Below are positions 1 through 64,000 of a DNA stretch of 64,000 nucleotides, in pieces. The notes below the pieces were generated by a model, which saw only the letters and a program-made list of their open reading frames with translations, had not been told where the DNA came from and searched no databases. Every line of letters starts with the position of its first letter. Within the stretch, counting starts at the first letter, position 1. The translations under genes were made by a program, and so were the position numbers. Location of the stretch: IMG/VR virus record IMGVR_UViG_3300033153_010090, one strand, 5' to 3'. The DNA comes from an uncultured virus (IMG/VR IMGVR_UViG_3300033153_010090) (lineage: Duplodnaviria > Heunggongvirae > Uroviricota > Caudoviricetes).

Positions 1-158
1 GTCACGAGGTTGGGCTTGACCTCACGCCAGACCCGCTCTCCAGTCCTGACATCGTAGGCCGCGACGTCGAACTCGCCCGTCCGCGGCTGCAAGCTGAATA
101 GCGGCCTGCCCTCTGCCCTGTGGATCTCCAAGACCTCGTCGATGGAGAGATTACGCAT
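1..158 (-). CDS. Partial virion/tail-region protein (runs off window)
   Basis: ATG at 158 overlaps the stop of the upstream gene; reads MRNLSIDEVLEIHRAEGRP...EVKPNLVT. Confidence 0.6.
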   Translation of the reverse strand, partial: MRNLSIDEVLEIHRAEGRPLFSLQPRTGEFDVAAYDVRTGERVWREVKPNLV

Positions 159-2761
159 CACCCTACTCCTATGATCCCAAAACCACCGATCAAGACGACG
201 GCCATGGACTCTGAACCCGCCAGGCCCTCGGCCGCATTGTCTGGGGTCTCTTCGTTTGTTTCCTTGGACGTCTCGTACCTGAAGCCCCTGAACACGTAAA
301 GCGCCTCGTCACCCGCCAGGCCCTCGGCCACATTGTCTGGGACGAAGAACTTGAGTGGCGGGAATGTCGTCGAGCCAAAAACGTACTGGCCCTCGCTGCC
401 GGCCAAAGACTCTGAGGCAAGGCTACTGTAATCAGGCAACCCCACCCGGTCGCTCGATGCGCCCTCCAACAACTCACCACCACGATCGTAGACCGGCCTG
501 ACAAAATATTGGGAACCAAGTATGTAGTCCGGGATCAGATATGTCGTAGGGTCGGTCGGGTCGGCGACCACGTACTTGATCAAGCTCGCCGTCCCATGCC
601 ACAGGGTGTAGAGATTGAAGCCCACCAGCTGATCGGCAGAGGGGTCCGTCGTCGGCCTGTAGATGTCAATGTCCAAAACGCCGTCTGGTGGCACGCCCTT
701 GACAATCGGGTCCTGCGGCCGGGCCGTGAGCCTGGTCTTGATGTAGACGCTCTCCGACCCACCCAGGGCCTCTGTGATCGTGCCGTTGATCGTGCTGTAC
801 TCCGGTAGAACCTCTGGCGCGTCGCCCGGGTCGGCGGCCGAGTAGAAGACGCGGCCGTTGTCGATCCAGTAGAGCAGATACTTACCCAGGGTCGGGTCGT
901 AGCCGTGGTCCCACTGCCTAGCTGGGATGACGGTGACCTCGCCGGTCAAAGGATCGCCTTTGCGCAAGACCAGATTACCCGAGCGCACGTAGCCGATCCA
1001 GACGTTGGCGGCCGTGGCCTCAGTGATCTTGGGGCCAGTGACATCGCTCGTCGTCGTGATCTGCTGGCTACTGACGCGGAACGTGTAGCTCCGGGCGTAG
1101 GAGGCCGTAGTCACGGACACGGTCACGTTGGCGTTGATGGTGAAGGGCGTGGGTGGCTCCAAGATCAGACGCTTGCCGTTGTCGTCGTCGATGTACGCCC
1201 CGCCCCAGCCGTTGCGGAACTTGGGCACGAGGCCGTCATCGTAGGCCAGGACTCCGCCGACGGTGACCGTCAACGGGTCCTCGAATTTGAAGTCCAGGGC
1301 CAGACTCTCGCCGGTGGACACCAGGTTCTCTTGGTCGACCGGGTACTCTGGGGCGATGTCCTCTGCCACTTCCACGGTCCTGAACCAGTAGCGGATTCGG
1401 GCGCGGTTGCCCGCGTAATCGTAGACGTCAGCGCGAATGTAGATTGGGGCGTCGACGCCCAGGTCCAATGTGTCGACTGTCACATTGTACTGTCGAATGC
1501 CCTCGACGCCGTCGGCGACCACGGACCCAGTGTATGGAGCCTGGAAACTACCGCCGGAATAGATGGTCTCGTACGCACGGTTTCCGTGCTTGTCGATCTC
1601 CAAAAGCAGAGTACTCTCATCAATGCCCGCGGTCTCATCCCAGAGCTCGAAGTAGAGCGCCGTCGTCGTCGACACACGTTGTCCCAGATCTGCCGGTATC
1701 TGCCCCTGGAATGCTGGGGCCACGACGTCCGTGGGCGTGTAGAACAGGTAGTGGGCGATTATATGCTGGCCGCCGTCGTTTGTCGTGAACACATAAATCG
1801 GCACTTCTGTGTTCCAGGGCAGTTGATAGTCAGCAGGACCCCACTCGATCAACACATGCAGACCTACGCCCGCAGATGGTGTGTAGGTGACCACAAAGTC
1901 GTTGCCGTTACCCGATGGCTCCGGGACGCCATTACGAATGATTATCTTCTCCTCGTCAGGGATCATGACGTTGACGTTCAGAGATACCGTTTGAACGACG
2001 TTGACCGCATCGTAAATCCAGAACTCCAACTTCGTATCCGCGCTCGGGCTCACCTCCGCCTGGCCTCGGTATGGATCTACGGGCCCCAATGTCATGGACG
2101 AGTTGAAATAAGCGGCCTCGGCAAAGTCGGCGACCGTTGGTATATCAGTGTGTAACGAAAACCATGTCTCAAAACTCTCGATGACTCCACTAAACCCGTA
2201 ACCCCCGCCGTACCTATTCCCGATGACGAAAGTAGCCTCGTCGTCAAAGCCGTTCACGATCATCGTCGCCGTATCCACGACCTGGCCGTCGACGATCAGC
2301 TCCAACTCATACCCGACCTTGCGCACAGCGCAGTCGTGTGTCACGCCGTCGGTGATAGCGAATCCGCTTGTAAGTGTTTGAGACTCCGCGCCGCCTCGCT
2401 CAAGAACGTAGAACGTCAACTGTCCGTCAGTGTCGATGTAGAAACGCCAGGAGGTTATCCACCCAGGCGTCTCTTTTGCGGCGATATAGTCGTCAGTGTA
2501 ACCCTGAGTACCATTACTGGTAACAACAGCACGAATTGCCCAATCTAGATATACCCAGGTGCCCAAAACCTCAGGAAAGCTCACGTCACCATTGCTGGTA
2601 AACGTGTGACCGTACCAGCGCAGTCCCGGAACACGTGCGCCGTCGGACAGCCCCTGCCTACCTGCCCAAGTGGGGTTGTTAAGATCTGGGACTGGTATGC
2701 CGCCCTGGACAGGAGGCCAAGCGTCCAATCTCCAGTTGTTGTAGCTGGCAGGCATGGTCAT
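158..2761 (-). CDS. Virion structural protein with N-terminal LamG/ConA-like domain, Ig-like repeats and C-terminal E(A/G/S)L(A/G)GxE repeats
   Basis: 867 aa; ITDGVTHDCAV...LIVDG...FVIG...FSGVIE is LamG-like; four E-x-L-x-G-x-E repeats near the C-terminus. Confidence 0.7.
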   Translation of the reverse strand: MTMPASYNNWRLDAWPPVQGGIPVPDLNNPTWAGRQGLSDGARVPGLRWYGHTFTSNGDVSFPEVLGTWVYLDWAIRAVVTSNGTQGYTDDYIAAKETPGWITSWRFYIDTDGQLTFYVLERGGAESQTLTSGFAITDGVTHDCAVRKVGYELELIVDGQVVDTATMIVNGFDDEATFVIGNRYGGGYGFSGVIESFETWFSLHTDIPTVADFAEAAYFNSSMTLGPVDPYRGQAEVSPSADTKLEFWIYDAVNVVQTVSLNVNVMIPDEEKIIIRNGVPEPSGNGNDFVVTYTPSAGVGLHVLIEWGPADYQLPWNTEVPIYVFTTNDGGQHIIAHYLFYTPTDVVAPAFQGQIPADLGQRVSTTTALYFELWDETAGIDESTLLLEIDKHGNRAYETIYSGGSFQAPYTGSVVADGVEGIRQYNVTVDTLDLGVDAPIYIRADVYDYAGNRARIRYWFRTVEVAEDIAPEYPVDQENLVSTGESLALDFKFEDPLTVTVGGVLAYDDGLVPKFRNGWGGAYIDDDNGKRLILEPPTPFTINANVTVSVTTASYARSYTFRVSSQQITTTSDVTGPKITEATAANVWIGYVRSGNLVLRKGDPLTGEVTVIPARQWDHGYDPTLGKYLLYWIDNGRVFYSAADPGDAPEVLPEYSTINGTITEALGGSESVYIKTRLTARPQDPIVKGVPPDGVLDIDIYRPTTDPSADQLVGFNLYTLWHGTASLIKYVVADPTDPTTYLIPDYILGSQYFVRPVYDRGGELLEGASSDRVGLPDYSSLASESLAGSEGQYVFGSTTFPPLKFFVPDNVAEGLAGDEALYVFRGFRYETSKETNEETPDNAAEGLAGSESMAVVLIGGFGIIGVG

Positions 2762-4743
2762 GGGATCAAGAACCTCCTGCCGTCAATCGACGCCTGTATC
2801 TGAGGATTGGGTCTGAGTTCCCTGTTAAAACGCAAGCTACAAACGGCCCCGTTGAGATCTCCGTCGGTTCCGGAACCAACCAAGATGTCTTCGGTGTTGG
2901 ACATCAGATCCAAATCCAGTTTAAATCCCCAAGCCTTCCTCTCCCTGAGTCTACCGTTGTAACTTAACTGAATAGTCTGCACGGCTGGGTTCCAGGTGAA
3001 CGCCACATGGGTCCACGCGTACCTCAAGATCGAAAAGGACGACTGGCCCAGACCGATTCCGTCGGAGTCTTTGACCTCCGCCACAATCGAGTCTGCGATG
3101 CTCACTCTCAAGGAGAACGTCAGATTAGTGCCGTCACCCTTCTCCACGATCGTGCCGGCGCCGCTGGCAACATACACCCAGGCCTCTATTGTCAACGGCT
3201 GCATTGGGTCGTCGAAGTCCGCATGGTGGGGAATGGTGAGAAGCGGCCCCGGAGATGCCGAGCGCCCTAGCACCTTACCGCTGATCGGCCCCGCATAAAC
3301 CACCCCGTTGGCCACAGCTGGATGGTTTCCAGCGTCGTCATCTCCAGCTCCGGCTCCGTCGAAGTTGTAACAAGCTATGGTTCGTTCAGTGGGTTGCAGC
3401 CCGTCCTGCGGGTCGCTGATAGCGCTGAGTAGATTCACGACATGTGTGGCCGGGTGGTCGCTGACGCACAGATCCGCAATCTGCCCATCAAAGAACTCGG
3501 TGTCACGACCACTGCCGCCGGCTGCGAAGAAGTTGCCGACGGTGAACATCATCTCCGACAGATTCAAGTATCCAGGGTCTGGCGCCGTGTCCCGGCCCAC
3601 GAGCATACCGTCGAGGTACAGTAGCCGAGACCCGTTGGCGCCAAGGTAGCAAGCGACATGGAACCAATCAACAGTGTTGAGGACCCCGGTGGCCGTGTAG
3701 GACAGATAGGTAAAGGTGCCGTCTCCAGAGCCGATACGCAGTACGAGGTCACCACCACTCTCAACAACCTCGAAGATGAACCCATAATCGCCAGTATAGG
3801 CATAGTAGGTAGCACAGATCGGGTACTGGCCCCCCGACGAAGGGAGGGAGCTGAGCTTTACCCAGGCGCTAATGAACGGCTGCTCGTTATCGATCGGCTG
3901 ATACGTTTCCAAGAACTCACTGTTGGACCTGTCAAAGTCTCGGGCGTAGTCGAACGCCTGGCCCGAAGCCACGGTGGGTGTGCCCCCACCTTTGTCCGCG
4001 AGATCAGCCTCGGTACCAGAGCCAGTGTTCCAGAGCTCGGCCACGCGCGCCGTGTCCAGGGTCCCGTGGTAGAAGATCCGGACGTCGTCGAGCCCACCCT
4101 TGAAATAACGAGCCTCTCCCAGCTGGTCGAGACCCATTCTAAACCCATCGACGGCCAGGTTCAGGCTCACAGTCACGGTCCTGACGGCGACGTTATCGAT
4201 GTAGATGATCAAGGTCGCGCCGTCGTAGGTCACGGCCACATGGTACCAGTTGCTGTGCGGGTAGGTGCCGACACCAGAGTGCCAACTGTCCCCCACCCAG
4301 GCACCCTCGAACTGCTCGTTGTCGCCATCGTAGTACAGGTAGTGACCAGCGCTGGCGCCACCAAACGCCATAACGCACCGGCCCCATCCGCTAATGACGG
4401 CATTGCTGGCGTCCGCATAGACCCAGGCGCTCCAAGACCAAGCGGCCCGGCCATCAAGGCTCAGCGAGCCTCCGTTGAGGTCGACGTAGTCGTCGATGCC
4501 GTCCAAAAACAGAGCCTGGTTGAGCTTGCCCGCTGCGTAGGTGCCGGTGCCCCCGTGGATGGTGCCGTCGGGTCCTCGGGACGAGTTGACCAAGTCTCCG
4601 TTCATATCCCAGTGAATGTAGGGGTCGAATGGCTCGTGGAGATGGTAGCCGCGCGGCCCGCGGTCCAAGGCTGTGCCTTCCGCGGATTCATCCATCCGCC
4701 AGACACTGCCCTCAACTCCCATCAAGTTGACACGTCGCGCCAT
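2758..4743 (-). CDS. Multi-LamG (concanavalin A-like) tail fibre/receptor-binding protein
   Basis: Three LamG signatures (WYHVAVTYDG..IYIDN, WFHVAC..LYLDG, WTHVAFTW); FKGGLDDVRIF. Confidence 0.85.
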   Translation of the reverse strand: MARRVNLMGVEGSVWRMDESAEGTALDRGPRGYHLHEPFDPYIHWDMNGDLVNSSRGPDGTIHGGTGTYAAGKLNQALFLDGIDDYVDLNGGSLSLDGRAAWSWSAWVYADASNAVISGWGRCVMAFGGASAGHYLYYDGDNEQFEGAWVGDSWHSGVGTYPHSNWYHVAVTYDGATLIIYIDNVAVRTVTVSLNLAVDGFRMGLDQLGEARYFKGGLDDVRIFYHGTLDTARVAELWNTGSGTEADLADKGGGTPTVASGQAFDYARDFDRSNSEFLETYQPIDNEQPFISAWVKLSSLPSSGGQYPICATYYAYTGDYGFIFEVVESGGDLVLRIGSGDGTFTYLSYTATGVLNTVDWFHVACYLGANGSRLLYLDGMLVGRDTAPDPGYLNLSEMMFTVGNFFAAGGSGRDTEFFDGQIADLCVSDHPATHVVNLLSAISDPQDGLQPTERTIACYNFDGAGAGDDDAGNHPAVANGVVYAGPISGKVLGRSASPGPLLTIPHHADFDDPMQPLTIEAWVYVASGAGTIVEKGDGTNLTFSLRVSIADSIVAEVKDSDGIGLGQSSFSILRYAWTHVAFTWNPAVQTIQLSYNGRLRERKAWGFKLDLDLMSNTEDILVGSGTDGDLNGAVCSLRFNRELRPNPQIQASIDGRRFLIP

Positions 4744-4762
4744 TGAAGAGCTCCATCTACCT

Positions 4763-4778
4763 TGCTAGCATCCTACCA
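4763..4778. promoter_or_regulatory. Overlapping divergent extended -10 promoters (TGnTAnnnT on both strands)
   Basis: Plus-strand TGCTAGCAT 4763-4771 ends 7 nt before ATG 4778 (leaderless); minus-strand TGGTAGGAT 4778-4770 lies upstream of the 4743 gene. Confidence 0.5.
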
Positions 4779-5095
4779 TGAGCCTAAAGTTCATGGACCC
4801 TGAGGAAATCCGAGCCATCATTGCCGATGAGCCCGATGTTCTCACACCTCTTGCAAAAGAAGAAACCGAGCGTTTCGACAATCTCCCATGCCCTGCGTGT
4901 GGAAACCGGGGTGCGACTCGAGTGGTTGAAGACGTCCGAATGATCGAAGGCAGCCACGGTCCACATCTGGTACTTCCCTTCGACGGCCAACCACTAGCGA
5001 AATGCTACGCCATCTGCAACGCGTGCGACACAGAGTTCGACCCTCAAACTGGTCTCATCCGGCGCTCCACCGCCCCATTCATGACTCACGAGTGA
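4778..5095 (+). CDS. Small zinc-ribbon protein
   Basis: CPAC...CNAC; lone plus-strand gene filling an intergenic gap. Confidence 0.7.
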   Translation: MSLKFMDPEEIRAIIADEPDVLTPLAKEETERFDNLPCPACGNRGATRVVEDVRMIEGSHGPHLVLPFDGQPLAKCYAICNACDTEFDPQTGLIRRSTAPFMTHE

Positions 5096-8000
5096 TGTTC
5101 AGCCCCTCCCCGATCTTCGCGAAGAAGCTCGAGATCCGCCCAGTCCCATTGTACGCCACGTCCGTCCCGCCCAGGGCGTTGTAGGACCGATCCACGATGA
5201 GGTTTCGGTCCAGATCATGTGTGACCGTCACCAGCTCAATCGGGTGGTCAATGGAATGGGCCCCTCGCCGCTGAATGAACCGTTCCACATCAGACACTTC
5301 CAGCTCGTCAAGGGCCCCCAGCTGGTTGATGTAGTCCTCGATCTCCTGCCCCACGATGCTCTGGGCAGAGCCCCCTCGGTAGACCATCGTGGCATGGACG
5401 TACGATGGGAGTACGTGCCGCGCGATGGGGTTGGCGTTGACCGGCCGCTCGGTATCCGACCGCATGAGGTCGTTGATGGCCCGAACTGTGGAAGAAACCT
5501 CCGCTGTAATCTGAAGGTTCCTGGCTGTGATCTCCGTGAGATTCTCTGGCAAGTCCGAATTGCCCGCGGGCAAAAAGCGCCGGTCGAACTTGAGGCTCAC
5601 CTCTTCGTAGGGGGAGAAGGTGAGGGTGTTGTTCTCGACCTCGTAGGTGTACCCGTCAGCCGCCAGACCGCTGGTGACCTCCAGCCTTTCATCCTTCTCG
5701 ATGTTCAATGCGTCACCACCACCCAGGGACTCCACCTGTGCGTCCACGTAGTAGAGCGCTCCGTCAAAGTTGTCCTCCATCTCGGTAGAGGAGACGCGGA
5801 GCACACCCGGGCGCCGAATGCGGAATGGAATGTTCGTCCCAAACAGCACATGCCCGTCAACCGTGATGAGGCGGCGTGATCCGAACGGCCCACCCCAGAT
5901 TCGGTAGTAGACGTTGGTATCCACGGACTCAAACGGTGCGTTGTGGTGAACCTCCAAGGAGGTCGTCCCAATGACCGTCGAGGCGTGGTAGACGCCCATC
6001 TGGTCGGGGTTGTAGGGGTCTCCACTGTGCACGATCTCCACCATGTCACCAGGGCTCACTCCGCTGAAGCTCACCGCAGTATCCACAAGCAGCGCCGCTT
6101 TCCCGCTGACAAGCTGAATCTCGGCTGGGCCTCCGCTGATGACCTCCGGCTCCACCGTAGCCACCTGGAGGATGGGCAGCTCAGTTGGCACCGACTTGTA
6201 GATGGAGAACGGCTGGAAGACGTTGGTGTTCCCCGCCGTGCGGAGCCACCTGAATCCATCCGCGATACCGATGATGCCGGAGCCTCCGGCCTCCGGATGG
6301 TCCGTAAGCTCGAGGTATGAGATCTGCACGGAGTCAATGGCGAAGGTGCCGCCGAAGGACTGGAAGTCCGGATTCCTGACCTCGAAGATGGTGATGTACT
6401 GACCCGCAGCTGCGCCAGTCGACGGATTGTCGGTCACGTCACTGAGCTGAATCGGGTCGGACGCGTCCAGCTCTCCATCTCCGGGGGTGGAGTTATCCTG
6501 AGCCAGCCAAGCCTGGGTAGTCGAAGCCATGACAGAACTCAACCGCAGCTGCTTCGGAGTCACCACCTCCGTAATGGTGTAGCGCCCCTCGTCTGGCCCA
6601 TTGTCGATGTAGAGCAGCTGGCCCACGATGGGCCCGTCGTTCGCGGAGTCATTCATCTCCTCAAAATCAATGGCGGAGCACTCCGGGATCTCCACAACGT
6701 TCGACCCGGCCACAGTCTTGAGCCCGGTCGCATTGAACAGCTCACCGTACCCGAGGACCGCGGACCCGTTGTCCCGGAAAGGAATTGGCTCGAATACCTC
6801 CATGACGTCCCCGGCCTGGAGCTCCAAGTCAAACGCGTCAGGGGTGTTGGGGCCGACCAACTCGAGCACTGTCTCGTAGTCGGAGCCTGCGTACTGGGAA
6901 TGGATGACACGCAAGTCTCGAGGGTCGTCATCTCCTGACCCACCGGCCGGCAACACGAGATGACCGTCGTGGGCAGAGAACCGGAAGTCCTGATAGGAGT
7001 CCGTCGCGACCTGGTGGCGCAGCCTACCGCCCAGTGGCCCAGTCTGAAGAGTGATCGTGGTGGGTTCCAGGAAGTACATGCGGACCCACCCAACAGACGC
7101 ACCACCAACGGTGTAATGAACACCGGCCGGGGCCGTAACAACTGTCCAGAGGTCCTTACCACCACTTGCCGCGGGGCGAAGGCCAAGGCTGTTCGTTGCG
7201 ACTGAAGTGACCTCGTACTCACCAGCGTTGCTGTCGTCCAGGATGGTCAGCCGGTCACCGGCCTGAACACCCTCTGCGACGAAATCAACCTCTACATCAG
7301 TGAGAGTAGACGGGAGAGTTGTCTGCCCCGTGTAACTTTCGGCCAGATCCCCCCGCCCTTGGTTGGAGAAGACGCCGCGAGCTCGAGCGTCAATGTAGTC
7401 ACCGAACGGGATGGAGATACCGGTCTCTTGCGAGGAAGAATCCAGCAGTTGCACATCCTTCACACGAACCAAGGGTCGGTCGAGAGCTGTGAACTCTGTG
7501 TAGATGGAGAAGCCTGAGTCGAAGGTAGTCGCTGGAGTCTCTGGCGTCACCTTGAGGCTGTCCGCGTACACCTCCTGGATGGTGTAGGACCTAGCGCTAT
7601 CACCCGTGAGGATCTCGAGGGTGTCGTTCACAGTCACGCCCGCGAGCTCGAAGTCGGTGTCCCCTCCGCCGGTGAGAGTAACTATCTGGGACCCAGCGGT
7701 AGTCACGAGGTCAGAGCCGGTGAAGATAGCCCCCTGGGGAATCTTGGTGGTGCGGGGCTCAATGAGGTTGATGTTGAGCTCATCCGCAATCCGGTAACGG
7801 TGGCCGCTCCCATTCCCCGACCCAGACGTATGAACCGTCCTGGTCAAGTCCTGGCTTAGAAGGAGTGCGTCGTTGGTATCGATCATCGTCAGCAAGCGAC
7901 GAATCGTGTAGATACCCGCATCGTCGCCCGCCTCAATGATCAGCGAGTCACCAATCTCCACGCCCAACGTGTCGAAGTTCACCCCCGCCGGAGCACGGCT

Positions 8001-9887
8001 CGCGTCTCGGTCCCGCACAACCGGTGCCATTGACACCTTCTCGCGGACGCGCAGTGTGTCGAAGTCACCCGTGCCACCGACGTTCGAGTCGGTCTGCCCT
8101 AAGCTAACAGCTGGGTTTACTGGCGGCCCTATGGGATCTACCGGAAGCTCCACATTCAACCCGCTGACAGTTACCACCCACCCTTTAACTGTCTGGGCTC
8201 CGAAGTTCTTGGACTGGAACTCGTAGCTGCCATACCCGCGGTAGGCCGTAATCTCGAATGTCCCTCTCGGGATGCTTGAGCTCTTCCCAGCCTTCTTGTC
8301 GAACTGGACAAAGCGCCCAACGTCCTCTGCCGACGGAACCCAGATCATCTCGGGCTTGCCAGTAACCGGTGGTGAGTTCCAATCCCAGTCCGGACTATCC
8401 TTGGGAATCAGAATGTCGAGCTCACCTAGCTCAAAGTCCCCGGGGGAAGCGACGCCGCCGGAGATGACAGCTTCGGTCATCCGGCCTGTGATGTTGATGA
8501 ACCGCTTTGCTCCAGGGTTGTCGTAGCTCTCCGCGAACGACTCGAGGTCGATGCCGAAATGCAAAGGCTCAGCGTCCCGAATGGACTCCACTGTAGTCGA
8601 CCGCTGCTGGGGGAACCCAGCGCGCACAAACACATCCAGCGCCCCGCCAATGTGAACCTCCCCGTCCACAACGGTGATGGTCCCCTCACTCGTCTCCGGG
8701 TCAACAATGCCGCCAGGGATATCTGAGAGGGTGATAGGTCCACCAGCCCTGCTGAAACTCCCGTAGCCAACCACGTAAGCGTCCGGGACTGGAGACACCT
8801 TGAACAGGTTCACCCCCTCGATGCTTGTGACCGTGTACTCCGTGGAGCCAAGGTTGTTGAGAAGAATCAGCTTGTCACCAACCTGCCCATAGTCACCGTA
8901 GTCTGCTGTCCCAACGTCGACGGCCTTAAAGCTCGTGGCTTGAAGGATGTCGGGATACGAACCAAAATTCGGGTGGTTCACGGTCTGGGCGATACCGTAC
9001 ACGAAGTCCGAGCCACCTGTGATGATGTCCCGCTCCATCTCAATGTCGCCGAAGCCGACGACCTGCACGGAGCGCACGTTCTGGAAGACGTCCAAGAGAC
9101 GAGCGTGGACACCACGAGCTGTGACCAGGGAGCGCTCGGAGAGACTGTTCTCCACCCGCTCAACGAACTCCTCGGTCGACTCCTTGTCCGCACCCTCCTC
9201 GAACGCAGACTTGTTCACCACCTTGACGACTTGAGACAAACCCTCGATGCCCACAAGCCCATCATCAATGTTGATATCGTAATCAGAGCCCACGCTCTCC
9301 GCACGTACCACTGTGTCGAAGTAGTAGAGCCCACCCTCGACATTCAGCTGCATATTGGTGGAGGTGATGGCCTGATTCTCCACGGGGAAGAACCGAAGAC
9401 CGCCAGCGGTGAAGACTGGGTTCGCGGGGGCCACGATGACCTGCTGCGGAGCAGAGAAGTAGAGCCGAGCCACACCCACAGAGAACCCACCAAGACGGCG
9501 GCGCACGAAGAAGTTGGCGGCCAGCTTGTCAGCCTCGTCCTCATTCAGCTCATCCGGAGCCTGAAGCGATTGGTTCTTGCTGACGAGGGCGATCTGTCGG
9601 CGGAACGGCTCGAGAAGCACCCGGTTGATCTTGACGGCGTAGTCGTCCAGCGCATCGTTGTCCTGCATGAGCAGGTCTGGGAACTGGGACCGCAGCCGCT
9701 CCTTGATGAAGGTGGCAATCGGGGTGTCGTACGGGTCAGGGGCCAAGCGCTCGATGGTTGGAGTGATGACCTCCATCTCCGCAGGCGACCCAGCCGATAC
9801 GTCCAAGCTCGGGTCCATCCGGAGCAGCGCTTCCTTCAAGAACGTCCGGAGGTTTTCCAGCTCGTTGAAGGTGGTGGTGTCGGACAT
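5079..9887 (-). CDS. Giant baseplate J-like wedge protein with large beta-rich insertion
   Basis: 1602 aa; N-terminal baseplate-J features (VRAESVGSDY, GADKESTEEF..R) and C-terminal IEDYINQL..LEVSDV. Confidence 0.75.
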   Translation of the reverse strand: MSDTTTFNELENLRTFLKEALLRMDPSLDVSAGSPAEMEVITPTIERLAPDPYDTPIATFIKERLRSQFPDLLMQDNDALDDYAVKINRVLLEPFRRQIALVSKNQSLQAPDELNEDEADKLAANFFVRRRLGGFSVGVARLYFSAPQQVIVAPANPVFTAGGLRFFPVENQAITSTNMQLNVEGGLYYFDTVVRAESVGSDYDINIDDGLVGIEGLSQVVKVVNKSAFEEGADKESTEEFVERVENSLSERSLVTARGVHARLLDVFQNVRSVQVVGFGDIEMERDIITGGSDFVYGIAQTVNHPNFGSYPDILQATSFKAVDVGTADYGDYGQVGDKLILLNNLGSTEYTVTSIEGVNLFKVSPVPDAYVVGYGSFSRAGGPITLSDIPGGIVDPETSEGTITVVDGEVHIGGALDVFVRAGFPQQRSTTVESIRDAEPLHFGIDLESFAESYDNPGAKRFINITGRMTEAVISGGVASPGDFELGELDILIPKDSPDWDWNSPPVTGKPEMIWVPSAEDVGRFVQFDKKAGKSSSIPRGTFEITAYRGYGSYEFQSKNFGAQTVKGWVVTVSGLNVELPVDPIGPPVNPAVSLGQTDSNVGGTGDFDTLRVREKVSMAPVVRDRDASRAPAGVNFDTLGVEIGDSLIIEAGDDAGIYTIRRLLTMIDTNDALLLSQDLTRTVHTSGSGNGSGHRYRIADELNINLIEPRTTKIPQGAIFTGSDLVTTAGSQIVTLTGGGDTDFELAGVTVNDTLEILTGDSARSYTIQEVYADSLKVTPETPATTFDSGFSIYTEFTALDRPLVRVKDVQLLDSSSQETGISIPFGDYIDARARGVFSNQGRGDLAESYTGQTTLPSTLTDVEVDFVAEGVQAGDRLTILDDSNAGEYEVTSVATNSLGLRPAASGGKDLWTVVTAPAGVHYTVGGASVGWVRMYFLEPTTITLQTGPLGGRLRHQVATDSYQDFRFSAHDGHLVLPAGGSGDDDPRDLRVIHSQYAGSDYETVLELVGPNTPDAFDLELQAGDVMEVFEPIPFRDNGSAVLGYGELFNATGLKTVAGSNVVEIPECSAIDFEEMNDSANDGPIVGQLLYIDNGPDEGRYTITEVVTPKQLRLSSVMASTTQAWLAQDNSTPGDGELDASDPIQLSDVTDNPSTGAAAGQYITIFEVRNPDFQSFGGTFAIDSVQISYLELTDHPEAGGSGIIGIADGFRWLRTAGNTNVFQPFSIYKSVPTELPILQVATVEPEVISGGPAEIQLVSGKAALLVDTAVSFSGVSPGDMVEIVHSGDPYNPDQMGVYHASTVIGTTSLEVHHNAPFESVDTNVYYRIWGGPFGSRRLITVDGHVLFGTNIPFRIRRPGVLRVSSTEMEDNFDGALYYVDAQVESLGGGDALNIEKDERLEVTSGLAADGYTYEVENNTLTFSPYEEVSLKFDRRFLPAGNSDLPENLTEITARNLQITAEVSSTVRAINDLMRSDTERPVNANPIARHVLPSYVHATMVYRGGSAQSIVGQEIEDYINQLGALDELEVSDVERFIQRRGAHSIDHPIELVTVTHDLDRNLIVDRSYNALGGTDVAYNGTGRISSFFAKIGEGLNITRES
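5560..5573. repeat. Dispersed 14-bp palindrome, copy 1 (TTGCCCGCGGGCAA), intragenic
   Basis: Perfect palindrome matching TTGMCCGCGGKCAA. Confidence 0.75.
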
Positions 9888-9896
9888 GTCTGTCTC

Positions 9897-10556
9897 CTAC
9901 AGGACGAGCGAATTGACGGCCGTGTCGCCGGAGGTAGAGGTGATCAGGACGCGCACGTAGGCCGCTGACTGATAGGGATTGATGTTCACGTCCACCAGGC
10001 TCCCGTCCAGTAGCCGCTGGTCCGCTGGTATCTGGGAGGCCTGTGTCTGGCTCACCTGGATCTGCTGCGTGGTCGTCTGCACCGCCCTCGTGACGGAGGT
10101 GAGAAGGTGGTCAGTCTGGTTCAAAGAGATCAGTTGCCCAATGAGCCCAAGGAGGCCACCGCCGCGGTTGGGGTTGAAGATGTCGCTGCCGGGAGTCTGC
10201 AACAGCCACTTGGTGTAGAGCTGCACCAACGCCATGACCCCCGACACCACCTTCGGCTGCTCTCCCACAGCGAACGTCACCTTCGAGGCAGTCTTGGTCT
10301 TGGTGAAGTTCGAACTGATGACCTCTACCGTACGGAGTGTGTTGGGGTCCACGTTGCTCGGAACCACAACCAGCATCTGGGTGCGGTTGACGATCGTGTA
10401 CTGAAGAACCTCAGCCTCATTGATGAACACCTTCTCAACGGAACTGAAGTCCTCCCCACGAACCTCGATGGTGGGCTCATCAGCACCTGCCACGAAGCGT
10501 GGGATGTCCCGGATCTCGATGAGGTCTCGGTACTTGATTATCTCAAGTTGGCTCAT
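9897..10556 (-). CDS. Baseplate wedge subunit (IPT/TIG-like + gp25-like)
   Basis: IEVRGEDFS..KVFIN; WLLQTPGSDIFNPNRGGGL is gp25/GPW-like; adjacent to baseplate J. Confidence 0.65.
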   Translation of the reverse strand: MSQLEIIKYRDLIEIRDIPRFVAGADEPTIEVRGEDFSSVEKVFINEAEVLQYTIVNRTQMLVVVPSNVDPNTLRTVEVISSNFTKTKTASKVTFAVGEQPKVVSGVMALVQLYTKWLLQTPGSDIFNPNRGGGLLGLIGQLISLNQTDHLLTSVTRAVQTTTQQIQVSQTQASQIPADQRLLDGSLVDVNINPYQSAAYVRVLITSTSGDTAVNSLVL

Positions 10557-10944
10557 CGTCTCCCTCGTAGTCTTCCACTTCCGGAATGAACTTCTTGGCG
10601 CTCTCTGTCGCGGCCTCGATCTCGTTTTTCAGCGCCAGGAGACGGTCCATCTTGGTGGGATTGGTCATCTCTGTCCCGCTGACAAACACGCCGGTGGTCT
10701 GGTAGTCCGAAACCTCTGGTGTGCTCTCGCTACTGGACCCGTCCTCCTCCACAACAGGGATCGCGTATGGATTATACTTCGCTTTGTCCGAAGCCTCGGA
10801 CGACCCATTCCTGGCGAGCTGCTCAGCCATCAGGTCCTCGAGCGAGACCTGAGCCAGGTTCGCCGTAGCCTCATAGGCCCGGACAAACGCAAAGGCGTCG
10901 TTGAGGATGGCCCTGAGGCGTTTGTTCTCAGCCTTCTCAGCCAT
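10543..10944 (-). CDS. Hypothetical protein
   Basis: 133 aa, coupled within the operon. Confidence 0.7.
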   Translation of the reverse strand: MAEKAENKRLRAILNDAFAFVRAYEATANLAQVSLEDLMAEQLARNGSSEASDKAKYNPYAIPVVEEDGSSSESTPEVSDYQTTGVFVSGTEMTNPTKMDRLLALKNEIEAATESAKKFIPEVEDYEGDDEPT

Positions 10945-13900
10945 CAGTAGTCCCCATCCTCCTCGAACTCATCAGCCCATTCGTCGTCTTCCTCGAAGTA
11001 GTAATCCGGGTCCTCCGGGTTCTCAAAGTCCTCGAGCGGCTCGTTCCCCTCTTCCCCGTAGGCCACCTCGTCGGCAGACACGTCAGGCATGTCTTGTATC
11101 ACGGTCCGTGTAGCCTTGGTCATCGCTCCACTGTAAGAGGCATCCTCGCTGTCCGCGTCGAAGAACCCCGTGATGTCCCCCTTCAGCAGCAGGTCCACTG
11201 AGCGCTCATACCTACGGCCGCGCATGTCGTCCACCAGAGCTCGCAGCGCTGGGACCTCCTCAGCTGAGAACGCGTTCAGTATATCCGACAGAGTCATGGA
11301 GGCCTGGGGGATGGAGGTCGAGTACTCTCCGGCCCGCAGCGGCGTACTGGTCATGAAGGAAAGCAGGTCAGCCAGTATCCGAGTGGCCCGGTTGGTGGCG
11401 GCTGCGAAGCTCCCAGAGGCCACCACGGGGGAGATCGCCGCATCCAGCTCCCCAAGGCCTGAGGATAGCTTGTGCTTGGCCAGGAGCGCCCTGGAGTCCC
11501 GGAATACCCCGAGGCCCTCCTTGAGCGCCTGGTAGGCCTGGTAGGCTGCGTTCTGGACCGAGAACTGGGAACCCAGAATCCCTGTATGGATGGTGCCGTC
11601 GACCGCCAGCTGGTAGGTGCCGACCGCAGTGATCGCCAAGTCCCCCACCCCGCTCAGCGTGAGGATGTCCCCCACCTTCACTCCCTTGAACTCGAGGCTG
11701 GCGCCGTCCCTATCTACCGCCTCGAATAGCTGGGTGGAGCCGTACTGGACTGTAGTGGGAAGGTCCAAGGTCGCTGGCGCTGTGGTCACCTCCAGGGAGG
11801 CACCTCGCTCCTTCGAGATGGTGGAGATTTTGACCCGCTGCGTCAGGACCCGATAGGCCACGTCCTCATGAGCGAGGAAAACCTCTCGCCGCAGGGTGAG
11901 ATGTGTGGCGTCCGGGACCGCATCCACGCGGTAGTAGCCGGCAGACACTCCATCGAGGATCTCCACCTGGTACCCGGCCACCACGCCCAGCGTAAGGAAG
12001 GAGGCCGCAGAATCCTCAACCTGCTTGGTGTCGAACAGCGTCCGAGCGGCCCCCTCGTAGAGAACCTCATCCACCACCTCGGCCACCGCCCCGGTGAGCG
12101 TGGTGTTCAGGAAGTCAGCAAGCTCCTGAGGCTGGACTATGGTGTCGCTGTCCTCCAGGCCCAGGTAAAACCCCAGGGTCTGGTAGGCGTTGTCGGTGGA
12201 GAAGTAGGCGGACTCCCTTGTGGAGGCGTTCACCGTCAACATCGAGGGGACGACCCTCAAGTGCCCGTTGACCCGAGAAAGGGGGGTGAGCTCTACCTTC
12301 TCGGCATCCGACACCGCCGGCGATGCGAGTACATGGCGGTACAAGTAGTTGTTCACGTTCCCAGACGCTTGAGTATTGAGGTCGTCCACCACCTGAGCGA
12401 CCGTCCGGTCTCCCAAGTCCAGGATCCCGCGCTTCACCGAAGGTCCGATGGTGACAGGCTTCCCCTTCCAATCTGGATCGTGTGCAGGGCTCGGAGTAGT
12501 GGTCAGAGCCGGAGAGAACTCAACCGTCAACGTCTGGTCCGTTGGATGCGAATCGAACTGATCCGTGTGGCCGATCGTGGGCCCATCTTGCCCCCGCAGC
12601 TCTCCGGCACCGGTCGCAGGAGTACTGCCGTAGGTCGCCAAGACGACTGTGAGGCTACCCGTGACCCCCACGATCTCAAACCGACCCCCGCTGGAATCAT
12701 GAATGTACCTACCGATGTCCGCAGTGCTGAACACCGCAGCCCCAGGGGCAGACCTGACGTCGGTGAGCGAAGGGACCGTGAACTCCTGCGTTCCTGCGTT
12801 CCACGTGGCAGTAGCAGCGTAGTTGGCTAGCAACCCGAGGTCGGTGATGACCGCGGGGAAGACGTTATCCCACGTCTCGTTACCCGGGCCGAGTGAATCG
12901 TCGTAGAAGTCATCCGAGAAGAACAAAGGCGCGCCCAAGTGCTTGAACCCGATGGACCGAAATGGGTCCTGACCAGCCTTATGCAGACGCAGCAACGTCG
13001 TAGTGTTCTGACTGAACCACGTTGCAGACGTGTAGAAATCGTAGGACTCCGGGTCTACGGCGACGCTCAGGAAACGGTTGTCGGCAGAAATCCCAAAGTC
13101 CTCCTTGTTCCGGGTAACCAGGGACACCCCCGGGATGTCACCCAGCGGGAAGGTCTGAGCTGCACCACCGTTCACCTTGAGCACGAGGTCCGTCAGCGGG
13201 GTCTCCCATGGGCCCGACGCTGTATCAAGGATCGCAGGCTCACCCTCCCCGGTGGCCCTGCCGTAGAAGACGCCGCCTTCCGTGGGGTTGGCAGGACCAC
13301 GGTACCTAACCGAGGTGTAGAGCCGTTGTTCAGCCAAGTAGTTGACGGAGGCTTTCCCTGCAAGGCTGCGCAGCAGAATAGACTTGGTCTTCTCCTCGAT
13401 GCCCGACACCGAGTCCCGCTCCAGAGTGGAGCGCACCCGGTCAACCGACAGCCGTACGTTCGACAGCAGGGTCTGTGCGGCCTTGGACGAGACGTCCAGG
13501 CCCTCGTAGCTCTCAAGCAGGTCAATCAGGAGGTCGATACGCTCGAGCACGCTGGTGTGCTGGGTCTCCAGCTGTACCATGTCCTCCCGGAGGGACCACT
13601 TTGCCTCACCAGCGGCCATCGCCAAAGACCCGCTCCGGGCCGTTGTGCGGCGAAGCCTCTCAGAGAACTTGGTGATGTTCTTGGTGAACCTGGCGAGCTC
13701 CAGGCGGTTGGTCACCGAGCTCGCCGCGTCCAGGGCGAGCAGCGCTGTAGTGGCGTTGTTCAGCTCGGTGCCGGCGCCGCGGTAGTCCGGCGGATTGTTC
13801 GAGACGTAGTCAATGGCGAAGAGCATCCCCTCAACAAGGGAGATCTCCTTCTTGGTCACGGCCAGGAGATCCTTGGCCGCGAGCTGCACGAGGTAGAAGA

Positions 13901-14060
13901 CCGCGTCAGGGTTGGTCAGGAATGTGAGTGCAGCGATGTCCATCGTCTGAGAGAAGACACCATCACCATCAACCACACCATTCTCGCGGGTGAAGTCAAT
14001 ATTGCTCTTGAAGATCCGGGCGACCTCGTTCCGGATGTCCCTGTCGGAGAACCCAGTCAT
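10944..14060 (-). CDS. Large virion structural (baseplate/tail-associated) protein
   Basis: 1038 aa; shares the FxxxGVxAGxxxxI...AGxY beta repeat with 5079-9887. Confidence 0.65.
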   Translation of the reverse strand: MTGFSDRDIRNEVARIFKSNIDFTRENGVVDGDGVFSQTMDIAALTFLTNPDAVFYLVQLAAKDLLAVTKKEISLVEGMLFAIDYVSNNPPDYRGAGTELNNATTALLALDAASSVTNRLELARFTKNITKFSERLRRTTARSGSLAMAAGEAKWSLREDMVQLETQHTSVLERIDLLIDLLESYEGLDVSSKAAQTLLSNVRLSVDRVRSTLERDSVSGIEEKTKSILLRSLAGKASVNYLAEQRLYTSVRYRGPANPTEGGVFYGRATGEGEPAILDTASGPWETPLTDLVLKVNGGAAQTFPLGDIPGVSLVTRNKEDFGISADNRFLSVAVDPESYDFYTSATWFSQNTTTLLRLHKAGQDPFRSIGFKHLGAPLFFSDDFYDDSLGPGNETWDNVFPAVITDLGLLANYAATATWNAGTQEFTVPSLTDVRSAPGAAVFSTADIGRYIHDSSGGRFEIVGVTGSLTVVLATYGSTPATGAGELRGQDGPTIGHTDQFDSHPTDQTLTVEFSPALTTTPSPAHDPDWKGKPVTIGPSVKRGILDLGDRTVAQVVDDLNTQASGNVNNYLYRHVLASPAVSDAEKVELTPLSRVNGHLRVVPSMLTVNASTRESAYFSTDNAYQTLGFYLGLEDSDTIVQPQELADFLNTTLTGAVAEVVDEVLYEGAARTLFDTKQVEDSAASFLTLGVVAGYQVEILDGVSAGYYRVDAVPDATHLTLRREVFLAHEDVAYRVLTQRVKISTISKERGASLEVTTAPATLDLPTTVQYGSTQLFEAVDRDGASLEFKGVKVGDILTLSGVGDLAITAVGTYQLAVDGTIHTGILGSQFSVQNAAYQAYQALKEGLGVFRDSRALLAKHKLSSGLGELDAAISPVVASGSFAAATNRATRILADLLSFMTSTPLRAGEYSTSIPQASMTLSDILNAFSAEEVPALRALVDDMRGRRYERSVDLLLKGDITGFFDADSEDASYSGAMTKATRTVIQDMPDVSADEVAYGEEGNEPLEDFENPEDPDYYFEEDDEWADEFEEDGDY

Positions 14061-14537
14061 CTACGCTGCATCCCATCGAACGAGTGGCACAGACCGGTCG
14101 AACCCGACAGCTGGAACCTGCCTCACGCTGATACTGGGTCGATACTCCCGGCTGTAGATCAAGTGGAGGAAGATCGGGACCGCGGCCGGGGACGAGGACC
14201 ATCTTGGTCCAGCTGAGGGGGTGATGACCGAGGTGTCCTGCCGGAACTCCTCCTTGAACCGCTGTGACTCGAGACGTCGGATGTCACCCCTGTCGAGCTT
14301 CTCGATGAGACGACGGATGTAGCTAGGGTTCCACCCGAACATGCTGCAGACTTCCTCGAACCGCAGCTCCTCGTCAATCTCACCGTTGTCCTCAAAGATG
14401 AAGGCGTAGGCCCGCTTCCACCGGACCTCGAACTGCCTCTTGTTCTTGTAGAGCACGTAGTCAAACATCGCTCGTCGGATGACGTTCACCCACATCATCT
14501 TCTCAGCGCAGTTGGTAGTGGAGACGTCGTACCACAT
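14061..14537 (-). CDS. Hypothetical protein
   Basis: 158 aa in operon; VIRRAMFDY...FEEVCSMFGWNPSYIR. Confidence 0.7.
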   Translation of the reverse strand: MWYDVSTTNCAEKMMWVNVIRRAMFDYVLYKNKRQFEVRWKRAYAFIFEDNGEIDEELRFEEVCSMFGWNPSYIRRLIEKLDRGDIRRLESQRFKEEFRQDTSVITPSAGPRWSSSPAAVPIFLHLIYSREYRPSISVRQVPAVGFDRSVPLVRWDAA

Positions 14538-15793
14538 CAGCTCACCTCCACTGACGGCGGAGTGACGAGGAGCGCGGGCACTTCTGGCAGTCGTGGCGCC
14601 ACAGTTCCAACCTTGCGCACCACAGAAATGTTCGTGGCCCCGGCCGCTAGCCCCGTCACTTGCAGCTTCTTGTCCTCGATCACCAAAAGGGATGCCACTG
14701 TTGGGTCGTCCACAGAGAACTCAAGGAAATTGTTAAAGTCCTCGCTGGCGCACAGCTCCACACCACTGGAAGCGGTAGCTGTCACGAGCACCTCCTTCGT
14801 CTCTCCCACCGCAAGCTGAATCGGGTCGGTATCGTAGACGATGGACTGCACGTACGGGAACACCACGTCCTCGAGCTGATACCCCGCAGCGTCTGGCACG
14901 ATGACGGGAAACGTCATCCCGACCGGGTGCTCCGCCCCATGGATGTGAACGTCGAACATCCCACCCCTCGGGAGGGTGACCTCGAGGTATCCGTTGCCAT
15001 CTGTCTCGACCGTGACCCCTGTCATGATCATGCGATCTCGGACCAGGCTCGGACTACCCGTGAAGTACATTCCAAAGACCGCTGTCGAGAACCCGATCCT
15101 GGGCTGGAACTCCACCACCGTGTTCCGCAAGGGCTCAAGGGCGGTGTTCACCAGGTAACCGTAGAGCAGACACATCTGGATGTCAGAGCTCTCAGGTGCA
15201 TCCAGGGTATGCCCCTCGAAGTCGAACACGTTGGTGGCCGGAGCCACCAAGGGGTCATGCACGGCGATGACTTGCGTCGGCCCCAACGGGAACTCGTACC
15301 CATCTTTCCGTAGACGTACAATGTACTCACGGCCTGGATCAGGGTCCCCCTCCAACATCAGGTCAGCCTCACCGTCCACATCTGAAATGACCGCGGTCAA
15401 ATAGGCATCGGCCGCACTGAAGAGGCTGATGGCCACCCCCTCCATGGGAACGGGAGCCAGCTGGTCGTCCCTCACGACGAACTGCACCAGCTGTGCTGTG
15501 GCCCCTACATGGGCGGTGAACTCGAACTCGTTGGACGGAACGGCAGGGTCGGTGACAGTGATGCTCTTCGTGGGGGTCAGAGGAAAGGAGTGGTCGCCCT
15601 TCCACAGTCGCACGATGTAGTCCACCCCCGGCGCATCGCCGAACAAGGTGAAGTCGATCTCCCCGAGAGCGTCCGTCAGACCCTCTGCCAAGAACGAATC
15701 GGCTGCATCGAAGACGCGGACCAACACGTCCTGCACGGGGGCAGGAACCGCCTCGTCGTCTACGACCCGAATCGTGGCTGTGACATTGGCCAT
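14537..15793 (-). CDS. Structural protein with two carboxypeptidase-regulatory-like beta repeats and a C-terminal Ig-like domain
   Basis: Duplicated VVDD..PAPV..V.V..F.AAD..L...G...YIVRL.K.G..FP..PT unit; SVDDPTVA..VTGLAAGATNISV. Confidence 0.7.
   Translation of the reverse strand: MANVTATIRVVDDEAVPAPVQDVLVRVFDAADSFLAEGLTDALGEIDFTLFGDAPGVDYIVRLWKGDHSFPLTPTKSITVTDPAVPSNEFEFTAHVGATAQLVQFVVRDDQLAPVPMEGVAISLFSAADAYLTAVISDVDGEADLMLEGDPDPGREYIVRLRKDGYEFPLGPTQVIAVHDPLVAPATNVFDFEGHTLDAPESSDIQMCLLYGYLVNTALEPLRNTVVEFQPRIGFSTAVFGMYFTGSPSLVRDRMIMTGVTVETDGNGYLEVTLPRGGMFDVHIHGAEHPVGMTFPVIVPDAAGYQLEDVVFPYVQSIVYDTDPIQLAVGETKEVLVTATASSGVELCASEDFNNFLEFSVDDPTVASLLVIEDKKLQVTGLAAGATNISVVRKVGTVAPRLPEVPALLVTPPSVEVS
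15387..15400. repeat. Dispersed palindrome, copy 2 (ATGACCGCGGTCAA), intragenic
   Basis: One mismatch to consensus. Confidence 0.7.
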
Positions 15794-16747
15794 CTACAAG
15801 GTCCTCCGAATGGCGAACGGGTAGTCCGGGTTGACCGGGTTGAACGGGTCCGGAGCAGTCGCAGCGATCCCCAAAACATCGAAAGAGGTAGCGTCCGGTA
15901 CCACGAACTCTCGCACGTAGGCCGTACCCTCGATCACCATCTTCACCCTCAGTCCACGAACCAACGTGACTTCAGCGTGACCACTGTTATCGGTGGTGAC
16001 TGTTACCGGTGCGCGCATCAACGCAACATGGAACCCCTCGATCTCGAGCGGCTCCTGAAGTGGGTAGAAGGTGATCCGGTGGTCAGGTTGCGACACGCCC
16101 TGAGCGTCCACCAGGTCGATGCTGCCCAAGCTCAGGTTACCTGAGGTGATGACCGTCCCGGGCTCGGCCTCGAACGGCTCAGACCAATCGCTCGTGAGGC
16201 CGGTGCCCTTATGGTAGAACGCCACCCGATAGAAGAAGGTTTGGCTTCCTGTCCCGTTCCCATCCCGGTCGTAGAAGTTGTAGGCGCTCTCCCCCGCGAC
16301 GAGCGTGATGTAGTCCTCCTCGCCGATGTCCCGATCCTCAGCCGCAAAGCCGAGGTCGACAAGTGCCCCACCCCCAGGGAGGTAGAGCTTGGACTGAGTT
16401 CCCGTGAGGAGAGACTCTAAATTTAGCTTGCCGGCTAAATCTGAGGCCACTCCCGATTCGACTGTGTTGATCTGGTCGGCGACCTGGTCCACGGTCAGGG
16501 GATCTACCCCGGAGAAGACGATGTCGTGGAGATTGCCGCTGTCGACCTGCAGCTGCATCGTCTTGGCCGCAACGTTGAACGGGCTGTCCTCCGTCCCCAG
16601 AAGAGTTGCGGCCTGGACCCCATCGGCCGTGAGCTCGGCCCAGGGGCCAATGTCAGCCTCAGCTCGCTGCACGCGCATGGAGTCGAACGACGCAAGCGCG
16701 TCATCGATGTCGTCCACGAAGATCGAGAGGGTGTTGACGCCTGACAT
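15794..16747 (-). CDS. Virion structural protein
   Basis: 317 aa; C-terminus resembles part of the 14537 gene (VTTD..G..EVTL.RG). Confidence 0.7.
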   Translation of the reverse strand: MSGVNTLSIFVDDIDDALASFDSMRVQRAEADIGPWAELTADGVQAATLLGTEDSPFNVAAKTMQLQVDSGNLHDIVFSGVDPLTVDQVADQINTVESGVASDLAGKLNLESLLTGTQSKLYLPGGGALVDLGFAAEDRDIGEEDYITLVAGESAYNFYDRDGNGTGSQTFFYRVAFYHKGTGLTSDWSEPFEAEPGTVITSGNLSLGSIDLVDAQGVSQPDHRITFYPLQEPLEIEGFHVALMRAPVTVTTDNSGHAEVTLVRGLRVKMVIEGTAYVREFVVPDATSFDVLGIAATAPDPFNPVNPDYPFAIRRTL

Positions 16748-16750
16748 GGG

Positions 16751-17035
16751 CTAGTCCTTCTTCACCTTGCGGATCGAAGGAGCCTGAGAGACACCGCGCA
16801 CAGTCGGGGGCTTGACCGGCTGCGTCGGCGGAGATTCTGTGGCACCACGAATCTCTGGCTCTTTCCGCTTGGCATTGATGATGATCGGCGGGCTACGCCG
16901 CTTGGTGGATACGTTGGTGACGTCGGGTGCTTGCTCGGCCACACCTACCAGCCGCGGCGGCTCCGGAGCCTGGACTGGCACCAAGATGCTGCGGGAATGG
17001 CAAAGGTAGCCTCTGGTGGCAAGCGCTAGGGTCAC
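16751..17035 (-). CDS. Hypothetical Pro-rich protein
   Basis: 94 aa; GTGA overlap with the upstream gene. Confidence 0.55.
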   Translation of the reverse strand: MTLALATRGYLCHSRSILVPVQAPEPPRLVGVAEQAPDVTNVSTKRRSPPIIINAKRKEPEIRGATESPPTQPVKPPTVRGVSQAPSIRKVKKD

Positions 17036-17568
17036 AGCTCCTCCAAGAATCGATACTTGATGGCCCCCGTTGCGTCGTAGGCCGCCTCGATGGTGTAGCG
17101 GTGAAGCAGTCCTGTCGTCTCGGTCCCACCCGGAACCGTGGGGACGTTGGACTTATCAGCGAACACCCGCAACCTACCTCCAACCAGTCTACCCTCTGCA
17201 TCATACGTTTGGTTGTCGAACAATGCGTTGCGGTGAAGCAGACCAAGAACACGCTGCATGTCGGCGTACAGAGTGGAGAGAGTGGCGTCGCCGACGTCCA
17301 CCTCAGAGATCCAGTACTCATTGTTGTAACTATTGAAGATTTCCACCTTCCAGTAGCCAACAATATCGGGAGTGTAGGCGATCCGGTACTCACCGCTGGA
17401 GTCGATCTCATCAACGGTCACAGCGGCCGTGTGCTCGAAGCCATCCACCCAAACGGCAGGGACGAATGTGCCCCCGGCTATCCCGGAATGTTTGGTGTAT
17501 CCGTCATCTTCGAAGACGGGAAACTGGTCTGCGACCTGCTCGCCTGGGACTCCCTGGCGCATCTGCAC
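17032..17568 (-). CDS. Hypothetical structural protein
   Basis: 178 aa; preceded by minus-strand TATAAT at 17597-17592. Confidence 0.7.
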   Translation of the reverse strand: MQMRQGVPGEQVADQFPVFEDDGYTKHSGIAGGTFVPAVWVDGFEHTAAVTVDEIDSSGEYRIAYTPDIVGYWKVEIFNSYNNEYWISEVDVGDATLSTLYADMQRVLGLLHRNALFDNQTYDAEGRLVGGRLRVFADKSNVPTVPGGTETTGLLHRYTIEAAYDATGAIKYRFLEEL

Positions 17569-17625
17569 CCCGCTCTCGTGCTGCTGAGGTCATTATACTA
17601 TTGACCCCCGGCCAGGGTAGCAAGG

Positions 17626-18423
17626 CTACTTCCAAGACCAACCAGACTTCATCTTCGCATCCACAGAATCGAAGCCCACCTTGTAGAGCCGTTCGATCAT
17701 GGCCGCGTCCAGCTTGAAAAAGTCGAGCCCAGAGATGGGCGACTCGATGGTGACAATCTTGGCACTCTTCCACACAGCGGTCCGGATGTGCTGCCGCTCC
17801 GCGGCCATCATGAAAGCCGAGACGATGTTGATGTTGAAGGAACCCCACCACTTCCAGGGCTTCATCTCACTGCCAGCGCCCAGCACGCGAATCCCCACTG
17901 CAGGCCCGGCTGGGCGGTCGATGGCAAAGTTGTTGGACACCCCTCCATCCGTCAACCGCTTCCCGTCCATCCGCACGACCGGGAAGATGTCAGGCATGGA
18001 AATAGAAGCCTGCACCGCCTTGGGCAAGGACACCTTGGGGGTATCCTTCGATGAGAAATAGACGGGCTTCCCGGTGTCGGAGTCGGTGGCCACGATGGTC
18101 AAAGGGATCGTAGTCTCGCAGAAAGTGGGCGCGACGTTGTCCTTCAGGTACTTCTGCAGCCGGTCGATGTTAAAGACACCAGGCTCGAACAGGAACTTCC
18201 GGCTGGGGCGGATGAGCTTGTCAGGGGTGATTTTCTTGGCGAGCTCTTTGGCTTGCTGAGGGGTCTTGCCAGAAGCGAAGTACGCACCCATCAGAGCGCT
18301 ACCAGATGTCCCAGTCCAGCTCCCGACTTCCATCCCGTCGGTGAGGAGCCGATGGAGGGCTCCGGCTACAACGATGTAGTTGGCCCCGGTGCCACTTCCG
18401 ACAACGTCCTTCTTGATGCTCAT
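17626..18423 (-). CDS. Patatin-like phospholipase
   Basis: Gly-rich loop GSGTG, nucleophile GTSGS, IVATD, ASISMP..FP, LTDGGVSNN. Confidence 0.9.
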   Translation of the reverse strand: MSIKKDVVGSGTGANYIVVAGALHRLLTDGMEVGSWTGTSGSALMGAYFASGKTPQQAKELAKKITPDKLIRPSRKFLFEPGVFNIDRLQKYLKDNVAPTFCETTIPLTIVATDSDTGKPVYFSSKDTPKVSLPKAVQASISMPDIFPVVRMDGKRLTDGGVSNNFAIDRPAGPAVGIRVLGAGSEMKPWKWWGSFNINIVSAFMMAAERQHIRTAVWKSAKIVTIESPISGLDFFKLDAAMIERLYKVGFDSVDAKMKSGWSWK

Positions 18424-18791
18424 CCCTTTTCCTCTGCCATCTTCATCTGCCGTAGGTTCTCACGGAACTCATCATGGGCCCTGCTTACCTTCTTCGAGCT
18501 CTCAGCTGCGAAGTCGACGATCTCAGCCACATCACCACGGCTGCGTTTGGCCTTCTGGACCAAGAGCATGGCGTCGACGAGACCCCTGTCCACACTACCT
18601 CTGACCACCAAGGCCTGGCCAAGCATATAGTCGCTGTTCTCGTCCTGGAACTGCAGGGCCTCCTTGAGCTCCTCGCCCGTGATCAGGCCGTTGTCGACGA
18701 GCAAACGTCCAAGTGATGTCTCATCGCTCCTCGGCTCCGAATGCCCATTACGCCGGCGTCCGAAAAACCAGACCATGTCGCCCTCCACCAT
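18420..18791 (-). CDS. Stand-alone MshEN-like (c-di-GMP-binding-fold) protein
   Basis: Tandem 24-aa motifs SLGRLLVDNGLITGEELKEALQFQ and MLGQALVVRGSVDRGLVDAMLLVQ. Confidence 0.8.
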   Translation of the reverse strand: MVEGDMVWFFGRRRNGHSEPRSDETSLGRLLVDNGLITGEELKEALQFQDENSDYMLGQALVVRGSVDRGLVDAMLLVQKAKRSRGDVAEIVDFAAESSKKVSRAHDEFRENLRQMKMAEEKG

Positions 18792-18794
18792 GGC

Positions 18795-19151
18795 CTACTT
18801 GTGCTTGACGCACAGTGCCACGACATCCCTGTTCACGGAGTCCAAAGTCTCTTTCATGGCCTTGACCAGTTCTGTGAGACTGCGCGAGTGATCGCGAATC
18901 TCCTGAGTCTTCTGGCCCTCGTTCTTGACGGTCTCGTCGATGGCAGCCAGCGTCGCCATCTGCTCAACATTGGACTTGATGACCATGCCCAAGAGCTTGA
19001 TCAACTCGTCCTTGAGCTTCATGTACTCCCGACCCAGCCAGATGACCAGAGGCACGGTGAGTACGATGACCAAGGCCGCCACTCCCCAACCCATCAAATC
19101 CTTGAGGGTCATTCCCATCTCGTTGATTGCTTCCGGTCCCATAGTCTCCAC
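18795..19151 (-). CDS. Single-TM coiled-coil membrane protein (holin-like)
   Basis: Hydrophobic WGVAALVIVLTVPLVIWLG followed by a heptad tail. Confidence 0.55.
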   Translation of the reverse strand: METMGPEAINEMGMTLKDLMGWGVAALVIVLTVPLVIWLGREYMKLKDELIKLLGMVIKSNVEQMATLAAIDETVKNEGQKTQEIRDHSRSLTELVKAMKETLDSVNRDVVALCVKHK

Positions 19152-19160
19152 CTGATCAAG

Positions 19161-19313
19161 CTATTCAGGCCGCCTTTTCACGGGCTTGTAGCCCATGTCC
19201 TTCTTCTTCGAACGCAGGATATTATCGGCCTCCTTGGCCCCCACCTCCCTGTACAGTTTGACCGCCTTGCCGGGCTCGACTTCCTCGCCGTTGATGATCA
19301 ACTTCTTGGCCAT
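19161..19313 (-). CDS. Small basic protein (50 aa, not in ORF track)
   Basis: MAKKLIINGEEVEPGKAVKLY...RRPE fills the gap; GAGGAG upstream. Confidence 0.6.
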   Translation of the reverse strand: MAKKLIINGEEVEPGKAVKLYREVGAKEADNILRSKKKDMGYKPVKRRPE

Positions 19314-19316
19314 GCC

Positions 19317-19790
19317 CTACTCCTCGTACATCTTGTAGTCGCAGTACATGACGTAGTCCTCGTCGCCAACCGACTCGACCAGGGCCCGCAGGTACAGGCC
19401 GGCGGGGATGAAGGCGGCGCTGCCGAATGCCAGATGCACGTCGCCGATGACACCCGGGCGCAGGTAGCGTTTGCGGATGTACTTGCGCACGGTCAGCACG
19501 TCCTGACCCACGGTCAGGCCGTAGGTGGAAAATAGCCCGAGCACGTCGTCCTTATCCACGACCGCCATCTCGCAGTAGTCGCCGTGAACACTGGCGCCCT
19601 CGACGGCGTAGCAGCCGCCCTGGAGCTTGACGTTCGTGGCCAGGAGCACGTCGTGGACGTTCAACGCGCCGGCGACGACGTCCATGTAGAATCCGTCGAA
19701 GCAACCATCCAAGCCGCCGGCGTCGATGAACGACGGCGCATTGATCGCCCGACCCTCAGCGTCTCGCGGTGGTATGTAGCCAACAGGCAT
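19317..19790 (-). CDS. Hypothetical beta-rich virion protein
   Basis: 157 aa, coupled. Confidence 0.7.
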   Translation of the reverse strand: MPVGYIPPRDAEGRAINAPSFIDAGGLDGCFDGFYMDVVAGALNVHDVLLATNVKLQGGCYAVEGASVHGDYCEMAVVDKDDVLGLFSTYGLTVGQDVLTVRKYIRKRYLRPGVIGDVHLAFGSAAFIPAGLYLRALVESVGDEDYVMYCDYKMYEE

Positions 19791-20326
19791 CAGCCAATCT
19801 CCACGCCCTTGAACAGGGCCGATTGATGGACGAGGTTGGACAGGTCATCGCGGATCGTGACCCTGACGTAGTCGGCGCTGCCATAGGTGCCGTCGGCCTT
19901 GAACGTGAAGCCGTCGAGGGACAGGTGCACGTTCATGTTGTCCGGCGTCGTGACGATGAGCTCGAAGCTGCCGGGCTCGGCGAGCTGGTTGTACTCGCGT
20001 GTGGTCTTGATGTTGGCGATCTCGTACTCGACGTCCTCGGCCTTGATCTCAATAAGCACACCGTTATCCAGCGAGTCGATACCCGCGTAGGCGTCGCCCA
20101 TGTCGATTGCCGCGTCCTCCATGGCCATGACCAGGGCCATGCCGTAGACGTCCTTGGACCCCGGGTTCCAGGTGAAGACGACGGGTGTCGACTCGGCGTC
20201 GATTGCCATCTCCACCGACGCGTCGTCGAGCAGGTAGCCGTGCATGGCCCGACCACAACAGACACCGGGTTTGTTGATCGCGATGACGGGCACGCCCTCG
20301 TTCGTGCGCGGTGTAAGAGCGGTCAC
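19790..20326 (-). CDS. Hypothetical beta-rich virion protein
   Basis: 178 aa, coupled. Confidence 0.7.
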   Translation of the reverse strand: MTALTPRTNEGVPVIAINKPGVCCGRAMHGYLLDDASVEMAIDAESTPVVFTWNPGSKDVYGMALVMAMEDAAIDMGDAYAGIDSLDNGVLIEIKAEDVEYEIANIKTTREYNQLAEPGSFELIVTTPDNMNVHLSLDGFTFKADGTYGSADYVRVTIRDDLSNLVHQSALFKGVEIG

Positions 20327-20844
20327 AGCACATACCCCCTGACCACGGCGTCGATTTCACCGGCCTTGGACATTTGCTGACGTTTGACGATTATCTTCGT
20401 CGTCGAGCCGTCGCCGACCATGACCGTGCCGTCGCGGGCCTCGGCAACGTCATCGTGGGCCACGGCCAGCGTGAAGCCCGTAAGGTAGTAGCGTTCGAGA
20501 ACGTGGCGCGTGGCACCGACGGCGTAGAAGACCTCGACACGCGCACCCTTCTCGGTCGGGTCGCCAGCCGCCCCTACGGCCACGAACTGCAGGTAAAATG
20601 CCTTGGCGTCGGGGATCGTGTACTCGGCCTCCTCTATCAGCGGGTTGCCCGATACCTCCAGCGGATCGCTGGCGTCGATGGTCACGGCCACGGAGCCCGT
20701 CGGCGGCTGCGGCGGCGTGACCACGGTCTTGCTGGACACCAAGAGCCGGCGCTTGGCGCCGTCCTGCACCGAACCCAGTGGCTCGTAGTCCTGGTCGCCG
20801 GGGCCGACGTGGACCCAGACCAACGCCGCGCGACTCTCGGTCAT
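20323..20844 (-). CDS. Hypothetical beta-rich virion protein
   Basis: 173 aa, coupled. Confidence 0.7.
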   Translation of the reverse strand: MTESRAALVWVHVGPGDQDYEPLGSVQDGAKRRLLVSSKTVVTPPQPPTGSVAVTIDASDPLEVSGNPLIEEAEYTIPDAKAFYLQFVAVGAAGDPTEKGARVEVFYAVGATRHVLERYYLTGFTLAVAHDDVAEARDGTVMVGDGSTTKIIVKRQQMSKAGEIDAVVRGYVL

Positions 20845-21404
20845 GCTATCGCCCTCGTCCTACCTGTCTCGAAGACGCCGGAGTAGGTGATGGTGTCCGT
20901 GACCGTGGCCAGGACCGTCGATCCGTCAGTGTCGTACATGATCCACTCGATCGTCGTCGGGTTGACCCCGGTCCAGGTGATGTTCTTCTCCACCAGCTTC
21001 GTCGTGTCCGCCCGCTTCCACAGCTCCTGGGTCGGGAACACGGTGCCCGTGACCGTCTTCGTGGCCCCGGTCGTGAACCCCTCGGCCGGACCGTCGTCGA
21101 TGAAGTGGATGAGCTGCAGCAGCACCCGGTGCTGGGCGGCTGTGATGCCGCCGCCGGCACTGGCGCCCAGCAATTCGACCACGCCGTAGGTGACGTCCTT
21201 GGCCTTGAGTGTGTCGCCATCACGCCAGATGAGCAGTGCCTCATCGCGGTTGGCGGCGTCCTGAAAGTAGACGCCGGCCGCCTCAATGGCGTCTTCCTGC
21301 GGTTCGATTGGAGTGGGGCCCCACTCGGCCGCGTCCGCATCATCACCACCAAGAGCCGTCGACTCCTGCTTGCTGACTTGGACGCGGTCGGTGGGTTCAG
21401 CCAC
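20841..21404 (-). CDS. Hypothetical virion protein
   Basis: 187 aa, coupled. Confidence 0.7.
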   Translation of the reverse strand: MAEPTDRVQVSKQESTALGGDDADAAEWGPTPIEPQEDAIEAAGVYFQDAANRDEALLIWRDGDTLKAKDVTYGVVELLGASAGGGITAAQHRVLLQLIHFIDDGPAEGFTTGATKTVTGTVFPTQELWKRADTTKLVEKNITWTGVNPTTIEWIMYDTDGSTVLATVTDTITYSGVFETGRTRAIA

Positions 21405-21413
21405 TCAATCCGC

Positions 21414-23132
21414 CTACGCGGCCTTCTTGCCGTAGTCGCGGATCTCGACAAACAGGTCGTTGGTGTTGATCGCGTAGCCCAGGACGACGACGCGGTTGCC
21501 GGCTCCCGGGGGCGTGGCGGTGATGCCGCCAGTGACTCCCAGGTAGTAGGGCACGTTGGCCACGCCACCGCCGCCCAGGACGCCGGTGCACGGACCGGCC
21601 GAGACCACCTCGACGACGGCCGGAGCCGCGCCGCCACCGGTCTGGATGACGCCGATGACCCGGGCCTTGGTGTCCGTGTCCGCACGGCCCTCGCCCAGCG
21701 TGTCCGTACCGTTCCAGTACACGGCGTCGCCGTTTGCCGTCACGTCCGTGGCCGTGTTGTACGGCGCCGAGATCTTCGGGGCCTTGGAAGCGGCGCCCGG
21801 GGCGGTGAAGGCGAACGTGGTCGCCGACGTAGCCGTGAGCACGTAGCCCGAGGTCGCCCCGGCCAGGGTGTGGTCCGCACCGTCGATGGCGTGGGCCTGG
21901 TTGTGGTGGTCGTTGACCGTCTGACCGGTCGTGCTCGCGTGGGTGTGGGTGTGGCTGCCCGAGGCCAGCCCGTCATGGGTGTGCAGGGCGTCGGCGTCAC
22001 TGGCCACTCCGGCGACAAGCGTGTCGAGGTTGGACTGCGTGACGTTGGAGCTGACGGCATTGCCGTCGACCTTGAACTGCGCGGGCAGACCCACGACCTT
22101 GAGGCCGTCGCTGTCCACGTCCAGGGTATCGGGGGTGTCATCGATCTTGACACCCAGACCGCCACCGGACTCGAACTGGACGCCCTTGGCCGCCTCCAGC
22201 CGCACCTCGGCGATGCCGTTGGCCACGACCTGCAGACCCTTGTCCTCGTCGAAGGTCGCCAGGCCCTTGACGTCGCCGCCACTGCCGCTGGTCGCGTCGG
22301 GGATGGCGCCGGAACCCGAGATCTGGTTCCAGGTCTGGGCCCCGTCCTCCCAGCTGAACTGGGCGTTGAGGTCCAGGGCCAGGTGCACCTCGCCGTCGAT
22401 GAGCGTGGCCTCGGCACGGCTGAAGCCGAAGCGACCGCTGGTCGGGTCGGCACCGGCGGCCGTGGCGGCGACACCCTCGTTGTACTGGATGTAGTCGACG
22501 CCATCGGAGAAGGCCACGACCTGGAAGTCGGCGGGCGTGGTCCAGGTGTTGCCGTAGATGCGCGAGTCCGAGATCGCGTCCACGGGTGTCTTGTTCTCGA
22601 TGATGTGGATCTCGCCGTTGCCGCCGTTGAACTCACTGGTCGAATGGTACTCACCCGTCCAGAAGGTGTTGCTGGCGTCGGCGTTCATGCGCGTGACCAG
22701 GCGCTGCATGGCCGTGGTGGCGTCGGTCTCGATGGACACGTCGTTGGGAAGCAGCTCCGCCGCGATGTTGGCGACGAACGTGTACGTCTCGGAGTTGGTC
22801 CCGTCGTAGAACGTGACAGAGTCACCAGCAGTCGGGATGCTGGCGAAGAACATGACCTCGAGCGCAGCGATACCACCGCTGGCACCATTGATGAGCTGGT
22901 TCTGGCTGTGAACGGGCTCCTTGAAGATGTTACCCGTGGCGATCAGGGCGTCGATCTGAGCCTTGTTGAGCACGTCACCTGGGTCTGCTCCGTCTCCCAG
23001 ACCGGTGATCTTGTTGCTGCCCATGGCGATGGCGCCGCCCATGGTCAGCGCCCCAAGGGTGATGGAGTCGGCCTGGGCCATTTCCTCTTGGAAACCCTCG
23101 GCACTCTGGAACAGTGGTTTGCGCTCAGCCAT
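21414..23132 (-). CDS. Fibre/decoration protein with YadA-neck-like motif and C-terminal cement-like domain
   Basis: KITGLGDGADPGDVLNKAQID; HTH repeats; C-terminus similar to 23739-24173. Confidence 0.65.
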   Translation of the reverse strand: MAERKPLFQSAEGFQEEMAQADSITLGALTMGGAIAMGSNKITGLGDGADPGDVLNKAQIDALIATGNIFKEPVHSQNQLINGASGGIAALEVMFFASIPTAGDSVTFYDGTNSETYTFVANIAAELLPNDVSIETDATTAMQRLVTRMNADASNTFWTGEYHSTSEFNGGNGEIHIIENKTPVDAISDSRIYGNTWTTPADFQVVAFSDGVDYIQYNEGVAATAAGADPTSGRFGFSRAEATLIDGEVHLALDLNAQFSWEDGAQTWNQISGSGAIPDATSGSGGDVKGLATFDEDKGLQVVANGIAEVRLEAAKGVQFESGGGLGVKIDDTPDTLDVDSDGLKVVGLPAQFKVDGNAVSSNVTQSNLDTLVAGVASDADALHTHDGLASGSHTHTHASTTGQTVNDHHNQAHAIDGADHTLAGATSGYVLTATSATTFAFTAPGAASKAPKISAPYNTATDVTANGDAVYWNGTDTLGEGRADTDTKARVIGVIQTGGGAAPAVVEVVSAGPCTGVLGGGGVANVPYYLGVTGGITATPPGAGNRVVVLGYAINTNDLFVEIRDYGKKAA

Positions 23133-23171
23133 TTCGTCACCCTTTCGATCTGTGCCCGGCGGGAGGCTTGT

Positions 23172-23651
23172 TTACACCTGTGAGAGATCCCGGATCACAC
23201 ATGTGTCCGGGTCGATGGTCATCTTGTTCGGGTCGTCGATACCGTACTTCTCGGCCAGGGACTTCACCAGCTGCTGGTACTCAGGCTTACGCGCAGTGAT
23301 GGCAGCCTCGATCTGCTGCTTCTGGTGCGCCAGGGCCACGATCTCCCTCTCTGCCTTGTTCTTGATGTCGGCCATTCGGTAGTCGAAGAGCTGCACGGCC
23401 TGGCGATCGTTCCGGAGCTCGGCGTCCAGCTTCGCAAACCGGAGAGCCTCGACCTCCGTTGTCTTGAGCACCAGGTTGGCGGGGTCATTCTTCTCCACAC
23501 ACCCTTCACAGAAGACGCTGTCGGGTAGAGCGGTCTTCATGCACCGCTTGGATTTGCAGACCCGACGCTTGACCTTGGCCACCTTCTTGGTGGTCTTCTT
23601 GGTGGTTTTCTTCACTGCCTTCTTGGCGGGCTTCTTCATCGTCTTCTTCAT
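23172..23651 (-). CDS. Protein with histone-like Lys-rich N-terminus, Cys cluster and coiled coil
   Basis: KKPAKKAVKKTTKKTTKK; CKSKRC...FCEGC. Confidence 0.7.
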   Translation of the reverse strand: MKKTMKKPAKKAVKKTTKKTTKKVAKVKRRVCKSKRCMKTALPDSVFCEGCVEKNDPANLVLKTTEVEALRFAKLDAELRNDRQAVQLFDYRMADIKNKAEREIVALAHQKQQIEAAITARKPEYQQLVKSLAEKYGIDDPNKMTIDPDTCVIRDLSQV

Positions 23652-23738
23652 TCTGTTCTCCGTTCTTTCAAGTGCCGGTCTGGATCTACGTGGCTCGCCC
23701 GCCGACTCACCCCATAGACCCCGACCGGCTCCTACGTT

Positions 23739-24173
23739 TTACCCTATCCGCTTCACCATAGAGAAGTCTGGATCTACCATCACCACGGAGCTTCCGTAAG
23801 CAATGCCCATGGACTGGATGTAGACGGACGCCCCAAGCGGCGGGACAGGTGGCGTCGCTACCAAACTTCCATCAGCTCCTACAAACATAACACGCCCCGG
23901 TGTGAGACCGGAATACGTGTCCTCCATTTCTCCGAACGCAAAAACGGTGCACTCAGTCGGCGACTTCTTCGAAACGACCACCCCAACTGCGGGCATCGCC
24001 GCTATATTACTGGGGGAAGCCACCCTGACTTGGTAGTCCCGTCCAACCCTGTCGCCGGAGATGTGCACACATTTGCCTACAACCTCCGCAGCGGTGCACA
24101 GAGCGGTAATCCTCTTCCTCTGGAACAGGTACAGCGCTCTTGGTATGGACAGAACATTGCCAAGTCTCGACAT
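23739..24173 (-). CDS. Capsid decoration/cement-like protein
   Basis: PAVGVVV...GLTPGRVMFVG..G.L...PP pattern shared with the 21414 C-terminus. Confidence 0.55.
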   Translation of the reverse strand: MSRLGNVLSIPRALYLFQRKRITALCTAAEVVGKCVHISGDRVGRDYQVRVASPSNIAAMPAVGVVVSKKSPTECTVFAFGEMEDTYSGLTPGRVMFVGADGSLVATPPVPPLGASVYIQSMGIAYGSSVVMVDPDFSMVKRIG

Positions 24174-24207
24174 CGGATGTTCTTCACCATCGGTTCACAG
24201 CCAAGGC

Positions 24208-24432
24208 CTACCCAGTCAGGAAGTCATTGATCTCATCGGCCGTCGCTAGCACAGCCTCGTTGAGATTCAGGACCTTAGGGTCGCTCACCCCTCTCCCCTT
24301 CAAGACAGCCTGCATGAACTTGTTCTCGTTATCTAGCCGCTCTTTCTCCTTGCCTACCCACTCCTGTACCTTGGCCTTCAACTCGTCCAAGTTGGCGTCA
24401 CGCTGTGCTGTATCTGGCGGGGCCTTTGCCAT
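24208..24432 (-). CDS. Hypothetical helical protein
   Basis: 74 aa, coupled to the sigma factor gene. Confidence 0.65.
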   Translation of the reverse strand: MAKAPPDTAQRDANLDELKAKVQEWVGKEKERLDNENKFMQAVLKGRGVSDPKVLNLNEAVLATADEINDFLTG

Positions 24433-25166
24433 CAGAAGTCCATCACCCGGTTGAAGATGTCAGTTCGAATACGGGTCACCTTCGACGGGCTAATCTTCAT
24501 CTTCTTGGCGATCTGACCGGGCTTCAGTTCAGGCTTGCCCCCATCACCGATAGTGTATTCGTAGACGAGCTTCTGCTCCGGGTTCAACTCGTGCTTCACC
24601 AACCGAAGACGCTCCATCTCAATAGACGGAGTGATGGTCGTAGGGTCACCCTCGTAGGAGGACTCAATGTGGGCCTTGCGAATCTCAGACCCCATCCGAC
24701 CAACCTCTCGAGGTGACCAGCTAAGGTACTCTGCCATCTCCTGCTGAGTAGGCTCACGACCGAACCGGTCGTCCAACTGAGACTTCGCTGCCTCAAACTG
24801 CCCAATCTTGTAGATGCGGTGCTCACCAATGCGAGCAGGGTTCTGGTAGGTGGCCACCCACCTCTTCCCCTTCTGAATGTTGGTGGTGACCCATGTACCC
24901 AACGCGGCGCCCTTGTTCGGGTCGTAGGTCCGAAAGGCGTTGACAGCCTGCTTCGTGAACTCTGCGTGGATGGAGTTGGGCGGGAGCTCCACATTCCGAG
25001 CGAACTGGTTCGACTGCTTCCGGATCATTCCGCGGAAGTTGCTGAGCAACGGACGTAGATCTCCCGGCTTCTCCCCGCCATGCTTCCACTTGTCCCAAAG
25101 CTGGAGGTCCTGCTCGCGCAGAGTTGGACGGCCTTTGACCGCCTCTTTGATGAGGGCACCGATCAT
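24432..25166 (-). CDS. RNA polymerase sigma-70 family factor (group 3, FliA/SigF-like)
   Basis: Region 2 AFRTYDPNKGAALGTWV; region 3 GREPTQQEMAEYL; region 4 LNPEQKLV...GQIAKKMKISPSKV. Confidence 0.9.
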   Translation of the reverse strand: MIGALIKEAVKGRPTLREQDLQLWDKWKHGGEKPGDLRPLLSNFRGMIRKQSNQFARNVELPPNSIHAEFTKQAVNAFRTYDPNKGAALGTWVTTNIQKGKRWVATYQNPARIGEHRIYKIGQFEAAKSQLDDRFGREPTQQEMAEYLSWSPREVGRMGSEIRKAHIESSYEGDPTTITPSIEMERLRLVKHELNPEQKLVYEYTIGDGGKPELKPGQIAKKMKISPSKVTRIRTDIFNRVMDF

Positions 25167-25171
25167 CGGCC

Positions 25172-26482
25172 TTACGCCTTCTTGGCCGCACGTTCCCTGT
25201 CGAGGCCAAAGGCCCGGCTGGACGAGGCGGAGTTGAACAGCTGGACGATGGTCTGCTCACGCTGCTTGCGCGCTGCGGCGACGCCCTGTGGGCTGAACCC
25301 AGGCTCTTCGCTCTGCAGCTCAGGGTCCTGCTTCGGCCCCTGGATCTTCATGTCCTTGTTGTCCTCCACCGCCATCGCGCGCTTGATGTGCTCGATGAGG
25401 GGGTCCCGCTGCGATGTCTTCGCCATGGGGAGGTCTCCTTTTGTGGATGGTGACGGTGGCGCCATGTCCTTGATGCTCGGGCCGCCCGGCGAGAGCTTCG
25501 ACGTACTGGGAGACGGACCAACCTCAGCTGCTTGCTGCGATTGGTTCAGCTGCTTGTTGGAGAAGCTCTTGCTCTCTTCCGTCGGGAAGTTGGTGGTCAT
25601 CCCCAACGGAGGCTTTGCCCGCAGGTCAGAACCCTGGCCGCCCATGGTGAACGCAGTCTTCTTGAGCGCCTCTCGGATGGATTTGCCCGCGGTCTTTTTC
25701 TTGCCACGCTTCGGATGTCCGAGTGCGTCGACGAGCTTCCCTGCGGCGAACCCGCTAGCTGCTGCACTGAGTCCGTAGGCAGTGATCAAGGCCGCTGGGT
25801 TGTCTGTGGCCGCCGCCACGCCCAAAGCGACAGGCACGCCGAGCATCGGTCCTGCGATAGCACCAGCGATGGTGCCCTCCGCGCTACCCTTGGACGCGTA
25901 CCTTCCAGCCAGAGCACCAGAGAGGATAGACAGCGCCGCCTGCTTCTCTCGCCCTCGCTTCCGCTTATCTTTTGCTTTTGCGTGCTCTCGGATTGATCGG
26001 GACAGCCTACCAGCTCCGTAGCCAGCCGCCGCACCCCCAGCCCCGTATGCAGCCAACCCCAGAAGGGGGTTCCCCGTCAACGACTGTGCGGCAGCCATGG
26101 CGGGAATGCCGCCCATTGGGCCAGCAAGACCGCCAAGGATCGTACCGCGCCAGTCTCCTTTATCGCCGGCGCGACCAGCCAAGGCCCCAGCACCGACGGA
26201 CAGCAGCGCCTGCTTTTCAGCCGCGGTCTTCTTGTACGTCGCTGTTGGCTTGTAGTGCTTCTCCTTGGCCATGGACTTTCCCTCCGGTGTGCCGTACATC
26301 CCTCGAGGACCAGCGCCCTTCTTGGGAGTCTTCTTGAGCTTGTGCGCCTGCTGAGTAGCGATGGCGTAAGCGATACTCTTACCACGCTCCGGGCCGTACT
26401 TGTCCTGAGTGGTCTCCATGACGCGCTGCGCGCGGTCATGGATCCACTTGCCCCCCGGGCCGTAGCTTCCTCTACCGGGCAT
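25172..26482 (-). CDS. Basic protein with duplicated glycine-zipper hydrophobic segments (possible internal/ejection protein)
   Basis: Two EKQA-led Gly/Ala-rich repeats; start at MPGRGS after GGAGG. Confidence 0.65.
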   Translation of the reverse strand: MPGRGSYGPGGKWIHDRAQRVMETTQDKYGPERGKSIAYAIATQQAHKLKKTPKKGAGPRGMYGTPEGKSMAKEKHYKPTATYKKTAAEKQALLSVGAGALAGRAGDKGDWRGTILGGLAGPMGGIPAMAAAQSLTGNPLLGLAAYGAGGAAAGYGAGRLSRSIREHAKAKDKRKRGREKQAALSILSGALAGRYASKGSAEGTIAGAIAGPMLGVPVALGVAAATDNPAALITAYGLSAAASGFAAGKLVDALGHPKRGKKKTAGKSIREALKKTAFTMGGQGSDLRAKPPLGMTTNFPTEESKSFSNKQLNQSQQAAEVGPSPSTSKLSPGGPSIKDMAPPSPSTKGDLPMAKTSQRDPLIEHIKRAMAVEDNKDMKIQGPKQDPELQSEEPGFSPQGVAAARKQREQTIVQLFNSASSSRAFGLDRERAAKKA

Positions 26483-27362
26483 TCTTCTTCCTCCGCTCAC
26501 GGCCCTTCTCGAGAATGCCTCGCTCGATCTGGTGACGGATGGCGGGGATGCCACCGCTGATCAGCGCGCCGGTAGTCATAGTAGCAGGTACCCATCGCTT
26601 TGGGCTGGTGCCCTGGGTGATGTTCCGAATGAAGCCCTTCTTCCCACCACGTAGAACACCGCTCAGGCCTGCGACCGCGGGCCCAGAGATAGCCCCAAGG
26701 GCTGTGAACTTGGCAGCGCGCTCCCGCTTCTCCTTCTTGCTCATCCTGGCTGCGGTCTTCCCGAACCGCCGAGAGCTGACTTCAGGGTCCTGGTCTTCGA
26801 TGAGGGGAGGGACGCGGTCGCTGATGGGCTCTTCCAAGAGGGAGCTGGTGCGGTCAGCACGCATGTTCCGCCGGTCGGTGTGCTTGGAGTCCCGGATCTT
26901 CGAGAACTCATCAAAGAAAGCCGCCGTCTGTGCGTTGAACGCGGCGGCCTTGGCCAATCCCTGCTCAAAGGCCTTGATGTGCTTGCACTTGTGTGACGGG
27001 TTGACGGTCCCCTTGAATCTCCAGTCGTTGCAGGTACAACCCAGTTTGCCACCAGGGAGCTGCTTCACCTCGTAGGTACGACCAGACTTGGAACTACTGT
27101 CGATCTTCGAGACAGTGGGCGCCTTGGACAGGTCGTGAAGAGCCGTCACGTGCCTCTTCAACTTAGGGTCGGCACGAGAGTCACTACTCAGGGCCTTCAC
27201 GAAGCCGGAAGAGCTCGCGTTCCGAGGCAAAGAGGCCCAACGACCGGGATCCTTCTTCTCCCCGAGAAGAAAGTTCACCCGGCGTGTGGAGCGCTCATCC
27301 TCTGTTCGGAAGAGGTCCCTGAACTTCTCCCAGAGATTGCCGAGGAAGGCGTCCTTCTCCAC
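26472..27362 (-). CDS. SWIM zinc-finger protein
   Basis: TYEV...GCTCNDW......CKH. Confidence 0.8.
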   Translation of the reverse strand: MEKDAFLGNLWEKFRDLFRTEDERSTRRVNFLLGEKKDPGRWASLPRNASSSGFVKALSSDSRADPKLKRHVTALHDLSKAPTVSKIDSSSKSGRTYEVKQLPGGKLGCTCNDWRFKGTVNPSHKCKHIKAFEQGLAKAAAFNAQTAAFFDEFSKIRDSKHTDRRNMRADRTSSLLEEPISDRVPPLIEDQDPEVSSRRFGKTAARMSKKEKRERAAKFTALGAISGPAVAGLSGVLRGGKKGFIRNITQGTSPKRWVPATMTTGALISGGIPAIRHQIERGILEKGRERRKKNAR

Positions 27363-27364
27363 GG

Positions 27365-27613
27365 CTATCTCCTGCGCCGTGCCATACGCGCCGCCGCACG
27401 CTGCTGCTTCTCCACCTGGCTGCCGATGGAATAGCGGCGCTTCAGCTTCTTGAGCTGGTCAACACCCAGAAGGGTGCCACCGCCGGCCAACAGCATAGCC
27501 TTGCCAGGGCTTCGGGCGGCGTGCTCGAGCGCTTTGCCTGCGATTCGAGATACCGCACCGGCGGCGATTTTCATCAGTTCATCCGTGAATGCGGAATAGC
27601 TCACCATGATCAC
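27365..27613 (-). CDS. Small basic protein with AFTDELMKIA motif
   Basis: 82 aa, coupled. Confidence 0.65.
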   Translation of the reverse strand: MIMVSYSAFTDELMKIAAGAVSRIAGKALEHAARSPGKAMLLAGGGTLLGVDQLKKLKRRYSIGSQVEKQQRAAARMARRRR

Positions 27614-30600
27614 GATCCTTTCAACCCTCGACTCACGCGAAGCTCAGCCGCGTAGGCTCGAACCCTTTGACGCGACGGACCACGTGGGTCGAAGGCTGCG
27701 GGAATAGGCCCTGCATGCGTCGCCCTGCCCTCAGTCCTACGTTGCGTCGGGAACCCACCAGGACCAAGCAGGCCGTCAAACGCGCCCGGTCCCGGTATTG
27801 GCTCCGCCCCTTCCACAAGTTTTGCCCCTACATTGTAGTCACCGAAGGCACGGCTATGGAAGCCTTCCGTCCCACGGACCGTGACCCCATCCGCCCCGAT
27901 GAAATGATCCTCAGACCCCATGATGTCGATGATGTTGGCCACCGGTCGGCGGGTGTAGGTCTTGATGAACTCATGGATGTCGGCCCGGGCCTCCTGCAGC
28001 CGCATGTAGTGGACACTGAGGGCGTCGATAGCCTGCTCGGTCGTGAGCAGCTTCGCGTCGTCCTCAAGGTTGTACAGCGAGCTCTGGAGCTGAACACCCA
28101 GCTCTGAGGGCAGCTTGGTTCCACTCTCTGTCAACGCGTCCCTAGCAGCGATCCCAAGGCTCACATCCTCTGTGATTGCACCAATGCCCAGGAGCCACTT
28201 GTAGACACGCTCACCAATGTTCTCGGGGGCCCACGCAGTGTCGTACCACCCCGGCAAGAGGACACGCTCGAATGGCATTCGTGAGGGAACAGCGTCGGGG
28301 CCGAGACTCTTGTGGTAGCCATACTCGAACGTCACTGAGCTCGGGAACCAGATGGATGTAGTACCATCGCCGACGGGCACCGCAATAGATTTGGTGATGC
28401 CTGACGTGGGCTCTGATGGCCGAACCAGGCCCATCTTCGCAAGGTCCTCAGGCTCAATCTTGATCTTGCCTAGGCCGATCTTGACGGACTTGATGACGCC
28501 AACGCCCTCCACCACAGTAGCCTTGAATGACTCCTTGACCTCAAAATTGAACCCAGCAACCTCTTCGCTTCCGGGAATCGAATACTCCCCCGCCGGCACC
28601 TCGTAGTACTGCTTGTCCCAAGCATGCCCAGTGTGTGTAACCTCCTTCTTCCCAACAGGTCTGGCGTACAGCTTAACTTCTCTGGCTGACCACCCGCTCT
28701 TCTTGAGTTCCTGTCGAGTCATGAAGGCCGCGTTCTCATCAATCCGAGTCAGGCCTCCAGCCAGAGCTGACAGCAACCTCTGCACCTTCGGCCGCTTCCC
28801 CTTCAAGTAGTCTGGGTCCCCAGAGATGAACTTCTTGACGTCCACCGAGACCTTCTCCACCGAGTCCACAGACTTGAACCACTCGTTGGAGCCAATGTCC
28901 AAGATCCCCAAGAACTCGTCGTCAACGCCACGGTGGGTCCGGCAGTGTGTCATCTGCACCGCGGTGAATCCGCCCTGCTGCGACACCGAGTGGGAGATGT
29001 TGCCGACCTTCCCAAGGAACTGAGTGGGCGTAACGTCTCGCTCGAGGATGGACTCAATGACCGCCCGGGCGGCGGGGGAAGGTGATGCACGGTCGAAGAC
29101 CACAGCAGGAAACCCCAACACCAAGTAGGGGTTGAACATCATGTTCACACTCATCGTCCGAGAAGCCCAGCGATGAATGAAGAACTGAAAGTTGGCCAGC
29201 CGCTGCACGTAGGAAATCGCCTTCGACTTCTCCAGCCTCTTGTTGCCGCTCGCTCCGCCCTGCCGTGCTGCCCACCGGTGCCCCTGCTGAATCCACTCGA
29301 ACTTCGGGATGATCCCAGAGTGCACTTCGTGAGGCAGCAGAACCCGGGAGCCGTATGCCAGTGTCCTGTGTAGCGAATTGCCGCGGACGTCCTTGATGTT
29401 CGGTGCGAAGTAGTGATGCCCAAGCAACTTCGTGAGCCCGCGGGTACCGATGATCCCCATCCCGCCCTTGACGCTGAGGCGCGTGACCTCACGCATGAAG
29501 TTCCGCGAGTAGTTGAACTGTGTGTACTGGTCCGGGAAAATGACGTTGCACTTCGGGGGAGCGACGAAGAACGTTTCGGGCAGCAGCATCTGATTGAACA
29601 GATGTTCACCTTGCTGGCGATCGATGGTCTGGAGCTTCTTCTTCATCAGATCGTCGATGAGATCTTCCAGCTCCTCGATCTGCTCTGTCCCGAAGTTCTC
29701 CACGTCGCTCAATATCTGCTTGATGTCACCCCTCGCTTTGTCCGTTGTACCCTTCGACGTTGTCGCCAGATCATCCGCCTCCTTGAGACTCGAGACGGCG
29801 CTCTCAACTGAGTCCTGCAACAGCCCGAACGCCATTTCAGCGGACGCATCATTCCCACCATGGTCATAGCGCCGGTGCTCTGCTTGCCTCTTCATGGCCA
29901 ACTTCATGTGCCGCCGAGCCTGCTTGAGCTTGACGCGCACAGACTTATCTCGAACGGAAGAACGTCGCACAGGTACCTTGGTCACACCGCCCCAGTAGTA
30001 GAACGCCACAGGATTCGGGTAGATGTCATGAAAGATCCATCGACCCACCTGCTGCACCAAATTTCGGTACGAGACGAGATTGCCGATGGAGGCCATGCCG
30101 TTCTTGAGCCACGTGCGGAACGCCTTGCCTGAGTAGATCCGGAGGGAGGTCTTGTCCTCCCTCACCGCACCAATCATGGCCGTCAGACCGTAGCGCATCT
30201 CCGCCACGGAGAAGAAGTCGTTCACGCCAGCGAGCCCCTCCCGGGATGTAGAGCTGCCACGGCGGCCTGGGCGCAACCCACCAATCGTCTCCAACAGGCT
30301 GATCATCCCGCCCTGGAGCCCACTAATTCCCTCGTAGCCGGGAGTCTGTGGCTTGGACTGAAGGACCTTCGAGACCACCCAGGTGTGACCGCCTGTGATG
30401 TTGTCGAAAAGGCCCTCGCCGGCGCCGACGAAAACGTGGGCCTTGTCCACCAACCCAGAAATAGTGGAGTAGTTCGCGAACCACTGAAAGCAGTTGTCCC
30501 AGTAGCTCGAGAGGTCCATGCACTGCAAGATCAACGATCGGTTGGCCGGCGTCTTGGCAAAGGTTTCTCCGATCACCTCACCGATGTAGAACAGCTTGTA

Positions 30601-30906
30601 CCGCTCGTCGTCGACCACGAACGTGTTGGACTGGGGCTTCTGCGGGTGGTTCTCCAGGCTCTGCAGGTAGGATGTACTGGCCTCGGTGCGCTCGCCCGTG
30701 CCGTACTCCTGGTCCCCCATCAAGGACTCGAGGAAATAGAGGTGGACAAGTGTCCGAGGCTTGAACGTGAGCGCGGCATCAGTGGGCACAATCTGAATCG
30801 AGGCCGTCACCGGCTTGCTCGGCGCAATGTTGATCTGCGACGAGATGACGGGAACCTCGATGCCCTCAAGGAACAGGCGTAGACCGAGTGGGCCAGCTTT
30901 AGGCAT
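27610..30906 (-). CDS. Putative baseplate hub/tail-tip protein
   Basis: 1098 aa; RLFLEGIEVPV N-terminus, FNPYLVLGFP..., GKVGNISHSV; downstream of the tape measure. Confidence 0.6.
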   Translation of the reverse strand: MPKAGPLGLRLFLEGIEVPVISSQINIAPSKPVTASIQIVPTDAALTFKPRTLVHLYFLESLMGDQEYGTGERTEASTSYLQSLENHPQKPQSNTFVVDDERYKLFYIGEVIGETFAKTPANRSLILQCMDLSSYWDNCFQWFANYSTISGLVDKAHVFVGAGEGLFDNITGGHTWVVSKVLQSKPQTPGYEGISGLQGGMISLLETIGGLRPGRRGSSTSREGLAGVNDFFSVAEMRYGLTAMIGAVREDKTSLRIYSGKAFRTWLKNGMASIGNLVSYRNLVQQVGRWIFHDIYPNPVAFYYWGGVTKVPVRRSSVRDKSVRVKLKQARRHMKLAMKRQAEHRRYDHGGNDASAEMAFGLLQDSVESAVSSLKEADDLATTSKGTTDKARGDIKQILSDVENFGTEQIEELEDLIDDLMKKKLQTIDRQQGEHLFNQMLLPETFFVAPPKCNVIFPDQYTQFNYSRNFMREVTRLSVKGGMGIIGTRGLTKLLGHHYFAPNIKDVRGNSLHRTLAYGSRVLLPHEVHSGIIPKFEWIQQGHRWAARQGGASGNKRLEKSKAISYVQRLANFQFFIHRWASRTMSVNMMFNPYLVLGFPAVVFDRASPSPAARAVIESILERDVTPTQFLGKVGNISHSVSQQGGFTAVQMTHCRTHRGVDDEFLGILDIGSNEWFKSVDSVEKVSVDVKKFISGDPDYLKGKRPKVQRLLSALAGGLTRIDENAAFMTRQELKKSGWSAREVKLYARPVGKKEVTHTGHAWDKQYYEVPAGEYSIPGSEEVAGFNFEVKESFKATVVEGVGVIKSVKIGLGKIKIEPEDLAKMGLVRPSEPTSGITKSIAVPVGDGTTSIWFPSSVTFEYGYHKSLGPDAVPSRMPFERVLLPGWYDTAWAPENIGERVYKWLLGIGAITEDVSLGIAARDALTESGTKLPSELGVQLQSSLYNLEDDAKLLTTEQAIDALSVHYMRLQEARADIHEFIKTYTRRPVANIIDIMGSEDHFIGADGVTVRGTEGFHSRAFGDYNVGAKLVEGAEPIPGPGAFDGLLGPGGFPTQRRTEGRATHAGPIPAAFDPRGPSRQRVRAYAAELRVSRGLKGS

Positions 30907-32679
30907 CTACACCACCGGCTCGATGTCAGCGTAGGGGTCGTCAACGCCCCGCACGCTCTTCGTCTGTTCGTCAGGCGCCACAGTCATGTTGCTCTGGTAC
31001 GCCTCGAGAGCTCGAGCTCGGATTGTGGGGTCCTGCACGAACTTGGAGAGTTGCACGGATGGGTAGGCCTCGGCAAGCTCGTCCGGGGAAACGTCCGACC
31101 CAGCTTCGCCCACAACCACGCCGCTATCGACGGGGTCGACGTAGTCTGGCTCATCCCGGTAGGTAGTGGGCTCCACCAACAGCTCTGGGTCAGAGTCACC
31201 ATGGACGTCGCGGAGCACTTCAGAAAGCTCTGGCACAGTCTCCAGAATCTCGGTGTAGTCGGTGTCACCGTAGACCGGCTCCAGGTCCGGGGCATCCGTC
31301 CTATCCTGCCCATACGCCAGCTGCTCCTCGTAGGCAGACCCCATCTCAACCTGGACTTCCTCCCCAGCCTCAATGCGTGCCTCGAAATCGCTAGAGTTGG
31401 TCGAGAAGTTGTTGGTGGCGTGGATACCAACGTGCCGGTTGTCCTGTGTACTGAGACGATCCGAGGCGGTCTTGATGCCGGCGGCGGTCGCGTCCAGCGC
31501 GGCCTGTCGTTCTAGCTGTGCCTGGTTCCCGTGGGCGTCCAGTACCACCGGCATCCGAGCAGCACGACGAGCCATGGCATTCACGATGGAGGCCCCAGTC
31601 ACCCCCACTCCCAGGAGACTGGTCACCCCCGCAGAGGCGTTGGCCGGGATCTGCTCCAGGGTGTTCCAGTTCGAGTGAAGCTGTGACGAGAACATTGAGA
31701 AGCTCTCGTTCGACGCACGGGCGACAGACTCCAACCCCTCCGATACACCGTTCACCTCAGTGAGCACACCACCAATCAGGACGTTCGCTTGCTGCGCGGT
31801 GAAGTTCGTGAGCTTCAGCGCCTTGTCTACGTGGGACAGGGCCTTCGCCTGCCAGTAGCGTGGGCCATAGCGTCTGATGTCGGCAATCAGCTTGAGGAAG
31901 CGATTAACCGTCGTGTCCCCCGCCGATCTCCATGAGGGGATGTTCAACCTACCTGGAGGCGGTTCATATTGCTGGTTGGTCTCACCACCTATTATGTTGG
32001 CGATCCCCTCAAAGTGGGGCGATCCAATGTTGGAGAAGTCATAGTAGTTCGTCACGAACATCGTCAGACTGAAGTTCATCTCATTGGGTCGGTCGGCGCT
32101 CTCAGAGGCCTGTGCCCCAAGCGCGTAACCCTCGAGAACGATGGTGTCCCAGGAGATGTAAGCGCGAGCGTTGAGCTGCACCAGCTTCGTCCCGCGCAAG
32201 TAGTTGTCGTAGTTGAACCAGAACTGACTCCGCCAGTTGAAATCCAAGCTGTTGATGAGGAGGCCGCTGAAGGTGACTGTCCGCGGCTGCTCGCCATAGA
32301 AGAAGATGTAGGGGTCGCCAAACGTGTCGACGATCTGGCTCTTCTCGTTCCGCTGCTCTGTCACCTGGCTCAGGATGAAGTCGCTGTACTCCTCCACCTT
32401 CGGTGCAGCATTGCCTGTCTGCGCCGGCATGGCGTTCTCACCAGCGCGAGAAGGAGACGCGAGAGGAATCGGTAGGCCATTGGCGTCGACGATGCTGATG
32501 GTAGTCGGTCGCTCGCCCTTGAGGTCAATCCCCATGTACGGCCGCCGGGCTGTGTTATTCCCCTTCGCTCCACCGTCGCTACGATTGAACTTCGCGATCC
32601 TCATCTCCATGACCTTACCGAAGCTGTCAGTCTCAATGGTGGTATAGGATTGGGACGGTGGGATGAGTGTGTCGGCCAT
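30907..32679 (-). CDS. Putative tail tube initiator/baseplate protein
   Basis: EQRNEKSQIVDTFG..YIFFYGEQPR...FSGLL tube-like fold; position after the tape measure. Confidence 0.55.
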   Translation of the reverse strand: MADTLIPPSQSYTTIETDSFGKVMEMRIAKFNRSDGGAKGNNTARRPYMGIDLKGERPTTISIVDANGLPIPLASPSRAGENAMPAQTGNAAPKVEEYSDFILSQVTEQRNEKSQIVDTFGDPYIFFYGEQPRTVTFSGLLINSLDFNWRSQFWFNYDNYLRGTKLVQLNARAYISWDTIVLEGYALGAQASESADRPNEMNFSLTMFVTNYYDFSNIGSPHFEGIANIIGGETNQQYEPPPGRLNIPSWRSAGDTTVNRFLKLIADIRRYGPRYWQAKALSHVDKALKLTNFTAQQANVLIGGVLTEVNGVSEGLESVARASNESFSMFSSQLHSNWNTLEQIPANASAGVTSLLGVGVTGASIVNAMARRAARMPVVLDAHGNQAQLERQAALDATAAGIKTASDRLSTQDNRHVGIHATNNFSTNSSDFEARIEAGEEVQVEMGSAYEEQLAYGQDRTDAPDLEPVYGDTDYTEILETVPELSEVLRDVHGDSDPELLVEPTTYRDEPDYVDPVDSGVVVGEAGSDVSPDELAEAYPSVQLSKFVQDPTIRARALEAYQSNMTVAPDEQTKSVRGVDDPYADIEPVV

Positions 32680-32682
32680 CTG

Positions 32683-32904
32683 TTACCCCATCACGTGACG
32701 TGGCTTCACGATGAAGTCCTTGAAGTTCTGACCAATCTCATCACCAGAGTCGTCGCCGGTCACCAAACGGTAGAGCTCTCGCCGTACCATGAAGAGGTAA
32801 ACGTCGTCCACCGACGGACGGTCGTAGAAGGTGATCGTCCGTTTGCCGACCCCCTCTGTGTGGAAGTCGAACTTGACGACTCGGCGGGGTCTTGGGTCAG
32901 CCAT
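32683..32904 (-). CDS. Hypothetical protein
   Basis: 73 aa in operon. Confidence 0.6.
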   Translation of the reverse strand: MADPRPRRVVKFDFHTEGVGKRTITFYDRPSVDDVYLFMVRRELYRLVTGDDSGDEIGQNFKDFIVKPRHVMG

Positions 32905-32906
32905 TG

Positions 32907-35900
32907 CTATCCGTCTCGATCTTCTGGTTGTGACGAGTTCTTCTCCCCCGGATCTTGAGTTTCCAGCTTCGCATCAAGAGCAGGAACCAGTCTCGTCAGT
33001 CTTCCAGCAACCTCTCCGAACTTATCAGCGACGATCTCCTGACGCTCGATGAGCTCACGCATCGTTTTCTGTGGGCCCACATCCTTCGCCATCTTCCCGA
33101 CTATTCCTCGAACCTTCTCGAGCTCTTTCGCGTCGTAGCCGCCTTCCTCCATCTCCGCAACCTGGGCGCGCTCATCGTCAGTCATCGTGGCCCCAATGTC
33201 CATCTGAAGAGCCCCGCCGAGCTTCCCAAGGGCTTTCTTGAAGTCCCTCTTGGAAAGGGGCTTTCCCTTGCGCGCCTGGAGAAGCGACTCACTCATACCC
33301 AAGCCGGCAATCATCCGACCGACGCCACCACCAGAGGCCAGGGCTCCCATGGCCTCCTTGTTCCCTTGAACCTCAACTCCGAGCTCAGCAGCCTTCGCAG
33401 CAGCGAGCTCCTGGTCGTCCACATTGGTCGACTTGTAGAGCTTCAAGACCTCCTTGTACTTCCTGCTCTGGTCCGAGGACAATGACGCAGTGGTGCGCCT
33501 TGTAAAAACCTCTTCCTCCTGCGCGACGGAAGCCCTCTCCTCTATGACCCCCATCGTCACGTCCTGTGCACGCAGGTCCTGCATCTTGCCGACCTTGGTG
33601 TTCAGGTCGTTCATGAACTGGCTGTCTTCCAACCCCTGATGGCTTTTAATGAAGTCGAACATCTTGAGCGCGTCGGGGTCTCCTCTTCGAGCGGCCTCGA
33701 GGAATTTGTTACCCTTAATGTCGTCGGGCTTTCCTTTAGCGACCCATTCTCTCAGGTCTGAACTCCACTTCTGCTTGGTCAACGCGCGCATGATCTCTTT
33801 CTTTTCCAGCGGTTCTTTTTCAGCTCTGCCCATAGCGACCAATGCGCGCGCAGCGATACCTGTTGGCTTATCTCGCTCCTGCACCCGCATAAAGCTCTCA
33901 GCAAGACTTGACACGGTCTCGTCCATATTCTTCTTCAGCTCTTTCCTGGAAGTCGGTATGTTAGAAAGCTCCTTCCGGGCGAACACCTTTGAAGACTCAC
34001 GGAACCCGCTGACGTCCTCCTCACCTGCGGCAACAGCCATCAGCTCCATCATGTCGAGATTCACTTGGCCAGAGCCACCTGCTTTACCCTCCCGGAGAGA
34101 CTCCACCGCCTTACGCACTGCCCCTCCCCCTTGCAAGCGGACGAGGCCCATCATCTGCTTTCTGAACTCCCCGTGAGAAACCTTCCCCTGACTTCGCAAC
34201 ATCATCAGGTTGCGGCCCTCTTCGGAGGATGCCGCAGTGATCATGGCCTTCTTGAGAGTCTCGACATGCTTACCACTATCAGGGCCTCCGCTGTAGCCCA
34301 CGGAGGCCAAAGTGAAGTTCGACCCGGCCAGGCGCTGGGTCCTCTGATAGGCCTCGTTAGTCTCCCCCACCCTCGAAAACGTGCCTTCACCCAAGTCGTA
34401 CTGCCCATCGCCTCCCTTGAACTGCAGGTTCTGTCCCATCCGCTGGAGAGCTTCCTTGCGAGACTGTGCACCCTCAGCCATCCCGCCACGTGCAAAACTC
34501 TCAATCATGCCAGTGCCTGTCTCGAGCCTCGACCCTGCCTTGTCCATATCCGCGGGCTGAACAAGCCCTCTCGTACGAAGAATCTGATTACGCTGTTGGG
34601 GGCTTATGTCGATCCCACCGCTACGGTCTCCACCAATCAGCCCCTGCCACGCTTCGTCGATGGACTCACCTAGATCCTGGGCCATGTCGGCACCGGACTC
34701 GCGTAGAGGCCTCCAAGCCGATTCCCATCGTTGCTTGATGGCATCCTTCGCCCCAGACAGACTTCTATTCATCCGAATGTCGAGCTCGCGCTCGCGCTGG
34801 CTCAGCATGTCCTTCATGCGTTTACGATTGTCCTCTTTAATTTGAGGCAGCTTCTCCATCATCTTCATGGCCATCTCGACATCGCGTTCTGTCGCACCAG
34901 TGATGTGCTTCAGCACTGTGGCCTGAATGTCGTCAGATGAATCAGAATGACCGGACTTATCGAGCACCATCTGCATCATCGCTGCGGAGCCTTCGAGACC
35001 TCCCTTGCCGACGAGCTCCCCCTGCATCTTCTTCTGCTGCATCATGTAAGACGCTGCACCCTCACGAGTCCCGGTCAGCTTGCGCCCTCTCTTCTCGAGC
35101 GCTCCGATGTCCAACTGACCTGCCTTCAGCTTACGCATCATCTCGGGGTCCATCTCTCCCGTGAACTCCCCGTCTTCGAACTGACCCATGCCCGCGACAG
35201 CCAGCTTGCCCATCGGACTCTGGGCCATACGAGCGGTCATACCCATCATGCCCTGGGCAACCATCCGCTGACCCTCTCGGCCGCCCACCCCCCCAGTGAA
35301 CTCAGTGATGTCCTGATTGCTTAGGGCGCCGATGTTCGTCGCGCCTTGGACGTTCATGAACGCCTTCTGCCCTGCCAAAGCACCCGCGCCGAGACGTCCG
35401 CCCATGCCGTGAACCATCTGAGCACCAGCGCCCATTGTGGCACCCAGTTGCTGCGCTCCCTGTGGTCCTGCCATCTTCATGGCGGCCGATCCACCCATGA
35501 TGTCGCCGGCAGTCCACATGCCCATCTGCTGGAACTTCTGCAGCATCGGGGCTGCCTCTTCCATGGACGTGCCCATCATCTTGGCGATGATGTCGGTCTG
35601 CTTGACCATGTTGGAGAACTTTTGCTTGAACGACGAAGCATCGACGCTGCCAGTCAGCATCCCCATCTGGGAGAACTTGTCGGCCAGCTTGGTCACCGTT
35701 TGGACAGAGGCCATGACGTTGTCGTCGGCCAGCTCCTCGATGACGCTCACCATCTGACGAATCTGGCCACGGTCCAGCTTACCGCCCGGGCGAGACCCTG
35801 CGCCGTACTGAGGGCCCGCCATCTGCCCTGACACGCGCTCCATGTCCTGGGTGGTCTGGACACCCTGGTAGAACTGCTGACCAGCCTCCACGGCCGCCAT

Positions 35901-36365
35901 GCCCGCTGCGGCCGCGGGCGCAGCAGCCAAGCCTGCCATGCCTACCCCTGCACCCAGGCGAGCCAACCCAGGGAGAGCCCCACGGCCGAAGCCGGCTCCA
36001 ATCTGCCCCATGGTGGCGCCGAACCCCCCACCGCCAGCGCCCACACCACGGGCAAACCCCCTCGCAGCCCCAGTAAAGGGGTCAGCCCAACCAGCCGCAC
36101 CGCCCATCATCCCGGCTGCGAGAGGAACACCCGCAGCGGCCATGGGTGCCATCATCCCTGCGGCGCCCGCTATTTTCGAGCCTGTGTCCTGTGTCTGGTT
36201 GAACGGATCTCCCCCATAGGAGGGAGGAGCCTGCATAGCCCCGCCGGTGGGCCCAGGGCCCGTCCCGTACAAGCTACCAATCTGCTGAGACATCTGGGAC
36301 TGGTTGCCGAACATGGCAACCTGGCCACCGATCATGCCAGACGTCTGTAAGCTGGAAAGGGGCAT
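32907..36365 (-). CDS. Tail tape measure protein
   Basis: 1152 aa, Gly/Ala/Met-rich and helical, upstream of baseplate genes. Confidence 0.8.
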   Translation of the reverse strand: MPLSSLQTSGMIGGQVAMFGNQSQMSQQIGSLYGTGPGPTGGAMQAPPSYGGDPFNQTQDTGSKIAGAAGMMAPMAAAGVPLAAGMMGGAAGWADPFTGAARGFARGVGAGGGGFGATMGQIGAGFGRGALPGLARLGAGVGMAGLAAAPAAAAGMAAVEAGQQFYQGVQTTQDMERVSGQMAGPQYGAGSRPGGKLDRGQIRQMVSVIEELADDNVMASVQTVTKLADKFSQMGMLTGSVDASSFKQKFSNMVKQTDIIAKMMGTSMEEAAPMLQKFQQMGMWTAGDIMGGSAAMKMAGPQGAQQLGATMGAGAQMVHGMGGRLGAGALAGQKAFMNVQGATNIGALSNQDITEFTGGVGGREGQRMVAQGMMGMTARMAQSPMGKLAVAGMGQFEDGEFTGEMDPEMMRKLKAGQLDIGALEKRGRKLTGTREGAASYMMQQKKMQGELVGKGGLEGSAAMMQMVLDKSGHSDSSDDIQATVLKHITGATERDVEMAMKMMEKLPQIKEDNRKRMKDMLSQRERELDIRMNRSLSGAKDAIKQRWESAWRPLRESGADMAQDLGESIDEAWQGLIGGDRSGGIDISPQQRNQILRTRGLVQPADMDKAGSRLETGTGMIESFARGGMAEGAQSRKEALQRMGQNLQFKGGDGQYDLGEGTFSRVGETNEAYQRTQRLAGSNFTLASVGYSGGPDSGKHVETLKKAMITAASSEEGRNLMMLRSQGKVSHGEFRKQMMGLVRLQGGGAVRKAVESLREGKAGGSGQVNLDMMELMAVAAGEEDVSGFRESSKVFARKELSNIPTSRKELKKNMDETVSSLAESFMRVQERDKPTGIAARALVAMGRAEKEPLEKKEIMRALTKQKWSSDLREWVAKGKPDDIKGNKFLEAARRGDPDALKMFDFIKSHQGLEDSQFMNDLNTKVGKMQDLRAQDVTMGVIEERASVAQEEEVFTRRTTASLSSDQSRKYKEVLKLYKSTNVDDQELAAAKAAELGVEVQGNKEAMGALASGGGVGRMIAGLGMSESLLQARKGKPLSKRDFKKALGKLGGALQMDIGATMTDDERAQVAEMEEGGYDAKELEKVRGIVGKMAKDVGPQKTMRELIERQEIVADKFGEVAGRLTRLVPALDAKLETQDPGEKNSSQPEDRDG

Positions 36366-36382
36366 AGGCGTCCTCCGGTCTC

Positions 36383-36391
36383 AGCATACCA
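36383..36391 (-). promoter_or_regulatory. Extended -10 element (TGGTATGCT) for the tape-measure operon
   Basis: TGnTAnnnT just upstream of GGAGG RBS and ATG 36365. Confidence 0.5.
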
Positions 36392-36414
36392 TGACTGAAA
36401 ACTAGACCTGAGTC

Positions 36415-36425
36415 TTTGGAATAAG
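36415..36425 (+). promoter_or_regulatory. Phage promoter motif YGGHATAAG
   Basis: TTTGGAATAAG, one of 12 plus-strand copies. Confidence 0.7.
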
Positions 36426-36429
36426 AAGA

Positions 36430-36515
36430 GTGGAGCCTAGTAGGGCTCTTCGTCTGACATGAGGACGGGCTGCAGCACCAATGACCTGTCAGATATGACC
36501 GCGGTCAATTTTTAG
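36430..36515 (+). ncRNA. Candidate small RNA 1
   Basis: Promoter motif to TTTTTAG; stems GAGCC/GGCTC and TCTGACA/TGTCAGA; no RBS-led ORF. Confidence 0.4.
36495..36508. repeat. Dispersed palindrome, copy 3 (ATGACCGCGGTCAA)
   Basis: One mismatch to consensus; intergenic/stop region. Confidence 0.75.
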
Positions 36516-36772
36516 CCAGGAAGGCCAGAGGGCTTCGCCACTGCGTCCACTCGGCCACGCAGCTTCTGATAGATGTACCCGACGATGGCTTTATGCTCCC
36601 AGGACGCCAGACCGTCGGCCCAAAGGACATCAATCTCGGCCCCGCCCGTTCGAAGGTACGCGTCGAAAAGGTCCGCTTCTTTACGGCATAAGTCACGTAA
36701 AGGAGGCCCACCTTCGCCGACAAGCTGTTGGATCTTTGGGTCATCGATCGTCATCTTTATCTGGGACATCAC
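36512..36772 (-). CDS. Hypothetical protein
   Basis: 86 aa ORF filling the gap. Confidence 0.55.
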   Translation of the reverse strand: MMSQIKMTIDDPKIQQLVGEGGPPLRDLCRKEADLFDAYLRTGGAEIDVLWADGLASWEHKAIVGYIYQKLRGRVDAVAKPSGLPG

Positions 36773-36817
36773 CCATACATACGCCGGCGCTCAGTTGGTG
36801 TCAAACGAGGAGAAACC

Positions 36818-38173
36818 ATGAAGTTTCGAGAGTTCAGGCAGGAGAAGGGGAGAACGGCCAAACCCCAGGTCTGGCAGATTGGCCAGGATGGAAACCAAGT
36901 CAACGTGATGTGGGGGCAACTCGACGGCAAGATGCAGAGCACGGTGCAGCGGTTCGAGGCTGTGAACGCCGGAAAGAAGAATGAGAAACCCCCCAAACAG
37001 GTCGCACAAGAATTCCTGGAGAAGGAGGTCCTCAAGCGTCTGCGGCGTGGGTACAAGGAGGTCGACTCGGCCGGTGAATACCTGACGGCTGACGAGATGA
37101 AGGTCGGTGACGAGACCATCAAGCATGGTGACGAGATCGACTTCGTGCGCCTGCCCAACAACCTGCGGTTCTACAAGCCGCAGAACACCATGAACAAGCA
37201 CATGGAGAAGATGGCAGCAGCTGGCAACGCCATGTACCTCCGCAAGCGGGATGGCAACATGTTCGTCGTCTCCGTGGACGAGTGGGGGAACCCGAGGCTC
37301 TACAGCTCCACCCTCTCACCGACCCCCAAGGGTGAGCAGGCGCCCTGGCTGGACCGGTTCCCTCATCTCGAGGTAGCACTGGCTGGCAAGATCCCACCGA
37401 AGAGCATCCTGCTCTGCGAGATGGTAGCGAGCGAGTGCAATGACGACCTGGACTATGTTGGTCAGGTCCTCCGCTCGCTCACAGCCAAGGCCATTGAGTT
37501 CCAGGACGCGAACCACGGCCTGTGGCTCTGTGTCTGGGACGTCGCGTTCCTGGGTGGGCAGCAGCTCATCGGGAACCTCTCCATCATGCACCGGCTCACC
37601 CAGGCTGAGGACCTGGCCGCCGGCATCGAGTACATGACCACACCGGACACCCTCCTCACCGGGCAGGTCCACAACCCAGAGAACGACTGCTTCGACGGGA
37701 GCACGGAGGAAGCCATCATGTCGGCCAAGGAGTGGGGCTACGAGGGATGGGTGGTGGTCGACCCTGACGCCACCTATGGGGATCGCGGCATCTCCTTCCA
37801 CGGTAAGGCCGAGCGGCCCAAGGAGTGCTGCAAGCTCAAGCCGCTGTACGAGGCTGACTTCATCCTTAGGTGGGACCCGGACAACAAGATCGGCACCAGG
37901 GGAAAGGGGAAGAAGTCCATCGGTGTCGGCTCCTTCTTTGCCTACCTGATGTCGGAGACCGGCGAGGAGATGTACATCTCCAAGGTGGGTGGGGGGCTCA
38001 CTGACGAGGACGTGAAGAAGTATGCCCAGCCAGGCCTCTGCATCGTCGGTCAGGTCGAGTTCGCCTCGATCACCGCCGAGGGGTCGCTGCAGTTCCCCCG
38101 GTTCGTCCGAGAGCGCACCTACAAGGCGCCAGGCTCCTGCACCTACGACCAGCTCAACAACATCCCGAGGTAG
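36818..38173 (+). CDS. ATP-dependent DNA ligase with N-terminal WGR-like domain
   Basis: VMWGQLDG (WGR-like); motif I KRDGN, EGWVV, CKLKP, KVGGG, SLQFPRF; GAGGAG RBS. Confidence 0.9.
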   Translation: MKFREFRQEKGRTAKPQVWQIGQDGNQVNVMWGQLDGKMQSTVQRFEAVNAGKKNEKPPKQVAQEFLEKEVLKRLRRGYKEVDSAGEYLTADEMKVGDETIKHGDEIDFVRLPNNLRFYKPQNTMNKHMEKMAAAGNAMYLRKRDGNMFVVSVDEWGNPRLYSSTLSPTPKGEQAPWLDRFPHLEVALAGKIPPKSILLCEMVASECNDDLDYVGQVLRSLTAKAIEFQDANHGLWLCVWDVAFLGGQQLIGNLSIMHRLTQAEDLAAGIEYMTTPDTLLTGQVHNPENDCFDGSTEEAIMSAKEWGYEGWVVVDPDATYGDRGISFHGKAERPKECCKLKPLYEADFILRWDPDNKIGTRGKGKKSIGVGSFFAYLMSETGEEMYISKVGGGLTDEDVKKYAQPGLCIVGQVEFASITAEGSLQFPRFVRERTYKAPGSCTYDQLNNIPR

Positions 38174-38175
38174 CT

Positions 38176-38535
38176 ATGAGCGACTACTTCAACGACCCTG
38201 AAACCCTCGCGTACACAGCTCAGTACGAGAAGGACCTGAAAGAGTCCAGACGGCGACACGCTACATTCTTACGACAGCGGGACAACCCTATACGACCGGA
38301 GAACGTTGAGGGAGGTTGTGGCCCAGGGCACCGAGTCAGCCTCAACATGGCGTCGTGGCGGGGGAAGACCATCGAGTGCGAGAATTGCGGCCGCACCTTG
38401 GCCGGCTGGCAGGAAAAGTTCAAAGGGAAACACAGCAAGGATGGGCCCTTCTTGGATCTGAAAACAGGATGGGTGCTCACCTCCACCGCGGAAGCTCCGT
38501 GCAAGGGACGCCAGGAGGAAACTGATGGATCCTGA
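38176..38535 (+). CDS. Hypothetical zinc-binding protein
   Basis: H...CENC; operonic. Confidence 0.65.
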   Translation: MSDYFNDPETLAYTAQYEKDLKESRRRHATFLRQRDNPIRPENVEGGCGPGHRVSLNMASWRGKTIECENCGRTLAGWQEKFKGKHSKDGPFLDLKTGWVLTSTAEAPCKGRQEETDGS

Positions 38536-38722
38536 CACTGCGCTCGAGCGCATCCGAGAGCTGGCGCAAGAGATAGTTGAGCGGACCGACAACACAGACA
38601 ACTACGAGTACGAGTACGACAGAATCACTGCAGACCTCGGGGCAGAGCTAGCAGAGGTCTTCACCGGGCTCGACGAATGGGTCAAAAAGGGCGGATTCCT
38701 GCCCAAGGATTGGAGAGTCTAG
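38525..38722 (+). CDS. Hypothetical protein
   Basis: MDPDTAL...LDEWVKKGGFLPKDW; AGGAGG RBS. Confidence 0.75.
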   Translation: MDPDTALERIRELAQEIVERTDNTDNYEYEYDRITADLGAELAEVFTGLDEWVKKGGFLPKDWRV

Positions 38723-38724
38723 CT

Positions 38725-39750
38725 GTGAGCAAGAGAACATTGACGAACATATACGGGTACAAACATGGTGGCGACACCTACTGTACAGAGTGCGACGTGC
38801 CTCAAGGGGCCATAGGTCGAAAACTCGTGCGAGGGGGAAGCGTGTGCCCCGGGTGCAGGAAAATCTACTCTGGGCGCGGTGTGTGGGCGGACGCGGGAAC
38901 TACCGTGATTACCGTGGCTCCCGCCAACTCCGCGAAAGATCTCGCCGAGAAGTTCGAGGACATCGACAAGAAGGTCCGCCGAGTCGAGATTGACCGGGTA
39001 GCAAAGGCCAGCCTCTACGACCTACTGCAGCACGAACTCGAGATCAAGAACCCCCACGACGGATGGAACAAGCTGTCCAAACAGTTCCCAGAGGTTCTCG
39101 CGTTTGGCGAGAACCTCTTCATCTTCCAGGGACAGGGCCAGAAGCCTACCCCGGTGGTCAATCTCAAGGAGTGGCTGCACATTCTCATGCTGACCAAGAA
39201 GCCTCTCGGGACGGAGGTCCGGCAGGTGGCATCCGAGGTTCTGGAGACCAAGCTCAACGAGGTTATGGGCGTGGTCAAAAGCCAAGGGGGAGAGTTCCGC
39301 GAGCTGTTCGCGGCGATGACCGAAGCTCTCCGAGCGCAGGGGGAGCGTCTCGAGTCCCTCGAGACCAAGCTGGAGAGCCCTATCCACAACAGCCTCGAGC
39401 TCACGAAGAAGGACGCCCTGGGTGTCATCCGTGGGCTATTCGAATCTCAGTGGAAGAATGAGTTCGACAAGAAGAATCTGGTCAATAACCATGAGGACTG
39501 GGAGCGGTTCAACTCAGAGTGGAAGTCTGTGAACAATGGCGCTAAGAGGGAGAACTGGACCCTCAAGCACTACATGGCGGCCGTCACACACATCCGTTCC
39601 AAGTACAAGATCGACCTATGGCCCAGTGTGATCGGACCGTTTGTCCGGCTGGACGTGTCTGAGTCTGACGTACCCAACCCAACTGTGCTCAAGCCGCGTC
39701 TTAGAAAGAACGTGAATCGTAAGTTGAGCATCGGAGCTAACAATGGGTGA
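38725..39750 (+). CDS. Bro-N/antirepressor-like DNA-binding protein with N-terminal Zn finger
   Basis: CxxC pairs; FQGQGQKPTPVVNLKEWLHILM; coiled coil. Confidence 0.55.
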   Translation: MSKRTLTNIYGYKHGGDTYCTECDVPQGAIGRKLVRGGSVCPGCRKIYSGRGVWADAGTTVITVAPANSAKDLAEKFEDIDKKVRRVEIDRVAKASLYDLLQHELEIKNPHDGWNKLSKQFPEVLAFGENLFIFQGQGQKPTPVVNLKEWLHILMLTKKPLGTEVRQVASEVLETKLNEVMGVVKSQGGEFRELFAAMTEALRAQGERLESLETKLESPIHNSLELTKKDALGVIRGLFESQWKNEFDKKNLVNNHEDWERFNSEWKSVNNGAKRENWTLKHYMAAVTHIRSKYKIDLWPSVIGPFVRLDVSESDVPNPTVLKPRLRKNVNRKLSIGANNG

Positions 39751-40465
39751 CAGGTGTTATCTGCAATGCGGGGTCGCCCCCGAGTGCGTCAAGGACATGG
39801 AAGACATAGTGGAGCTGATTCCGCAGCCAGGTCTGGCAGAATGCGGGAAGTTCATGACCATGACCGACGACCAGGCCAACTACGGAAGCTACGAAGATCT
39901 CGAGAACGCCGCCAAGGTTGGGCTGATCTTCTACGGGTACAACTCTCATGGAGACGAGTACTCGGCGCGCAAGTTTGCCAGCGACGGAGACGGAGAGCTG
40001 TACTTCGTCAAGTGCTTGGAGGAAGAGGAGGGGACCCTTTCCCCGGTGGTGGGGGTCGGCCCATCCGGAGAAGCGGATCCAGAGTTTCTCCACAACGTCA
40101 GGAAGTGTCTAGGCGTGTACAACAGGGTCAAGGCCTTGGCGTTCCCCTCTGAAGAGGAGGGAAACTTCGGAGTGATGCTAGAGGCTCGCCTCGACTGCCT
40201 CGACAACGACACCGTCATGCAGGAGATGGCGTTGTACGACCTCGACAACGTGGGAATGCTGCTGGACTACATTCGGCTGAAGAAGCCCGATGTCAAAATC
40301 ATCAACCACTTTCCAGAGCAAGACTCCGTTGCCGTCGTCGTAGACGACACCAGCATCAAGGTCTGGAAGGACGAGCATGGGGATACACACATCCATGTGT
40401 GCGACCCAGACGGCAGCTGCCACGACATAGTCCTTGGCCGCGAAGACTTCACACAAAAGCTGTAG
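39743..40465 (+). CDS. Hypothetical acidic protein
   Basis: 240 aa, operonic. Confidence 0.7.
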   Translation: MGDRCYLQCGVAPECVKDMEDIVELIPQPGLAECGKFMTMTDDQANYGSYEDLENAAKVGLIFYGYNSHGDEYSARKFASDGDGELYFVKCLEEEEGTLSPVVGVGPSGEADPEFLHNVRKCLGVYNRVKALAFPSEEEGNFGVMLEARLDCLDNDTVMQEMALYDLDNVGMLLDYIRLKKPDVKIINHFPEQDSVAVVVDDTSIKVWKDEHGDTHIHVCDPDGSCHDIVLGREDFTQKL

Positions 40466-40473
40466 GAGGGGTG

Positions 40474-40671
40474 ATGAAGGCAGTCTGCCCAAACAACCCG
40501 GAGCACAAGAGGTTCTACACTGTGGCTCACGTGAGCGAGACGTGGGAGGTGGACGAGCATGGCAACTTCCTCGACACCACCGACGACCCGGGGGACATTG
40601 TTGCCAAACCAGACCCTGGTAACACCTGGCAGTGCGCTACGTGTGAGGCTGTTGCCGAGGTGACACCATGA
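40474..40671 (+). CDS. Small zinc-ribbon protein
   Basis: CP....H...WQCATC; AGGAGG RBS. Confidence 0.7.
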   Translation: MKAVCPNNPEHKRFYTVAHVSETWEVDEHGNFLDTTDDPGDIVAKPDPGNTWQCATCEAVAEVTP

Positions 40672-40865
40672 AGTTCCACGTCAAAGGCGACCTCAAGATC
40701 TCCTACTTCGTCAGGTTGGAGATGACGGTGGAAGCTGAGTCTGAAGAGGAAGCCTTCCACAAGGCTGCCGAGGAGCAGAAGGAGATCGTTGAGGCTGACT
40801 CAGGACACTACCTCTACGAGATGGGGTGGGAGGGAGATTCTCCCGTCGTGAAGGAGGTACCATGA
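40668..40865 (+). CDS. Small acidic protein (VEAESEEEA motif)
   Basis: ATGA-coupled. Confidence 0.7.
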   Translation: MKFHVKGDLKISYFVRLEMTVEAESEEEAFHKAAEEQKEIVEADSGHYLYEMGWEGDSPVVKEVP

Positions 40866-41062
40866 CGAAGACAGGCGGTCGGCCTTATCACGAATATATT
40901 GATCTTGCAGACCGGTGGCACCCGCTGTGCCCGCTGTGCAAGGAGAAGGTCGACTGCAACAGAAACGAGCAGTGCACCAACAGGAAGTGCGATGCCTATG
41001 GCTGGTCTATTGGTCGGACGCAGCTGTGGCTCATCGCCACCTCATCCAGGGAGAAGTCATGA
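40862..41062 (+). CDS. Small Cys-rich protein
   Basis: ATGA-coupled; CPLC...CTNRKC. Confidence 0.65.
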   Translation: MTKTGGRPYHEYIDLADRWHPLCPLCKEKVDCNRNEQCTNRKCDAYGWSIGRTQLWLIATSSREKS

Positions 41063-41571
41063 AGTTTGGGGTCCTCTATACACTGGACGTCCCTCGTGAC
41101 GTCAGCGTCGCGCAATTCATGCCGACGCAACGGAAGCTCTTCCAGCAAACGGAGGGCGATGAGCAGTACGAATACGGGCACCTCGAAGGATGCTGGGAGA
41201 AAGGCAAGCATCGCAAGCTACTCGGAGTCTTGGACAAGAAGCAGTTCGAGAGGTTCTTGGAAGATACCAGCTTGTACCCAGAGGACGTCGAGACCATGGG
41301 GAGCCTGGGAGTTCCGTGGGCCGGATGCGGAGGGCTTGGGGTTGCTCCAGCCATCTCGTTCCGGAATGACGACCCGGATGCTATCCAGGGGGCCTACGTC
41401 ACGCCACTGCCCACCCTGGAGGGGCCTGGAGAGGACAGCTTCGACGTGGAGGACCGCGCGGATAGATACTGGGAGCTCATCAAACTCGCCATCCTGAGCA
41501 AGTACGGATACGACACGAGCCGGTGCCCTGTTGCTGCGAGGCTGGATAAAACGCGCCCAATGAGGCCATAG
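41059..41571 (+). CDS. Hypothetical protein
   Basis: ATGA-coupled, 170 aa. Confidence 0.7.
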   Translation: MKFGVLYTLDVPRDVSVAQFMPTQRKLFQQTEGDEQYEYGHLEGCWEKGKHRKLLGVLDKKQFERFLEDTSLYPEDVETMGSLGVPWAGCGGLGVAPAISFRNDDPDAIQGAYVTPLPTLEGPGEDSFDVEDRADRYWELIKLAILSKYGYDTSRCPVAARLDKTRPMRP

Positions 41572-41608
41572 CAGGAGGGATCAGAAGCGCTCGGAGGAGA
41601 AGGTAGCC

Positions 41609-42265
41609 CTACACCGAGGGCACCTCTGCAGATACTTCCCCGGGTTCTTCTGGTCCGCCACCTGGCTCGTCAGTGTCTTGCACTTCGGACACCGGAGCTT
41701 CCTGGATGTCTTCGGCTTCGGCTTCGCCTGCTGCATCTGCGACATAGTCTCCTCCGAAAATGGTGGCGCCCTCCGGGTACTCTTCCTCGGCCTGGGGGGC
41801 GTCGCCGCTGTTCTCTTCAGGCTCTTCTTCGCCCTTGAACCAGCTGACGTCCTCCCCCATGTACCACGACTCCATGTACTTTGCGAATCCAGGCTTGGCC
41901 CTGAACTTCTCGAAGTCGCCGAACAGCTGATTCAACTCGTTGTAGTTGATGGGGTCTATCTTAATGCTCTCCTCGCCGCGGTGAAGGTCCATCTCGTTGA
42001 TGATGGAGGCCAACGCATTGTGTCGAGAGATCAGCAGTCGCATCACGACGACCCACTTCATCTCGGACTTGTTGACTCCCTCCGCGAGCAGCTCAGCATT
42101 GTAGGATCGGTCAGCCTCCGCTCTTTCCACGGCCGCGAGCCTTTGGAAGAGTGAGTCGAGGGGACTTCTTCCTTGCGGCTGGTTTGCTGTCAGCTGCTTT
42201 TCCGCCTTTTTCACTGCTCTTTTTTCGTTCGACTTTCGCGCTCTTCTTTCCCTTCTTCCCGTCAT
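41609..42265 (-). CDS. Hypothetical protein with acidic tail
   Basis: 218 aa; GGAG RBS. Confidence 0.7.
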   Translation of the reverse strand: MTGRRERRARKSNEKRAVKKAEKQLTANQPQGRSPLDSLFQRLAAVERAEADRSYNAELLAEGVNKSEMKWVVVMRLLISRHNALASIINEMDLHRGEESIKIDPINYNELNQLFGDFEKFRAKPGFAKYMESWYMGEDVSWFKGEEEPEENSGDAPQAEEEYPEGATIFGGDYVADAAGEAEAEDIQEAPVSEVQDTDEPGGGPEEPGEVSAEVPSV

Positions 42266-42515
42266 CTTTGATCTCCGTATCGCCGAGCTTGGCCAGCTCT
42301 TCGCGAAGTTCTTGGGTCTTCTTGTCTACCAGCGCCTTCACTTCTTCGACGTTCTCAATCGGGACCTCCCCCATCTCAGTCGGGATCTCCTTCGTGGGAG
42401 GAACCCCGTTGTACCCAGTGGTGAATGGGCCCAGGAAGTTCAGGACCTCGTCCCACACGGCGAGCTGGTATTTCAACGCCATGAACTTGTCGAGGACCTG
42501 TGCAAACTTCGGCAT
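42111..42515 (-). CDS. Hypothetical protein with Lys-rich tail
   Basis: 134 aa; AGGAG RBS. Confidence 0.7.
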   Translation of the reverse strand: MPKFAQVLDKFMALKYQLAVWDEVLNFLGPFTTGYNGVPPTKEIPTEMGEVPIENVEEVKALVDKKTQELREELAKLGDTEIKDDGKKGKKSAKVERKKSSEKGGKAADSKPAARKKSPRLTLPKARGRGKSGG

Positions 42516-42532
42516 GAAAATCTCCTAACGGT

Positions 42533-42543
42533 GCCGGTATAAG
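42533..42543 (+). promoter_or_regulatory. Phage promoter motif YGGHATAAG
   Basis: GCCGGTATAAG in an intergenic gap. Confidence 0.6.
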
Positions 42544-42661
42544 AGCAGTGTCAGGACTCCCTGGCGAAAGCCAGAGGACCTAGAGGTTTGGAGACACCGA
42601 CCGTGCACCGAGTAGTCGACACCTGCTGTTGGTTGAGGGAAAGGAGGCACGATTTTCTTAG
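42544..42661 (+). ncRNA. Candidate small RNA 2
   Basis: Promoter motif to TTTTCTTAG; CTGGC-GAAA-GCCAG tetraloop; AGCAG.TGTC / GACA.CTGCT closing stem. Confidence 0.5.
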
Positions 42662-42665
42662 CCTC

Positions 42666-43421
42666 CTACGCTGTGATGCAGGCGAGGAATCGCTTTTGCA
42701 CCGAGGCCCCCGAGGCGGTGTCCTTCAGGATGTTCTTCAAAGGATAGATCACCGGAGCTCCACGCTTGGATCGAGCGTTGCCGAGGATCTTCCCGGCCTG
42801 ACCATCTTGGTGGACAGGGTCGTAGCGGATGTCCTCGGGATGGAACTTGAGGTAGAGATCTGCATTGCAGGCGAGATCACGCCAAATCTTCTCGATGAGG
42901 GCAGCCAGCTTACCTGGGCTCAGCTTGAAGATCTTCTCACCGTAGATCACCGGCAGCTGTGCAAACTTCTCAGGATCTGTCTTCTGCTTCTTCGCGTCCG
43001 CGATGACGCCCTTCTTGGTCACGACATCCAGGAAGCACTCACGCTCACACGAGGGACAGACAAGGCTGAACGGCCCGAAGTTGTCAGAGGTGATTGGCTT
43101 GTTGCAGTCCTTGTAGCCGCACCAGAACATCTGCTCGTCGCCGCCACCATGGTACTTCTTGCCAGACTCCCAGATGAGCATCATGCCAGTGGACGGCTTC
43201 AGGGAGGAGATCGACCGGTCACGGCCGAAGTGAATCTCGATCTTGAACTCGGCCTTGATACGGTCATCCTCAATGACCTTCGCCACGTCCTCGCCGTCCA
43301 GATAAGCAAGCTGCTCTACCGCAGACGCGCCGGGGATCACCACGGAAGACATACCCCGCTGATCCTGCTCCTCCTGGGCGACGATCTCAGCTTCAGATGT
43401 GGGTTTGACAGAGACGGGCAT
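42666..43421 (-). CDS. Hypothetical zinc-binding protein
   Basis: CGYKDC...CPSC; GGAGG RBS. Confidence 0.75.
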   Translation of the reverse strand: MPVSVKPTSEAEIVAQEEQDQRGMSSVVIPGASAVEQLAYLDGEDVAKVIEDDRIKAEFKIEIHFGRDRSISSLKPSTGMMLIWESGKKYHGGGDEQMFWCGYKDCNKPITSDNFGPFSLVCPSCERECFLDVVTKKGVIADAKKQKTDPEKFAQLPVIYGEKIFKLSPGKLAALIEKIWRDLACNADLYLKFHPEDIRYDPVHQDGQAGKILGNARSKRGAPVIYPLKNILKDTASGASVQKRFLACITA

Positions 43422-43423
43422 GA

Positions 43424-43900
43424 TCAACCTCCTCGAGTCGGCGCCCATCCACGGCCGCCAGTGGCGTCAGACGACTGCGGTGTAGGCTTCCCGAGCATGG
43501 GCATCTCCATGACGTCCACCTTCGTCTTCTCTCGGTAGGTGACCGTATCGCAAAGGATCGGGACGACGTCTTCGAAATCCTCAGCGCCCACGGAGAACAC
43601 CCAGCCGTACACCAGGCCGCCATCCTTCAGGAGGTACTCCTTCCCGAAGAAGAGCACGCCATGGTCCTGGCAGTTCCGGAGCATCTGCTCGATCGGTCCG
43701 TAGATGAGGTCGCGCTCACGCTTGGGGTTCTTCAGCCGAGCCAAGATGTGGAACTGCTGCACCATCGTCTTGATCTCGACAACTTGGACGAGCCCCGTCG
43801 ACTCCAACGCCTCCGAGAAGACCGCGGCGTACTGCGCTGAGACCTCCTCAGGATTCATGCCCGAGGTGTCGAGGGGGAACTGATCCTCATGCTCTGTCAT
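43424..43900 (-). CDS. Hypothetical protein
   Basis: 158 aa, operonic. Confidence 0.7.
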   Translation of the reverse strand: MTEHEDQFPLDTSGMNPEEVSAQYAAVFSEALESTGLVQVVEIKTMVQQFHILARLKNPKRERDLIYGPIEQMLRNCQDHGVLFFGKEYLLKDGGLVYGWVFSVGAEDFEDVVPILCDTVTYREKTKVDVMEMPMLGKPTPQSSDATGGRGWAPTRGG

Positions 43901-44174
43901 CTTCCTTCTCCACTAAGCACACAACTGGTGCGCTCTTTTCTTCAAGGTGAACTGACAGGTCCTCGAGCTGGCCACGGACCTGAGCTTCGCAGATGATGAG
44001 CGAATTGTACAAAACAGCATTCGGTGCCCAGTCCACGAACCGCTGATGATGGTCGGGGTCTGATGCCTCGAGGTCTGCCATCCGCTTCATCACCATCCCC
44101 AACGCGTGCTGATACATGCGATGGTCTTCCCGCAACTGGTCGATGAGGTGCTGAAGATCGTCAGTCTTACTCAC
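43887..44174 (-). CDS. Hypothetical helical protein
   Basis: GTG start after GGAGG. Confidence 0.6.
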   Translation of the reverse strand: MSKTDDLQHLIDQLREDHRMYQHALGMVMKRMADLEASDPDHHQRFVDWAPNAVLYNSLIICEAQVRGQLEDLSVHLEEKSAPVVCLVEKEDDRA

Positions 44175-44508
44175 CGTACAAACCCCTCCGAACGAGCCGG
44201 TGACCCTTCCCTTGGTCGCCTTGCACCACCTCTTCGGAGGCCTCCTTCTCAGTGACCTCCTCCCACTTGAGATGCTTGCAGGGGGAGCCGCCAGCCTCCT
44301 CAGGCAGCGGGGAACCACCGGGCTCTCCGCCCTCTCGAGGGAGTGCACAGCAGGCCCCTTCGCCGCACGCACATTCCCCTCTCCGCTCCGAGCCGGCAAA
44401 GTAGAAGGTGCACTCCGGCGGCATGTAGTGCGAGACCGTGGGGTAGTCCCTACACACCTTCGGTCGGTCCTCATAAATGCCGCATCTGGCGAGGGTCTTG
44501 GTTGTCAC
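44167..44508 (-). CDS. YkgJ-like Cys-cluster (Zn/Fe-chelating) protein, apparently permuted
   Basis: CGIYEDRPKVCRDYP at the N-terminus; CACGEGACC later. Confidence 0.7.
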   Translation of the reverse strand: MTTKTLARCGIYEDRPKVCRDYPTVSHYMPPECTFYFAGSERRGECACGEGACCALPREGGEPGGSPLPEEAGGSPCKHLKWEEVTEKEASEEVVQGDQGKGHRLVRRGLYGE

Positions 44509-44735
44509 TGCTCGACTCCAGGATTGGCCACAGCCCCTGTGAAGAACGGCGGTGGGGAGACCTTGTTGGGGATCCTCCCGGTGGACGTCAGGTACTGATG
44601 CTTCAGCTCGGCCCGAGTCATCTCAGCACTGATCTCGGTGTTGTCCGACTTGATGTGGAGTTCCACCTTCTCGTCGTCTGCGTTGATGCTCAAAGACCCG
44701 GTCTCCCCCTTCGTACTGATCTTGACCTTCATCAT
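44505..44735 (-). CDS. Hypothetical protein
   Basis: 76 aa, coupled. Confidence 0.6.
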   Translation of the reverse strand: MMKVKISTKGETGSLSINADDEKVELHIKSDNTEISAEMTRAELKHQYLTSTGRIPNKVSPPPFFTGAVANPGVEQ

Positions 44736-45214
44736 TCCTCCTTCAGTGCCGGAGCCCCCGGCACGGGCCTGAGATGGCAGACCAGTGTGGTCAGCTCATC
44801 ACCCTGGAACCGCTCTTCCACCTTCCAGACGTCGCGTGTCACCCCAGCGATGGAGGCCTGATGTGGATGACTCCTGCCGCCGGTAGCCGGCACCACGATG
44901 CAATCATCGCTCTCCACGATGACCAGCGTGTTGGTGTCAACGTCTCCACCGAAGAAGAGATGAGCGCGCTCGAACCGCTTGTCGGACACAAGCCGCGTCT
45001 CCTTGATCTGCACCGACTCCTTGTCGATAGCCCGGCCCAGGGTGTCAACGAAGTCTTCGACGGTCTTCCATCCTTGCTCCAAGGATACCGGTCGGGACCC
45101 AGCCTTGTCCTTGACGGACTCGGGAAGGAGTTTCCACGCGACGAGCTGCTGGAGCATCTCGGACGGAATCATCCCGGACTGGATGACGAGCTGAACTGCT
45201 TTCGAGTCGGGCAT
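44732..45214 (-). CDS. Hypothetical protein
   Basis: 160 aa; AGGAG RBS. Confidence 0.7.
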   Translation of the reverse strand: MPDSKAVQLVIQSGMIPSEMLQQLVAWKLLPESVKDKAGSRPVSLEQGWKTVEDFVDTLGRAIDKESVQIKETRLVSDKRFERAHLFFGGDVDTNTLVIVESDDCIVVPATGGRSHPHQASIAGVTRDVWKVEERFQGDELTTLVCHLRPVPGAPALKEE

Positions 45215-45773
45215 GTGACTTCTCCTTCAGCTCGATGTTGGTCTTCACACCAAGCTCGATGTCCCGAATGTCGCCCTCTTTGTAGCGGGCGCCGCACAGG
45301 ATAATGACATCCTCCGGCAACGACCGGATTCTCCTGACAGGGAACCCTCCCAGCTGAGTCATCTGAAACCCAGGCATGGACGGCATCCCCCGTTCATCCA
45401 TCAGCAGCCACTTCTCTAGTTTGTCGGCGTCGATGGGGCCGGTGGCCCAGCAGACAGCATGGAGCGAGTGCATGTGGAGCAGGTGCTGCATGTCGTACAG
45501 CATCTCCGCAGCTGCAGTGACATCTTCGTTGAGGTACTCGATGATCTGTGCGTTTCGCAACGTACCATCCAGCGTGACCTCGAGCTCCTCGAGCTCGCCC
45601 TCGTTCATATCTCGGTAGACGAGGATGGACCTACTATCCTCCACAACGACCTTGCGAACAGGGGACCCACCACTCATGGCTGAGCGGAGCACCTCCAAGA
45701 TCTCGTCCACAGTGCCAGGCAGCGCGTACTCTTCACGCTTCAAACCTTCATATTTGTCGAACATCGACGACAT
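45045..45773 (-). CDS. Hypothetical protein
   Basis: 242 aa, operonic. Confidence 0.7.
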   Translation of the reverse strand: MSSMFDKYEGLKREEYALPGTVDEILEVLRSAMSGGSPVRKVVVEDSRSILVYRDMNEGELEELEVTLDGTLRNAQIIEYLNEDVTAAAEMLYDMQHLLHMHSLHAVCWATGPIDADKLEKWLLMDERGMPSMPGFQMTQLGGFPVRRIRSLPEDVIILCGARYKEGDIRDIELGVKTNIELKEKSHARLESSSARHPVRDDSVRDAPAARRVETPSRVRQGQGWVPTGILGARMEDRRRLR

Positions 45774-45960
45774 GTTCTGTCTCCCTCAGGTGGACAAAGA
45801 AGTCTGTGGTCAGCGACGTGACAGTAGTCTGGTGCCGCTGAGCGTATTCGTGGACCCAGACCTTCAGGTCAGGGTCGATCCTCAGATTGAGGCGACCATC
45901 CTTCGTCTGCGGCCGAGTGACGATCTTCTTCCGCGCCTTCTTCTTTTTCTTGGTCGCCAT
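45748..45960 (-). CDS. Ribbon-helix-helix (Arc/HicB-like) DNA-binding protein
   Basis: GRLNLRIDPDLKVWVHEYAQRHQTTVTSL. Confidence 0.7.
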   Translation of the reverse strand: MATKKKKKARKKIVTRPQTKDGRLNLRIDPDLKVWVHEYAQRHQTTVTSLTTDFFVHLRETEHVVDVRQI

Positions 45961-45961
45961 C

Positions 45962-46249
45962 TCACGTCTCCAGGGAACTGCCATCCGCCGGCGCGCTCAC
46001 TGCCATGACCCCCTCCAAGTACGCCCGAAGGCCGGGGAACTCGTACTGCTCGACGATCATGTCGATCACCGCCTTGTGCATCTCGAACGGGAGATACGGG
46101 TGGCTCAGGTCAGCGTTATGGAACCGGTTCGTCAAGTGCTCGTCCACCTGTCGATGCAAAGGGGTGTTCATCGCCAGGAAGTGTGGGAGCCACATCCACT
46201 TCACCTCCCACTGTCCCTTCACTTCCTTCTTCGGGTGAACGAGTAACAT
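45962..46249 (-). CDS. Hypothetical protein
   Basis: Start MLLVHP after AGGAGG. Confidence 0.65.
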   Translation of the reverse strand: MLLVHPKKEVKGQWEVKWMWLPHFLAMNTPLHRQVDEHLTNRFHNADLSHPYLPFEMHKAVIDMIVEQYEFPGLRAYLEGVMAVSAPADGSSLET

Positions 46250-46569
46250 CAGTCCTCCTTGACGAGCTCGATGTCTTCGATGCGGATGAAGCAATGCTCG
46301 CGGTCTAGGAACCCACCGGGTCGCTGCAGCTCCTGCATGTAGCCACGGAACATGATGGTGTCTCCCGCCGAGAAGTCCGGAGGAATGAGGCGCCCCTTCT
46401 TGTCGGTGCACCCCCGACCAACGGACAGAACCTTGGCGGTGGCATGCCCGAGGCGTTCCTCGAGATTCCCTGCTGGAAGGAAGAGCCCACCCTTGGACTT
46501 CTCCGGTGAAGCTGCCACCTTCAGTAGAGCCCACCCTCCAGTGGCTTTGATCTTGTTGACGTCCACCAT
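46249..46569 (-). CDS. groES: GroES-like co-chaperonin
   Basis: EKSKGGLFLP mobile loop, AKVLSVGRG, AGDTIMF, FIRIEDI. Confidence 0.85.
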   Translation of the reverse strand: MVDVNKIKATGGWALLKVAASPEKSKGGLFLPAGNLEERLGHATAKVLSVGRGCTDKKGRLIPPDFSAGDTIMFRGYMQELQRPGGFLDREHCFIRIEDIELVKED

Positions 46570-46571
46570 GG

Positions 46572-46859
46572 TCAGATCGAGCTCATGTCAGCGTCGCCGG
46601 CGTTCGCGTGGTCGATAGCTTCCCGGAGCGACTTCTCGAACCATGCCGTGGCTGGGACGACCACACCAGTGCCCTGCACGATCTGCTTCAGGACGAACGT
46701 GGCCCCCTTGCGGGTGGGGTCGGTGAAAACAAGGCGGGTCTGGTCCCGTGCGTCGCCATCAGCATAGTTGACGAGGTAGGCGTCCAGCTTCGCGACGTTC
46801 TTGATCTCACGAACCTTGTCACCATACTGGCTCTGACTCTGACCTTCTGTCGGTGCCAT
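46572..46859 (-). CDS. Hypothetical protein
   Basis: 95 aa, operonic. Confidence 0.7.
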   Translation of the reverse strand: MAPTEGQSQSQYGDKVREIKNVAKLDAYLVNYADGDARDQTRLVFTDPTRKGATFVLKQIVQGTGVVVPATAWFEKSLREAIDHANAGDADMSSI

Positions 46860-46860
46860 C

Positions 46861-47190
46861 TTATCTCCTCATGCCGGCAACGAGCTGAGTCGGGACCGGC
46901 TCACATCCGCACACGCGGATAGTTCTGGTTTCACCACCGCCGCTTGGTAGTGGGATGTACTGAACTCGATTCTGGCAAAGGGGGCATGTCTGTCCCGTGT
47001 TGCTCAGCAGCTGAAGAGGGACCTGAGGCGCCAGGGCCTTCAGCATCTTCAGCGCCTCGTCCGTCTTCTTCTCCACCCGCACCAACGCCCGAATCAGCTC
47101 TGTCCGCGTCGAGCTCTCCTGCCTGAGTTTGTCGATCTCCAGACTCAAGGACTCCAGGGTGGCTTGCGGCCTCTTCAACAAGCTGGTCAT
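46861..47190 (-). CDS. Coiled-coil plus zinc-ribbon protein
   Basis: GGAGG RBS; CPLC...CGC. Confidence 0.65.
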   Translation of the reverse strand: MTSLLKRPQATLESLSLEIDKLRQESSTRTELIRALVRVEKKTDEALKMLKALAPQVPLQLLSNTGQTCPLCQNRVQYIPLPSGGGETRTIRVCGCEPVPTQLVAGMRR

Positions 47191-47647
47191 CGAAAACCTC
47201 CACGCAGGTAGGGCCTGGCTCGGAGATGGCGAAAACGCAGGCTCCGTGAGTTGATGATGCGAAGTGCAGCATCGTGCCATCGTCCATCACTAGCTTGCGC
47301 AGGATGGTACGCGCTGGGTCACCTACTGAGTAGCCATCTATGGAGACGACCCTCTTGCTGACGAGCTCCGATTTGACCGCGGGCAAATCAGCTGGGACCT
47401 GGTCCGGCCTGCCGAACCCGTTGATCACCCTGTAGTAGGTCTGAAGTGGAATCTCCTCCGTAGACCTGACCTTGTCTTGGTTCGCCACCACCCAATCCAG
47501 TGTGACACGGGCGGCTCTCCCCAAACATCGCGTCGTCGCACAAGGCAGAGACTCCTTCCACTCCGGTGTGTCGAGGAGACGGTGCACCTCCTCGTGCTCA
47601 CCAGTTATGTGGTAAGCCGACTGGCAGAGGAAGCAGTAGGCGATCAT
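46931..47647 (-). CDS. Hypothetical zinc-binding protein
   Basis: CFLC...CATTRC. Confidence 0.7.
   Translation of the reverse strand: MIAYCFLCQSAYHITGEHEEVHRLLDTPEWKESLPCATTRCLGRAARVTLDWVVANQDKVRSTEEIPLQTYYRVINGFGRPDQVPADLPAVKSELVSKRVVSIDGYSVGDPARTILRKLVMDDGTMLHFASSTHGACVFAISEPGPTCVEVFDDQLVEEAASHPGVLESGDRQTQAGELDADRADSGVGAGGEEDGRGAEDAEGPGASGPSSAAEQHGTDMPPLPESSSVHPTTKRRW
47373..47386. repeat. Dispersed palindrome, copy 4 (TTGACCGCGGGCAA; extends to 20 bp GATTTG...CAAATC), intragenic
   Basis: Exact match to the degenerate consensus. Confidence 0.75.
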
Positions 47648-47982
47648 ATCGACTGCACCCCAGAGTCGTAGGTCTCACCCTGGTCGTAATCGTCCTCATC
47701 CTCGACATCCCGTTCCGGGTTGAAGATCGACGGGGCCGTGGGGGCCGGAGTTGCGCTGGACACTGGAGTGGCAGGCAAGTTCAGCTCAACGTGTTGTGTC
47801 GTGTGCGCCTCGTCCTCGTGAGATCGGGACTCAGCCCACATTGCAACGATCGTCTCCATGTCGTCGTCAGAGACACGGATAAGGGCCTGTGAGATACCGT
47901 TGGAGACCAACAGTCCCCTCGGGGTCTCCTGGCCGTTCCGCAAGTTGATACTCTCCCCGACGATGTCGGTGATGGTGATCAT
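47644..47982 (-). CDS. Hypothetical protein
   Basis: 112 aa, ATGA-coupled. Confidence 0.7.
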   Translation of the reverse strand: MITITDIVGESINLRNGQETPRGLLVSNGISQALIRVSDDDMETIVAMWAESRSHEDEAHTTQHVELNLPATPVSSATPAPTAPSIFNPERDVEDEDDYDQGETYDSGVQSI

Positions 47983-48188
47983 GACTTGACCTCCGGTGGT
48001 GCTGCACTAGCTGGGTGATGGACCAAGATCTTGGGTATCAAGAAGTCTTCAGCAAGCGCAAGCAAGAGGCACTGTGAGCCGTTCCATGCCCGGCACTCGT
48101 ACTTGCCAACCTTGTCAGTCGACAGGTGATCACTCGGGCACTTCGTGTCTCGCAGAAAGCACCTCACATCCTCTGAGTCGTTCGCCAT
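47979..48188 (-). CDS. Small Cys-rich protein
   Basis: MANDSEDVRCFL...CRAW...CLL. Confidence 0.6.
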   Translation of the reverse strand: MANDSEDVRCFLRDTKCPSDHLSTDKVGKYECRAWNGSQCLLLALAEDFLIPKILVHHPASAAPPEVKS

Positions 48189-48598
48189 CGCTTTTCTGCC
48201 TCTTCTGCCTTCCGCCGCGCTAGATCCATGCGCGACTGGATCTTCTTTCTCTGGTCGCTCGCCATCCCCATCGGCTTGACTGTGAACGCCCCAACCGATG
48301 TCCACTCCTTCAACGTGGCCTGCTCCTTCTTCTTCCTACCCTCACGCTCCCCAGCAACGTAGGGGAACAGCGCATTGACGTAGTCCTTCAGCGCCTCAGA
48401 GAAGGTATCGTCCTTCGTGTGTGGCCTGAAGAACGCCTCCATCAGGGCTCTCATCTCGAGGAATCGAGCCTCTTGCCGCTTCTTCGTCACAAGCAGAAGA
48501 AGAGACTCCAATAGCGATCCTGGATCCGGCGGCCCCGAAGCCAAGTCGTAGAGCATGTTCGCGTGTGCCCATCCTATTGGAGTCTCTAGCCATTTTTT
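48164..48598 (-). CDS. -1 frame extension of the tail assembly chaperone (gpGT-like C-terminal part)
   Basis: Open -1 frame beginning at the slippery A AAA AAT (48598-48592); no clear RBS of its own. Confidence 0.7.
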   Translation of the reverse strand, partial: KKWLETPIGWAHANMLYDLASGPPDPGSLLESLLLLVTKKRQEARFLEMRALMEAFFRPHTKDDTFSEALKDYVNALFPYVAGEREGRKKKEQATLKEWTSVGAFTVKPMGMASDQRKKIQSRMDLARRKAEEAEKRWRTTQRM

Positions 48599-49596
48599 AA
48601 CGAATCGACGGACAGGAGCTTCGTCACCCGTTCGTCGAACCACATGCACTGCAGACTCATGTCAGCGAGGATCTGAATTGGGTGCCGGGTGAGGAGGTCG
48701 TATTTCGCCTTGAACTTCTCCTCGTCGACCTCCTCGTCAGGAAGACCAACCTTCTTGCGATGGTCAGGGAATGGTTGCTTGTTCAGCTCCGTGATCGAGC
48801 AGGTCAGCTTGAAGAGGTTGAGCAGTTCCTGCACGTACCGTACGGACCCCGGGAAGTTGTAGACGTACTGCAAGCACCAGAGATGCTCGCGCTCGTTGAA
48901 CGTCCGGAAGGTGTAGATGACCTTCCCCGGAATGACAGGGACGTCCTGACTGATCTCCCGATTGGTGATGAGGTCTGCGACGTCCAGCTCGCTGAGGCGC
49001 TCTTCGATTGCCGCCCGACGTTCGGAGCCCTCCAGGTGCCGACGAACCGCGTTCATCTCCTCATCGTCATAGGGGAGCTGGAACTGCGGCTCTCGATCCT
49101 GGACAATCTTCCGATCCGCCTCTTCCAGCTCGTCCTTCAACGGAGGATCAATGACAGGAGGCGGCAGCTCAGCCGCTTCTGCCTCGGCCTCGGCCTCCTG
49201 GAGCTGTGCCTCGGAAAGCAGCCGCTCAGTCTCGGGAGAGACCGCGGGCTTCGCCCCACCCAGTCCCTGGCGCTTTGCATCCCCCATTGACATCGGCTGT
49301 GCTCCAGCGGATGTCAGGTGCTGGTTCACAGGGTATGCCGCTCCGACACCCTGGGGCATCCCTTCCGGAGGTAGTTGCACAGGAAGCTGCTGGCCGGGCT
49401 GGCCGGGCTGCATGCCCGGGGGCACATCGAAACCCACCTTCGGGAGCCCCATGTTCGGCATCGTACCTTCAGCAATGGGCGGGGCCCCTCCGACAGGGAG
49501 GCTACGACCTTTCACCGAAGCCTGCTGTTGACGCTTCTCAGCGATGCGCTTCTGGTAGTCAGCTGTGGCGCGCGGGGGACCCTGATTCTTCGGCAT
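48586..49596 (-). CDS. Putative tail assembly chaperone (gpG-like) with Pro/Gln-rich N-terminus
   Basis: Ends TTA AAA AAT GGC TAG; YTFRTFNERE...LTCSITELN. Confidence 0.65.
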   Translation of the reverse strand: MPKNQGPPRATADYQKRIAEKRQQQASVKGRSLPVGGAPPIAEGTMPNMGLPKVGFDVPPGMQPGQPGQQLPVQLPPEGMPQGVGAAYPVNQHLTSAGAQPMSMGDAKRQGLGGAKPAVSPETERLLSEAQLQEAEAEAEAAELPPPVIDPPLKDELEEADRKIVQDREPQFQLPYDDEEMNAVRRHLEGSERRAAIEERLSELDVADLITNREISQDVPVIPGKVIYTFRTFNEREHLWCLQYVYNFPGSVRYVQELLNLFKLTCSITELNKQPFPDHRKKVGLPDEEVDEEKFKAKYDLLTRHPIQILADMSLQCMWFDERVTKLLSVDSLKNG

Positions 49597-49607
49597 GAAC
49601 TATCCTC

Positions 49608-49895
49608 CTAGTCATCGAAGACCATTGTGAGGTCTGGCTCCAGTAGTGTTTGTTTGGAAAGCCCGCGCTGGGTCGTAGGCAGCTTCTCCATAATTGGGCG
49701 CGGGAGTGACACGGGCCAGCTCGTTTTGCAAGGGCCACAGTACACCCGAACGCCGAGGCTGTTGGATACGACCCTCCCCTCCTGCTTGCACGTAGGGCAT
49801 ATCCTCGCCTTCTCGAGAGTCGGAACCTCAGGGCGATCAGACCGCGGCTTTGGGTCCGGCAGCGCCGAGGGCCCGGTTTCTTGCTTCTTCTTCAC
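49608..49895 (-). CDS. Zinc-ribbon protein
   Basis: CPTC...CGPC. Confidence 0.65.
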   Translation of the reverse strand: MKKKQETGPSALPDPKPRSDRPEVPTLEKARICPTCKQEGRVVSNSLGVRVYCGPCKTSWPVSLPRPIMEKLPTTQRGLSKQTLLEPDLTMVFDD

Positions 49896-50349
49896 TGTGT
49901 CCCACCGTGTAAGTCTGCTTCCAAGTGAACTTCGCGTACTCAGGTGCCAAGAGTTTGAGGTCCGTTCTCAGAGCTCCCAGGAAGACGATCCCGTCGTCGA
50001 GGGCTGGCCTGGTGTTGAGGACCGAGAGGTAGAACTGCCGCATGCAGATGTCCAGCTGTTCTGCGGCATTAGCGTTCCATGCCTCGTCAGTTCGGCTCAG
50101 TGCCAGGCCAATGGTCCGCTGCTGTACCCACATTGGGTGTACAAGCTCGTCCGCATGCTCCACGCGCGTGATCTTCAACCCCCTCGTACGATCAACGAGG
50201 GTGACCTTGCTCCACCTTGCAAAGAGATTGTTCGCCAGCTGAGCGTCTGTCAGTGCCGCGTGAATGATGTCGATGGGCATGACGTCTGCCATCTCGACAA
50301 CTGGTGCGGAGGAAACCTTGAAGGTGTTCATGGTGGGGGAGTTAGACAT
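49837..50349 (-). CDS. Hypothetical protein
   Basis: 170 aa. Confidence 0.65.
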   Translation of the reverse strand: MSNSPTMNTFKVSSAPVVEMADVMPIDIIHAALTDAQLANNLFARWSKVTLVDRTRGLKITRVEHADELVHPMWVQQRTIGLALSRTDEAWNANAAEQLDICMRQFYLSVLNTRPALDDGIVFLGALRTDLKLLAPEYAKFTWKQTYTVGHSEEEARNRALGAAGPKAAV

Positions 50350-50396
50350 ACGTTGTATGTATTGTCAACACAGCTTCGTAATGCCGCGTAACTGCA

Positions 50397-50426
50397 GGCT
50401 AAAAGAGGTGGGCAGAGCCCACCCCT
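50397..50426 (-). terminator. Hairpin + TTTTAGCC terminator after the recA-like gene
   Basis: Minus strand AGGGGTGGGC-TCT-GCCCACCTCT-TTTAGCC. Confidence 0.7.
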
Positions 50427-50428
50427 AC

Positions 50429-51361
50429 TCACCCCAGGAGTACATCCTGAAGTGATGAAAGAAGGCCGGGGGTCGAGCCTAGTGCCGCGGCCGCCTCCTT
50501 CTCCCCATGCCCCAGTTCCTCTCCATTGAGATAGTAGCGGGATCCAGCCTGCTCAATGTAGCCACGCTCAAGAGCAACACGCAGTGTGTCGAGGGAGACC
50601 TGCACGCCGTAACCCTTCCTGACCGGGAGCTGCACCAGTACAGCAGGCTTCGACAGCACGTTGGCCTCAATGTTCACCACCATGGTGTAGGTGTCCCGGG
50701 AGACCTGGTCCCTCCCGACCTCGAGCCTGACGTTGAACAGGTCCGTGAACCGCCTGGCCGCCGTCTCAGTACCCCGCGTGAGCACCTTCCCGGGTCGAAT
50801 TGACCTACGAGCTCGCGACTGGTTCGTGACCACCACCACCGAGCTCGATGAACAGACAGATGAAAGAAGGGAGAGGAAATGGAAGACCTCCTCGTTCCAG
50901 TTCTCATAGCTCTCATCTGCCGGGCGTAGCGCTGTCAACGAGTCAACCGCGAGTAAGCGGAAGTCCGAACAAAGAAAGTCCCGGGCCAATGGCTGCACGC
51001 TACCGATGCTCCCCCTGATGATGGCCAGCAGCTTCGGGTCTACCCCCAGATCTTCAAGGTAGGGGATGTCTAGGTACTCGGTGGGACAAAGTGCCGTTGC
51101 GAATTGCCTGCGCTGTGCTGCGCCGATGAGGTACCCCAGCAGGGCTGTCTTCCCTGTCGACTCGTCGCCGTGAAGCTCAACGATACCTGACGCCAACCCT
51201 CCCCCAAGTGCCATGTCCAAGCTGAGGATGCCTGTCCGGAGTGCGGGCCGAGGGAGCTCCTGCTCCTCATACGAAATATCCAAGATGTGGCTCAGCGCCC
51301 GACTGGCGCGTGCATTCCGTCGTGCGAACTGGTCACCAGCCCGCTTCAGTTCTTCGTCCAT
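50429..51361 (-). CDS. recA: Divergent RecA-like ATPase/recombinase
   Basis: TGILSLDMALGGGL, GIVELHG, Walker A GDESTGKT, Walker B LLAVDSL, VVTNQ, C-terminal IEQAGSRY..NGEELGHG. Confidence 0.85.
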   Translation of the reverse strand: MDEELKRAGDQFARRNARASRALSHILDISYEEQELPRPALRTGILSLDMALGGGLASGIVELHGDESTGKTALLGYLIGAAQRRQFATALCPTEYLDIPYLEDLGVDPKLLAIIRGSIGSVQPLARDFLCSDFRLLAVDSLTALRPADESYENWNEEVFHFLSLLSSVCSSSSVVVVTNQSRARRSIRPGKVLTRGTETAARRFTDLFNVRLEVGRDQVSRDTYTMVVNIEANVLSKPAVLVQLPVRKGYGVQVSLDTLRVALERGYIEQAGSRYYLNGEELGHGEKEAAAALGSTPGLLSSLQDVLLG

Positions 51362-51384
51362 AACTAACCTCCTGCTCCATCTCG

Positions 51385-51420
51385 CTTATCGCGAAAAAAA
51401 CAGGATGTTTGCGGCATAAG
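51385..51420. promoter_or_regulatory. Divergent pair of ATAAG promoter motifs
   Basis: Plus-strand TGCGGCATAAG 51410-51420; minus-strand variant TTCGCGATAAG 51395-51385 facing the recA-like gene. Confidence 0.6.
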
Positions 51421-51461
51421 AATCGCAAGTAGCCTGCACTTATCCGTCAACAGGAGGCCCG

Positions 51462-52253
51462 ATGAAACCGTCACCCACCAAGATTCAACAGCTTTTAGTA
51501 GCAGACGAGGCCCATCTCGTCGATGTCGCGGAGGAGCTCGGTATCCCTGCACACACCGCCAAGGGATTGAAGCTCCACTGGAGCAGAAAGATCGAGCGAA
51601 AATGCACCCTCTGCGGCACACCGCTGGCAGACAACTACGGCCTGTGCCTGCCCTGCAAGCATAGGCCATGGCACAAGAATGGAGGTACAAAGACAAGCAG
51701 CGAAATCGACAAGAGGGGAGTGGTCCAGCTCCTCAAGAAAATGCCGTCCAACGAACCCATCAGTGCGCCGGTGTACTGCGGAGGATGTGGTCGGCAGTTC
51801 CGCTGGACCGTGAAGCAGGTGCTCGAGCAACACAAGAAGGCGGGGCTGTTCGTCCCGCCGAAGTTCTGCCCCGACTGTGAGCACCAAAAGCTCATCGACC
51901 GGGGACGTCTCAAATTCAGAGGGTTCATGAACCTCGGGCAGCTCATCAACCGGGACGAGTTGCCGAACCAGGAGAAGAAGAATGAGCGCAGACAACGGAA
52001 ACACGCAGCAGCAGACCATGTTCCCCCAGCCCGCGGACTTCGCTCAGGAGATCGTCAAGGCGATGGCCGCCATGCAGCAGCCGCAGCCGCAGATGGGACA
52101 GCCGGTGCAGCAGCAGGTGCAGCAGCAGCCGGTCGAGCAGAGCAACATCGACCCGTCGATGGCGGCGATGCTGCTCGAGTGGGACCGGCTGGGAAGCATC
52201 CAGGGTCAGATCGGCGAGGACGCCCGCCACGGCGTCGGCGTCCGCATGCTTGA
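51462..52253 (+). CDS. HTH plus zinc-ribbon protein
   Basis: LVDVAEELGIP; CTLC..CLPC; CGGC...PPKFCPDC. Confidence 0.7.
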   Translation: MKPSPTKIQQLLVADEAHLVDVAEELGIPAHTAKGLKLHWSRKIERKCTLCGTPLADNYGLCLPCKHRPWHKNGGTKTSSEIDKRGVVQLLKKMPSNEPISAPVYCGGCGRQFRWTVKQVLEQHKKAGLFVPPKFCPDCEHQKLIDRGRLKFRGFMNLGQLINRDELPNQEKKNERRQRKHAAADHVPPARGLRSGDRQGDGRHAAAAAADGTAGAAAGAAAAGRAEQHRPVDGGDAARVGPAGKHPGSDRRGRPPRRRRPHA

Positions 52254-52434
52254 CATGGCACGTGCCGGTAAGCGCCCCATCGTGCGGGACTACCAGCGCA
52301 TCACGGAGGACACGCCGATCTTCGCCGAGGCGTACGTCGCCGCGGACGTCTGGAGCAAGGGCTGCTCGCTGTTCCCCGAGTTCGTGCCGACCCCGATGGT
52401 CGCGCTGAAGATGCTCGGCGGTCTCTTCAACTAG
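51982..52434 (+). CDS. Hypothetical Gln-rich protein
   Basis: 150 aa; AGGAG RBS; followed by a terminator. Confidence 0.7.
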   Translation: MSADNGNTQQQTMFPQPADFAQEIVKAMAAMQQPQPQMGQPVQQQVQQQPVEQSNIDPSMAAMLLEWDRLGSIQGQIGEDARHGVGVRMLDMARAGKRPIVRDYQRITEDTPIFAEAYVAADVWSKGCSLFPEFVPTPMVALKMLGGLFN

Positions 52435-52449
52435 CGGCAGCTAGCGGCA

Positions 52450-52489
52450 GCGGTGGGCCCCCTCGAAAGAGGGGGCCCGCTTTTTCTTA
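52450..52489 (+). terminator. Intrinsic terminator
   Basis: GGGCCCCCTC-GAAA-GAGGGGGCCC then TTTTTCTTA. Confidence 0.85.
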
Positions 52490-52523
52490 TGGTAGACTCC
52501 ATCCGAATTCAGGAGAGTCCATC

Positions 52524-52769
52524 ATGAGTACCATCTCTCAGCTTCGAGTTGAGATGCACGAGAAGAACGGCCGGAAGGGCCAGTTCTTCGTCGGCAACAT
52601 CAACCTCCCGGCAAATATTGACCTCGACAACCTCATCGTCTTCTTCTACCCAAGAGGAGATGGAGACCGAGATGTTGCCGAGCTACTCATCGAGCAGTGG
52701 AAGGACAAGAACGGTGACTCGGACAATTCGTCTCCGAATCCTCCGCAATCTCGTAGCGGTAGAAAATAG
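52524..52769 (+). CDS. Hypothetical protein
   Basis: Extended -10 TGGTAGACT (52490-52498) and AGGAG RBS. Confidence 0.7.
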   Translation: MSTISQLRVEMHEKNGRKGQFFVGNINLPANIDLDNLIVFFYPRGDGDRDVAELLIEQWKDKNGDSDNSSPNPPQSRSGRK

Positions 52770-52876
52770 ATCAACTTTCAGTTTGACCCTCGTTCTTCAG
52801 CGGCAGTAGTCTGAATTTGATGACCCCTGTTCTCGACGAGAAATCCTTCATATAACCCTCTGTCCGGGAGAGTTCC

Positions 52877-53125
52877 ATGGCCAACATGGATCTACTGTCT
52901 ACGTGCCCCCAATGCCGCGGGGTGTGGCTCACTTCAACCATGAATGGGGGCTACTGCCACGTTTGTGCAGGACATCGAGAAGCTGCGCTGCGAAGAGCAC
53001 AGCAAGTGAAACCCACCAACGTAGTGCACAGACAACACGTGGCACTACACAACGAGGCAAAGCGTGGAATCAAAGAAGCCAGACTTATGTCCAGAATGCT
53101 GGAAGGAGAAACTCGACGGCTGTGA
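52877..53125 (+). CDS. Small zinc-finger protein
   Basis: CPQC...CHVC; GGAG RBS. Confidence 0.6.
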   Translation: MANMDLLSTCPQCRGVWLTSTMNGGYCHVCAGHREAALRRAQQVKPTNVVHRQHVALHNEAKRGIKEARLMSRMLEGETRRL

Positions 53126-53414
53126 TGACACCTCGGTGCAGTCAGGTCCATGCTCCTTCGGACGCTGCTCCAACGATGCTGAACGCGAAGCGGAACGCAT
53201 CCAGGCCCAAGCCAAGACCGTAATCCCTCAGCTGTACTGGAGACGCTGCTACGGCTGGGCCACCAACGACAAAGGCACACGCTACCCGGTCATGTCCATC
53301 GCGAACTCTGGTCACGACGGCATCACCCTGGTCCTCAGCAGCGGTACGTTGAAAGCCAAGAAGGCTTCCTCCTTCAAGATCCAGATCGACCGATACTACG
53401 ACGACCGTAATTGA
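53064..53414 (+). CDS. Hypothetical Cys-containing protein
   Basis: 116 aa. Confidence 0.6.
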   Translation: MESKKPDLCPECWKEKLDGCDDTSVQSGPCSFGRCSNDAEREAERIQAQAKTVIPQLYWRRCYGWATNDKGTRYPVMSIANSGHDGITLVLSSGTLKAKKASSFKIQIDRYYDDRN

Positions 53415-53424
53415 CCGCGGTCAA
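53411..53424. repeat. Dispersed palindrome, copy 5 (TTGACCGCGGTCAA)
   Basis: Perfect palindrome between a stop codon and an RBS. Confidence 0.8.
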
Positions 53425-53436
53425 CTAGGAGACAGA

Positions 53437-53901
53437 ATGGTGTCCATCCCGTTGCACCCTGAGAAGGGTGTGAACCCTCGTGTCATCGTGTGTGCGAACT
53501 GCGGAACCAGCACTGGCGTGGCCATGATGGGGAGGAAAGACAAAGTGTGGAAGTGTCTCAGCTGCAACCTCCACCACATCGGGGGAAAGCCTGAGAGTGG
53601 AAAGTGTCACTGTGGCGCGGACAACTTCGAGGACAAAGGAGCACTACCCGATAACGCCAAGATCCCTTGTGACCTCTGCGACGACTGCATGGCAAAGGAG
53701 CAAGCGTGCGTGGAGGAGGTGGAGAAGGGCGGAGTCTACTGGCGCTGTCTGGACTGCAAGGCCACTGGCGCGATCAAGGCTGAAGCTGCCACTGCCCAGG
53801 AGGTACGAAAGGCCCATGGCATCGAGGCGCCGGCACCGTGTGGTGTGGAGGTGACGAAGGACGACTGCCCTGTTTGCAGCGAGCCTTCGGAAGAGAAGTA
53901 A
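53437..53901 (+). CDS. Multi-zinc-finger protein
   Basis: SIPLHPEKGVNP..CANC and several further CxxC. Confidence 0.75.
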   Translation: MVSIPLHPEKGVNPRVIVCANCGTSTGVAMMGRKDKVWKCLSCNLHHIGGKPESGKCHCGADNFEDKGALPDNAKIPCDLCDDCMAKEQACVEEVEKGGVYWRCLDCKATGAIKAEAATAQEVRKAHGIEAPAPCGVEVTKDDCPVCSEPSEEK

Positions 53902-53936
53902 AACAGCGTACAATCAGGGGCAAGGAGGAAGGACGA

Positions 53937-54215
53937 ATGGGCTCTCTGTCAGATGAATTGGTGAAGCACGGGATGGTCACTGCTGAGCGCGCCATGCGTG
54001 TCGAGCGCGACAAGGGCGTCAACGAGGTGTTCACGGAGAAGGAACGCCAGACCCAGCGGGAAAAGAAGCTCAGGAAAGTACTGAGAGACCTTCTCAAGAG
54101 CGTGGACGACCGGGGTGTGATAGCGGATCGAGTTGAGGCCTTGTCTGAGGAGTACCGCGATGTCTTCGACCAAGTCGCCACTGAGTTCTCCTTCGACGTC
54201 AACCTCGGCCGGTAG
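53937..54215 (+). CDS. Hypothetical protein
   Basis: AGGAGG RBS; TACAAT upstream. Confidence 0.65.
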   Translation: MGSLSDELVKHGMVTAERAMRVERDKGVNEVFTEKERQTQREKKLRKVLRDLLKSVDDRGVIADRVEALSEEYRDVFDQVATEFSFDVNLGR

Positions 54216-54240
54216 CGCGAGCGCCTCTTCGGAGGATTGG

Positions 54241-54429
54241 GTGAACAACAAGGTGATGGGGGCCATCCACACGGCGCGGTCCGTGATCGATGAGCTCGAG
54301 CAACTGGTTCACTTCCATGGAGAAGAGAATCGTCTGAAGGCGAAAGCCAAGTTCGTCACGCTGAAGGACAAGGTCAACGAGATCTACGTCGAGTGCCTCC
54401 AGTGTCCAGGTGATGAGGGGGAGCCATGA
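54241..54429 (+). CDS. Small hypothetical protein
   Basis: GTG after GGAGG; stop coupled to the next ATG. Confidence 0.55.
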   Translation: MNNKVMGAIHTARSVIDELEQLVHFHGEENRLKAKAKFVTLKDKVNEIYVECLQCPGDEGEP

Positions 54430-55043
54430 TGACAATGCTCAAGAGGGTTTGGTTCGGTCTCTGGATCAGGGTCGCCTTCCTCCTCAACCTCCGGAAGCTC
54501 TCCTGTGGGTTCATGCGCTGGTGGAGCGGGGAGCGCAATGAGAAGAGGGCGAAACTCCCAAGGTTCAGCTCACCCAGCGAGCTACAGACCTACGTCATGA
54601 ACCGGTTCCAATACCGAAAGGACCAGTTCGAGTTGAAGGTCTTCAAGAACCGCTGGCTCTTCATGTGCGACTGGGTCACCGACCCTGAGGTCTTCCAGGC
54701 CAGGCTGGAGGACAGAATCACCAGGGATGGGGACTGCGACGACATCCACTTCTGGGCCGCGCACGCGCTCCTAGACGTCCCGGGCGTCACCGAGGTCTAC
54801 CTCTTGTCCTCCGGCTTCATCGGAGGCGCCCACGCGACCACGGTATTCAAACACGAGGGGCAGTGGCGTCACCTGGACTACAACCTCTACAACCTGAAGG
54901 ACCCGAACTCTGCGCCGGACGCGGTGACGGATCGGTACACCAAAGGTGGGAAGCCAAAGGAGACCACCTTCTGGAGCTTCGAGCGGGTCACCCATTCCAG
55001 CTGGAAGCCGGCCGCTATCGTCCCCATGAAGCTGCCTTCCTGA
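54426..55043 (+). CDS. Transglutaminase/papain-like cysteine-fold protein
   Basis: DGDCDD...GAHA...HLD gives a Cys-His-Asp triad pattern. Confidence 0.65.
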   Translation: MMTMLKRVWFGLWIRVAFLLNLRKLSCGFMRWWSGERNEKRAKLPRFSSPSELQTYVMNRFQYRKDQFELKVFKNRWLFMCDWVTDPEVFQARLEDRITRDGDCDDIHFWAAHALLDVPGVTEVYLLSSGFIGGAHATTVFKHEGQWRHLDYNLYNLKDPNSAPDAVTDRYTKGGKPKETTFWSFERVTHSSWKPAAIVPMKLPS

Positions 55044-55044
55044 T

Positions 55045-55055
55045 TTCGGTATAAG
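55045..55055 (+). promoter_or_regulatory. Phage promoter motif YGGHATAAG
   Basis: TTCGGTATAAG followed by AGGAGGCC RBS. Confidence 0.75.
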
Positions 55056-55083
55056 AATACCAGCACAACCATAGGAGGCCGAG

Positions 55084-55614
55084 ATGGATGAGAACATCGT
55101 CCGGGCGATTGGTGCAATCCTTTCGCACAGGGACAAAGAAGATCTCCGGGGAATCTTCGTTGGGTTCGCTATCGCGAAGGCGTTCGTCAACGAGAAGGGG
55201 GCTCAGGAGCTCTTCGAGAGTGGAGCCATCGCCGCTGACCGGGAGCTGAGCCTGCACCCCGGTCACGAAGGGGACGAGATCGAGGAGGTCACCAAGTACG
55301 CTGAGATGATCCGCGACTCCGCTGTGGAGTTCCTGCGGGTCAGGAAGCTCTCCGAAACCCTGCAGAAGGTTGCAGAGCTCTTCGGCCCAGAGATGGCGAT
55401 CGAGTTGGCCAAGAAGTCGGGGGCCGCGGTCGTGATCGGCGACGAGAACGGTCCGGGGGTGGAAGGATCGACGATACCGGGTCTGTCTCGAGAGTTCATC
55501 GAGCAGTTCATGAAGGAGAACTGCAAGGAGTGCGGGAAGGAGGAGTGCCCTGCGCACCCCGACAACGATGACGATGTGGTGGGTGACTACGACCCCAAGC
55601 GTCCGATACACTGA
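55084..55614 (+). CDS. Hypothetical protein
   Basis: 176 aa; C-terminal CKEC....CPAH. Confidence 0.75.
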   Translation: MDENIVRAIGAILSHRDKEDLRGIFVGFAIAKAFVNEKGAQELFESGAIAADRELSLHPGHEGDEIEEVTKYAEMIRDSAVEFLRVRKLSETLQKVAELFGPEMAIELAKKSGAAVVIGDENGPGVEGSTIPGLSREFIEQFMKENCKECGKEECPAHPDNDDDVVGDYDPKRPIH

Positions 55615-55760
55615 TGCTGATGTCAAAGAAACGTCAGCAGCTGGGGCTCTGGTGGCTACGCCGCGTCAACAAGGCCCTGGAGGGGAAGGACAGCCGTCGA
55701 AAGCTCGAGAAGCTGTCCCGGATGAGACCACCACGGTTCGAGCAGGAGGCCCTGCTGTGA
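55614..55760 (+). CDS. Small basic protein (48 aa, not in ORF track)
   Basis: TGATG-coupled; MLMSKKRQQLGLWWLRR...; followed by a terminator. Confidence 0.55.
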   Translation: MLMSKKRQQLGLWWLRRVNKALEGKDSRRKLEKLSRMRPPRFEQEALL

Positions 55761-55763
55761 GCC

Positions 55764-55794
55764 GGAGGGAGCTGCCCTGCAGCTTCCTTTAGCC
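55764..55794 (+). terminator. Hairpin + TTTAGCC terminator
   Basis: GGGAGCTGC-CCT-GCAGCTTCC-TTTAGCC. Confidence 0.7.
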
Positions 55795-55806
55795 TCGAGG
55801 GTAGAG

Positions 55807-56118
55807 ATGGCCAAGAACACCAGACTTCAGCTCATCGACCAGGCCCTGGGTGACCTACCGGTAGGAGCTTCCAGGGACCTTCGTGTGGCGCTAGCGATAG
55901 CAGCAGCATCCGCCCAAGACGGGGAGGCCCGATCGTTCCTACACGACCTCCTGTCCATCGTGGAGCAGCGTGTCGCAAGGATGCCTGGGTACGACAGGGC
56001 AGAGATCAAGCGCATCTACAGCGCAGCGCAGACGTCCATCTCTTTCATCGACCACATCATGGCGTCAGCTCAGCCGGCGGAGGATGAGGGAGAGAAGGAC
56101 CCGTTCTCGATCAACTGA
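55807..56118 (+). CDS. Hypothetical helical protein
   Basis: 103 aa. Confidence 0.65.
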   Translation: MAKNTRLQLIDQALGDLPVGASRDLRVALAIAAASAQDGEARSFLHDLLSIVEQRVARMPGYDRAEIKRIYSAAQTSISFIDHIMASAQPAEDEGEKDPFSIN

Positions 56119-56222
56119 TGCAGCTTTCCTAACACCAGCGACAGAACGACCAGGCCGCCCAGGATTGAGGCCATGATGCTCAGGACTGGACCCCAGACAA
56201 AGATGAGCGTCAGGCGACTCAT
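56070..56222 (-). CDS. Small single-TM protein (50 aa, not in ORF track)
   Basis: ATGA-coupled; MSRLTLIFVWGPVLSIMASILGGLVVLSLVLG. Confidence 0.55.
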   Translation of the reverse strand: MSRLTLIFVWGPVLSIMASILGGLVVLSLVLGKLHQLIENGSFSPSSSAG

Positions 56223-56644
56223 GTCTCATCCTCGGTGAGGACGGCAGGAGCCTGGTGCTCCGACCGCTCATCCTCGTCCAGGACCTCATTCGCGCTCTCA
56301 GGTGGCAGTTCACCGTCAGGCGGAGGTCCACCGGTAACCTGACGAGCAGGGGCCGCAAAGGGAGAGAGCGCGAGGCCGCCATCGGGCGTGGGCCAGAACA
56401 CACCAGCCGGCGCCATGTCGGCCTGAATGCCGGGCGGCACGTAGAAAGTGCCCAAGATGGTGATGGGCGGCTTGCTAGTGTCGACCGGAGCAGACCGAAC
56501 GGACGGGGCGCCCGGGGGCGGCCCAGGAGGACCACCAGGGATCGCAGGACCTCCCATAGCAGGAGGTAGCTGACCGAGGTCAGTGATGATCCGCCGTTCG
56601 TCCGGCGGTGGCATCTTCGGACGACCGTTGTCTCCTTCACCCAT
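56219..56644 (-). CDS. Pro-rich hypothetical protein
   Basis: AAGGAGG RBS; TGATACTCT extended -10 at 56677-56669. Confidence 0.7.
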   Translation of the reverse strand: MGEGDNGRPKMPPPDERRIITDLGQLPPAMGGPAIPGGPPGPPPGAPSVRSAPVDTSKPPITILGTFYVPPGIQADMAPAGVFWPTPDGGLALSPFAAPARQVTGGPPPDGELPPESANEVLDEDERSEHQAPAVLTEDET

Positions 56645-56699
56645 GACTTCCTCCTTGATGAAACCAGCAGAGTATCATTCTGGCACGAAGAGAGGTCAA

Positions 56700-56945
56700 G
56701 GACAACTTTTTGCGGTTTCTCTGTAACCACAGAAAACTCTTCTTCACTACTCACCGCCGTATACCCCCCCCCCCTAAGAATATAATACACTGAACACATG
56801 AATTGTTTATATATAGTATTAGGAGTAAGGGGGGAGGGGGGTACTTTTTCTGTCACGGAGAGACTCTCTCTTCTCCCTGTAGAGAAATCGCCGTTGGCGA
56901 TGAATGGTACATTCTCTGTTAAAACAGCGTGCACTACAGGCTTTG
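56700..56945. other. Candidate replication origin / AT-rich regulatory locus
   Basis: 54-bp core with 12 G+C, flanked by C11 and G6AG6 inverted tracts and TT(C/T)TCTGT-type repeats. Confidence 0.5.
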
Positions 56946-56947
56946 TT

Positions 56948-56958
56948 TTTGGTATAAG
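56948..56958 (+). promoter_or_regulatory. Phage promoter motif YGGHATAAG
   Basis: TTTGGTATAAG. Confidence 0.75.
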
Positions 56959-56961
56959 AAA

Positions 56962-57033
56962 GGTGCGGAGAAACGGTGATGGCCTCCATGACTCCGCTGG
57001 AGGTATGGGCCCTTCGGGGCCCTGCCTCTTTTG
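56962..57033 (+). ncRNA. Candidate small RNA 3 or attenuator leader
   Basis: Promoter followed about 45 nt later by AGGTATGGGCCC-TTCG-GGGCCCTGCCT-CTTTT. Confidence 0.4.
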
Positions 57034-57051
57034 ACTTCCTGAGGAGTGCAC

Positions 57052-57435
57052 ATGTTCACGCACAAAGAGATCGTCGGGGCTCTCGACATCAACCACCGGC
57101 AGCTTCTTTATTTTACGGATAAAGGGATCGTCTCTCCTGCTCAGCGAGCTGCGGGTCGAGGCTCCACTCATGTCTACTCGAATGAGGGCGTGGCAGAGAC
57201 TCGGCTTGCCATCCTCCTGCGCGACGCGGGCTTCACCTTCGAGCGCATCAAGGACATGCTGGACGTCTACCGCGCTCTGGTGGAGGAGGTGCAGCCTGGT
57301 CATCGATTGATCATTGACGGCGACCAAGCCTACCTCTCTGACCTTGGAGAGCAGCCCTTCGACAGTCCCGTCGGTCTCTCCCTCGACCTCACCGGCCTCG
57401 GTGCTCCGCTGCCCTCCGCCGAGAACGCCAGCTAG
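57052..57435 (+). CDS. MerR-family HTH regulator
   Basis: FTHKEIVGALDINHRQLLYFTDKGIVSP...GSTHVYS...LRDAGFTFERIK. Confidence 0.8.
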   Translation: MFTHKEIVGALDINHRQLLYFTDKGIVSPAQRAAGRGSTHVYSNEGVAETRLAILLRDAGFTFERIKDMLDVYRALVEEVQPGHRLIIDGDQAYLSDLGEQPFDSPVGLSLDLTGLGAPLPSAENAS

Positions 57436-57456
57436 TTCGGCCCTCCTTCTTGGGCT

Positions 57457-57528
57457 GGTGTCGCTCAGTAGCCTCCTGGTAATCCCCCCGCCAGGTCAGG
57501 GCTGCTGGGCGACACCCTTTTCTCTTTT
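57457..57528 (+). terminator. Long hairpin with U-tract
   Basis: GGTGTCGCTCAGTAGCCT pairs with GGGCTGCTGGGCGACACC, followed by CTTTTCTCTTTT. Confidence 0.65.
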
Positions 57529-57540
57529 GCCCGCGGTCAA
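57527..57540. repeat. Dispersed palindrome, copy 6 (TTGCCCGCGGTCAA)
   Basis: Exact match to the degenerate consensus, 12 bp upstream of a promoter motif. Confidence 0.8.
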
Positions 57541-57552
57541 TTAGACCCTGAT

Positions 57553-57563
57553 TTCGGTATAAG
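57553..57563 (+). promoter_or_regulatory. Phage promoter motif YGGHATAAG
   Basis: TTCGGTATAAG. Confidence 0.75.
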
Positions 57564-57567
57564 AATA

Positions 57568-57732
57568 GTGTGAAGAAGGAACGTGAGTTCCGTCTTCGGG
57601 TCCGCTGATCCGTCTTGCGGTGGTGCGGGTCTATGTAGTCGGGTTTTACCGCCACCCGGCGAGGGTCTGTGCTTCAAAGGTACCAGGCAGACCCGGAGAG
57701 AGTGTGCGCGCTGCGGCAGCACCTCTCTTTAG
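57568..57732 (+). ncRNA. Candidate small RNA 4
   Basis: Promoter to hairpin+TTTAG; stems GCGGT/ACCGC, GGGTCTG/CAGACCC, GAGAG/CTCTC; no credible ORF. Confidence 0.5.
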
Positions 57733-57758
57733 TTTGTACTCAGAATTCTTAGCCCCTC

Positions 57759-57769
57759 TTCGGCATAAG
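57759..57769 (+). promoter_or_regulatory. Phage promoter motif YGGHATAAG
   Basis: TTCGGCATAAG. Confidence 0.75.
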
Positions 57770-57806
57770 ACAGGTAGATAGCCCCATCTTTGCCAAGGAG
57801 GAACTG

Positions 57807-58433
57807 ATGCAGAGCATTCCAATCTCTGTGGGCAAGAAACTCGAGAAGCTCTACCGCGAGAGGATTCAGCATGGAGAGTGGAAGGACTGGCTTCCGGTGG
57901 ACTTCGATTATGGGTTCGTCTGCTGCATCGGAGCAGGCCCGTGGACACTCAAGAGACGCTACGATGTGCAAGAAGCAGCGATGAATTGGTATCGAAGCAA
58001 CGAACCCATGGAGTTCATTGGTGAGCGCCAGCTGCAGGTGAGCTGCTACCCACTGCAGTGGCAGAACAGCATGCTCGAGCGCATGTGTCGCTACCTCTAC
58101 GACGGTGGCTGGACTATGGAGTCGTTTGGCTACGCGCTCATCGGTCTGGCTGAGAAAGAGATGTGGAGTGACGCGCTCCATGTTCTCCATCACGCTGCCA
58201 ACAATGGCCGGCGCACCAAAGTGGTCTCGCTCTACGCACGCGACTTCTTGAAGATCCCTGCGTTCCCGATTGACCGCCATGTCAAACGCGTACTCGTCGC
58301 GAACGGACTTCCGACGAAGGAGGACGTCCTCATCAGTGAGTGCTTGGACTATGGCCTCGACCCCTGCAGGGTGGCCCGGTCTCTCTTCTACGCCAGCGTG
58401 AGTTCGGGTAACCCAGCTCACAATTCGGAATAA
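57807..58433 (+). CDS. HhH-GPD superfamily (endonuclease III-like) glycosylase-related protein
   Basis: KVVSL...IPAFPIDRHVKRVL with the conserved Asp. Confidence 0.6.
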   Translation: MQSIPISVGKKLEKLYRERIQHGEWKDWLPVDFDYGFVCCIGAGPWTLKRRYDVQEAAMNWYRSNEPMEFIGERQLQVSCYPLQWQNSMLERMCRYLYDGGWTMESFGYALIGLAEKEMWSDALHVLHHAANNGRRTKVVSLYARDFLKIPAFPIDRHVKRVLVANGLPTKEDVLISECLDYGLDPCRVARSLFYASVSSGNPAHNSE

Positions 58434-58434
58434 G
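58424..58434 (+). promoter_or_regulatory. Phage promoter motif YGGHATAAG
   Basis: TTCGGAATAAG. Confidence 0.75.
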
Positions 58435-58460
58435 AAGAGTAGACAAACCAAGGAGGCCAT

Positions 58461-58625
58461 ATGCCAGACAACGACTCCGCTGATGATCTCATCGAGATAC
58501 TCAGCACCATCCGAGAGGACCCGGAGTACCAGCAGGGGGTATGCCCGAACTGCGACGAGCACACACTTGAATTCAACGAGAAGCACGAGGCCTGCGAAGA
58601 CTGCGGGTACTCATGCGAAAGGTGA
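58461..58625 (+). CDS. Small zinc-ribbon protein (54 aa, not in ORF track)
   Basis: AGGAGG RBS; CPNC...CEDCGYSC. Confidence 0.7.
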   Translation: MPDNDSADDLIEILSTIREDPEYQQGVCPNCDEHTLEFNEKHEACEDCGYSCER

Positions 58626-58627
58626 CC

Positions 58628-59131
58628 ATGACGCACACCCATCAAAAGCTCATGAAGAAGTTGCAGGAGCTCACCCTCCAGTACATGGAGATCGGCGAGA
58701 TACTGCGGGACATCCGTGACAACGAGGTCTTCAAGGAGGAGGGCTGCAGTTCCTTCAAGGAGTACATCGAGCAGTACGCCGACATCTCGTACGAGACCGC
58801 ATACCGGTGGATGAGGATCCACCATGTCTTCGCCGGACTGCGCTTTCCGAAGGGGCTCATCCTCGGGGCCACCAAGATGTATCTGCTGTGCGGGTTGGTG
58901 ACACAGGAAAACGTCACCGAGATGCTTCGCTGGGCAAACGTGGCCCCCACCGCAGAAATCCGGTTGGCTCTTCGGAGTCAACGGAACCGCACTCTCTCCC
59001 TCTGGCTCACGGAGGCTGAGTACAAGAGAGCGGTGAAGTACATCAAAGACAGCGTCAAGGCAGGAGCTCCCACGCAGGGGAGTGCCGCGATGTTCCTCCT
59101 CGACATGGGTATGGACAAGTTGGCGGCCTAG
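58628..59131 (+). CDS. Putative DNA-binding protein (DUF3102-like HTH)
   Basis: EIGEILRDIRD...SFKEYIE...ISYETAYRWMRI. Confidence 0.65.
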   Translation: MTHTHQKLMKKLQELTLQYMEIGEILRDIRDNEVFKEEGCSSFKEYIEQYADISYETAYRWMRIHHVFAGLRFPKGLILGATKMYLLCGLVTQENVTEMLRWANVAPTAEIRLALRSQRNRTLSLWLTEAEYKRAVKYIKDSVKAGAPTQGSAAMFLLDMGMDKLAA

Positions 59132-59136
59132 CCGCC

Positions 59137-59164
59137 GGGAGCCTCTTCGGAGGTTCCCTTAGCC
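59137..59164 (+). terminator. Hairpin + TTAGCC terminator
   Basis: GGGAGCCTC-TTCG-GAGGTTCCC-TTAGCC. Confidence 0.75.
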
Positions 59165-59182
59165 AAGAAACTGGACCTGAAA

Positions 59183-59193
59183 TTCGGCATAAG
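59183..59193 (+). promoter_or_regulatory. Phage promoter motif YGGHATAAG
   Basis: TTCGGCATAAG. Confidence 0.75.
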
Positions 59194-59221
59194 AAAGGTG
59201 TCGGAAAGGAGGCCATCAATT

Positions 59222-59707
59222 ATGAAGGACTACCGACAGATCTTCGAAAGTGGTATTCACATGCTTCCCCAGGTCATCACGACCTGTCGCGATGCCGGAG
59301 TCAGCGACGAGGAGTTCCTCAAGCTGTGCGCTGACATCGGGAAGTATTTCACGGCAGTGTCCAAGCTCAAGAGCGCGGACGACTTGCCCGAGTTCCTTCA
59401 GCAGAAGCGGATGCGCGCGCTCGATGGTCGTATCATCAAGAGCGGCGTCGCGGTCTTCGAGCGGCTGGGCGGGGTCGACCTCGACCTCGACTTCAGCAAC
59501 GTGCCCATGGAGGAGGGCACGGAGTCGGATGAGGTCATCGAGCAGATGGTCTCCGGCTTCGAGGACCCGGCGGCGGTTCAGACGGTGGATCCCCCCATCG
59601 TCGAGGTCGCTCCGGTCGCTCCGGTCACACCGACGATGAGCTTCGCGCAGGCCGTCGTCAGCAACAAGATGAAGGAGTACGTCGCGCAGGTTCGGGGCCA
59701 GGCGTGA
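59222..59707 (+). CDS. Hypothetical protein
   Basis: Monocistronic promoter-RBS-ORF-terminator unit. Confidence 0.75.
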   Translation: MKDYRQIFESGIHMLPQVITTCRDAGVSDEEFLKLCADIGKYFTAVSKLKSADDLPEFLQQKRMRALDGRIIKSGVAVFERLGGVDLDLDFSNVPMEEGTESDEVIEQMVSGFEDPAAVQTVDPPIVEVAPVAPVTPTMSFAQAVVSNKMKEYVAQVRGQA

Positions 59708-59713
59708 GCCTGG

Positions 59714-59745
59714 GGGATGGGGGCTTCGGCCCCTGTTCCTTAGCC
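59714..59745 (+). terminator. Hairpin + TTAGCC terminator
   Basis: GGGATGGGGGC-TTCG-GCCCCTGTTCC-TTAGCC. Confidence 0.75.
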
Positions 59746-59762
59746 TGAATTGAGGTGTACGT

Positions 59763-59773
59763 TTTGGAATAAG
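59763..59773 (+). promoter_or_regulatory. Phage promoter motif YGGHATAAG
   Basis: TTTGGAATAAG. Confidence 0.75.
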
Positions 59774-59809
59774 AAGGGTAGTAGGAATCAACTTTGCCAA
59801 GGAGGCCAC

Positions 59810-60181
59810 ATGAGCAAACTGACAATATGGGCACAGGTCCTCGTGAGAGGCTTGTGGAAGAGGATGGAGTTCCCTGAGCTTGAGCGCGGAGACCTCTTCC
59901 GCCTCTACGACGAGGAAGGCAAGCCCGTCGACGGTGGGGAGGTCCATGTCGCGGATGCGGAGCCGTTCGAGCGGGAGTCGCTCTGGGCTGTGAAGTCACA
60001 CCTCGCCGGCCGTGGCGAGCCGGTGCGATACGTGGATGTAGGCTCGTGCAGCTACTGTGTCATGAACAGCGACAGTGCCTGCAGAGCTGTGAGCAGACAG
60101 TGCCCGCCAGATGGTGTGACGCCGGACTGGTGTCCTCTTCGTGAGGGGCCGGTCTTTATCAGCTGGGTCGGTAGTGATTGA
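59810..60181 (+). CDS. Hypothetical protein with C-terminal Cys cluster (PDWCPL)
   Basis: AGGAGGCC RBS. Confidence 0.7.
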   Translation: MSKLTIWAQVLVRGLWKRMEFPELERGDLFRLYDEEGKPVDGGEVHVADAEPFERESLWAVKSHLAGRGEPVRYVDVGSCSYCVMNSDSACRAVSRQCPPDGVTPDWCPLREGPVFISWVGSD

Positions 60182-60207
60182 CTCACAGAGGCTGGAAGGA
60201 GGCCATC

Positions 60208-61815
60208 ATGATCGAATTCGATACGAAAGCGTTCAACGCTGCGATGGAGAAGCTCGACAAGGAGCTTCCCGACGAGCTACCTGAGGTCAAGCGGTTCCAC
60301 GCTGCGGCTCTGGTCGTCGGTGGGGACATGAAGGGAGACAACTTCTGGATCGTGATGGCTGTGACCTTGCTCGGTGTTAACGAAGGCTGGGAGTGGCCGT
60401 ACCTGCTCGAGCACACCGTGAAGATTCTCCCCATCTATGTCAAGGGGTCCGGGTCGAATAAGAACCGCGGGATGCGCTTCACTGAGTTCTGGATCGATAC
60501 CAACTGGGACTTCAGTTACCCCATCAGCATCTTCGCTGAGGTCTTCAGGCCCATCGCCATCGCACACAAGAAGTGCTGGTCTCTCCCGGCCACTGTCGAA
60601 CGCGCCAAGGAGATCTGGGAGCAGGAGTACGCCTCGTGGGAGAAGGCTCTCCACACGCGTGTGAACAAGAATGGTGACCGGTTTGTCGATCGCACCTACC
60701 ACATGATGAAAGAGATGGGTTCGACGAAGAAGCACGTCATGAAGGGCAGAGCTATTGGGAAGAGCACCGCCATGCAGTGCCCAGTTTGCAAGCAGACGAA
60801 GGATCTTGACCCCACCAATCCGTGGCACCTTGGAAAGTCCATGTGTTGCCCGGACTGCAAGCCATTCATGGCTGGTCCGCGTGGCATCAGGTCTGATGTT
60901 CCGCACATGGACCCGGCAGACGATCTCCGCCCCGCAGTGAACGCCATGGTGCAGGGCCAGGAAGTCGACAGGATGATAGCGGCAGGCGTTGATCCGGCCA
61001 CACCAAACTCAGAGGTGACCGCAATGATCGCCTACCAGACGAAGGGGCCCTACGCCTCACACCTGGACTTCGTGCACATGCGCGAGCACCTGCAGCAGAA
61101 GATATTTGCTGCGCTACACGTACCAGCAGAAATGCTTGGTGTGGTGGGTAGTGAACCTGAGAAGGTGAGCGTCGCTGAGTCCTTGGAGAAGACCAAGGAC
61201 ATCCCCATCTTCTCAACGATGACTGGGCGCATGCAGTGCAAGGAGCCGAACATCAGCAACCTCCCCAGGAGTGAGAAGATGGATGACGGACAACGAGCAT
61301 CAGACCAGATCCTCATCTGCGAAGGGCAGGAGTTCCTCGTTGACGGTGACTGCGTCATAGTGTGGGACCGAAACGGCTTCAGGAAGAAGCAGGGCAGTCA
61401 GTTCGTCCATGGAAAGTTCGTCCAGGACGACACCCACGATGGCCACATGTTCCTTCGCAGAGGCAGCCCTGTGAGGCTGATCGACTCCGATGGCAAAGAG
61501 ATCGGCCGGGCCGTCATCCGCGGTGATGGGGAGCTCGACGTTCTCGAGGAGGCCCTCGACATCAAGCTGGGGAAGAGCTTCTGGGCCGTGGTCGGCATTG
61601 ACCGAGATGACCCCTCTGTCTGCCACGGAAAGGTGATGGCCTTCTACTACAAGTACCACGAGGACTCAGCTTACACTCACAACGTCATTCACCTGCGCCT
61701 GGATAATGGCCATGTCGCCCACTGCTCCGACAAGGAGCTCTTCAGGACACAGGAGAAGGCTGAAGCGCAGAGGATGAAGCTCCTGGAAGGGAGCAATGAT
61801 GACGGCACCGATTGA
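60208..61815 (+). CDS. Mosaic protein with terminase-, portal- and PolA-like short motifs
   Basis: 535 aa; KGRAIGKST, DFVHMREHLQQKIFAALHVPAEMLG, TMTGRMQCKEPNISNLPR. Confidence 0.75.
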   Translation: MIEFDTKAFNAAMEKLDKELPDELPEVKRFHAAALVVGGDMKGDNFWIVMAVTLLGVNEGWEWPYLLEHTVKILPIYVKGSGSNKNRGMRFTEFWIDTNWDFSYPISIFAEVFRPIAIAHKKCWSLPATVERAKEIWEQEYASWEKALHTRVNKNGDRFVDRTYHMMKEMGSTKKHVMKGRAIGKSTAMQCPVCKQTKDLDPTNPWHLGKSMCCPDCKPFMAGPRGIRSDVPHMDPADDLRPAVNAMVQGQEVDRMIAAGVDPATPNSEVTAMIAYQTKGPYASHLDFVHMREHLQQKIFAALHVPAEMLGVVGSEPEKVSVAESLEKTKDIPIFSTMTGRMQCKEPNISNLPRSEKMDDGQRASDQILICEGQEFLVDGDCVIVWDRNGFRKKQGSQFVHGKFVQDDTHDGHMFLRRGSPVRLIDSDGKEIGRAVIRGDGELDVLEEALDIKLGKSFWAVVGIDRDDPSVCHGKVMAFYYKYHEDSAYTHNVIHLRLDNGHVAHCSDKELFRTQEKAEAQRMKLLEGSNDDGTD

Positions 61816-62248
61816 CGACTTCCGTGGTGAGTACAAGTGGCTCTCTAACTTCTGGCGAGAGCCATTCCGACACTGCGAGAAGATCTGGCCCAGCTCAGAG
61901 CACGCCTTCCAGGCAATGAAGACCCTGGACCCTGAGATGCAAGAGGAGATTCGCACTGCAGTATCTCCTCGAGAAGCCAAGCGCTTGGGCAGCCCTAGAA
62001 ACACCCGGTTGGTTCTCCGTCCAGGATGGGACGCCGTGCGTATTGACGTGATGCGACATATCCTGCGGGCCAAATTCAGGTCGGCCCGGCTCGCCAAGAT
62101 GCTCCTGGACACTGGCGATGCCGAGCTCGTCGAGGGCAACACATGGAAGGATGACTTCTGGGGCGTGTACAACGGGAAGGGAGAGAACTGGTTGGGTCGC
62201 CTCCTCATGGAGATCAGAGAGGAGATCAGAGATGTGTCAAACAACTGA
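61796..62248 (+). CDS. NADAR (YbiA-like) family protein
   Basis: FRGEYKWLSNF, SEHAFQAMK, AKRLG, AKF, LLDTGDAELVEGN...DDFWG...GENWLGRLLMEIR. Confidence 0.92.
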   Translation: MMTAPIDDFRGEYKWLSNFWREPFRHCEKIWPSSEHAFQAMKTLDPEMQEEIRTAVSPREAKRLGSPRNTRLVLRPGWDAVRIDVMRHILRAKFRSARLAKMLLDTGDAELVEGNTWKDDFWGVYNGKGENWLGRLLMEIREEIRDVSNN

Positions 62249-62666
62249 GCCAGAGCGCTATCCACCGTTCGAGTGGAACCTCAATCGCATGAAGAGCGGG
62301 GCATACAATGGTTGCGTCTACAGTTCTGTGTGCAGCCTCGAGGCCAACCAGCTACTGAGTATTACCGCGCACAAAGTGGTGCAGATGCTCATCCCAGCGC
62401 TCGACACTCAGCCGACAAGAGCGCACATAGCGATGTCTCTCCAGGGAGCGTTCTCCAACCTCGTGGCCTCGGGTGTGCTCTTCAAGCTCGGCTCCCAGTA
62501 CATCGTGGACATCAAGGCCTTGCTCGACATGATGTTGAGTGAGGATGTGGAACCTGTGTCCAAGGGGCCCTGCCACACCTGTGGGGGGAACGGTTACCTC
62601 TCCGGCTATGGTCACGGCAGAGAAGACTGCCCTGACTGCGACGGTACTGGCGACGAGACTCCCTGA
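62232..62666 (+). CDS. Protein with sheath-like helix and DnaJ-type zinc finger
   Basis: CHTCGGNG...CPDCDGTG; AGGAG RBS. Confidence 0.7.
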   Translation: MCQTTEPERYPPFEWNLNRMKSGAYNGCVYSSVCSLEANQLLSITAHKVVQMLIPALDTQPTRAHIAMSLQGAFSNLVASGVLFKLGSQYIVDIKALLDMMLSEDVEPVSKGPCHTCGGNGYLSGYGHGREDCPDCDGTGDETP

Positions 62667-62682
62667 AATAACCCACGGTCAA

Positions 62683-62693
62683 TTCGGTATAAG
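62683..62693 (+). promoter_or_regulatory. Phage promoter motif YGGHATAAG
   Basis: TTCGGTATAAG. Confidence 0.75.
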
Positions 62694-62718
62694 CATGATG
62701 AGCAAGAAGGAGGCCATC

Positions 62719-62952
62719 ATGCTCAGCAAGGTCTTGTCGTTCGTTTTCTCCCCCTACTTCTTCATCGTCAGCTGCTGGAATGCGTTCGTCCTGAGCTCCC
62801 GCTACAACTTCAAGGCGGGTGTCATCCTCGGGGAGCGCAAAGCGCTGACGGGCAAGGAGTTCACCAACGTGGACATTCAAGTCCTCGCAGTCCGGCTCAT
62901 GGAGGAGGACCAGGTCCTCTCTGAGCATCGCAGGAGGCATGGGAGGGAGTGA
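62719..62952 (+). CDS. Small protein with hydrophobic N-terminus
   Basis: AGGAGGCC RBS; monocistronic. Confidence 0.7.
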   Translation: MLSKVLSFVFSPYFFIVSCWNAFVLSSRYNFKAGVILGERKALTGKEFTNVDIQVLAVRLMEEDQVLSEHRRRHGRE

Positions 62953-62956
62953 GGTG

Positions 62957-62981
62957 AGGAAGGGCCCGCGCCTTCCTTTAG
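62957..62981 (+). terminator. Hairpin + TTAG terminator
   Basis: AGGAAGG...CCTTCCT-TTAG. Confidence 0.65.
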
Positions 62982-63035
62982 GTCTCAAAAGGGAAAGGGC
63001 CCCAGCTGGTCCGCCGGAGCCCTCCCTTGGTCGCT

Positions 63036-63233
63036 TCAGTGCTGGCTATCCCATGCCACGGGTGACCCCAGACTAGGAAGTGGAGGCCTATGGCTTCGGT
63101 AGATGGGAGTTCCCGGTGGGGGACCAACCCACCGAAGGAGCGCTAGCAGCTGGTGTGGTATGGACGTCCAGGATTCCGGCGCAATCGCGACCAGGATATA
63201 CCAGAGCCCAAGAACCAGGACTAGCTGCAGCAT
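63036..63233 (-). CDS. Small membrane/signal-peptide protein, probably leaderless
   Basis: MLQLVLVLGLWYILVAIA; TGGACA-17bp-TACCAT promoter ends 7 nt before the ATG; hairpin+T tract at about 63020-62987. Confidence 0.5.
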   Translation of the reverse strand: MLQLVLVLGLWYILVAIAPESWTSIPHQLLALLRWVGPPPGTPIYRSHRPPLPSLGSPVAWDSQH

Positions 63234-63332
63234 GGCCTCATGGTAAACACCTCTCGGGCAAATGTCCACTCACTTGACTACACCTGATGTTTCATTTAGC
63301 ATCTCGGCCAGTAACTACAAGGGATTATCAAC

Positions 63333-63761
63333 ATGACGAAGAGACTCATTCTGATGGTAGGGTTCCCGCGCAGCGGGAAGAGCACGAGGGCCCGTGGGCT
63401 TAGTCACCAACTCGGTGCACCCATCGTCAACCCGGACAGCATCCACAAGGTGGTGCACGGCACAGCCTACCGTGACGAGGCGAACCCCATCGTCTGGGGC
63501 GTCGCCAAGACCATGGTCCGCGCTCTCTTCGAGGCTGGGCACGACGTGGTCATCGTCGACGCGTGCAACAACACCAAGCAGCGGAGGCAGGAGTGGAAAG
63601 ACTGGTCTGGGGAGATCTGGGAGCGAGACTACGTCGAGTGCGGCACCTCTGCGGAGGAGTGCCTCAAGCGTCTGGACGACTCCAACCAGCAGCTCACCAA
63701 GATCATTTGGCGGATGGCTCGACAGCACGAGTCCGTGAACCAGAAGGAGGAGACTCCATGA
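63333..63761 (+). CDS. P-loop kinase (AAA_33 / polynucleotide-kinase-like)
   Basis: LILMVGFPRSGKST, IVNPD, VIVDACN....R, ECLKR. Confidence 0.85.
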   Translation: MTKRLILMVGFPRSGKSTRARGLSHQLGAPIVNPDSIHKVVHGTAYRDEANPIVWGVAKTMVRALFEAGHDVVIVDACNNTKQRRQEWKDWSGEIWERDYVECGTSAEECLKRLDDSNQQLTKIIWRMARQHESVNQKEETP

Positions 63762-64000
63762 AAGACGCTCGAGTCATCGAGGAGGCCATGCACGCCAAGG
63801 GCTACGCGGTTTTCACCGACACCGCCAAGGGGTACGACCTCAACATCTTTGGCATCCGAACGACGAACAACGACGCCAACACATTCAACGACACCGTCGG
63901 GGTGATGTACCTCTACGAAGGTCGCTGGTGCTGCTTCCTATTCCCGGCCACGACTGACCCGGGAGTCTACTACCGCGAGAATCCGATGAACGTCGACGGC
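63758..64000 (+). CDS. Partial protein, possibly a cell-wall-modifying enzyme
   Basis: ATGA-coupled; LNIFGIR...NTFND...ATTDPG...NPMN; runs off the window; the function is a weak recollection. Confidence 0.6.
   Translation, partial: MKDARVIEEAMHAKGYAVFTDTAKGYDLNIFGIRTTNNDANTFNDTVGVMYLYEGRWCCFLFPATTDPGVYYRENPMNVDG

Follow-up and report, generated by a model that had tools for sequence, protein, structure and literature searches.

A small MshEN-like protein encoded between a membrane-anchor gene and a patatin lipase gene in an uncultured tailed phage: a possible membrane-attack module

What purpose is served, in a tailed phage, by a small membrane protein, a small protein of the MshEN type and a patatin lipase encoded one after another among structural genes? 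The question is raised by three tightly packed ORFs on the minus strand at positions 17626-19151 of a 64,000-nt stretch of viral DNA (hereafter, the window), whose parent sequence is a 134,485-base contig of an uncultured tailed phage; the ORF list bears out this layout and these coordinates, which were given in an earlier note on the DNA. The late structural genes here form one long run, directed leftward, which includes these three. Their phage-type neighbours in the window include a baseplate wedge protein (phrog_6, E 1e-15) along with baseplate and tail-fibre proteins, and the window further encodes a sigma factor, a ligase and a UvsX-like recombinase. A scan for promoters and terminators around the module gave no signal above shuffles. 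GenBank phages hold no DNA similar to the window, single-protein scans of IMG/VR returned nothing for the window proteins or for P0112 and P0064, and neither alignment A3 searched against IMG/VR nor alignment A1 searched against metagenomes gave a match. A literature search likewise found no published description of such a module.

The middle gene (18420..18776, minus strand) encodes a small MshEN_N-like protein. Its start is most likely the ATG at 18776, preceded by GGAGG 5 nt upstream, which gives a product of 118 aa; the earlier length of 123 aa is thereby corrected, while the two MshEN-type motifs and the 6-aa linker reported with it stand. An N-terminal MVW occurs in 3/3 aligned close relatives and in 2/47 further rows. 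From N- to C-terminus, the protein comprises a basic/aromatic tail (MVWFFGRRR), a bundle of four helices and a final helix of ~35 residues; it has no export signal. The double motif (18555..18716, minus strand; residues 21-74 of the 118) is made up of two 24-residue units, SLGRLLVDNGLITGEELKEALQFQ and MLGQALVVRGSVDRGLVDAMLLVQ, with the 6-residue spacer DENSDY between them. As published, the MshEN consensus is (R/K/L)LGxx(L/V/I)(L/V/I)xxG(L/V/I)(L/V/I)xxxxLxxxLxxQ, occurring twice with a 5-residue spacer (PMC5013675, PMC11731258). The window protein keeps L2, G3, L6, G10, L21 and Q24 in both motifs, position 17 being Leu in the first and Val in the second. It departs at position 11 of motif II, which is Ser, and at position 1, where, as had been noted before, the motif Arg is replaced by Ser (motif I) and Met (motif II).

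Both profile and fold comparisons bear out the likeness to MshEN. Against NCBIfam NF053729 ('c-di-GMP_motif, MshE-related') the window protein scored E 3.4e-9 and 36.3 bits, under the cut-off of 38, which two relatives exceed, P0002 with 39.0 bits and the L003 protein with 51.9; Pfam PF05157 (MshEN) gave no match to it at E 0.1 or better. A profile built from four relatives matched PilF in the PDB at 4e-9, and also PilB and MshE. An AF2 model from 49 sequences (pLDDT 83.2), which supersedes a poor earlier model from four sequences (pLDDT 60), places helices at residues 22-28, 34-46, 52-58, 64-78 and 83-117. When this model was searched with Foldseek, ranks 1-10, 12 and 13 were all MshE (5htl) or PilF GSPII-B, rank 11 not being printed. 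Ranks 1-12 had probabilities of 0.97-1.0 and rmsd values of 1.1-2.9 A over 53-62 columns at 28-38% identity, rank 13 had a probability of 0.54 over 38 columns, and the best E was 0.017, with no row at E 0.001 or better. In a fold search of BFVD the best E was 0.2 with an rmsd of 7.6 A, and there is therefore no viral structural match. As judged from the two profile matches, to NF053729 and to PilF, the resemblance to MshEN is far beyond chance.

In common with the MshEN/GSPII domains of known structure (Vibrio cholerae MshE, 5HTL; Thermus PilF GSPII-B, 8PDK and 8PFA), the phage protein has tandem 24-residue motifs and a four-helix bundle. It differs from them in being viral and stand-alone, with no fusion to an ATPase, a glycosyltransferase or any other output domain; in comprising the four-helix MshEN_N half only, the single long helix of residues 83-117 standing in place of the alpha/beta MshEN_C subdomain; in having Ser and Met/Leu for the two Arg residues and a spacer of 6 residues, not 5; and in its basic/aromatic tail and its constant place beside a gene for a small hydrophobic protein. 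Among weaker Foldseek matches was 7lkm, the PilB N-terminal domain in complex with PilZ. This match, together with the likeness in fold and sequence to the N-terminal bundle of PilF, PilB and MshE, bears on the idea that the small protein might mimic the N-terminal domain of PilB, MshE or GspE, titrate a PilZ- or GspL-type partner without any nucleotide, and so block pili or secretion. There is precedent in the disabling of type IV pili by phages through PilB or PilZ, for which the unrelated peptides Tip/Aqs1 and Zip are described (PMC11656802). The inhibitors described there are, however, prophage-expressed (PMC11656802), whereas the present gene sits in a late structural operon, and the residues conserved in the phage family are the ligand-side ones; we consider such mimicry quite improbable.

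Conservation was assessed by column counts covering 49 family members. In motif I, position 1 is Ser in 44/49, and L6 (49/49), L17 (44/49) and Q24 (45/49) are kept. Motif II opens most often with Met (28 members), less often with Leu (10), Arg (4) or Lys (2), and keeps G3 (49/49), L6 (48/49) and Q24 (48/49). The spacer has 6 residues in 45/49. The family thus retains Leu, Gly and Gln at positions that contact the ligand in MshE. Loss of Arg had been regarded as making ligand binding uncertain. That Arg is replaced is correct, but the worry is weakened by what is reported for Thermus PilF GSPII-B, in which Lys and Leu occupy the Arg positions and whose KD for c-di-GMP is 6 nM (PMC11731258); since that domain binds without Arg, the MshEN-like protein could still do so too. 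The same report describes the Arg as unnecessary and a position-1 Leu as increasing affinity (PMC11731258); in the phage family, Met or Leu stands at position 1 of motif II in 38/49 members.

These observations suit a reading in which the MshEN-like protein and its membrane-protein neighbour would be a phage c-di-GMP receptor or sponge at the membrane that reprograms host outputs (pili, secretion or exopolysaccharide), for example in superinfection exclusion or host takeover, the patatin being a mere frequent neighbour. It is favoured by the strong conservation of L2, G3, L6, L17, L21 and Q24 in both motifs of the 49 members, by the reported binding of c-di-GMP to an isolated MshEN_N fragment (residues 1-62; KD 0.35 uM; PMC5013675) and by loci, described below, that have the pair and no patatin. 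Set against these are the motif I Ser, which falls outside the published sets R/K/L and, relaxed, [RKPN], the 6-residue spacer, the position of the window protein just below the NF053729 cut-off and without a Pfam match, and the late structural operon, an unusual place for a takeover gene. On balance, a receptor or sponge of this kind seems unlikely. A literature search found no published virus-encoded receptor of the MshEN type.

The first gene of the three (18795..19142, minus strand) encodes the membrane-anchor protein. Its start is most likely the ATG at 19142, yielding 115 aa and not 118, with the GTG at 19151 as a possible alternative; the database call is also 115 aa, and the relative P0179 is 77% identical. 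The protein has a single hydrophobic helix (residues 16-37), an uncharged segment of 22 residues whose Kyte-Doolittle mean over 19 residues is 2.46; the ~78 residues after it form a charged helical tail. With a net charge of -2 on the N side and +1 in the C flank, the charge distribution suggests an N-out/C-in topology with a cytoplasmic tail. Five relatives have a hydrophobic segment of only 13-16 residues, with 19-residue hydropathy means of 1.1-1.3, and for these the insertion into a membrane is uncertain.

Holins have at least one TM helix, a charged C-terminus and an endolysin neighbour, and make lethal holes in the membrane. The product of the first gene, called holin-like in the earlier note, does combine small size, one hydrophobic helix and a charged helical tail, but no holin or spanin family matched it, and its only matches were sub-threshold ones of the coiled-coil type (e.g. 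DUF1664 at E 4e-4, below its cut-off). A search for an endolysin, a recognised holin or a spanin gave none next to the module or elsewhere in the 64-kb window, ~70 kb of the 134-kb contig lying outside it. A further candidate identity was that of a two-component spanin, in which the i-spanin is N-in/C-out with a periplasmic coiled coil and is accompanied by a lipoprotein partner. This was rejected, as the charge bias suggests N-out/C-in and the lipoprotein partner is absent; the product of the gene after the membrane gene has neither a hydrophobic N-terminus nor a lipobox.

The last gene (17626..18423, minus strand) encodes a 265-aa patatin-like phospholipase that matches Pfam PF01734 at E 4e-24 and 86.3 bits (cut-off 27.7). 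Patatins are marked by a Ser-Asp dyad within GxSxG and DG[GA] motifs and by a glycine-rich oxyanion loop. Here the nucleophile is Ser40 (codon 18306-18304) in GTSGS, the motif reported previously, in which the last Gly of the elbow is replaced by Ser; the catalytic Asp159 (codon 17949-17947) lies in DGG, and the glycine-rich loop reads GSGTGAN. Ser40 and Asp159-Gly160-Gly161 are invariant in 22/22 aligned relatives, and the patatins of L081, L082 and L085 have the canonical GxSxG and DGG motifs. With its dyad intact, the protein is apparently an active lipase. Comparison within the family shows the C-terminal half to be conserved also, with invariant Trp residues in the segment that corresponds to KPWKWWGS of the window protein. 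No signal peptide was found, and the enzyme lacks a hydrophobic N-terminus, as its highest 19-residue hydropathy mean is 0.87.

The closest solved structure to the phage patatin is PlpD (E 7e-21), with which it shares the Ser-Asp dyad and DGG; the RssA model matched at E 4e-7, although its equivalog cut-off was missed (29 bits vs 272). In contrast to PlpD and RssA, the subgroup of the phage enzyme has a GxSxS and not a GxSxG elbow, and a secretion domain is lacking. The earlier note had drawn an analogy with CapV, the lipase effector of CBASS, which is activated by cGAMP and also has the patatin fold. The comparison is not upheld: the NCBIfam CBASS_lipase model NF041079 gave 11.9 bits against a cut-off of 200, PADLOC phospholipase effector models were weak (17 bits, E 6e-4), a CapV-type structure (9iom) matched at only 5e-4, as against 7e-21 for PlpD, and, unlike that of CapV, the gene is carried by a phage, inside a structural operon. 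On these profile matches the patatin is PlpD/RssA-like and not a CapV.

Direct CapV-like gating, in which a cyclic dinucleotide relayed by the MshEN-type protein would switch on the lipase, might nevertheless be read from the way the two genes are joined. As had been described, the stop of the MshEN-like gene overlaps the patatin start in an ATGA, located at 18423-18420, and the overlap recurs in L002, L081 and L082; weak binding of cGAMP by MshEN, given in a figure legend (PMC5013675), points the same way. However, the same ATGA is found in L083 between the MshEN-like gene and an unrelated gene of 80 aa, L001 combines its patatin with an unrelated, non-MshEN protein of 83 aa, and the enzyme itself is outside the CapV family. 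Among 15 neighbouring proteins scanned there was no family match to a cyclase (CD-NTase). CBASS-like control of the lipase, as first suggested, is thus unsupported by the type of patatin and by the genes beside it, and we regard it as highly improbable.

A full-length MshEN-like gene was found in eight loci (the window, L002, L003, L081, L082, L083, L084 and L085), two of which, L083 and L084, have identical ORF lists. The membrane gene adjoins it in 8/8, and the patatin gene is next or next but one downstream of the pair in 6/8, so that the linkage, for which the earlier note proposed a synteny search, is conserved. In the window, an 18-nt gap, without overlap, separates the membrane gene from the MshEN-like gene. 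A scan with the membrane-protein family, run separately, recovered the same four IMG/VR contigs, and the window has flanking structural genes in common with L001, L082 and L085. Of 11 loci from the genome_contigs set, only L085 had a full-length relative; eight others matched over 33-72 residues, and L086 and L091 proved to be a GspE/PilB-type ATPase and a multi-repeat bacterial protein. Because L083 and L084 have the pair but no lipase, and the lipase of L001 is accompanied by an unrelated protein, the three genes are not an obligate unit; it is the membrane protein, and not the patatin, that always goes with the MshEN-like protein. Complex prediction for these two partners, without controls, gave ipSAE values of 0.02 and 0.01, where the mark is 0.32, and speaks neither for nor against binding.

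Our best explanation, tentatively held, is that the genes constitute a late-expressed membrane-attack (lysis-accessory) module. If the membrane protein is N-out/C-in, then its helical tail, the MshEN-like protein and the lipase would all lie on the cytoplasmic face of the inner membrane. There the pair might form a membrane-bound unit for control or docking, comparable to a holin with a cytoplasmic antiholin or cofactor, such as T of phage T4 with RIII, and would set when or where the lipase, or another effector in other phages, attacks membrane phospholipid at the end of infection. The T4 pair likewise joins a small membrane protein to a small helical cytoplasmic protein, encoded in a late region near tail-fibre genes, but no relation in sequence or family was found, the predicted N-out/C-in topology is opposite to that of T4 T, and no endolysin is nearby. 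The least secure step is the input, which may be c-di-GMP or a related dinucleotide, given that the family keeps the ligand-binding residues of MshE. The more specific proposal, that the phage encodes an MshEN-type cyclic-dinucleotide receptor, tethered to the membrane by its partner, that reads the host second messenger and times the attack by lipase or effector, carries a distinctly low probability.

Also relevant to the lysis-accessory reading is where the module lies: in the window, as in each of the related loci, it has tail-fibre-like genes on one side and baseplate genes on the other. This position would also fit a virion or entry role, with the patatin associated with the virion or ejected to open the host membrane at entry and the two small proteins aiding particle assembly. 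The holin gene of phage T4 also adjoins tail-fibre genes, and position by itself therefore decides little. An entry enzyme is, in our estimation, very unlikely, as the lipase is a small stand-alone protein without a structural domain and a membrane-anchored partner is not expected of a virion component. The tentative preference for a lysis-accessory module draws on the late phage context, the active-looking lipase, the lack of export signals, the charge distribution of the membrane protein, the conserved linkage, the MshEN fold with its conserved ligand-side residues and a parallel in phage WO of Wolbachia; it is tempered by the tail-gene position, by the lack of an endolysin, holin or spanin in the 64-kb window, by the short hydrophobic segments of five relatives and by the loci in which the three genes do not occur together. 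For phage WO, a lytic cassette beside the tail module has been proposed that comprises a patatin, a holin-like coiled-coil protein with one TM and a helical-repeat protein (PMC9203015). Shared with the present module are the patatin, a charged coiled-coil protein with one N-terminal TM, a helical protein and the lack of a canonical endolysin, whereas the third WO protein is of the ankyrin-repeat and not the MshEN type (PMC9203015). The WO cassette is itself put forward there as a hypothesis, for a phage whose host has no detectable peptidoglycan (PMC9203015). A tblastn search of 50,697 phage records with the window patatin gave only four weak records, none of them named WO, and showed no kinship in sequence to that cassette.

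Were c-di-GMP binding to prove true, a bacterial receptor module would be extended to viruses and phages would have a direct read-out of host lifestyle signalling; were the timing dinucleotide-gated, lysis would be coupled to the biofilm or motility state of the host. A role of the lipase in release would add membrane-lipid digestion to endolysin, holin and spanin as a step of phage lysis, something so far only proposed, for phage WO. The MshEN-like family is not rare, 46 small full-length relatives being found among the best 150 representative clusters, yet at tblastn sensitivity it is absent from the 50,697 GenBank phage records and is thus a blind spot of cultured-phage biology. Since all parts are small and easily expressed, each of these claims can be tested directly.

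Two smaller points concern neighbouring genes. A hydrolase was suspected in the 192-aa product of a gene that precedes the pair in L083, but the idea was rejected, as the protein matched only phrog_1128 (E 3e-17; annotated 'enoyl-CoA hydratase/carnithine racemase-like') and, weakly, PptT. In the window, the module is preceded by a small basic gene of 50 aa (19161..19313, minus strand) that belongs to the conserved neighbourhood, its product being 40% identical, by tblastn, to that of a 47-aa gene at the equivalent position in L082. A 59-aa ORF that gave no tblastn match occupies the same position in L002, and its N-terminal stretch is visibly similar.

The module consists of three genes arranged head to tail on the minus strand of the window (17626-19151), as read from its ORFs: a membrane-protein gene starting at ATG 19142 (115 aa, start as called in the public collection), a gene from ATG 18776 to 18420 whose product (118 aa, start corrected from the DNA) is likened to MshEN, a bacterial c-di-GMP-sensor domain with two 24-residue motifs, and a patatin gene from 18423 to 17626 (265 aa). 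The gene set of the earlier note stands, save that the middle protein most likely has 118 rather than 123 residues. ATG 18776 is most likely the true start, judging by the GGAGG five bases 5' of it and by the MVW N-terminus, which occurs in all three close aligned relatives and in 2/47 further family rows. Membrane-protein and middle genes are separated by 18 nt, and the TGA of the middle gene (ending at 18420) shares an ATGA with the patatin start, as the earlier note had observed. Since a scan of 16500-20500 for promoters and terminators gave no signal exceeding shuffled controls, the module genes are apparently transcribed within a long late operon that runs leftward. Just past the patatin stop (17568-17626, minus strand), TTGCTA, 17 nt and a TAGTAT overlapping TATAAT can be made out by eye; this arrangement is absent from the consensus-scan output.

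On its gene content, the window is phage DNA. It encodes a 1602-aa baseplate wedge protein (5079-9887, minus strand; phrog_6, E 1e-15), as well as a baseplate protein, tail-fibre proteins and Laminin_G_3 proteins; the wedge protein's N-terminal 300 residues match the T4 gp6-type family, and the other 1300 have no family match. The contig is 134,485 bases long, with more than half of it beyond the window, and no similar DNA was found among 50,697 GenBank phage records.

A full-length MshEN-like gene is present in eight loci, namely the window, metagenome contigs L002 and L003, IMG/VR contigs L081-L084 (the ORF lists of L083 and L084 being identical), and L085, a 42-kb contig from a Halanaerobiales-labelled MAG. 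Immediately upstream, 8/8 encode a relative of the membrane protein, and an IMG/VR scan by the membrane-protein family retrieved exactly the same four contigs as the MshEN-like scan. The cassette of the earlier note is a conserved though not obligate linkage: a patatin follows the pair in 6/8, directly in the window, L002, L081, L082 and L085, and in L003 beyond a single inserted zinc-ribbon gene. L083/L084 lack it; there the MshEN-like stop is overlapped in the same ATGA manner by an unrelated 80-aa gene. This distribution argues that the pair is the constant unit and the lipase a frequent, exchangeable third member. Relatives of the window's membrane protein (P0179, 77 % identical), MshEN-like protein (P0003, 79 %) and patatin (P0012, only 50 %) are each recorded on a 78,782-base contig, which hints that the lipase gene may have been exchanged between lineages. 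On the 145-kb contig L001, a patatin 52 % identical to that of the window comes after genes for a hydrophobic protein of 85 aa and a protein of 83 aa, the second having no MshEN motifs and no match to the NCBIfam model NF053729; here the slot is conserved and the fold is not. The 83-aa protein (5727-5978) has a similar N-terminal tail (MGLLSSIFGLRSRKK) and C-terminal helix. Relatives of the structural genes flanking the module occur in L001, L082 and L085, and G+C ranges from 37 % to 59 % across the five related loci with a computed value (L081-L083 and L085 among them), compared with ~60 % in the window.

Two further gene sets were seen beside these loci. A zinc-ribbon protein of ~110 aa (DUF1922-like, E 1e-6 in L003) is encoded between the MshEN-like gene and patatin in L003 (708-1040) and after the patatin in L002 (1739-2077), and tblastn found no match to it in the window; it is a mobile fourth member of the neighbourhood. 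Upstream of the patatin-less pair in L083 (2856-3766) lie a 192-aa protein (phrog_1128, E 3e-17, with the odd label 'enoyl-CoA hydratase-like' and no clear hydrolase assignment) and a 127-aa protein with several hydrophobic stretches, which could together make up a different effector-and-membrane set.

The window membrane protein has an uncharged segment of 22 residues (Kyte-Doolittle mean 2.46 over 19 residues) and is thus clearly predicted to contain a transmembrane helix. Charge is net -2 on the N side and +1 in the C flank, which suggests an N-out, C-in orientation that would place a helical tail of ~78 residues in the cytoplasm. The hydrophobic segment shortens to 13-16 residues (means 1.1-1.3) in the homologues from L002, L003, L081, L082 and L085, so membrane insertion is less certain there. 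Nothing supports placing the protein in a holin family, and a spanin identity fails because of the predicted topology and because no lipoprotein partner is encoded with it. Within the 64-kb window, itself less than half of the contig, no endolysin, holin family or spanin could be recognized.

The MshEN resemblance of the middle protein, reported in the earlier note, was upheld by profile and fold comparisons. There is no Pfam MshEN match at E <=0.1; against NF053729 ('c-di-GMP_motif, MshE-related', 53 positions) the protein scores E 3.4e-9 and 36.3 bits, slightly below the cut-off of 38; two of its relatives exceed this mark, P0002 with 39.0 bits and the L003 protein with 51.9 bits. A four-relative profile matches PDB chains of Thermus PilF (whole chain 4e-9, isolated GSPII-B domain ~1e-3), PilB, and MshE 5HTL at 0.14. 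With a six-sequence profile, HMMER returned 3731 matches at E <=0.001 from 1.84 billion representatives, the majority being multi-repeat or ATPase proteins of bacteria; the best 150 include 46 single-stretch proteins of 97-139 aa aligned across nearly the whole profile. P0099 and P0102, short proteins matching in two stretches, were excluded from the 46. Together with the window, L002 and L003 proteins (the last duplicating P0029 save for its first residue), these form an alignment of 49 rows. In motifs I and II, respectively, position 3 is Gly in 45/49 and 49/49, position 6 Leu in 49/49 and 48/49, and position 24 Gln in 45/49 and 48/49; position 2 is Leu in 38/49 (Ile in 9/49) and Leu in 41/49, and position 17 is Leu in 44/49 and Val/Leu/Ile in 44/49. 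Position 20 is Ala in 48/49 in motif I and not conserved in motif II, where position 21 is Leu in 37/49. The replaced Arg residues and six-residue linker pointed out in the earlier note proved to be family traits: position 1 is Ser in 44/49 in motif I and Met (28), Leu (10), Arg (4) or Lys (2) in motif II, and the spacer has 6 residues in 45/49. An AlphaFold2 model from this alignment (pLDDT 83.2) folds residues 22-78 into four short helices and residues 83-117 into a single long one. A Foldseek comparison with the PDB lists MshE or PilF GSPII-B at each of ranks 1-10, 12 and 13; for ranks 1-12 the probability is 0.97-1.0, with rmsd 1.1-2.9 A and 28-38 % identity over 53-62 columns, rank 13 is weaker (0.54, 38 columns), and the best E is 0.017, with no row at E <=0.001. 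A mimic of the PilB/GspE N-domain would fit these matches; we regard it as improbable.

The BFVD fold search gave no convincing viral match, and the nearest ESM Atlas clusters (scores 0.95, 0.93 and 0.92), taken as a lead only, hold unnamed proteins of 95-122 aa that are mostly viral-labelled. Neither of two different family members had a tblastn match among the 50,697 GenBank phage records, and among the papers listed for MshEN, c-di-GMP and phage-encoded proteins, none was found to describe an MshEN-type protein encoded by a phage; the inhibitors described in PMC11656802 are unrelated peptides.

As to ligand binding, PMC5013675 and PMC11731258 describe MshE as binding mainly through Leu clusters and backbone amides; a change of any conserved hydrophobic residue lowers affinity >10-fold, whereas changes of Arg9, Asp12 or Gln32 cost <= ~5-fold. 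The isolated MshEN_N 1-62 fragment has a KD of 0.35 uM for c-di-GMP (PMC5013675), and PilF GSPII-B, with Lys and Leu at the two Arg positions, a KD of 6 nM; its authors widened the consensus to (R/K/L)LG... and consider that a hydrophobic residue at position 1 predicts high affinity (PMC11731258). The doubt that the earlier note drew from the lost Arg is therefore weakened, and the Met or Leu opening motif II would, on the PilF authors' reading, be favourable to binding. Three features still set the window protein apart from MshE and PilF: the conserved Ser that opens motif I and is in neither published consensus set, a spacer longer by one residue, and the loss of the C-terminal subdomain. 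Binding of c-di-GMP is possible but less likely than not. A c-di-GMP receptor or sponge acting independently of the lipase would suit the patatin-less loci, and the motif I Ser and the spacer speak against it; we consider it unlikely.

The patatin matches Pfam PF01734 at E 4e-24 (86.3 bits, cut-off 27.7). A word-index search gave 24 relatives at E <=1e-5 among 781 candidates, 21 of them 45-96 % identical to the window protein and several located on contigs 40-146 kb long. When these 21 and the window protein are aligned, Ser40, the nucleophile in the GTSGS motif reported earlier, and Asp159-Gly160-Gly161 prove invariant (22/22), and the loop GSGTGAN almost so; the more distant patatins of L081, L082 and L085 have canonical GxSxG and DGG motifs. 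Hydropathy reveals no hydrophobic N-terminus. By profile, the nearest solved structure is Pseudomonas aeruginosa PlpD (7e-21), followed by VipD and ExoU (1e-8 to 5e-10), and the CapV-type enzyme 9iom reaches only 5e-4. With catalytic motifs kept, no hydrophobic N-terminus and PlpD far ahead of CapV, the protein is apparently a competent, cytoplasmic, generic patatin. The earlier comparison with CapV, the cGAMP-activated CBASS patatin, fails on these scores, on NCBIfam CBASS_lipase (11.9 bits, cut-off 200) and on the PADLOC phospholipase effector models (17 bits). Direct CapV-like gating of the lipase by a second messenger is hence very improbable. Tail-fibre-like genes lie upstream of the module and baseplate genes downstream of it, a setting that would also accommodate an entry enzyme, a role that we hold to be improbable. 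Patatins are rare among deposited phages, tblastn having found four records, all with less than 80 % query coverage, and the phage-cassette papers among the matches listed for patatin and holin lysis cassettes concern phage WO.

The reading that we favour, tentatively and at somewhat less than even confidence, is a late membrane-attack module. The lipase would be made in the cytoplasm alongside virion proteins and would hydrolyse membrane phospholipid at the end of infection, while the membrane protein and MshEN-like protein would serve, on the cytoplasmic side of the membrane, as a unit for control or docking, with a cyclic dinucleotide as a possible input. Gene order, folds, catalytic residues, the lack of export signals and co-occurrence are what the data show directly; topology, contacts among the proteins, timing and ligand are inferences.

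Elsewhere in the window, matches include an ATP-dependent ligase, an HNH endonuclease, a UvsX/RecA-like recombinase, a polynucleotide-kinase-like protein and a sigma-factor-like protein. The last (24432-25166, minus strand; Sigma70_r3 E 1.6e-8, phrog_351 E 3e-10) lies just upstream of the tail-fibre block and suggests that the phage may direct its own late transcription. A 150-aa ORF (61796-62248, plus strand), overlapping the end of a 545-aa ORF (60178-61815) by ~20 nt, matches the NADAR domain strongly (PF08719, E 9e-29) and phage protein Gp30.3 weakly.

Follow-up and report, generated by a model that had tools for sequence, protein, structure and literature searches.

The closest precedent for the protein described here comes from Bodo saltans virus, whose ankyrin ORFs, in the part of their published description that concerns us, likewise join a constant domain of binding type to short fragments from genes of core replication, DNA polymerase among them, and vary rapidly (Deeg et al. 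2018, eLife, PMC5871332). As far as that part extends, a decoy role was proposed for these ORFs by its authors, without being tested (PMC5871332). Bodo saltans virus is a giant virus that infects a eukaryote, and its ORFs, as described there, have an ankyrin scaffold, occur as many paralogues in tandem, and carry fragments of family-B polymerase or MutS, whereas the protein considered here, P0001, comes from a tailed phage, is the product of a single gene, carries a predicted Tudor/SH3-like barrel at its C-terminus, and contains fragments of 20-65 aa. No published phage counterpart of a protein of this type was found in a literature search covering titles and abstracts.

A second frame of reference is provided by host sensors of phage proteins. 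The targets of Avs families include terminase, portal, family-A polymerase and RecA-type helicase ATPases, and the sections of the source that treat binding describe sensors that close around whole core folds through extensive interfaces of complementary shape; for EcAvs19, the core polymerase domain is both necessary and sufficient (Lee et al. 2026, PMC13581612). In the discussion of that paper, Avs is contrasted with the Lit protease and CapRel, which are sensors of short motifs (PMC13581612). Sensors of the Lit/CapRel type are those at which a linear copy of a peptide might in principle compete; however, their known triggers are motifs of the major capsid protein, and P0001 was found to contain no capsid piece. 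Our literature search returned no phage decoy against Lit or CapRel.

The window that we analysed is a stretch of 64,000 nt (64 kb) from an uncultured tailed phage (Caudoviricetes; IMG/VR record IMGVR_UViG_3300033153_010090). The ORF of P0001 occupies positions 60208..61815 of its plus strand (535 aa plus stop), the strand on which all segments of the protein given below also lie, and a ribosome-binding site, GGAAGGAGG (60194-60202), stands ahead of its ATG. The operon begins with a promoter-like motif (59723..59779, plus strand), which would act as a promoter and is composed of AGC.TGA, a gap of 17-18 nt, and TTTGGAATAAGAAGGGT. Exact copies of TTTGGAATAAG occur at 59763 and 36415, and copies with one mismatch at 56948 and 58424; the four sites of the motif can be aligned over ~50 nt, and the one at 59763 was missed by a sigma-70 scan. 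The first gene after the motif (59810..60181, plus strand; 123 aa, with a Cys-rich C-terminus) begins at an ATG at 59810 behind AAGGAGG and matches no family in Pfam or PHROGs. On the other side, a NADAR gene (61796..62248, plus strand; Pfam NADAR E 9e-29, phrog_1017 E 2e-43) overlaps the end of the P0001 ORF by 20 nt, and the same operon includes a polynucleotide-kinase-like gene. Within the window, we recognised no polymerase, portal or terminase belonging to the phage itself, and a search of its 555 six-frame ORFs revealed no paralogue of any piece of P0001.

The original prediction placed this gene downstream of 59763 and beside NADAR, which agrees with the recurring motif upstream and the NADAR gene directly downstream, and held that its product strings together short look-alikes of a terminase Walker A motif, a portal helix and a family-A polymerase motif. 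It read the protein as an early multi-epitope decoy or sponge that occupies Avs/STAND sensors of such core proteins but does not set them off. The three peptides concerned, at 60733..60768 (HVMKGRAIGKST), 61066..61140 (DFVHMREHLQQKIFAALHVPAEMLG) and 61213-61269, are translated exactly as it gave them.

P0001 belongs to a family of which seven members (P0001-P0007) were detected among ~15 billion proteins. All seven have in common only the C-terminal domain (aa 401-535, 61408..61812), with 15 invariant columns, and otherwise differ by whole cassettes; most of them carry 'FRxEY' ahead of this domain, a family-internal leader whose reading as a terminase motif has no support from any tool. In P0001, the N-terminal module (aa 1-159, 60208..60684) shares aa 1-15 with P0002 and P0003, and aa 16-159 with P0002 only. 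A cassette follows (aa 160-262, 60685..60993) in which a P-loop-like MKGRAIGKST precedes a CPVC...CPDC zinc ribbon; tiles of this cassette match zinc-finger families only, and it is 81% identical in P0003 and missing from P0002 past GKST. The next cassette (aa 263-336, 60994..61215), which holds the portal-like helix, is found in P0001 and in neither P0002 nor P0003. Beyond the polymerase-like piece (aa 336-365) lies a beta-hairpin unit (aa 366-400, 61303..61407), common to P0002, whose strands are modelled at aa 375-395 with low confidence.

Cassette turnover is equally evident from the pairwise alignments. Of P0001, only aa 1-187 (48% identity) and aa 337-532 (58%) can be aligned with P0002, the breaks falling at GKST and TxTGR, such that the middle cassette of P0001 is wholly replaced. 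P0003 (79-81% identical) corresponds to P0001 minus aa 16-159 and aa 263-400; it carries neither the polymerase nor the portal piece, and its P-loop is lost. Since a relative of 79% identity does without them, the polymerase, portal and P-loop pieces are dispensable to the family. These losses, together with the replacement in P0002, are consistent with a possible explanation that we regard as a serious one, namely that the pieces are evolutionary debris, captured at random, with their core likeness a relic seen through detection bias, and that function resides in the C-terminal barrel and the N-terminal module.

Outside the family, whole P0001 found no match in GenBank phages (tblastn, blastn) or among PDB sequences, and a two-sequence profile searched against the PDB gave malectin noise only. 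Whole P0002, P0004 and P0006 gave no tblastn match to phages at E<=1, and no DNA of relatives of P0001 was found in viral, metagenome or genome contig sets. IMG/VR includes distant structural-gene relatives, and a family member was present in 0/5 of the records searched, 4 of which are incomplete, so that this count is no evidence of absence.

Structure prediction adds confidence at the two ends of the protein only. AlphaFold2 was confident at aa 1-40 and across the barrel and helix (aa 450-531), with a mean pLDDT of 45 overall and values below 50 throughout aa 147-444, the portal-bearing cassette included, in which a helix is predicted at aa 286-302; the ESM Atlas model reaches a pLDDT of 0.38, and the C-terminal domain, when refolded from its single sequence, gave a poor pLDDT of 54. 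In the model, this domain consists of a beta unit followed by a Tudor/SH3-like barrel (aa 447-520), with a helix (aa 515-531) at the end. Among small beta-barrels (Tudor, chromo-barrel, KOW, SH3-like), the modelled barrel superposes on Tudor domains, the best match being 6hq9_B (Z 7.2, rmsd 2.4 Å, 58 residues), yet many unrelated barrels score Z 5.3-6.7, the best Z lies below the level that the tool states for a specific match, and sequence identities are 5-18%. The likeness of the model is one of generic fold class only, and no function is implied by it. A Foldseek search against viral models returned only small uncharacterised barrel proteins. Profile searches, the PDB search and the AlphaFold2 model agree in showing no parent fold around any piece, as the original prediction had supposed, and the model has no coherent fold.

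The strongest of the pieces is the polymerase-like fragment (61213..61302; ~30 aa, STMTGRMQCKEPNISNLPRSEKMDDGQRAS). The best Pfam match of whole P0001 is DNA_pol_A (PF00476; E 0.038, 13.4 bits), whose profile of 381 positions is matched by aa 336-358 at positions 115-137, and P0002 matches it there too (E 0.069). In aa 336-365, the residues T, TGR, PN, N, P and R of family-A DNA polymerases are kept, whereas only ~23-30 of the 381 profile positions are represented, no other polymerase position is matched, and the piece scores 13.4-15.8 bits against a gathering cut-off of 34.3. In tblastn searches, a 41-aa piece matched 427 phage records (best E 0.02), and of the best 25 of these, 23 fall within genes annotated as DNA polymerase, the other 2 being in records without annotation. 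The polymerase of Vibrio phage H256D1 is identical at 14/30 residues, in a match reaching past the invariant core residues, and the piece maps to aa 426-441 of T7 gp5 (shuffle p 0.052). Taken together, these sequence comparisons support a polymerase likeness, as originally proposed, that is real but modest, and that belongs to a fragment rather than to a polymerase.

How far this fragment has been preserved bears on whether it is debris. Between P0001 and P0002, 15/19 residues of the motif 19-mer are kept, compared with a mean of 10.8 for 19-residue windows, yet 13.8% of such windows are conserved as well, and a position within the top 14% is what an incidental relic could show. Against this, the four changes spare the consensus T, TGR, PN, N, P and R residues (the consensus being that quoted by the original prediction), such that the residues kept in both proteins are those of the polymerase motif.

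For the portal-like peptide, the evidence is confined to profiles. Phage_portal (PF04860) is the sole Pfam match of its tile (E 0.036-0.037, profile positions 213-242 of 321), at 13.6-13.7 bits over ~30/321 positions against a gathering score of 39.1, and the portal PHROGs 9232 and 2662 match the same tile at E 0.026 and 0.097. By contrast, tblastn gave 3 records, 0 of them in a portal gene, and shuffle tests against three real portals yielded p 0.08, 0.24 and 0.54. The helix is not clearly common to P0004 or P0005: one 26-residue alignment to P0004 (E 0.013) is in another register, and there is none to P0005. The proposed portal likeness thus survives in its profile matches and not in tblastn or shuffle tests, and we consider it marginal, given that control tiles also reach such E values.

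No terminase signal accompanies the remaining peptide in Pfam, PHROGs or tblastn, and the suggested Walker A mimic is not upheld. Terminase families were absent at E<=10 (Pfam) and E<=1-10 (PHROGs) from searches with whole P0001, a 51-aa piece and 40-aa tiles, and 0/23 rows from the 23 records returned by tblastn fall in a terminase-annotated feature. Comparisons with TerL of T7, T4 and HK97 gave shuffle p values of 0.036, 0.085 and 0.82, respectively. Moreover, IGKS has become LKKN in P0003, inside the block of 81% identity, and the P-loop is not kept. Two further likenesses noted by eye in the N-terminal module, a Walker-B-like RGMRFTEFWIDT and 'EIWEQEY' as a terminase-like motif, were dropped for want of support from any tool. 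Weak tblastn matches of the P-loop and portal pieces occur in small hypothetical proteins of two jumbo phages. Of the three mimics claimed, therefore, one holds (polymerase), one is marginal (portal) and one fails (terminase).

Other members of the family extend the theme of core-gene fragments. In an unselected whole-protein scan, P0006 matches DnaB_C at E 3.9e-4 over 65 aa (phrog_19, E 3.1e-4), and phrog_207, a head maturation protease, matches P0004 at E 0.0016 and P0002 at E 0.014; it was not detected in the two jumbo-phage records mentioned above. Alignment with hhalign puts the protease-like piece on aa 48-92 of T4 gp21 only (E 0.091), and the possibility that the short members are whole degenerate proteases of gp21 type was ruled out, as hhalign aligns 41 columns and Pfam returns no protease family. 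In sum, core-family pieces occur in 4/7 members, and the arrangement is that of a core-gene-fragment fusion, in which varying in-frame fragments, each modestly significant, accompany a constant domain that derives from none of the parents. The idea of short, fold-less look-alikes of core proteins within one protein consequently stands firmly for the polymerase, weakly for the portal and not for the terminase, and DnaB-like and head-protease-like pieces carry it into the relatives.

Controls cut both ways. Matches to core phage families (Pfam, PHROGs) were found in 0/44 control tiles from six neighbouring ORFs as against 2/25 tiles of P0001, and ten large ORFs of unknown function gave 0 such matches at E<=1; these counts, and the occurrence of pieces in 4/7 members, speak against debris. 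Yet every fragment match is individually weak and far below Pfam cut-offs, and unrelated Pfam matches at E<=0.1 occur in 7/44 control tiles (E down to 0.0012), so that the marginal scores of the fragments have equals among the controls. Smith-Waterman comparisons with shuffles against 50 proteins of T4, T7 and HK97 put all three P0001 pieces at noise level, unrelated proteins scoring equal to the expected parents. Furthermore, the enrichment for core motifs may itself be an artefact, because only fragments of families with strong motifs are recognisable. These same features, namely scores under every family threshold, matches in control tiles and shuffle tests that are not significant, could suggest that all the resemblances are due to chance and that P0001 is an ordinary ORFan accessory protein, with neither common descent nor mimicry involved. 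We find this unlikely, given the concentration of polymerase genes among the best 25 of the 427 records, the identities that continue past the invariant core, and the DnaB_C match of P0006 in a scan that had not been selected for it.

The positions of the cassette borders raise a further alternative, in which the motif codons act as DNA rather than as peptides, serving as homology patches for cassette exchange, for gene conversion with core genes, or for repair after attack by homing endonucleases. The limits of homology to P0002 coincide exactly with the edges of the motifs, a gene for a UvsX/RecA-like recombinase is present in the phage (50429-51361), and homing elements, in the part of the Bodo saltans virus study that discusses them, usually target conserved motifs of essential genes (PMC5871332). 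However, there is no nucleotide match to GenBank phages, the cassette borders carry no notable or informative repeats, the window contains no second copy, and the pieces are all in frame and in sense. Such a role is the least probable of the readings weighed here.

The Avs decoy of the original prediction fares only slightly better, and we consider it very unlikely. The proteins sensed by Avs, as listed in the relevant part of the source (PMC13581612), overlap the parents of pieces in the family, and an operon with NADAR and a polynucleotide-kinase-like gene has a counter-defence flavour. The idea is nevertheless disfavoured because the published sensors, in the structures which that source describes, envelop and need whole core folds (PMC13581612), whereas P0001 has no such fold, with pLDDT below 50 throughout aa 147-444 and no domain-level profile match. 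Moreover, the terminase piece is unsupported, the portal piece is marginal, and the pieces are missing from P0003.

We therefore favour, with a probability of roughly 40%, the reading that P0001 is a rare, fast-evolving modular accessory protein whose captured core-gene fragments are possibly linear-motif mimics. It draws on the architecture, the polymerase fragment, the cassette turnover and the lack of parent folds documented here. On this account, the constant part is the C-terminal beta unit, Tudor/SH3-like barrel and helix, and the rest consists of swappable cassettes, mostly predicted to be disordered. At least one cassette element, at aa 336-365, is an in-frame, ~30-residue homologue of the family-A DNA polymerase segment TGR...PN(L/I)xN(L/I)P, and illegitimate recombination may have put such short core-gene pieces into a tolerant linker. 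The constant barrel domain could then serve as a handle and the captured pieces as linear-motif look-alikes that compete for the usual contacts of the conserved segments, the candidate targets being a host sensor that reads short motifs, a protein partner, and DNA. A more specific version, which we regard as unlikely, is that the barrel displays exchangeable linear copies of polymerase, portal, helicase and head-protease segments as early competitive ligands that blunt host sensors or the factors of rival phages and satellites.

If true, this display of motifs would be a phage counterpart of the decoy idea put forward for Bodo saltans virus. Should the pieces be functional look-alikes, they would represent a new principle of phage counter-defence or interference, in which a phage mimics its own most conserved segments at the level of peptides, and they would offer a handle on host or rival factors that respond to short conserved motifs and not to whole folds. 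Even as mere relics, they would show how new phage accessory genes are assembled, with gene fragments captured in frame and rapidly swapped around a domain that stays constant.

The 535-aa protein encoded at 60208-61815 (+ strand; hereafter P0001) is modular: its C-terminal domain is constant, and its cassettes have been gained, lost and swapped among close relatives. An exhaustive search of 1.84 billion representatives recovered a family of seven proteins including the query (P0001-P0007), to which word-indexed searches added no further members, and only the C-terminal domain (~130 residues, with 15 invariant columns) is common to all seven. The alignment of P0002 (480 aa) covers aa 1-187 and aa 337-532 of P0001, with homology ending at GKST and restarting at TxTGR, and its middle is a different cassette. 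P0003 (263 aa, 79-81% identical) corresponds to P0001 without aa 16-159 and aa 263-400; the portal-like and polymerase-like pieces discussed below are missing from it, and it carries LKKN in place of the P-loop. The motif N-x-N-G-[DR]-x-[FYL]-[PVT] occurs near the N-terminal part of P0001, P0002 (twice), P0004, P0005 and P0006, and in P0002 the leader and beta unit that lie ahead of the barrel are apparently present a second time (both partly by eye).

The original prediction described three peptides in P0001, resembling motifs of terminase (60733-60768), portal (61066-61140) and family-A polymerase (61213-61269), detached from their parent folds, and all three are present at exactly these positions. 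An AlphaFold2 model from the seven-sequence alignment has a mean pLDDT of 45, is confident only at aa 1-40 and aa 450-531, and falls below 50 across aa 147-444, which contains all three peptides; the ESM Atlas model is no better. The parent folds are indeed absent from these models, and the protein matches no known enzyme. Its confident C-terminal part is predicted to be a small barrel of the Tudor/chromo/SH3 kind followed by a helix, and the best structural match of the barrel (Z 7.2) is generic.

In an unselected comparison of whole P0001 with Pfam, the best match was DNA_pol_A (E 0.038, 13.4 bits; aa 336-358 on profile positions 115-137 of 381), and P0002 matches the same positions (E 0.069). 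The polymerase-like tile gave DNA_pol_A at E 0.011 and a DNA polymerase I PHROG at E 0.034 in the tile scan. With tblastn the 41-aa polymerase-like piece retrieved 427 phage records (best E 0.02), and among the 25 matches listed, annotated polymerase genes account for 23 and unannotated records for two. The alignment with the Vibrio phage H256D1 polymerase (14/30 identities) extends beyond the invariant core, and the corresponding segment of T7 gp5 is aa 426-441. The portal-like piece matches portal families at profile level only (Phage_portal, E 0.036-0.037; portal PHROGs, E 0.026-0.097), with three tblastn records, none in a portal gene, and shuffle p values of 0.08 (T7 portal), 0.24 (T4) and 0.54 (HK97). 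The terminase resemblance did not hold: neither the whole protein nor its tiles matched a terminase in Pfam or PHROGs, none of the 23 tblastn records of the piece falls in a feature annotated as terminase, the best shuffle p against TerL is 0.036 (T7 gp19), and among the 50 references T7 gp19 comes second, after an unrelated protein. Elsewhere in the family, P0006 matches DnaB_C (E 3.9e-4, 65 aa) and phrog_19 (E 3.1e-4), while phrog_207 (head maturation protease) is matched by P0004 (E 0.0016) and P0002 (E 0.014), a likeness restricted to ~41 columns equivalent to T4 gp21 aa 48-92 (E 0.091). The N-x-N-G-[DR] family motif aligns to this same gp21 segment. Altogether, four of the seven members contain a piece that matches a core phage family, and P0003, P0005 and P0007 show none.

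These matches were calibrated on 40-aa tiles, 25 from P0001 and 44 from six neighbouring ORFs as controls. At E<=0.1, Pfam matched 6/25 P0001 tiles and 7/44 control tiles, and PHROGs 7/25 and 5/44, with no control match to a core phage family in either library. Since the best control tile reached E 0.0012 (Pfam), values of 0.01-0.1 are ordinary on such tiles. What is not ordinary is the naming of core families: in Pfam and PHROGs alike, two P0001 tiles name the portal and polymerase families, whereas no control tile names any. Ten large ORFs of unknown function likewise gave no core-family match at E<=1. Pairwise Smith-Waterman scores of the whole family against 50 T4, T7 and HK97 proteins were at noise level. 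Judged by alignment above shuffled controls, as the original prediction asked, none of the peptides therefore succeeds against single reference proteins, and at the level of profiles and databases only the polymerase piece does.

The window belongs to a tailed phage that is large and very divergent, and the 8 kb around the P0001 ORF has no DNA-level match among GenBank phages. Nowhere in the 64 kb can a portal, terminase or major capsid gene be recognised. Tail and baseplate genes form a block on the - strand, which includes Laminin_G_3 fibre proteins, a baseplate wedge, a patatin-like protein and a sigma-70-like factor. Within it, two adjoining large proteins with Laminin_G_3/ConA-like domains (158-4743, -; E 1e-8 and 1e-40) probably act as tail fibres or bind the receptor, and the patatin-like phospholipase is encoded at 17626-18423 (-; E 4e-24). 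Three adjoining very large ORFs (1098, 590 and 1152 aa) occupy 27610-36365 (-); none has a Pfam match at E<=0.001, and against PHROGs at E<=1 two have non-significant matches of unknown function only and one has none. On the + strand, from ~36.7 kb, a DNA ligase gene (36728-38173) is followed by accessory genes, and a UvsX/RecA-like recombinase lies at 50429-51361 (-). A promoter-like motif (AGC.TGA, 17-18 nt, TTTGGAATAAGAAGRGT), missed by a sigma-70 scan, occurs four times on the + strand (36415, 56948, 58424, 59763); after the copies at 58424 and 59763, a gene starts within ~20-50 nt, behind the ribosome-binding site CCAAGGAGGCCA. The same phage encodes a sigma-70-like protein at 24432-25166 (-). 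As originally predicted, the P0001 ORF lies downstream of the 59763 motif, as its second gene, and beside NADAR (61796-62248, +), whose start is overlapped by its stop; its ATG is preceded by the ribosome-binding site GGAAGGAGG. Further downstream in the operon, one ORF, which ends at 62666 (+), has a zinc finger of the CxxCxGxG type at its C-terminus, and an AAA_33 gene resembling polynucleotide kinase occupies 63333-63761 (+). Together with the ligase, the operon at 61796-63761 resembles a gene set for nucleic-acid repair or counter-defence.

The original prediction cast P0001 as a decoy for Avs sensors. The accessible text of Lee et al. (2026, PMC13581612) gives the proteins sensed by Avs families as terminase, portal, family-A polymerase and RecA-type helicase ATPases, a list overlapping the parents of the pieces found in this family. 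However, the same text describes binding by extensive interfaces of complementary shape that surround whole core folds, and a core polymerase domain that is necessary and sufficient for EcAvs19, both of which run counter to a decoy of short motifs; we consider a specific Avs decoy role highly improbable. Lit and CapRel, contrasted with Avs in the Discussion of that source, read short capsid-protein motifs, and a peptide decoy against sensors of this kind is conceivable, although P0001 has no capsid piece. The nearest published parallel found, from the accessible part of its source, is the ankyrin-repeat ORFs of Bodo saltans virus (PMC5871332), and searches of the literature at title and abstract level returned no phage counterpart.

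At least some cassette elements are, judging by sequence, short pieces of core phage genes joined in frame, which would have been captured by illegitimate recombination. The captured pieces may act by functional linear mimicry towards some target, and we give this reading a probability of roughly 40%. It is favoured because the polymerase-like 19-mer keeps 15/19 residues between P0001 and P0002 (mean over windows 10.8), its four changes sparing the T, TGR, PN, N, P and R positions of the consensus given in the original prediction. It is disfavoured because 13.8% of windows are conserved as well or better, P0003 dispenses with the pieces, and the apparent preference for core motifs may be a detection bias, as only fragments of strongly conserved families are recognisable. 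A doubtful though possible alternative is that the pieces are relics without a motif-related role, which the first two of these observations favour and the avoidance of motif positions by the 19-mer changes argues against. Overall, the observation is a genuine oddity but a modest one.
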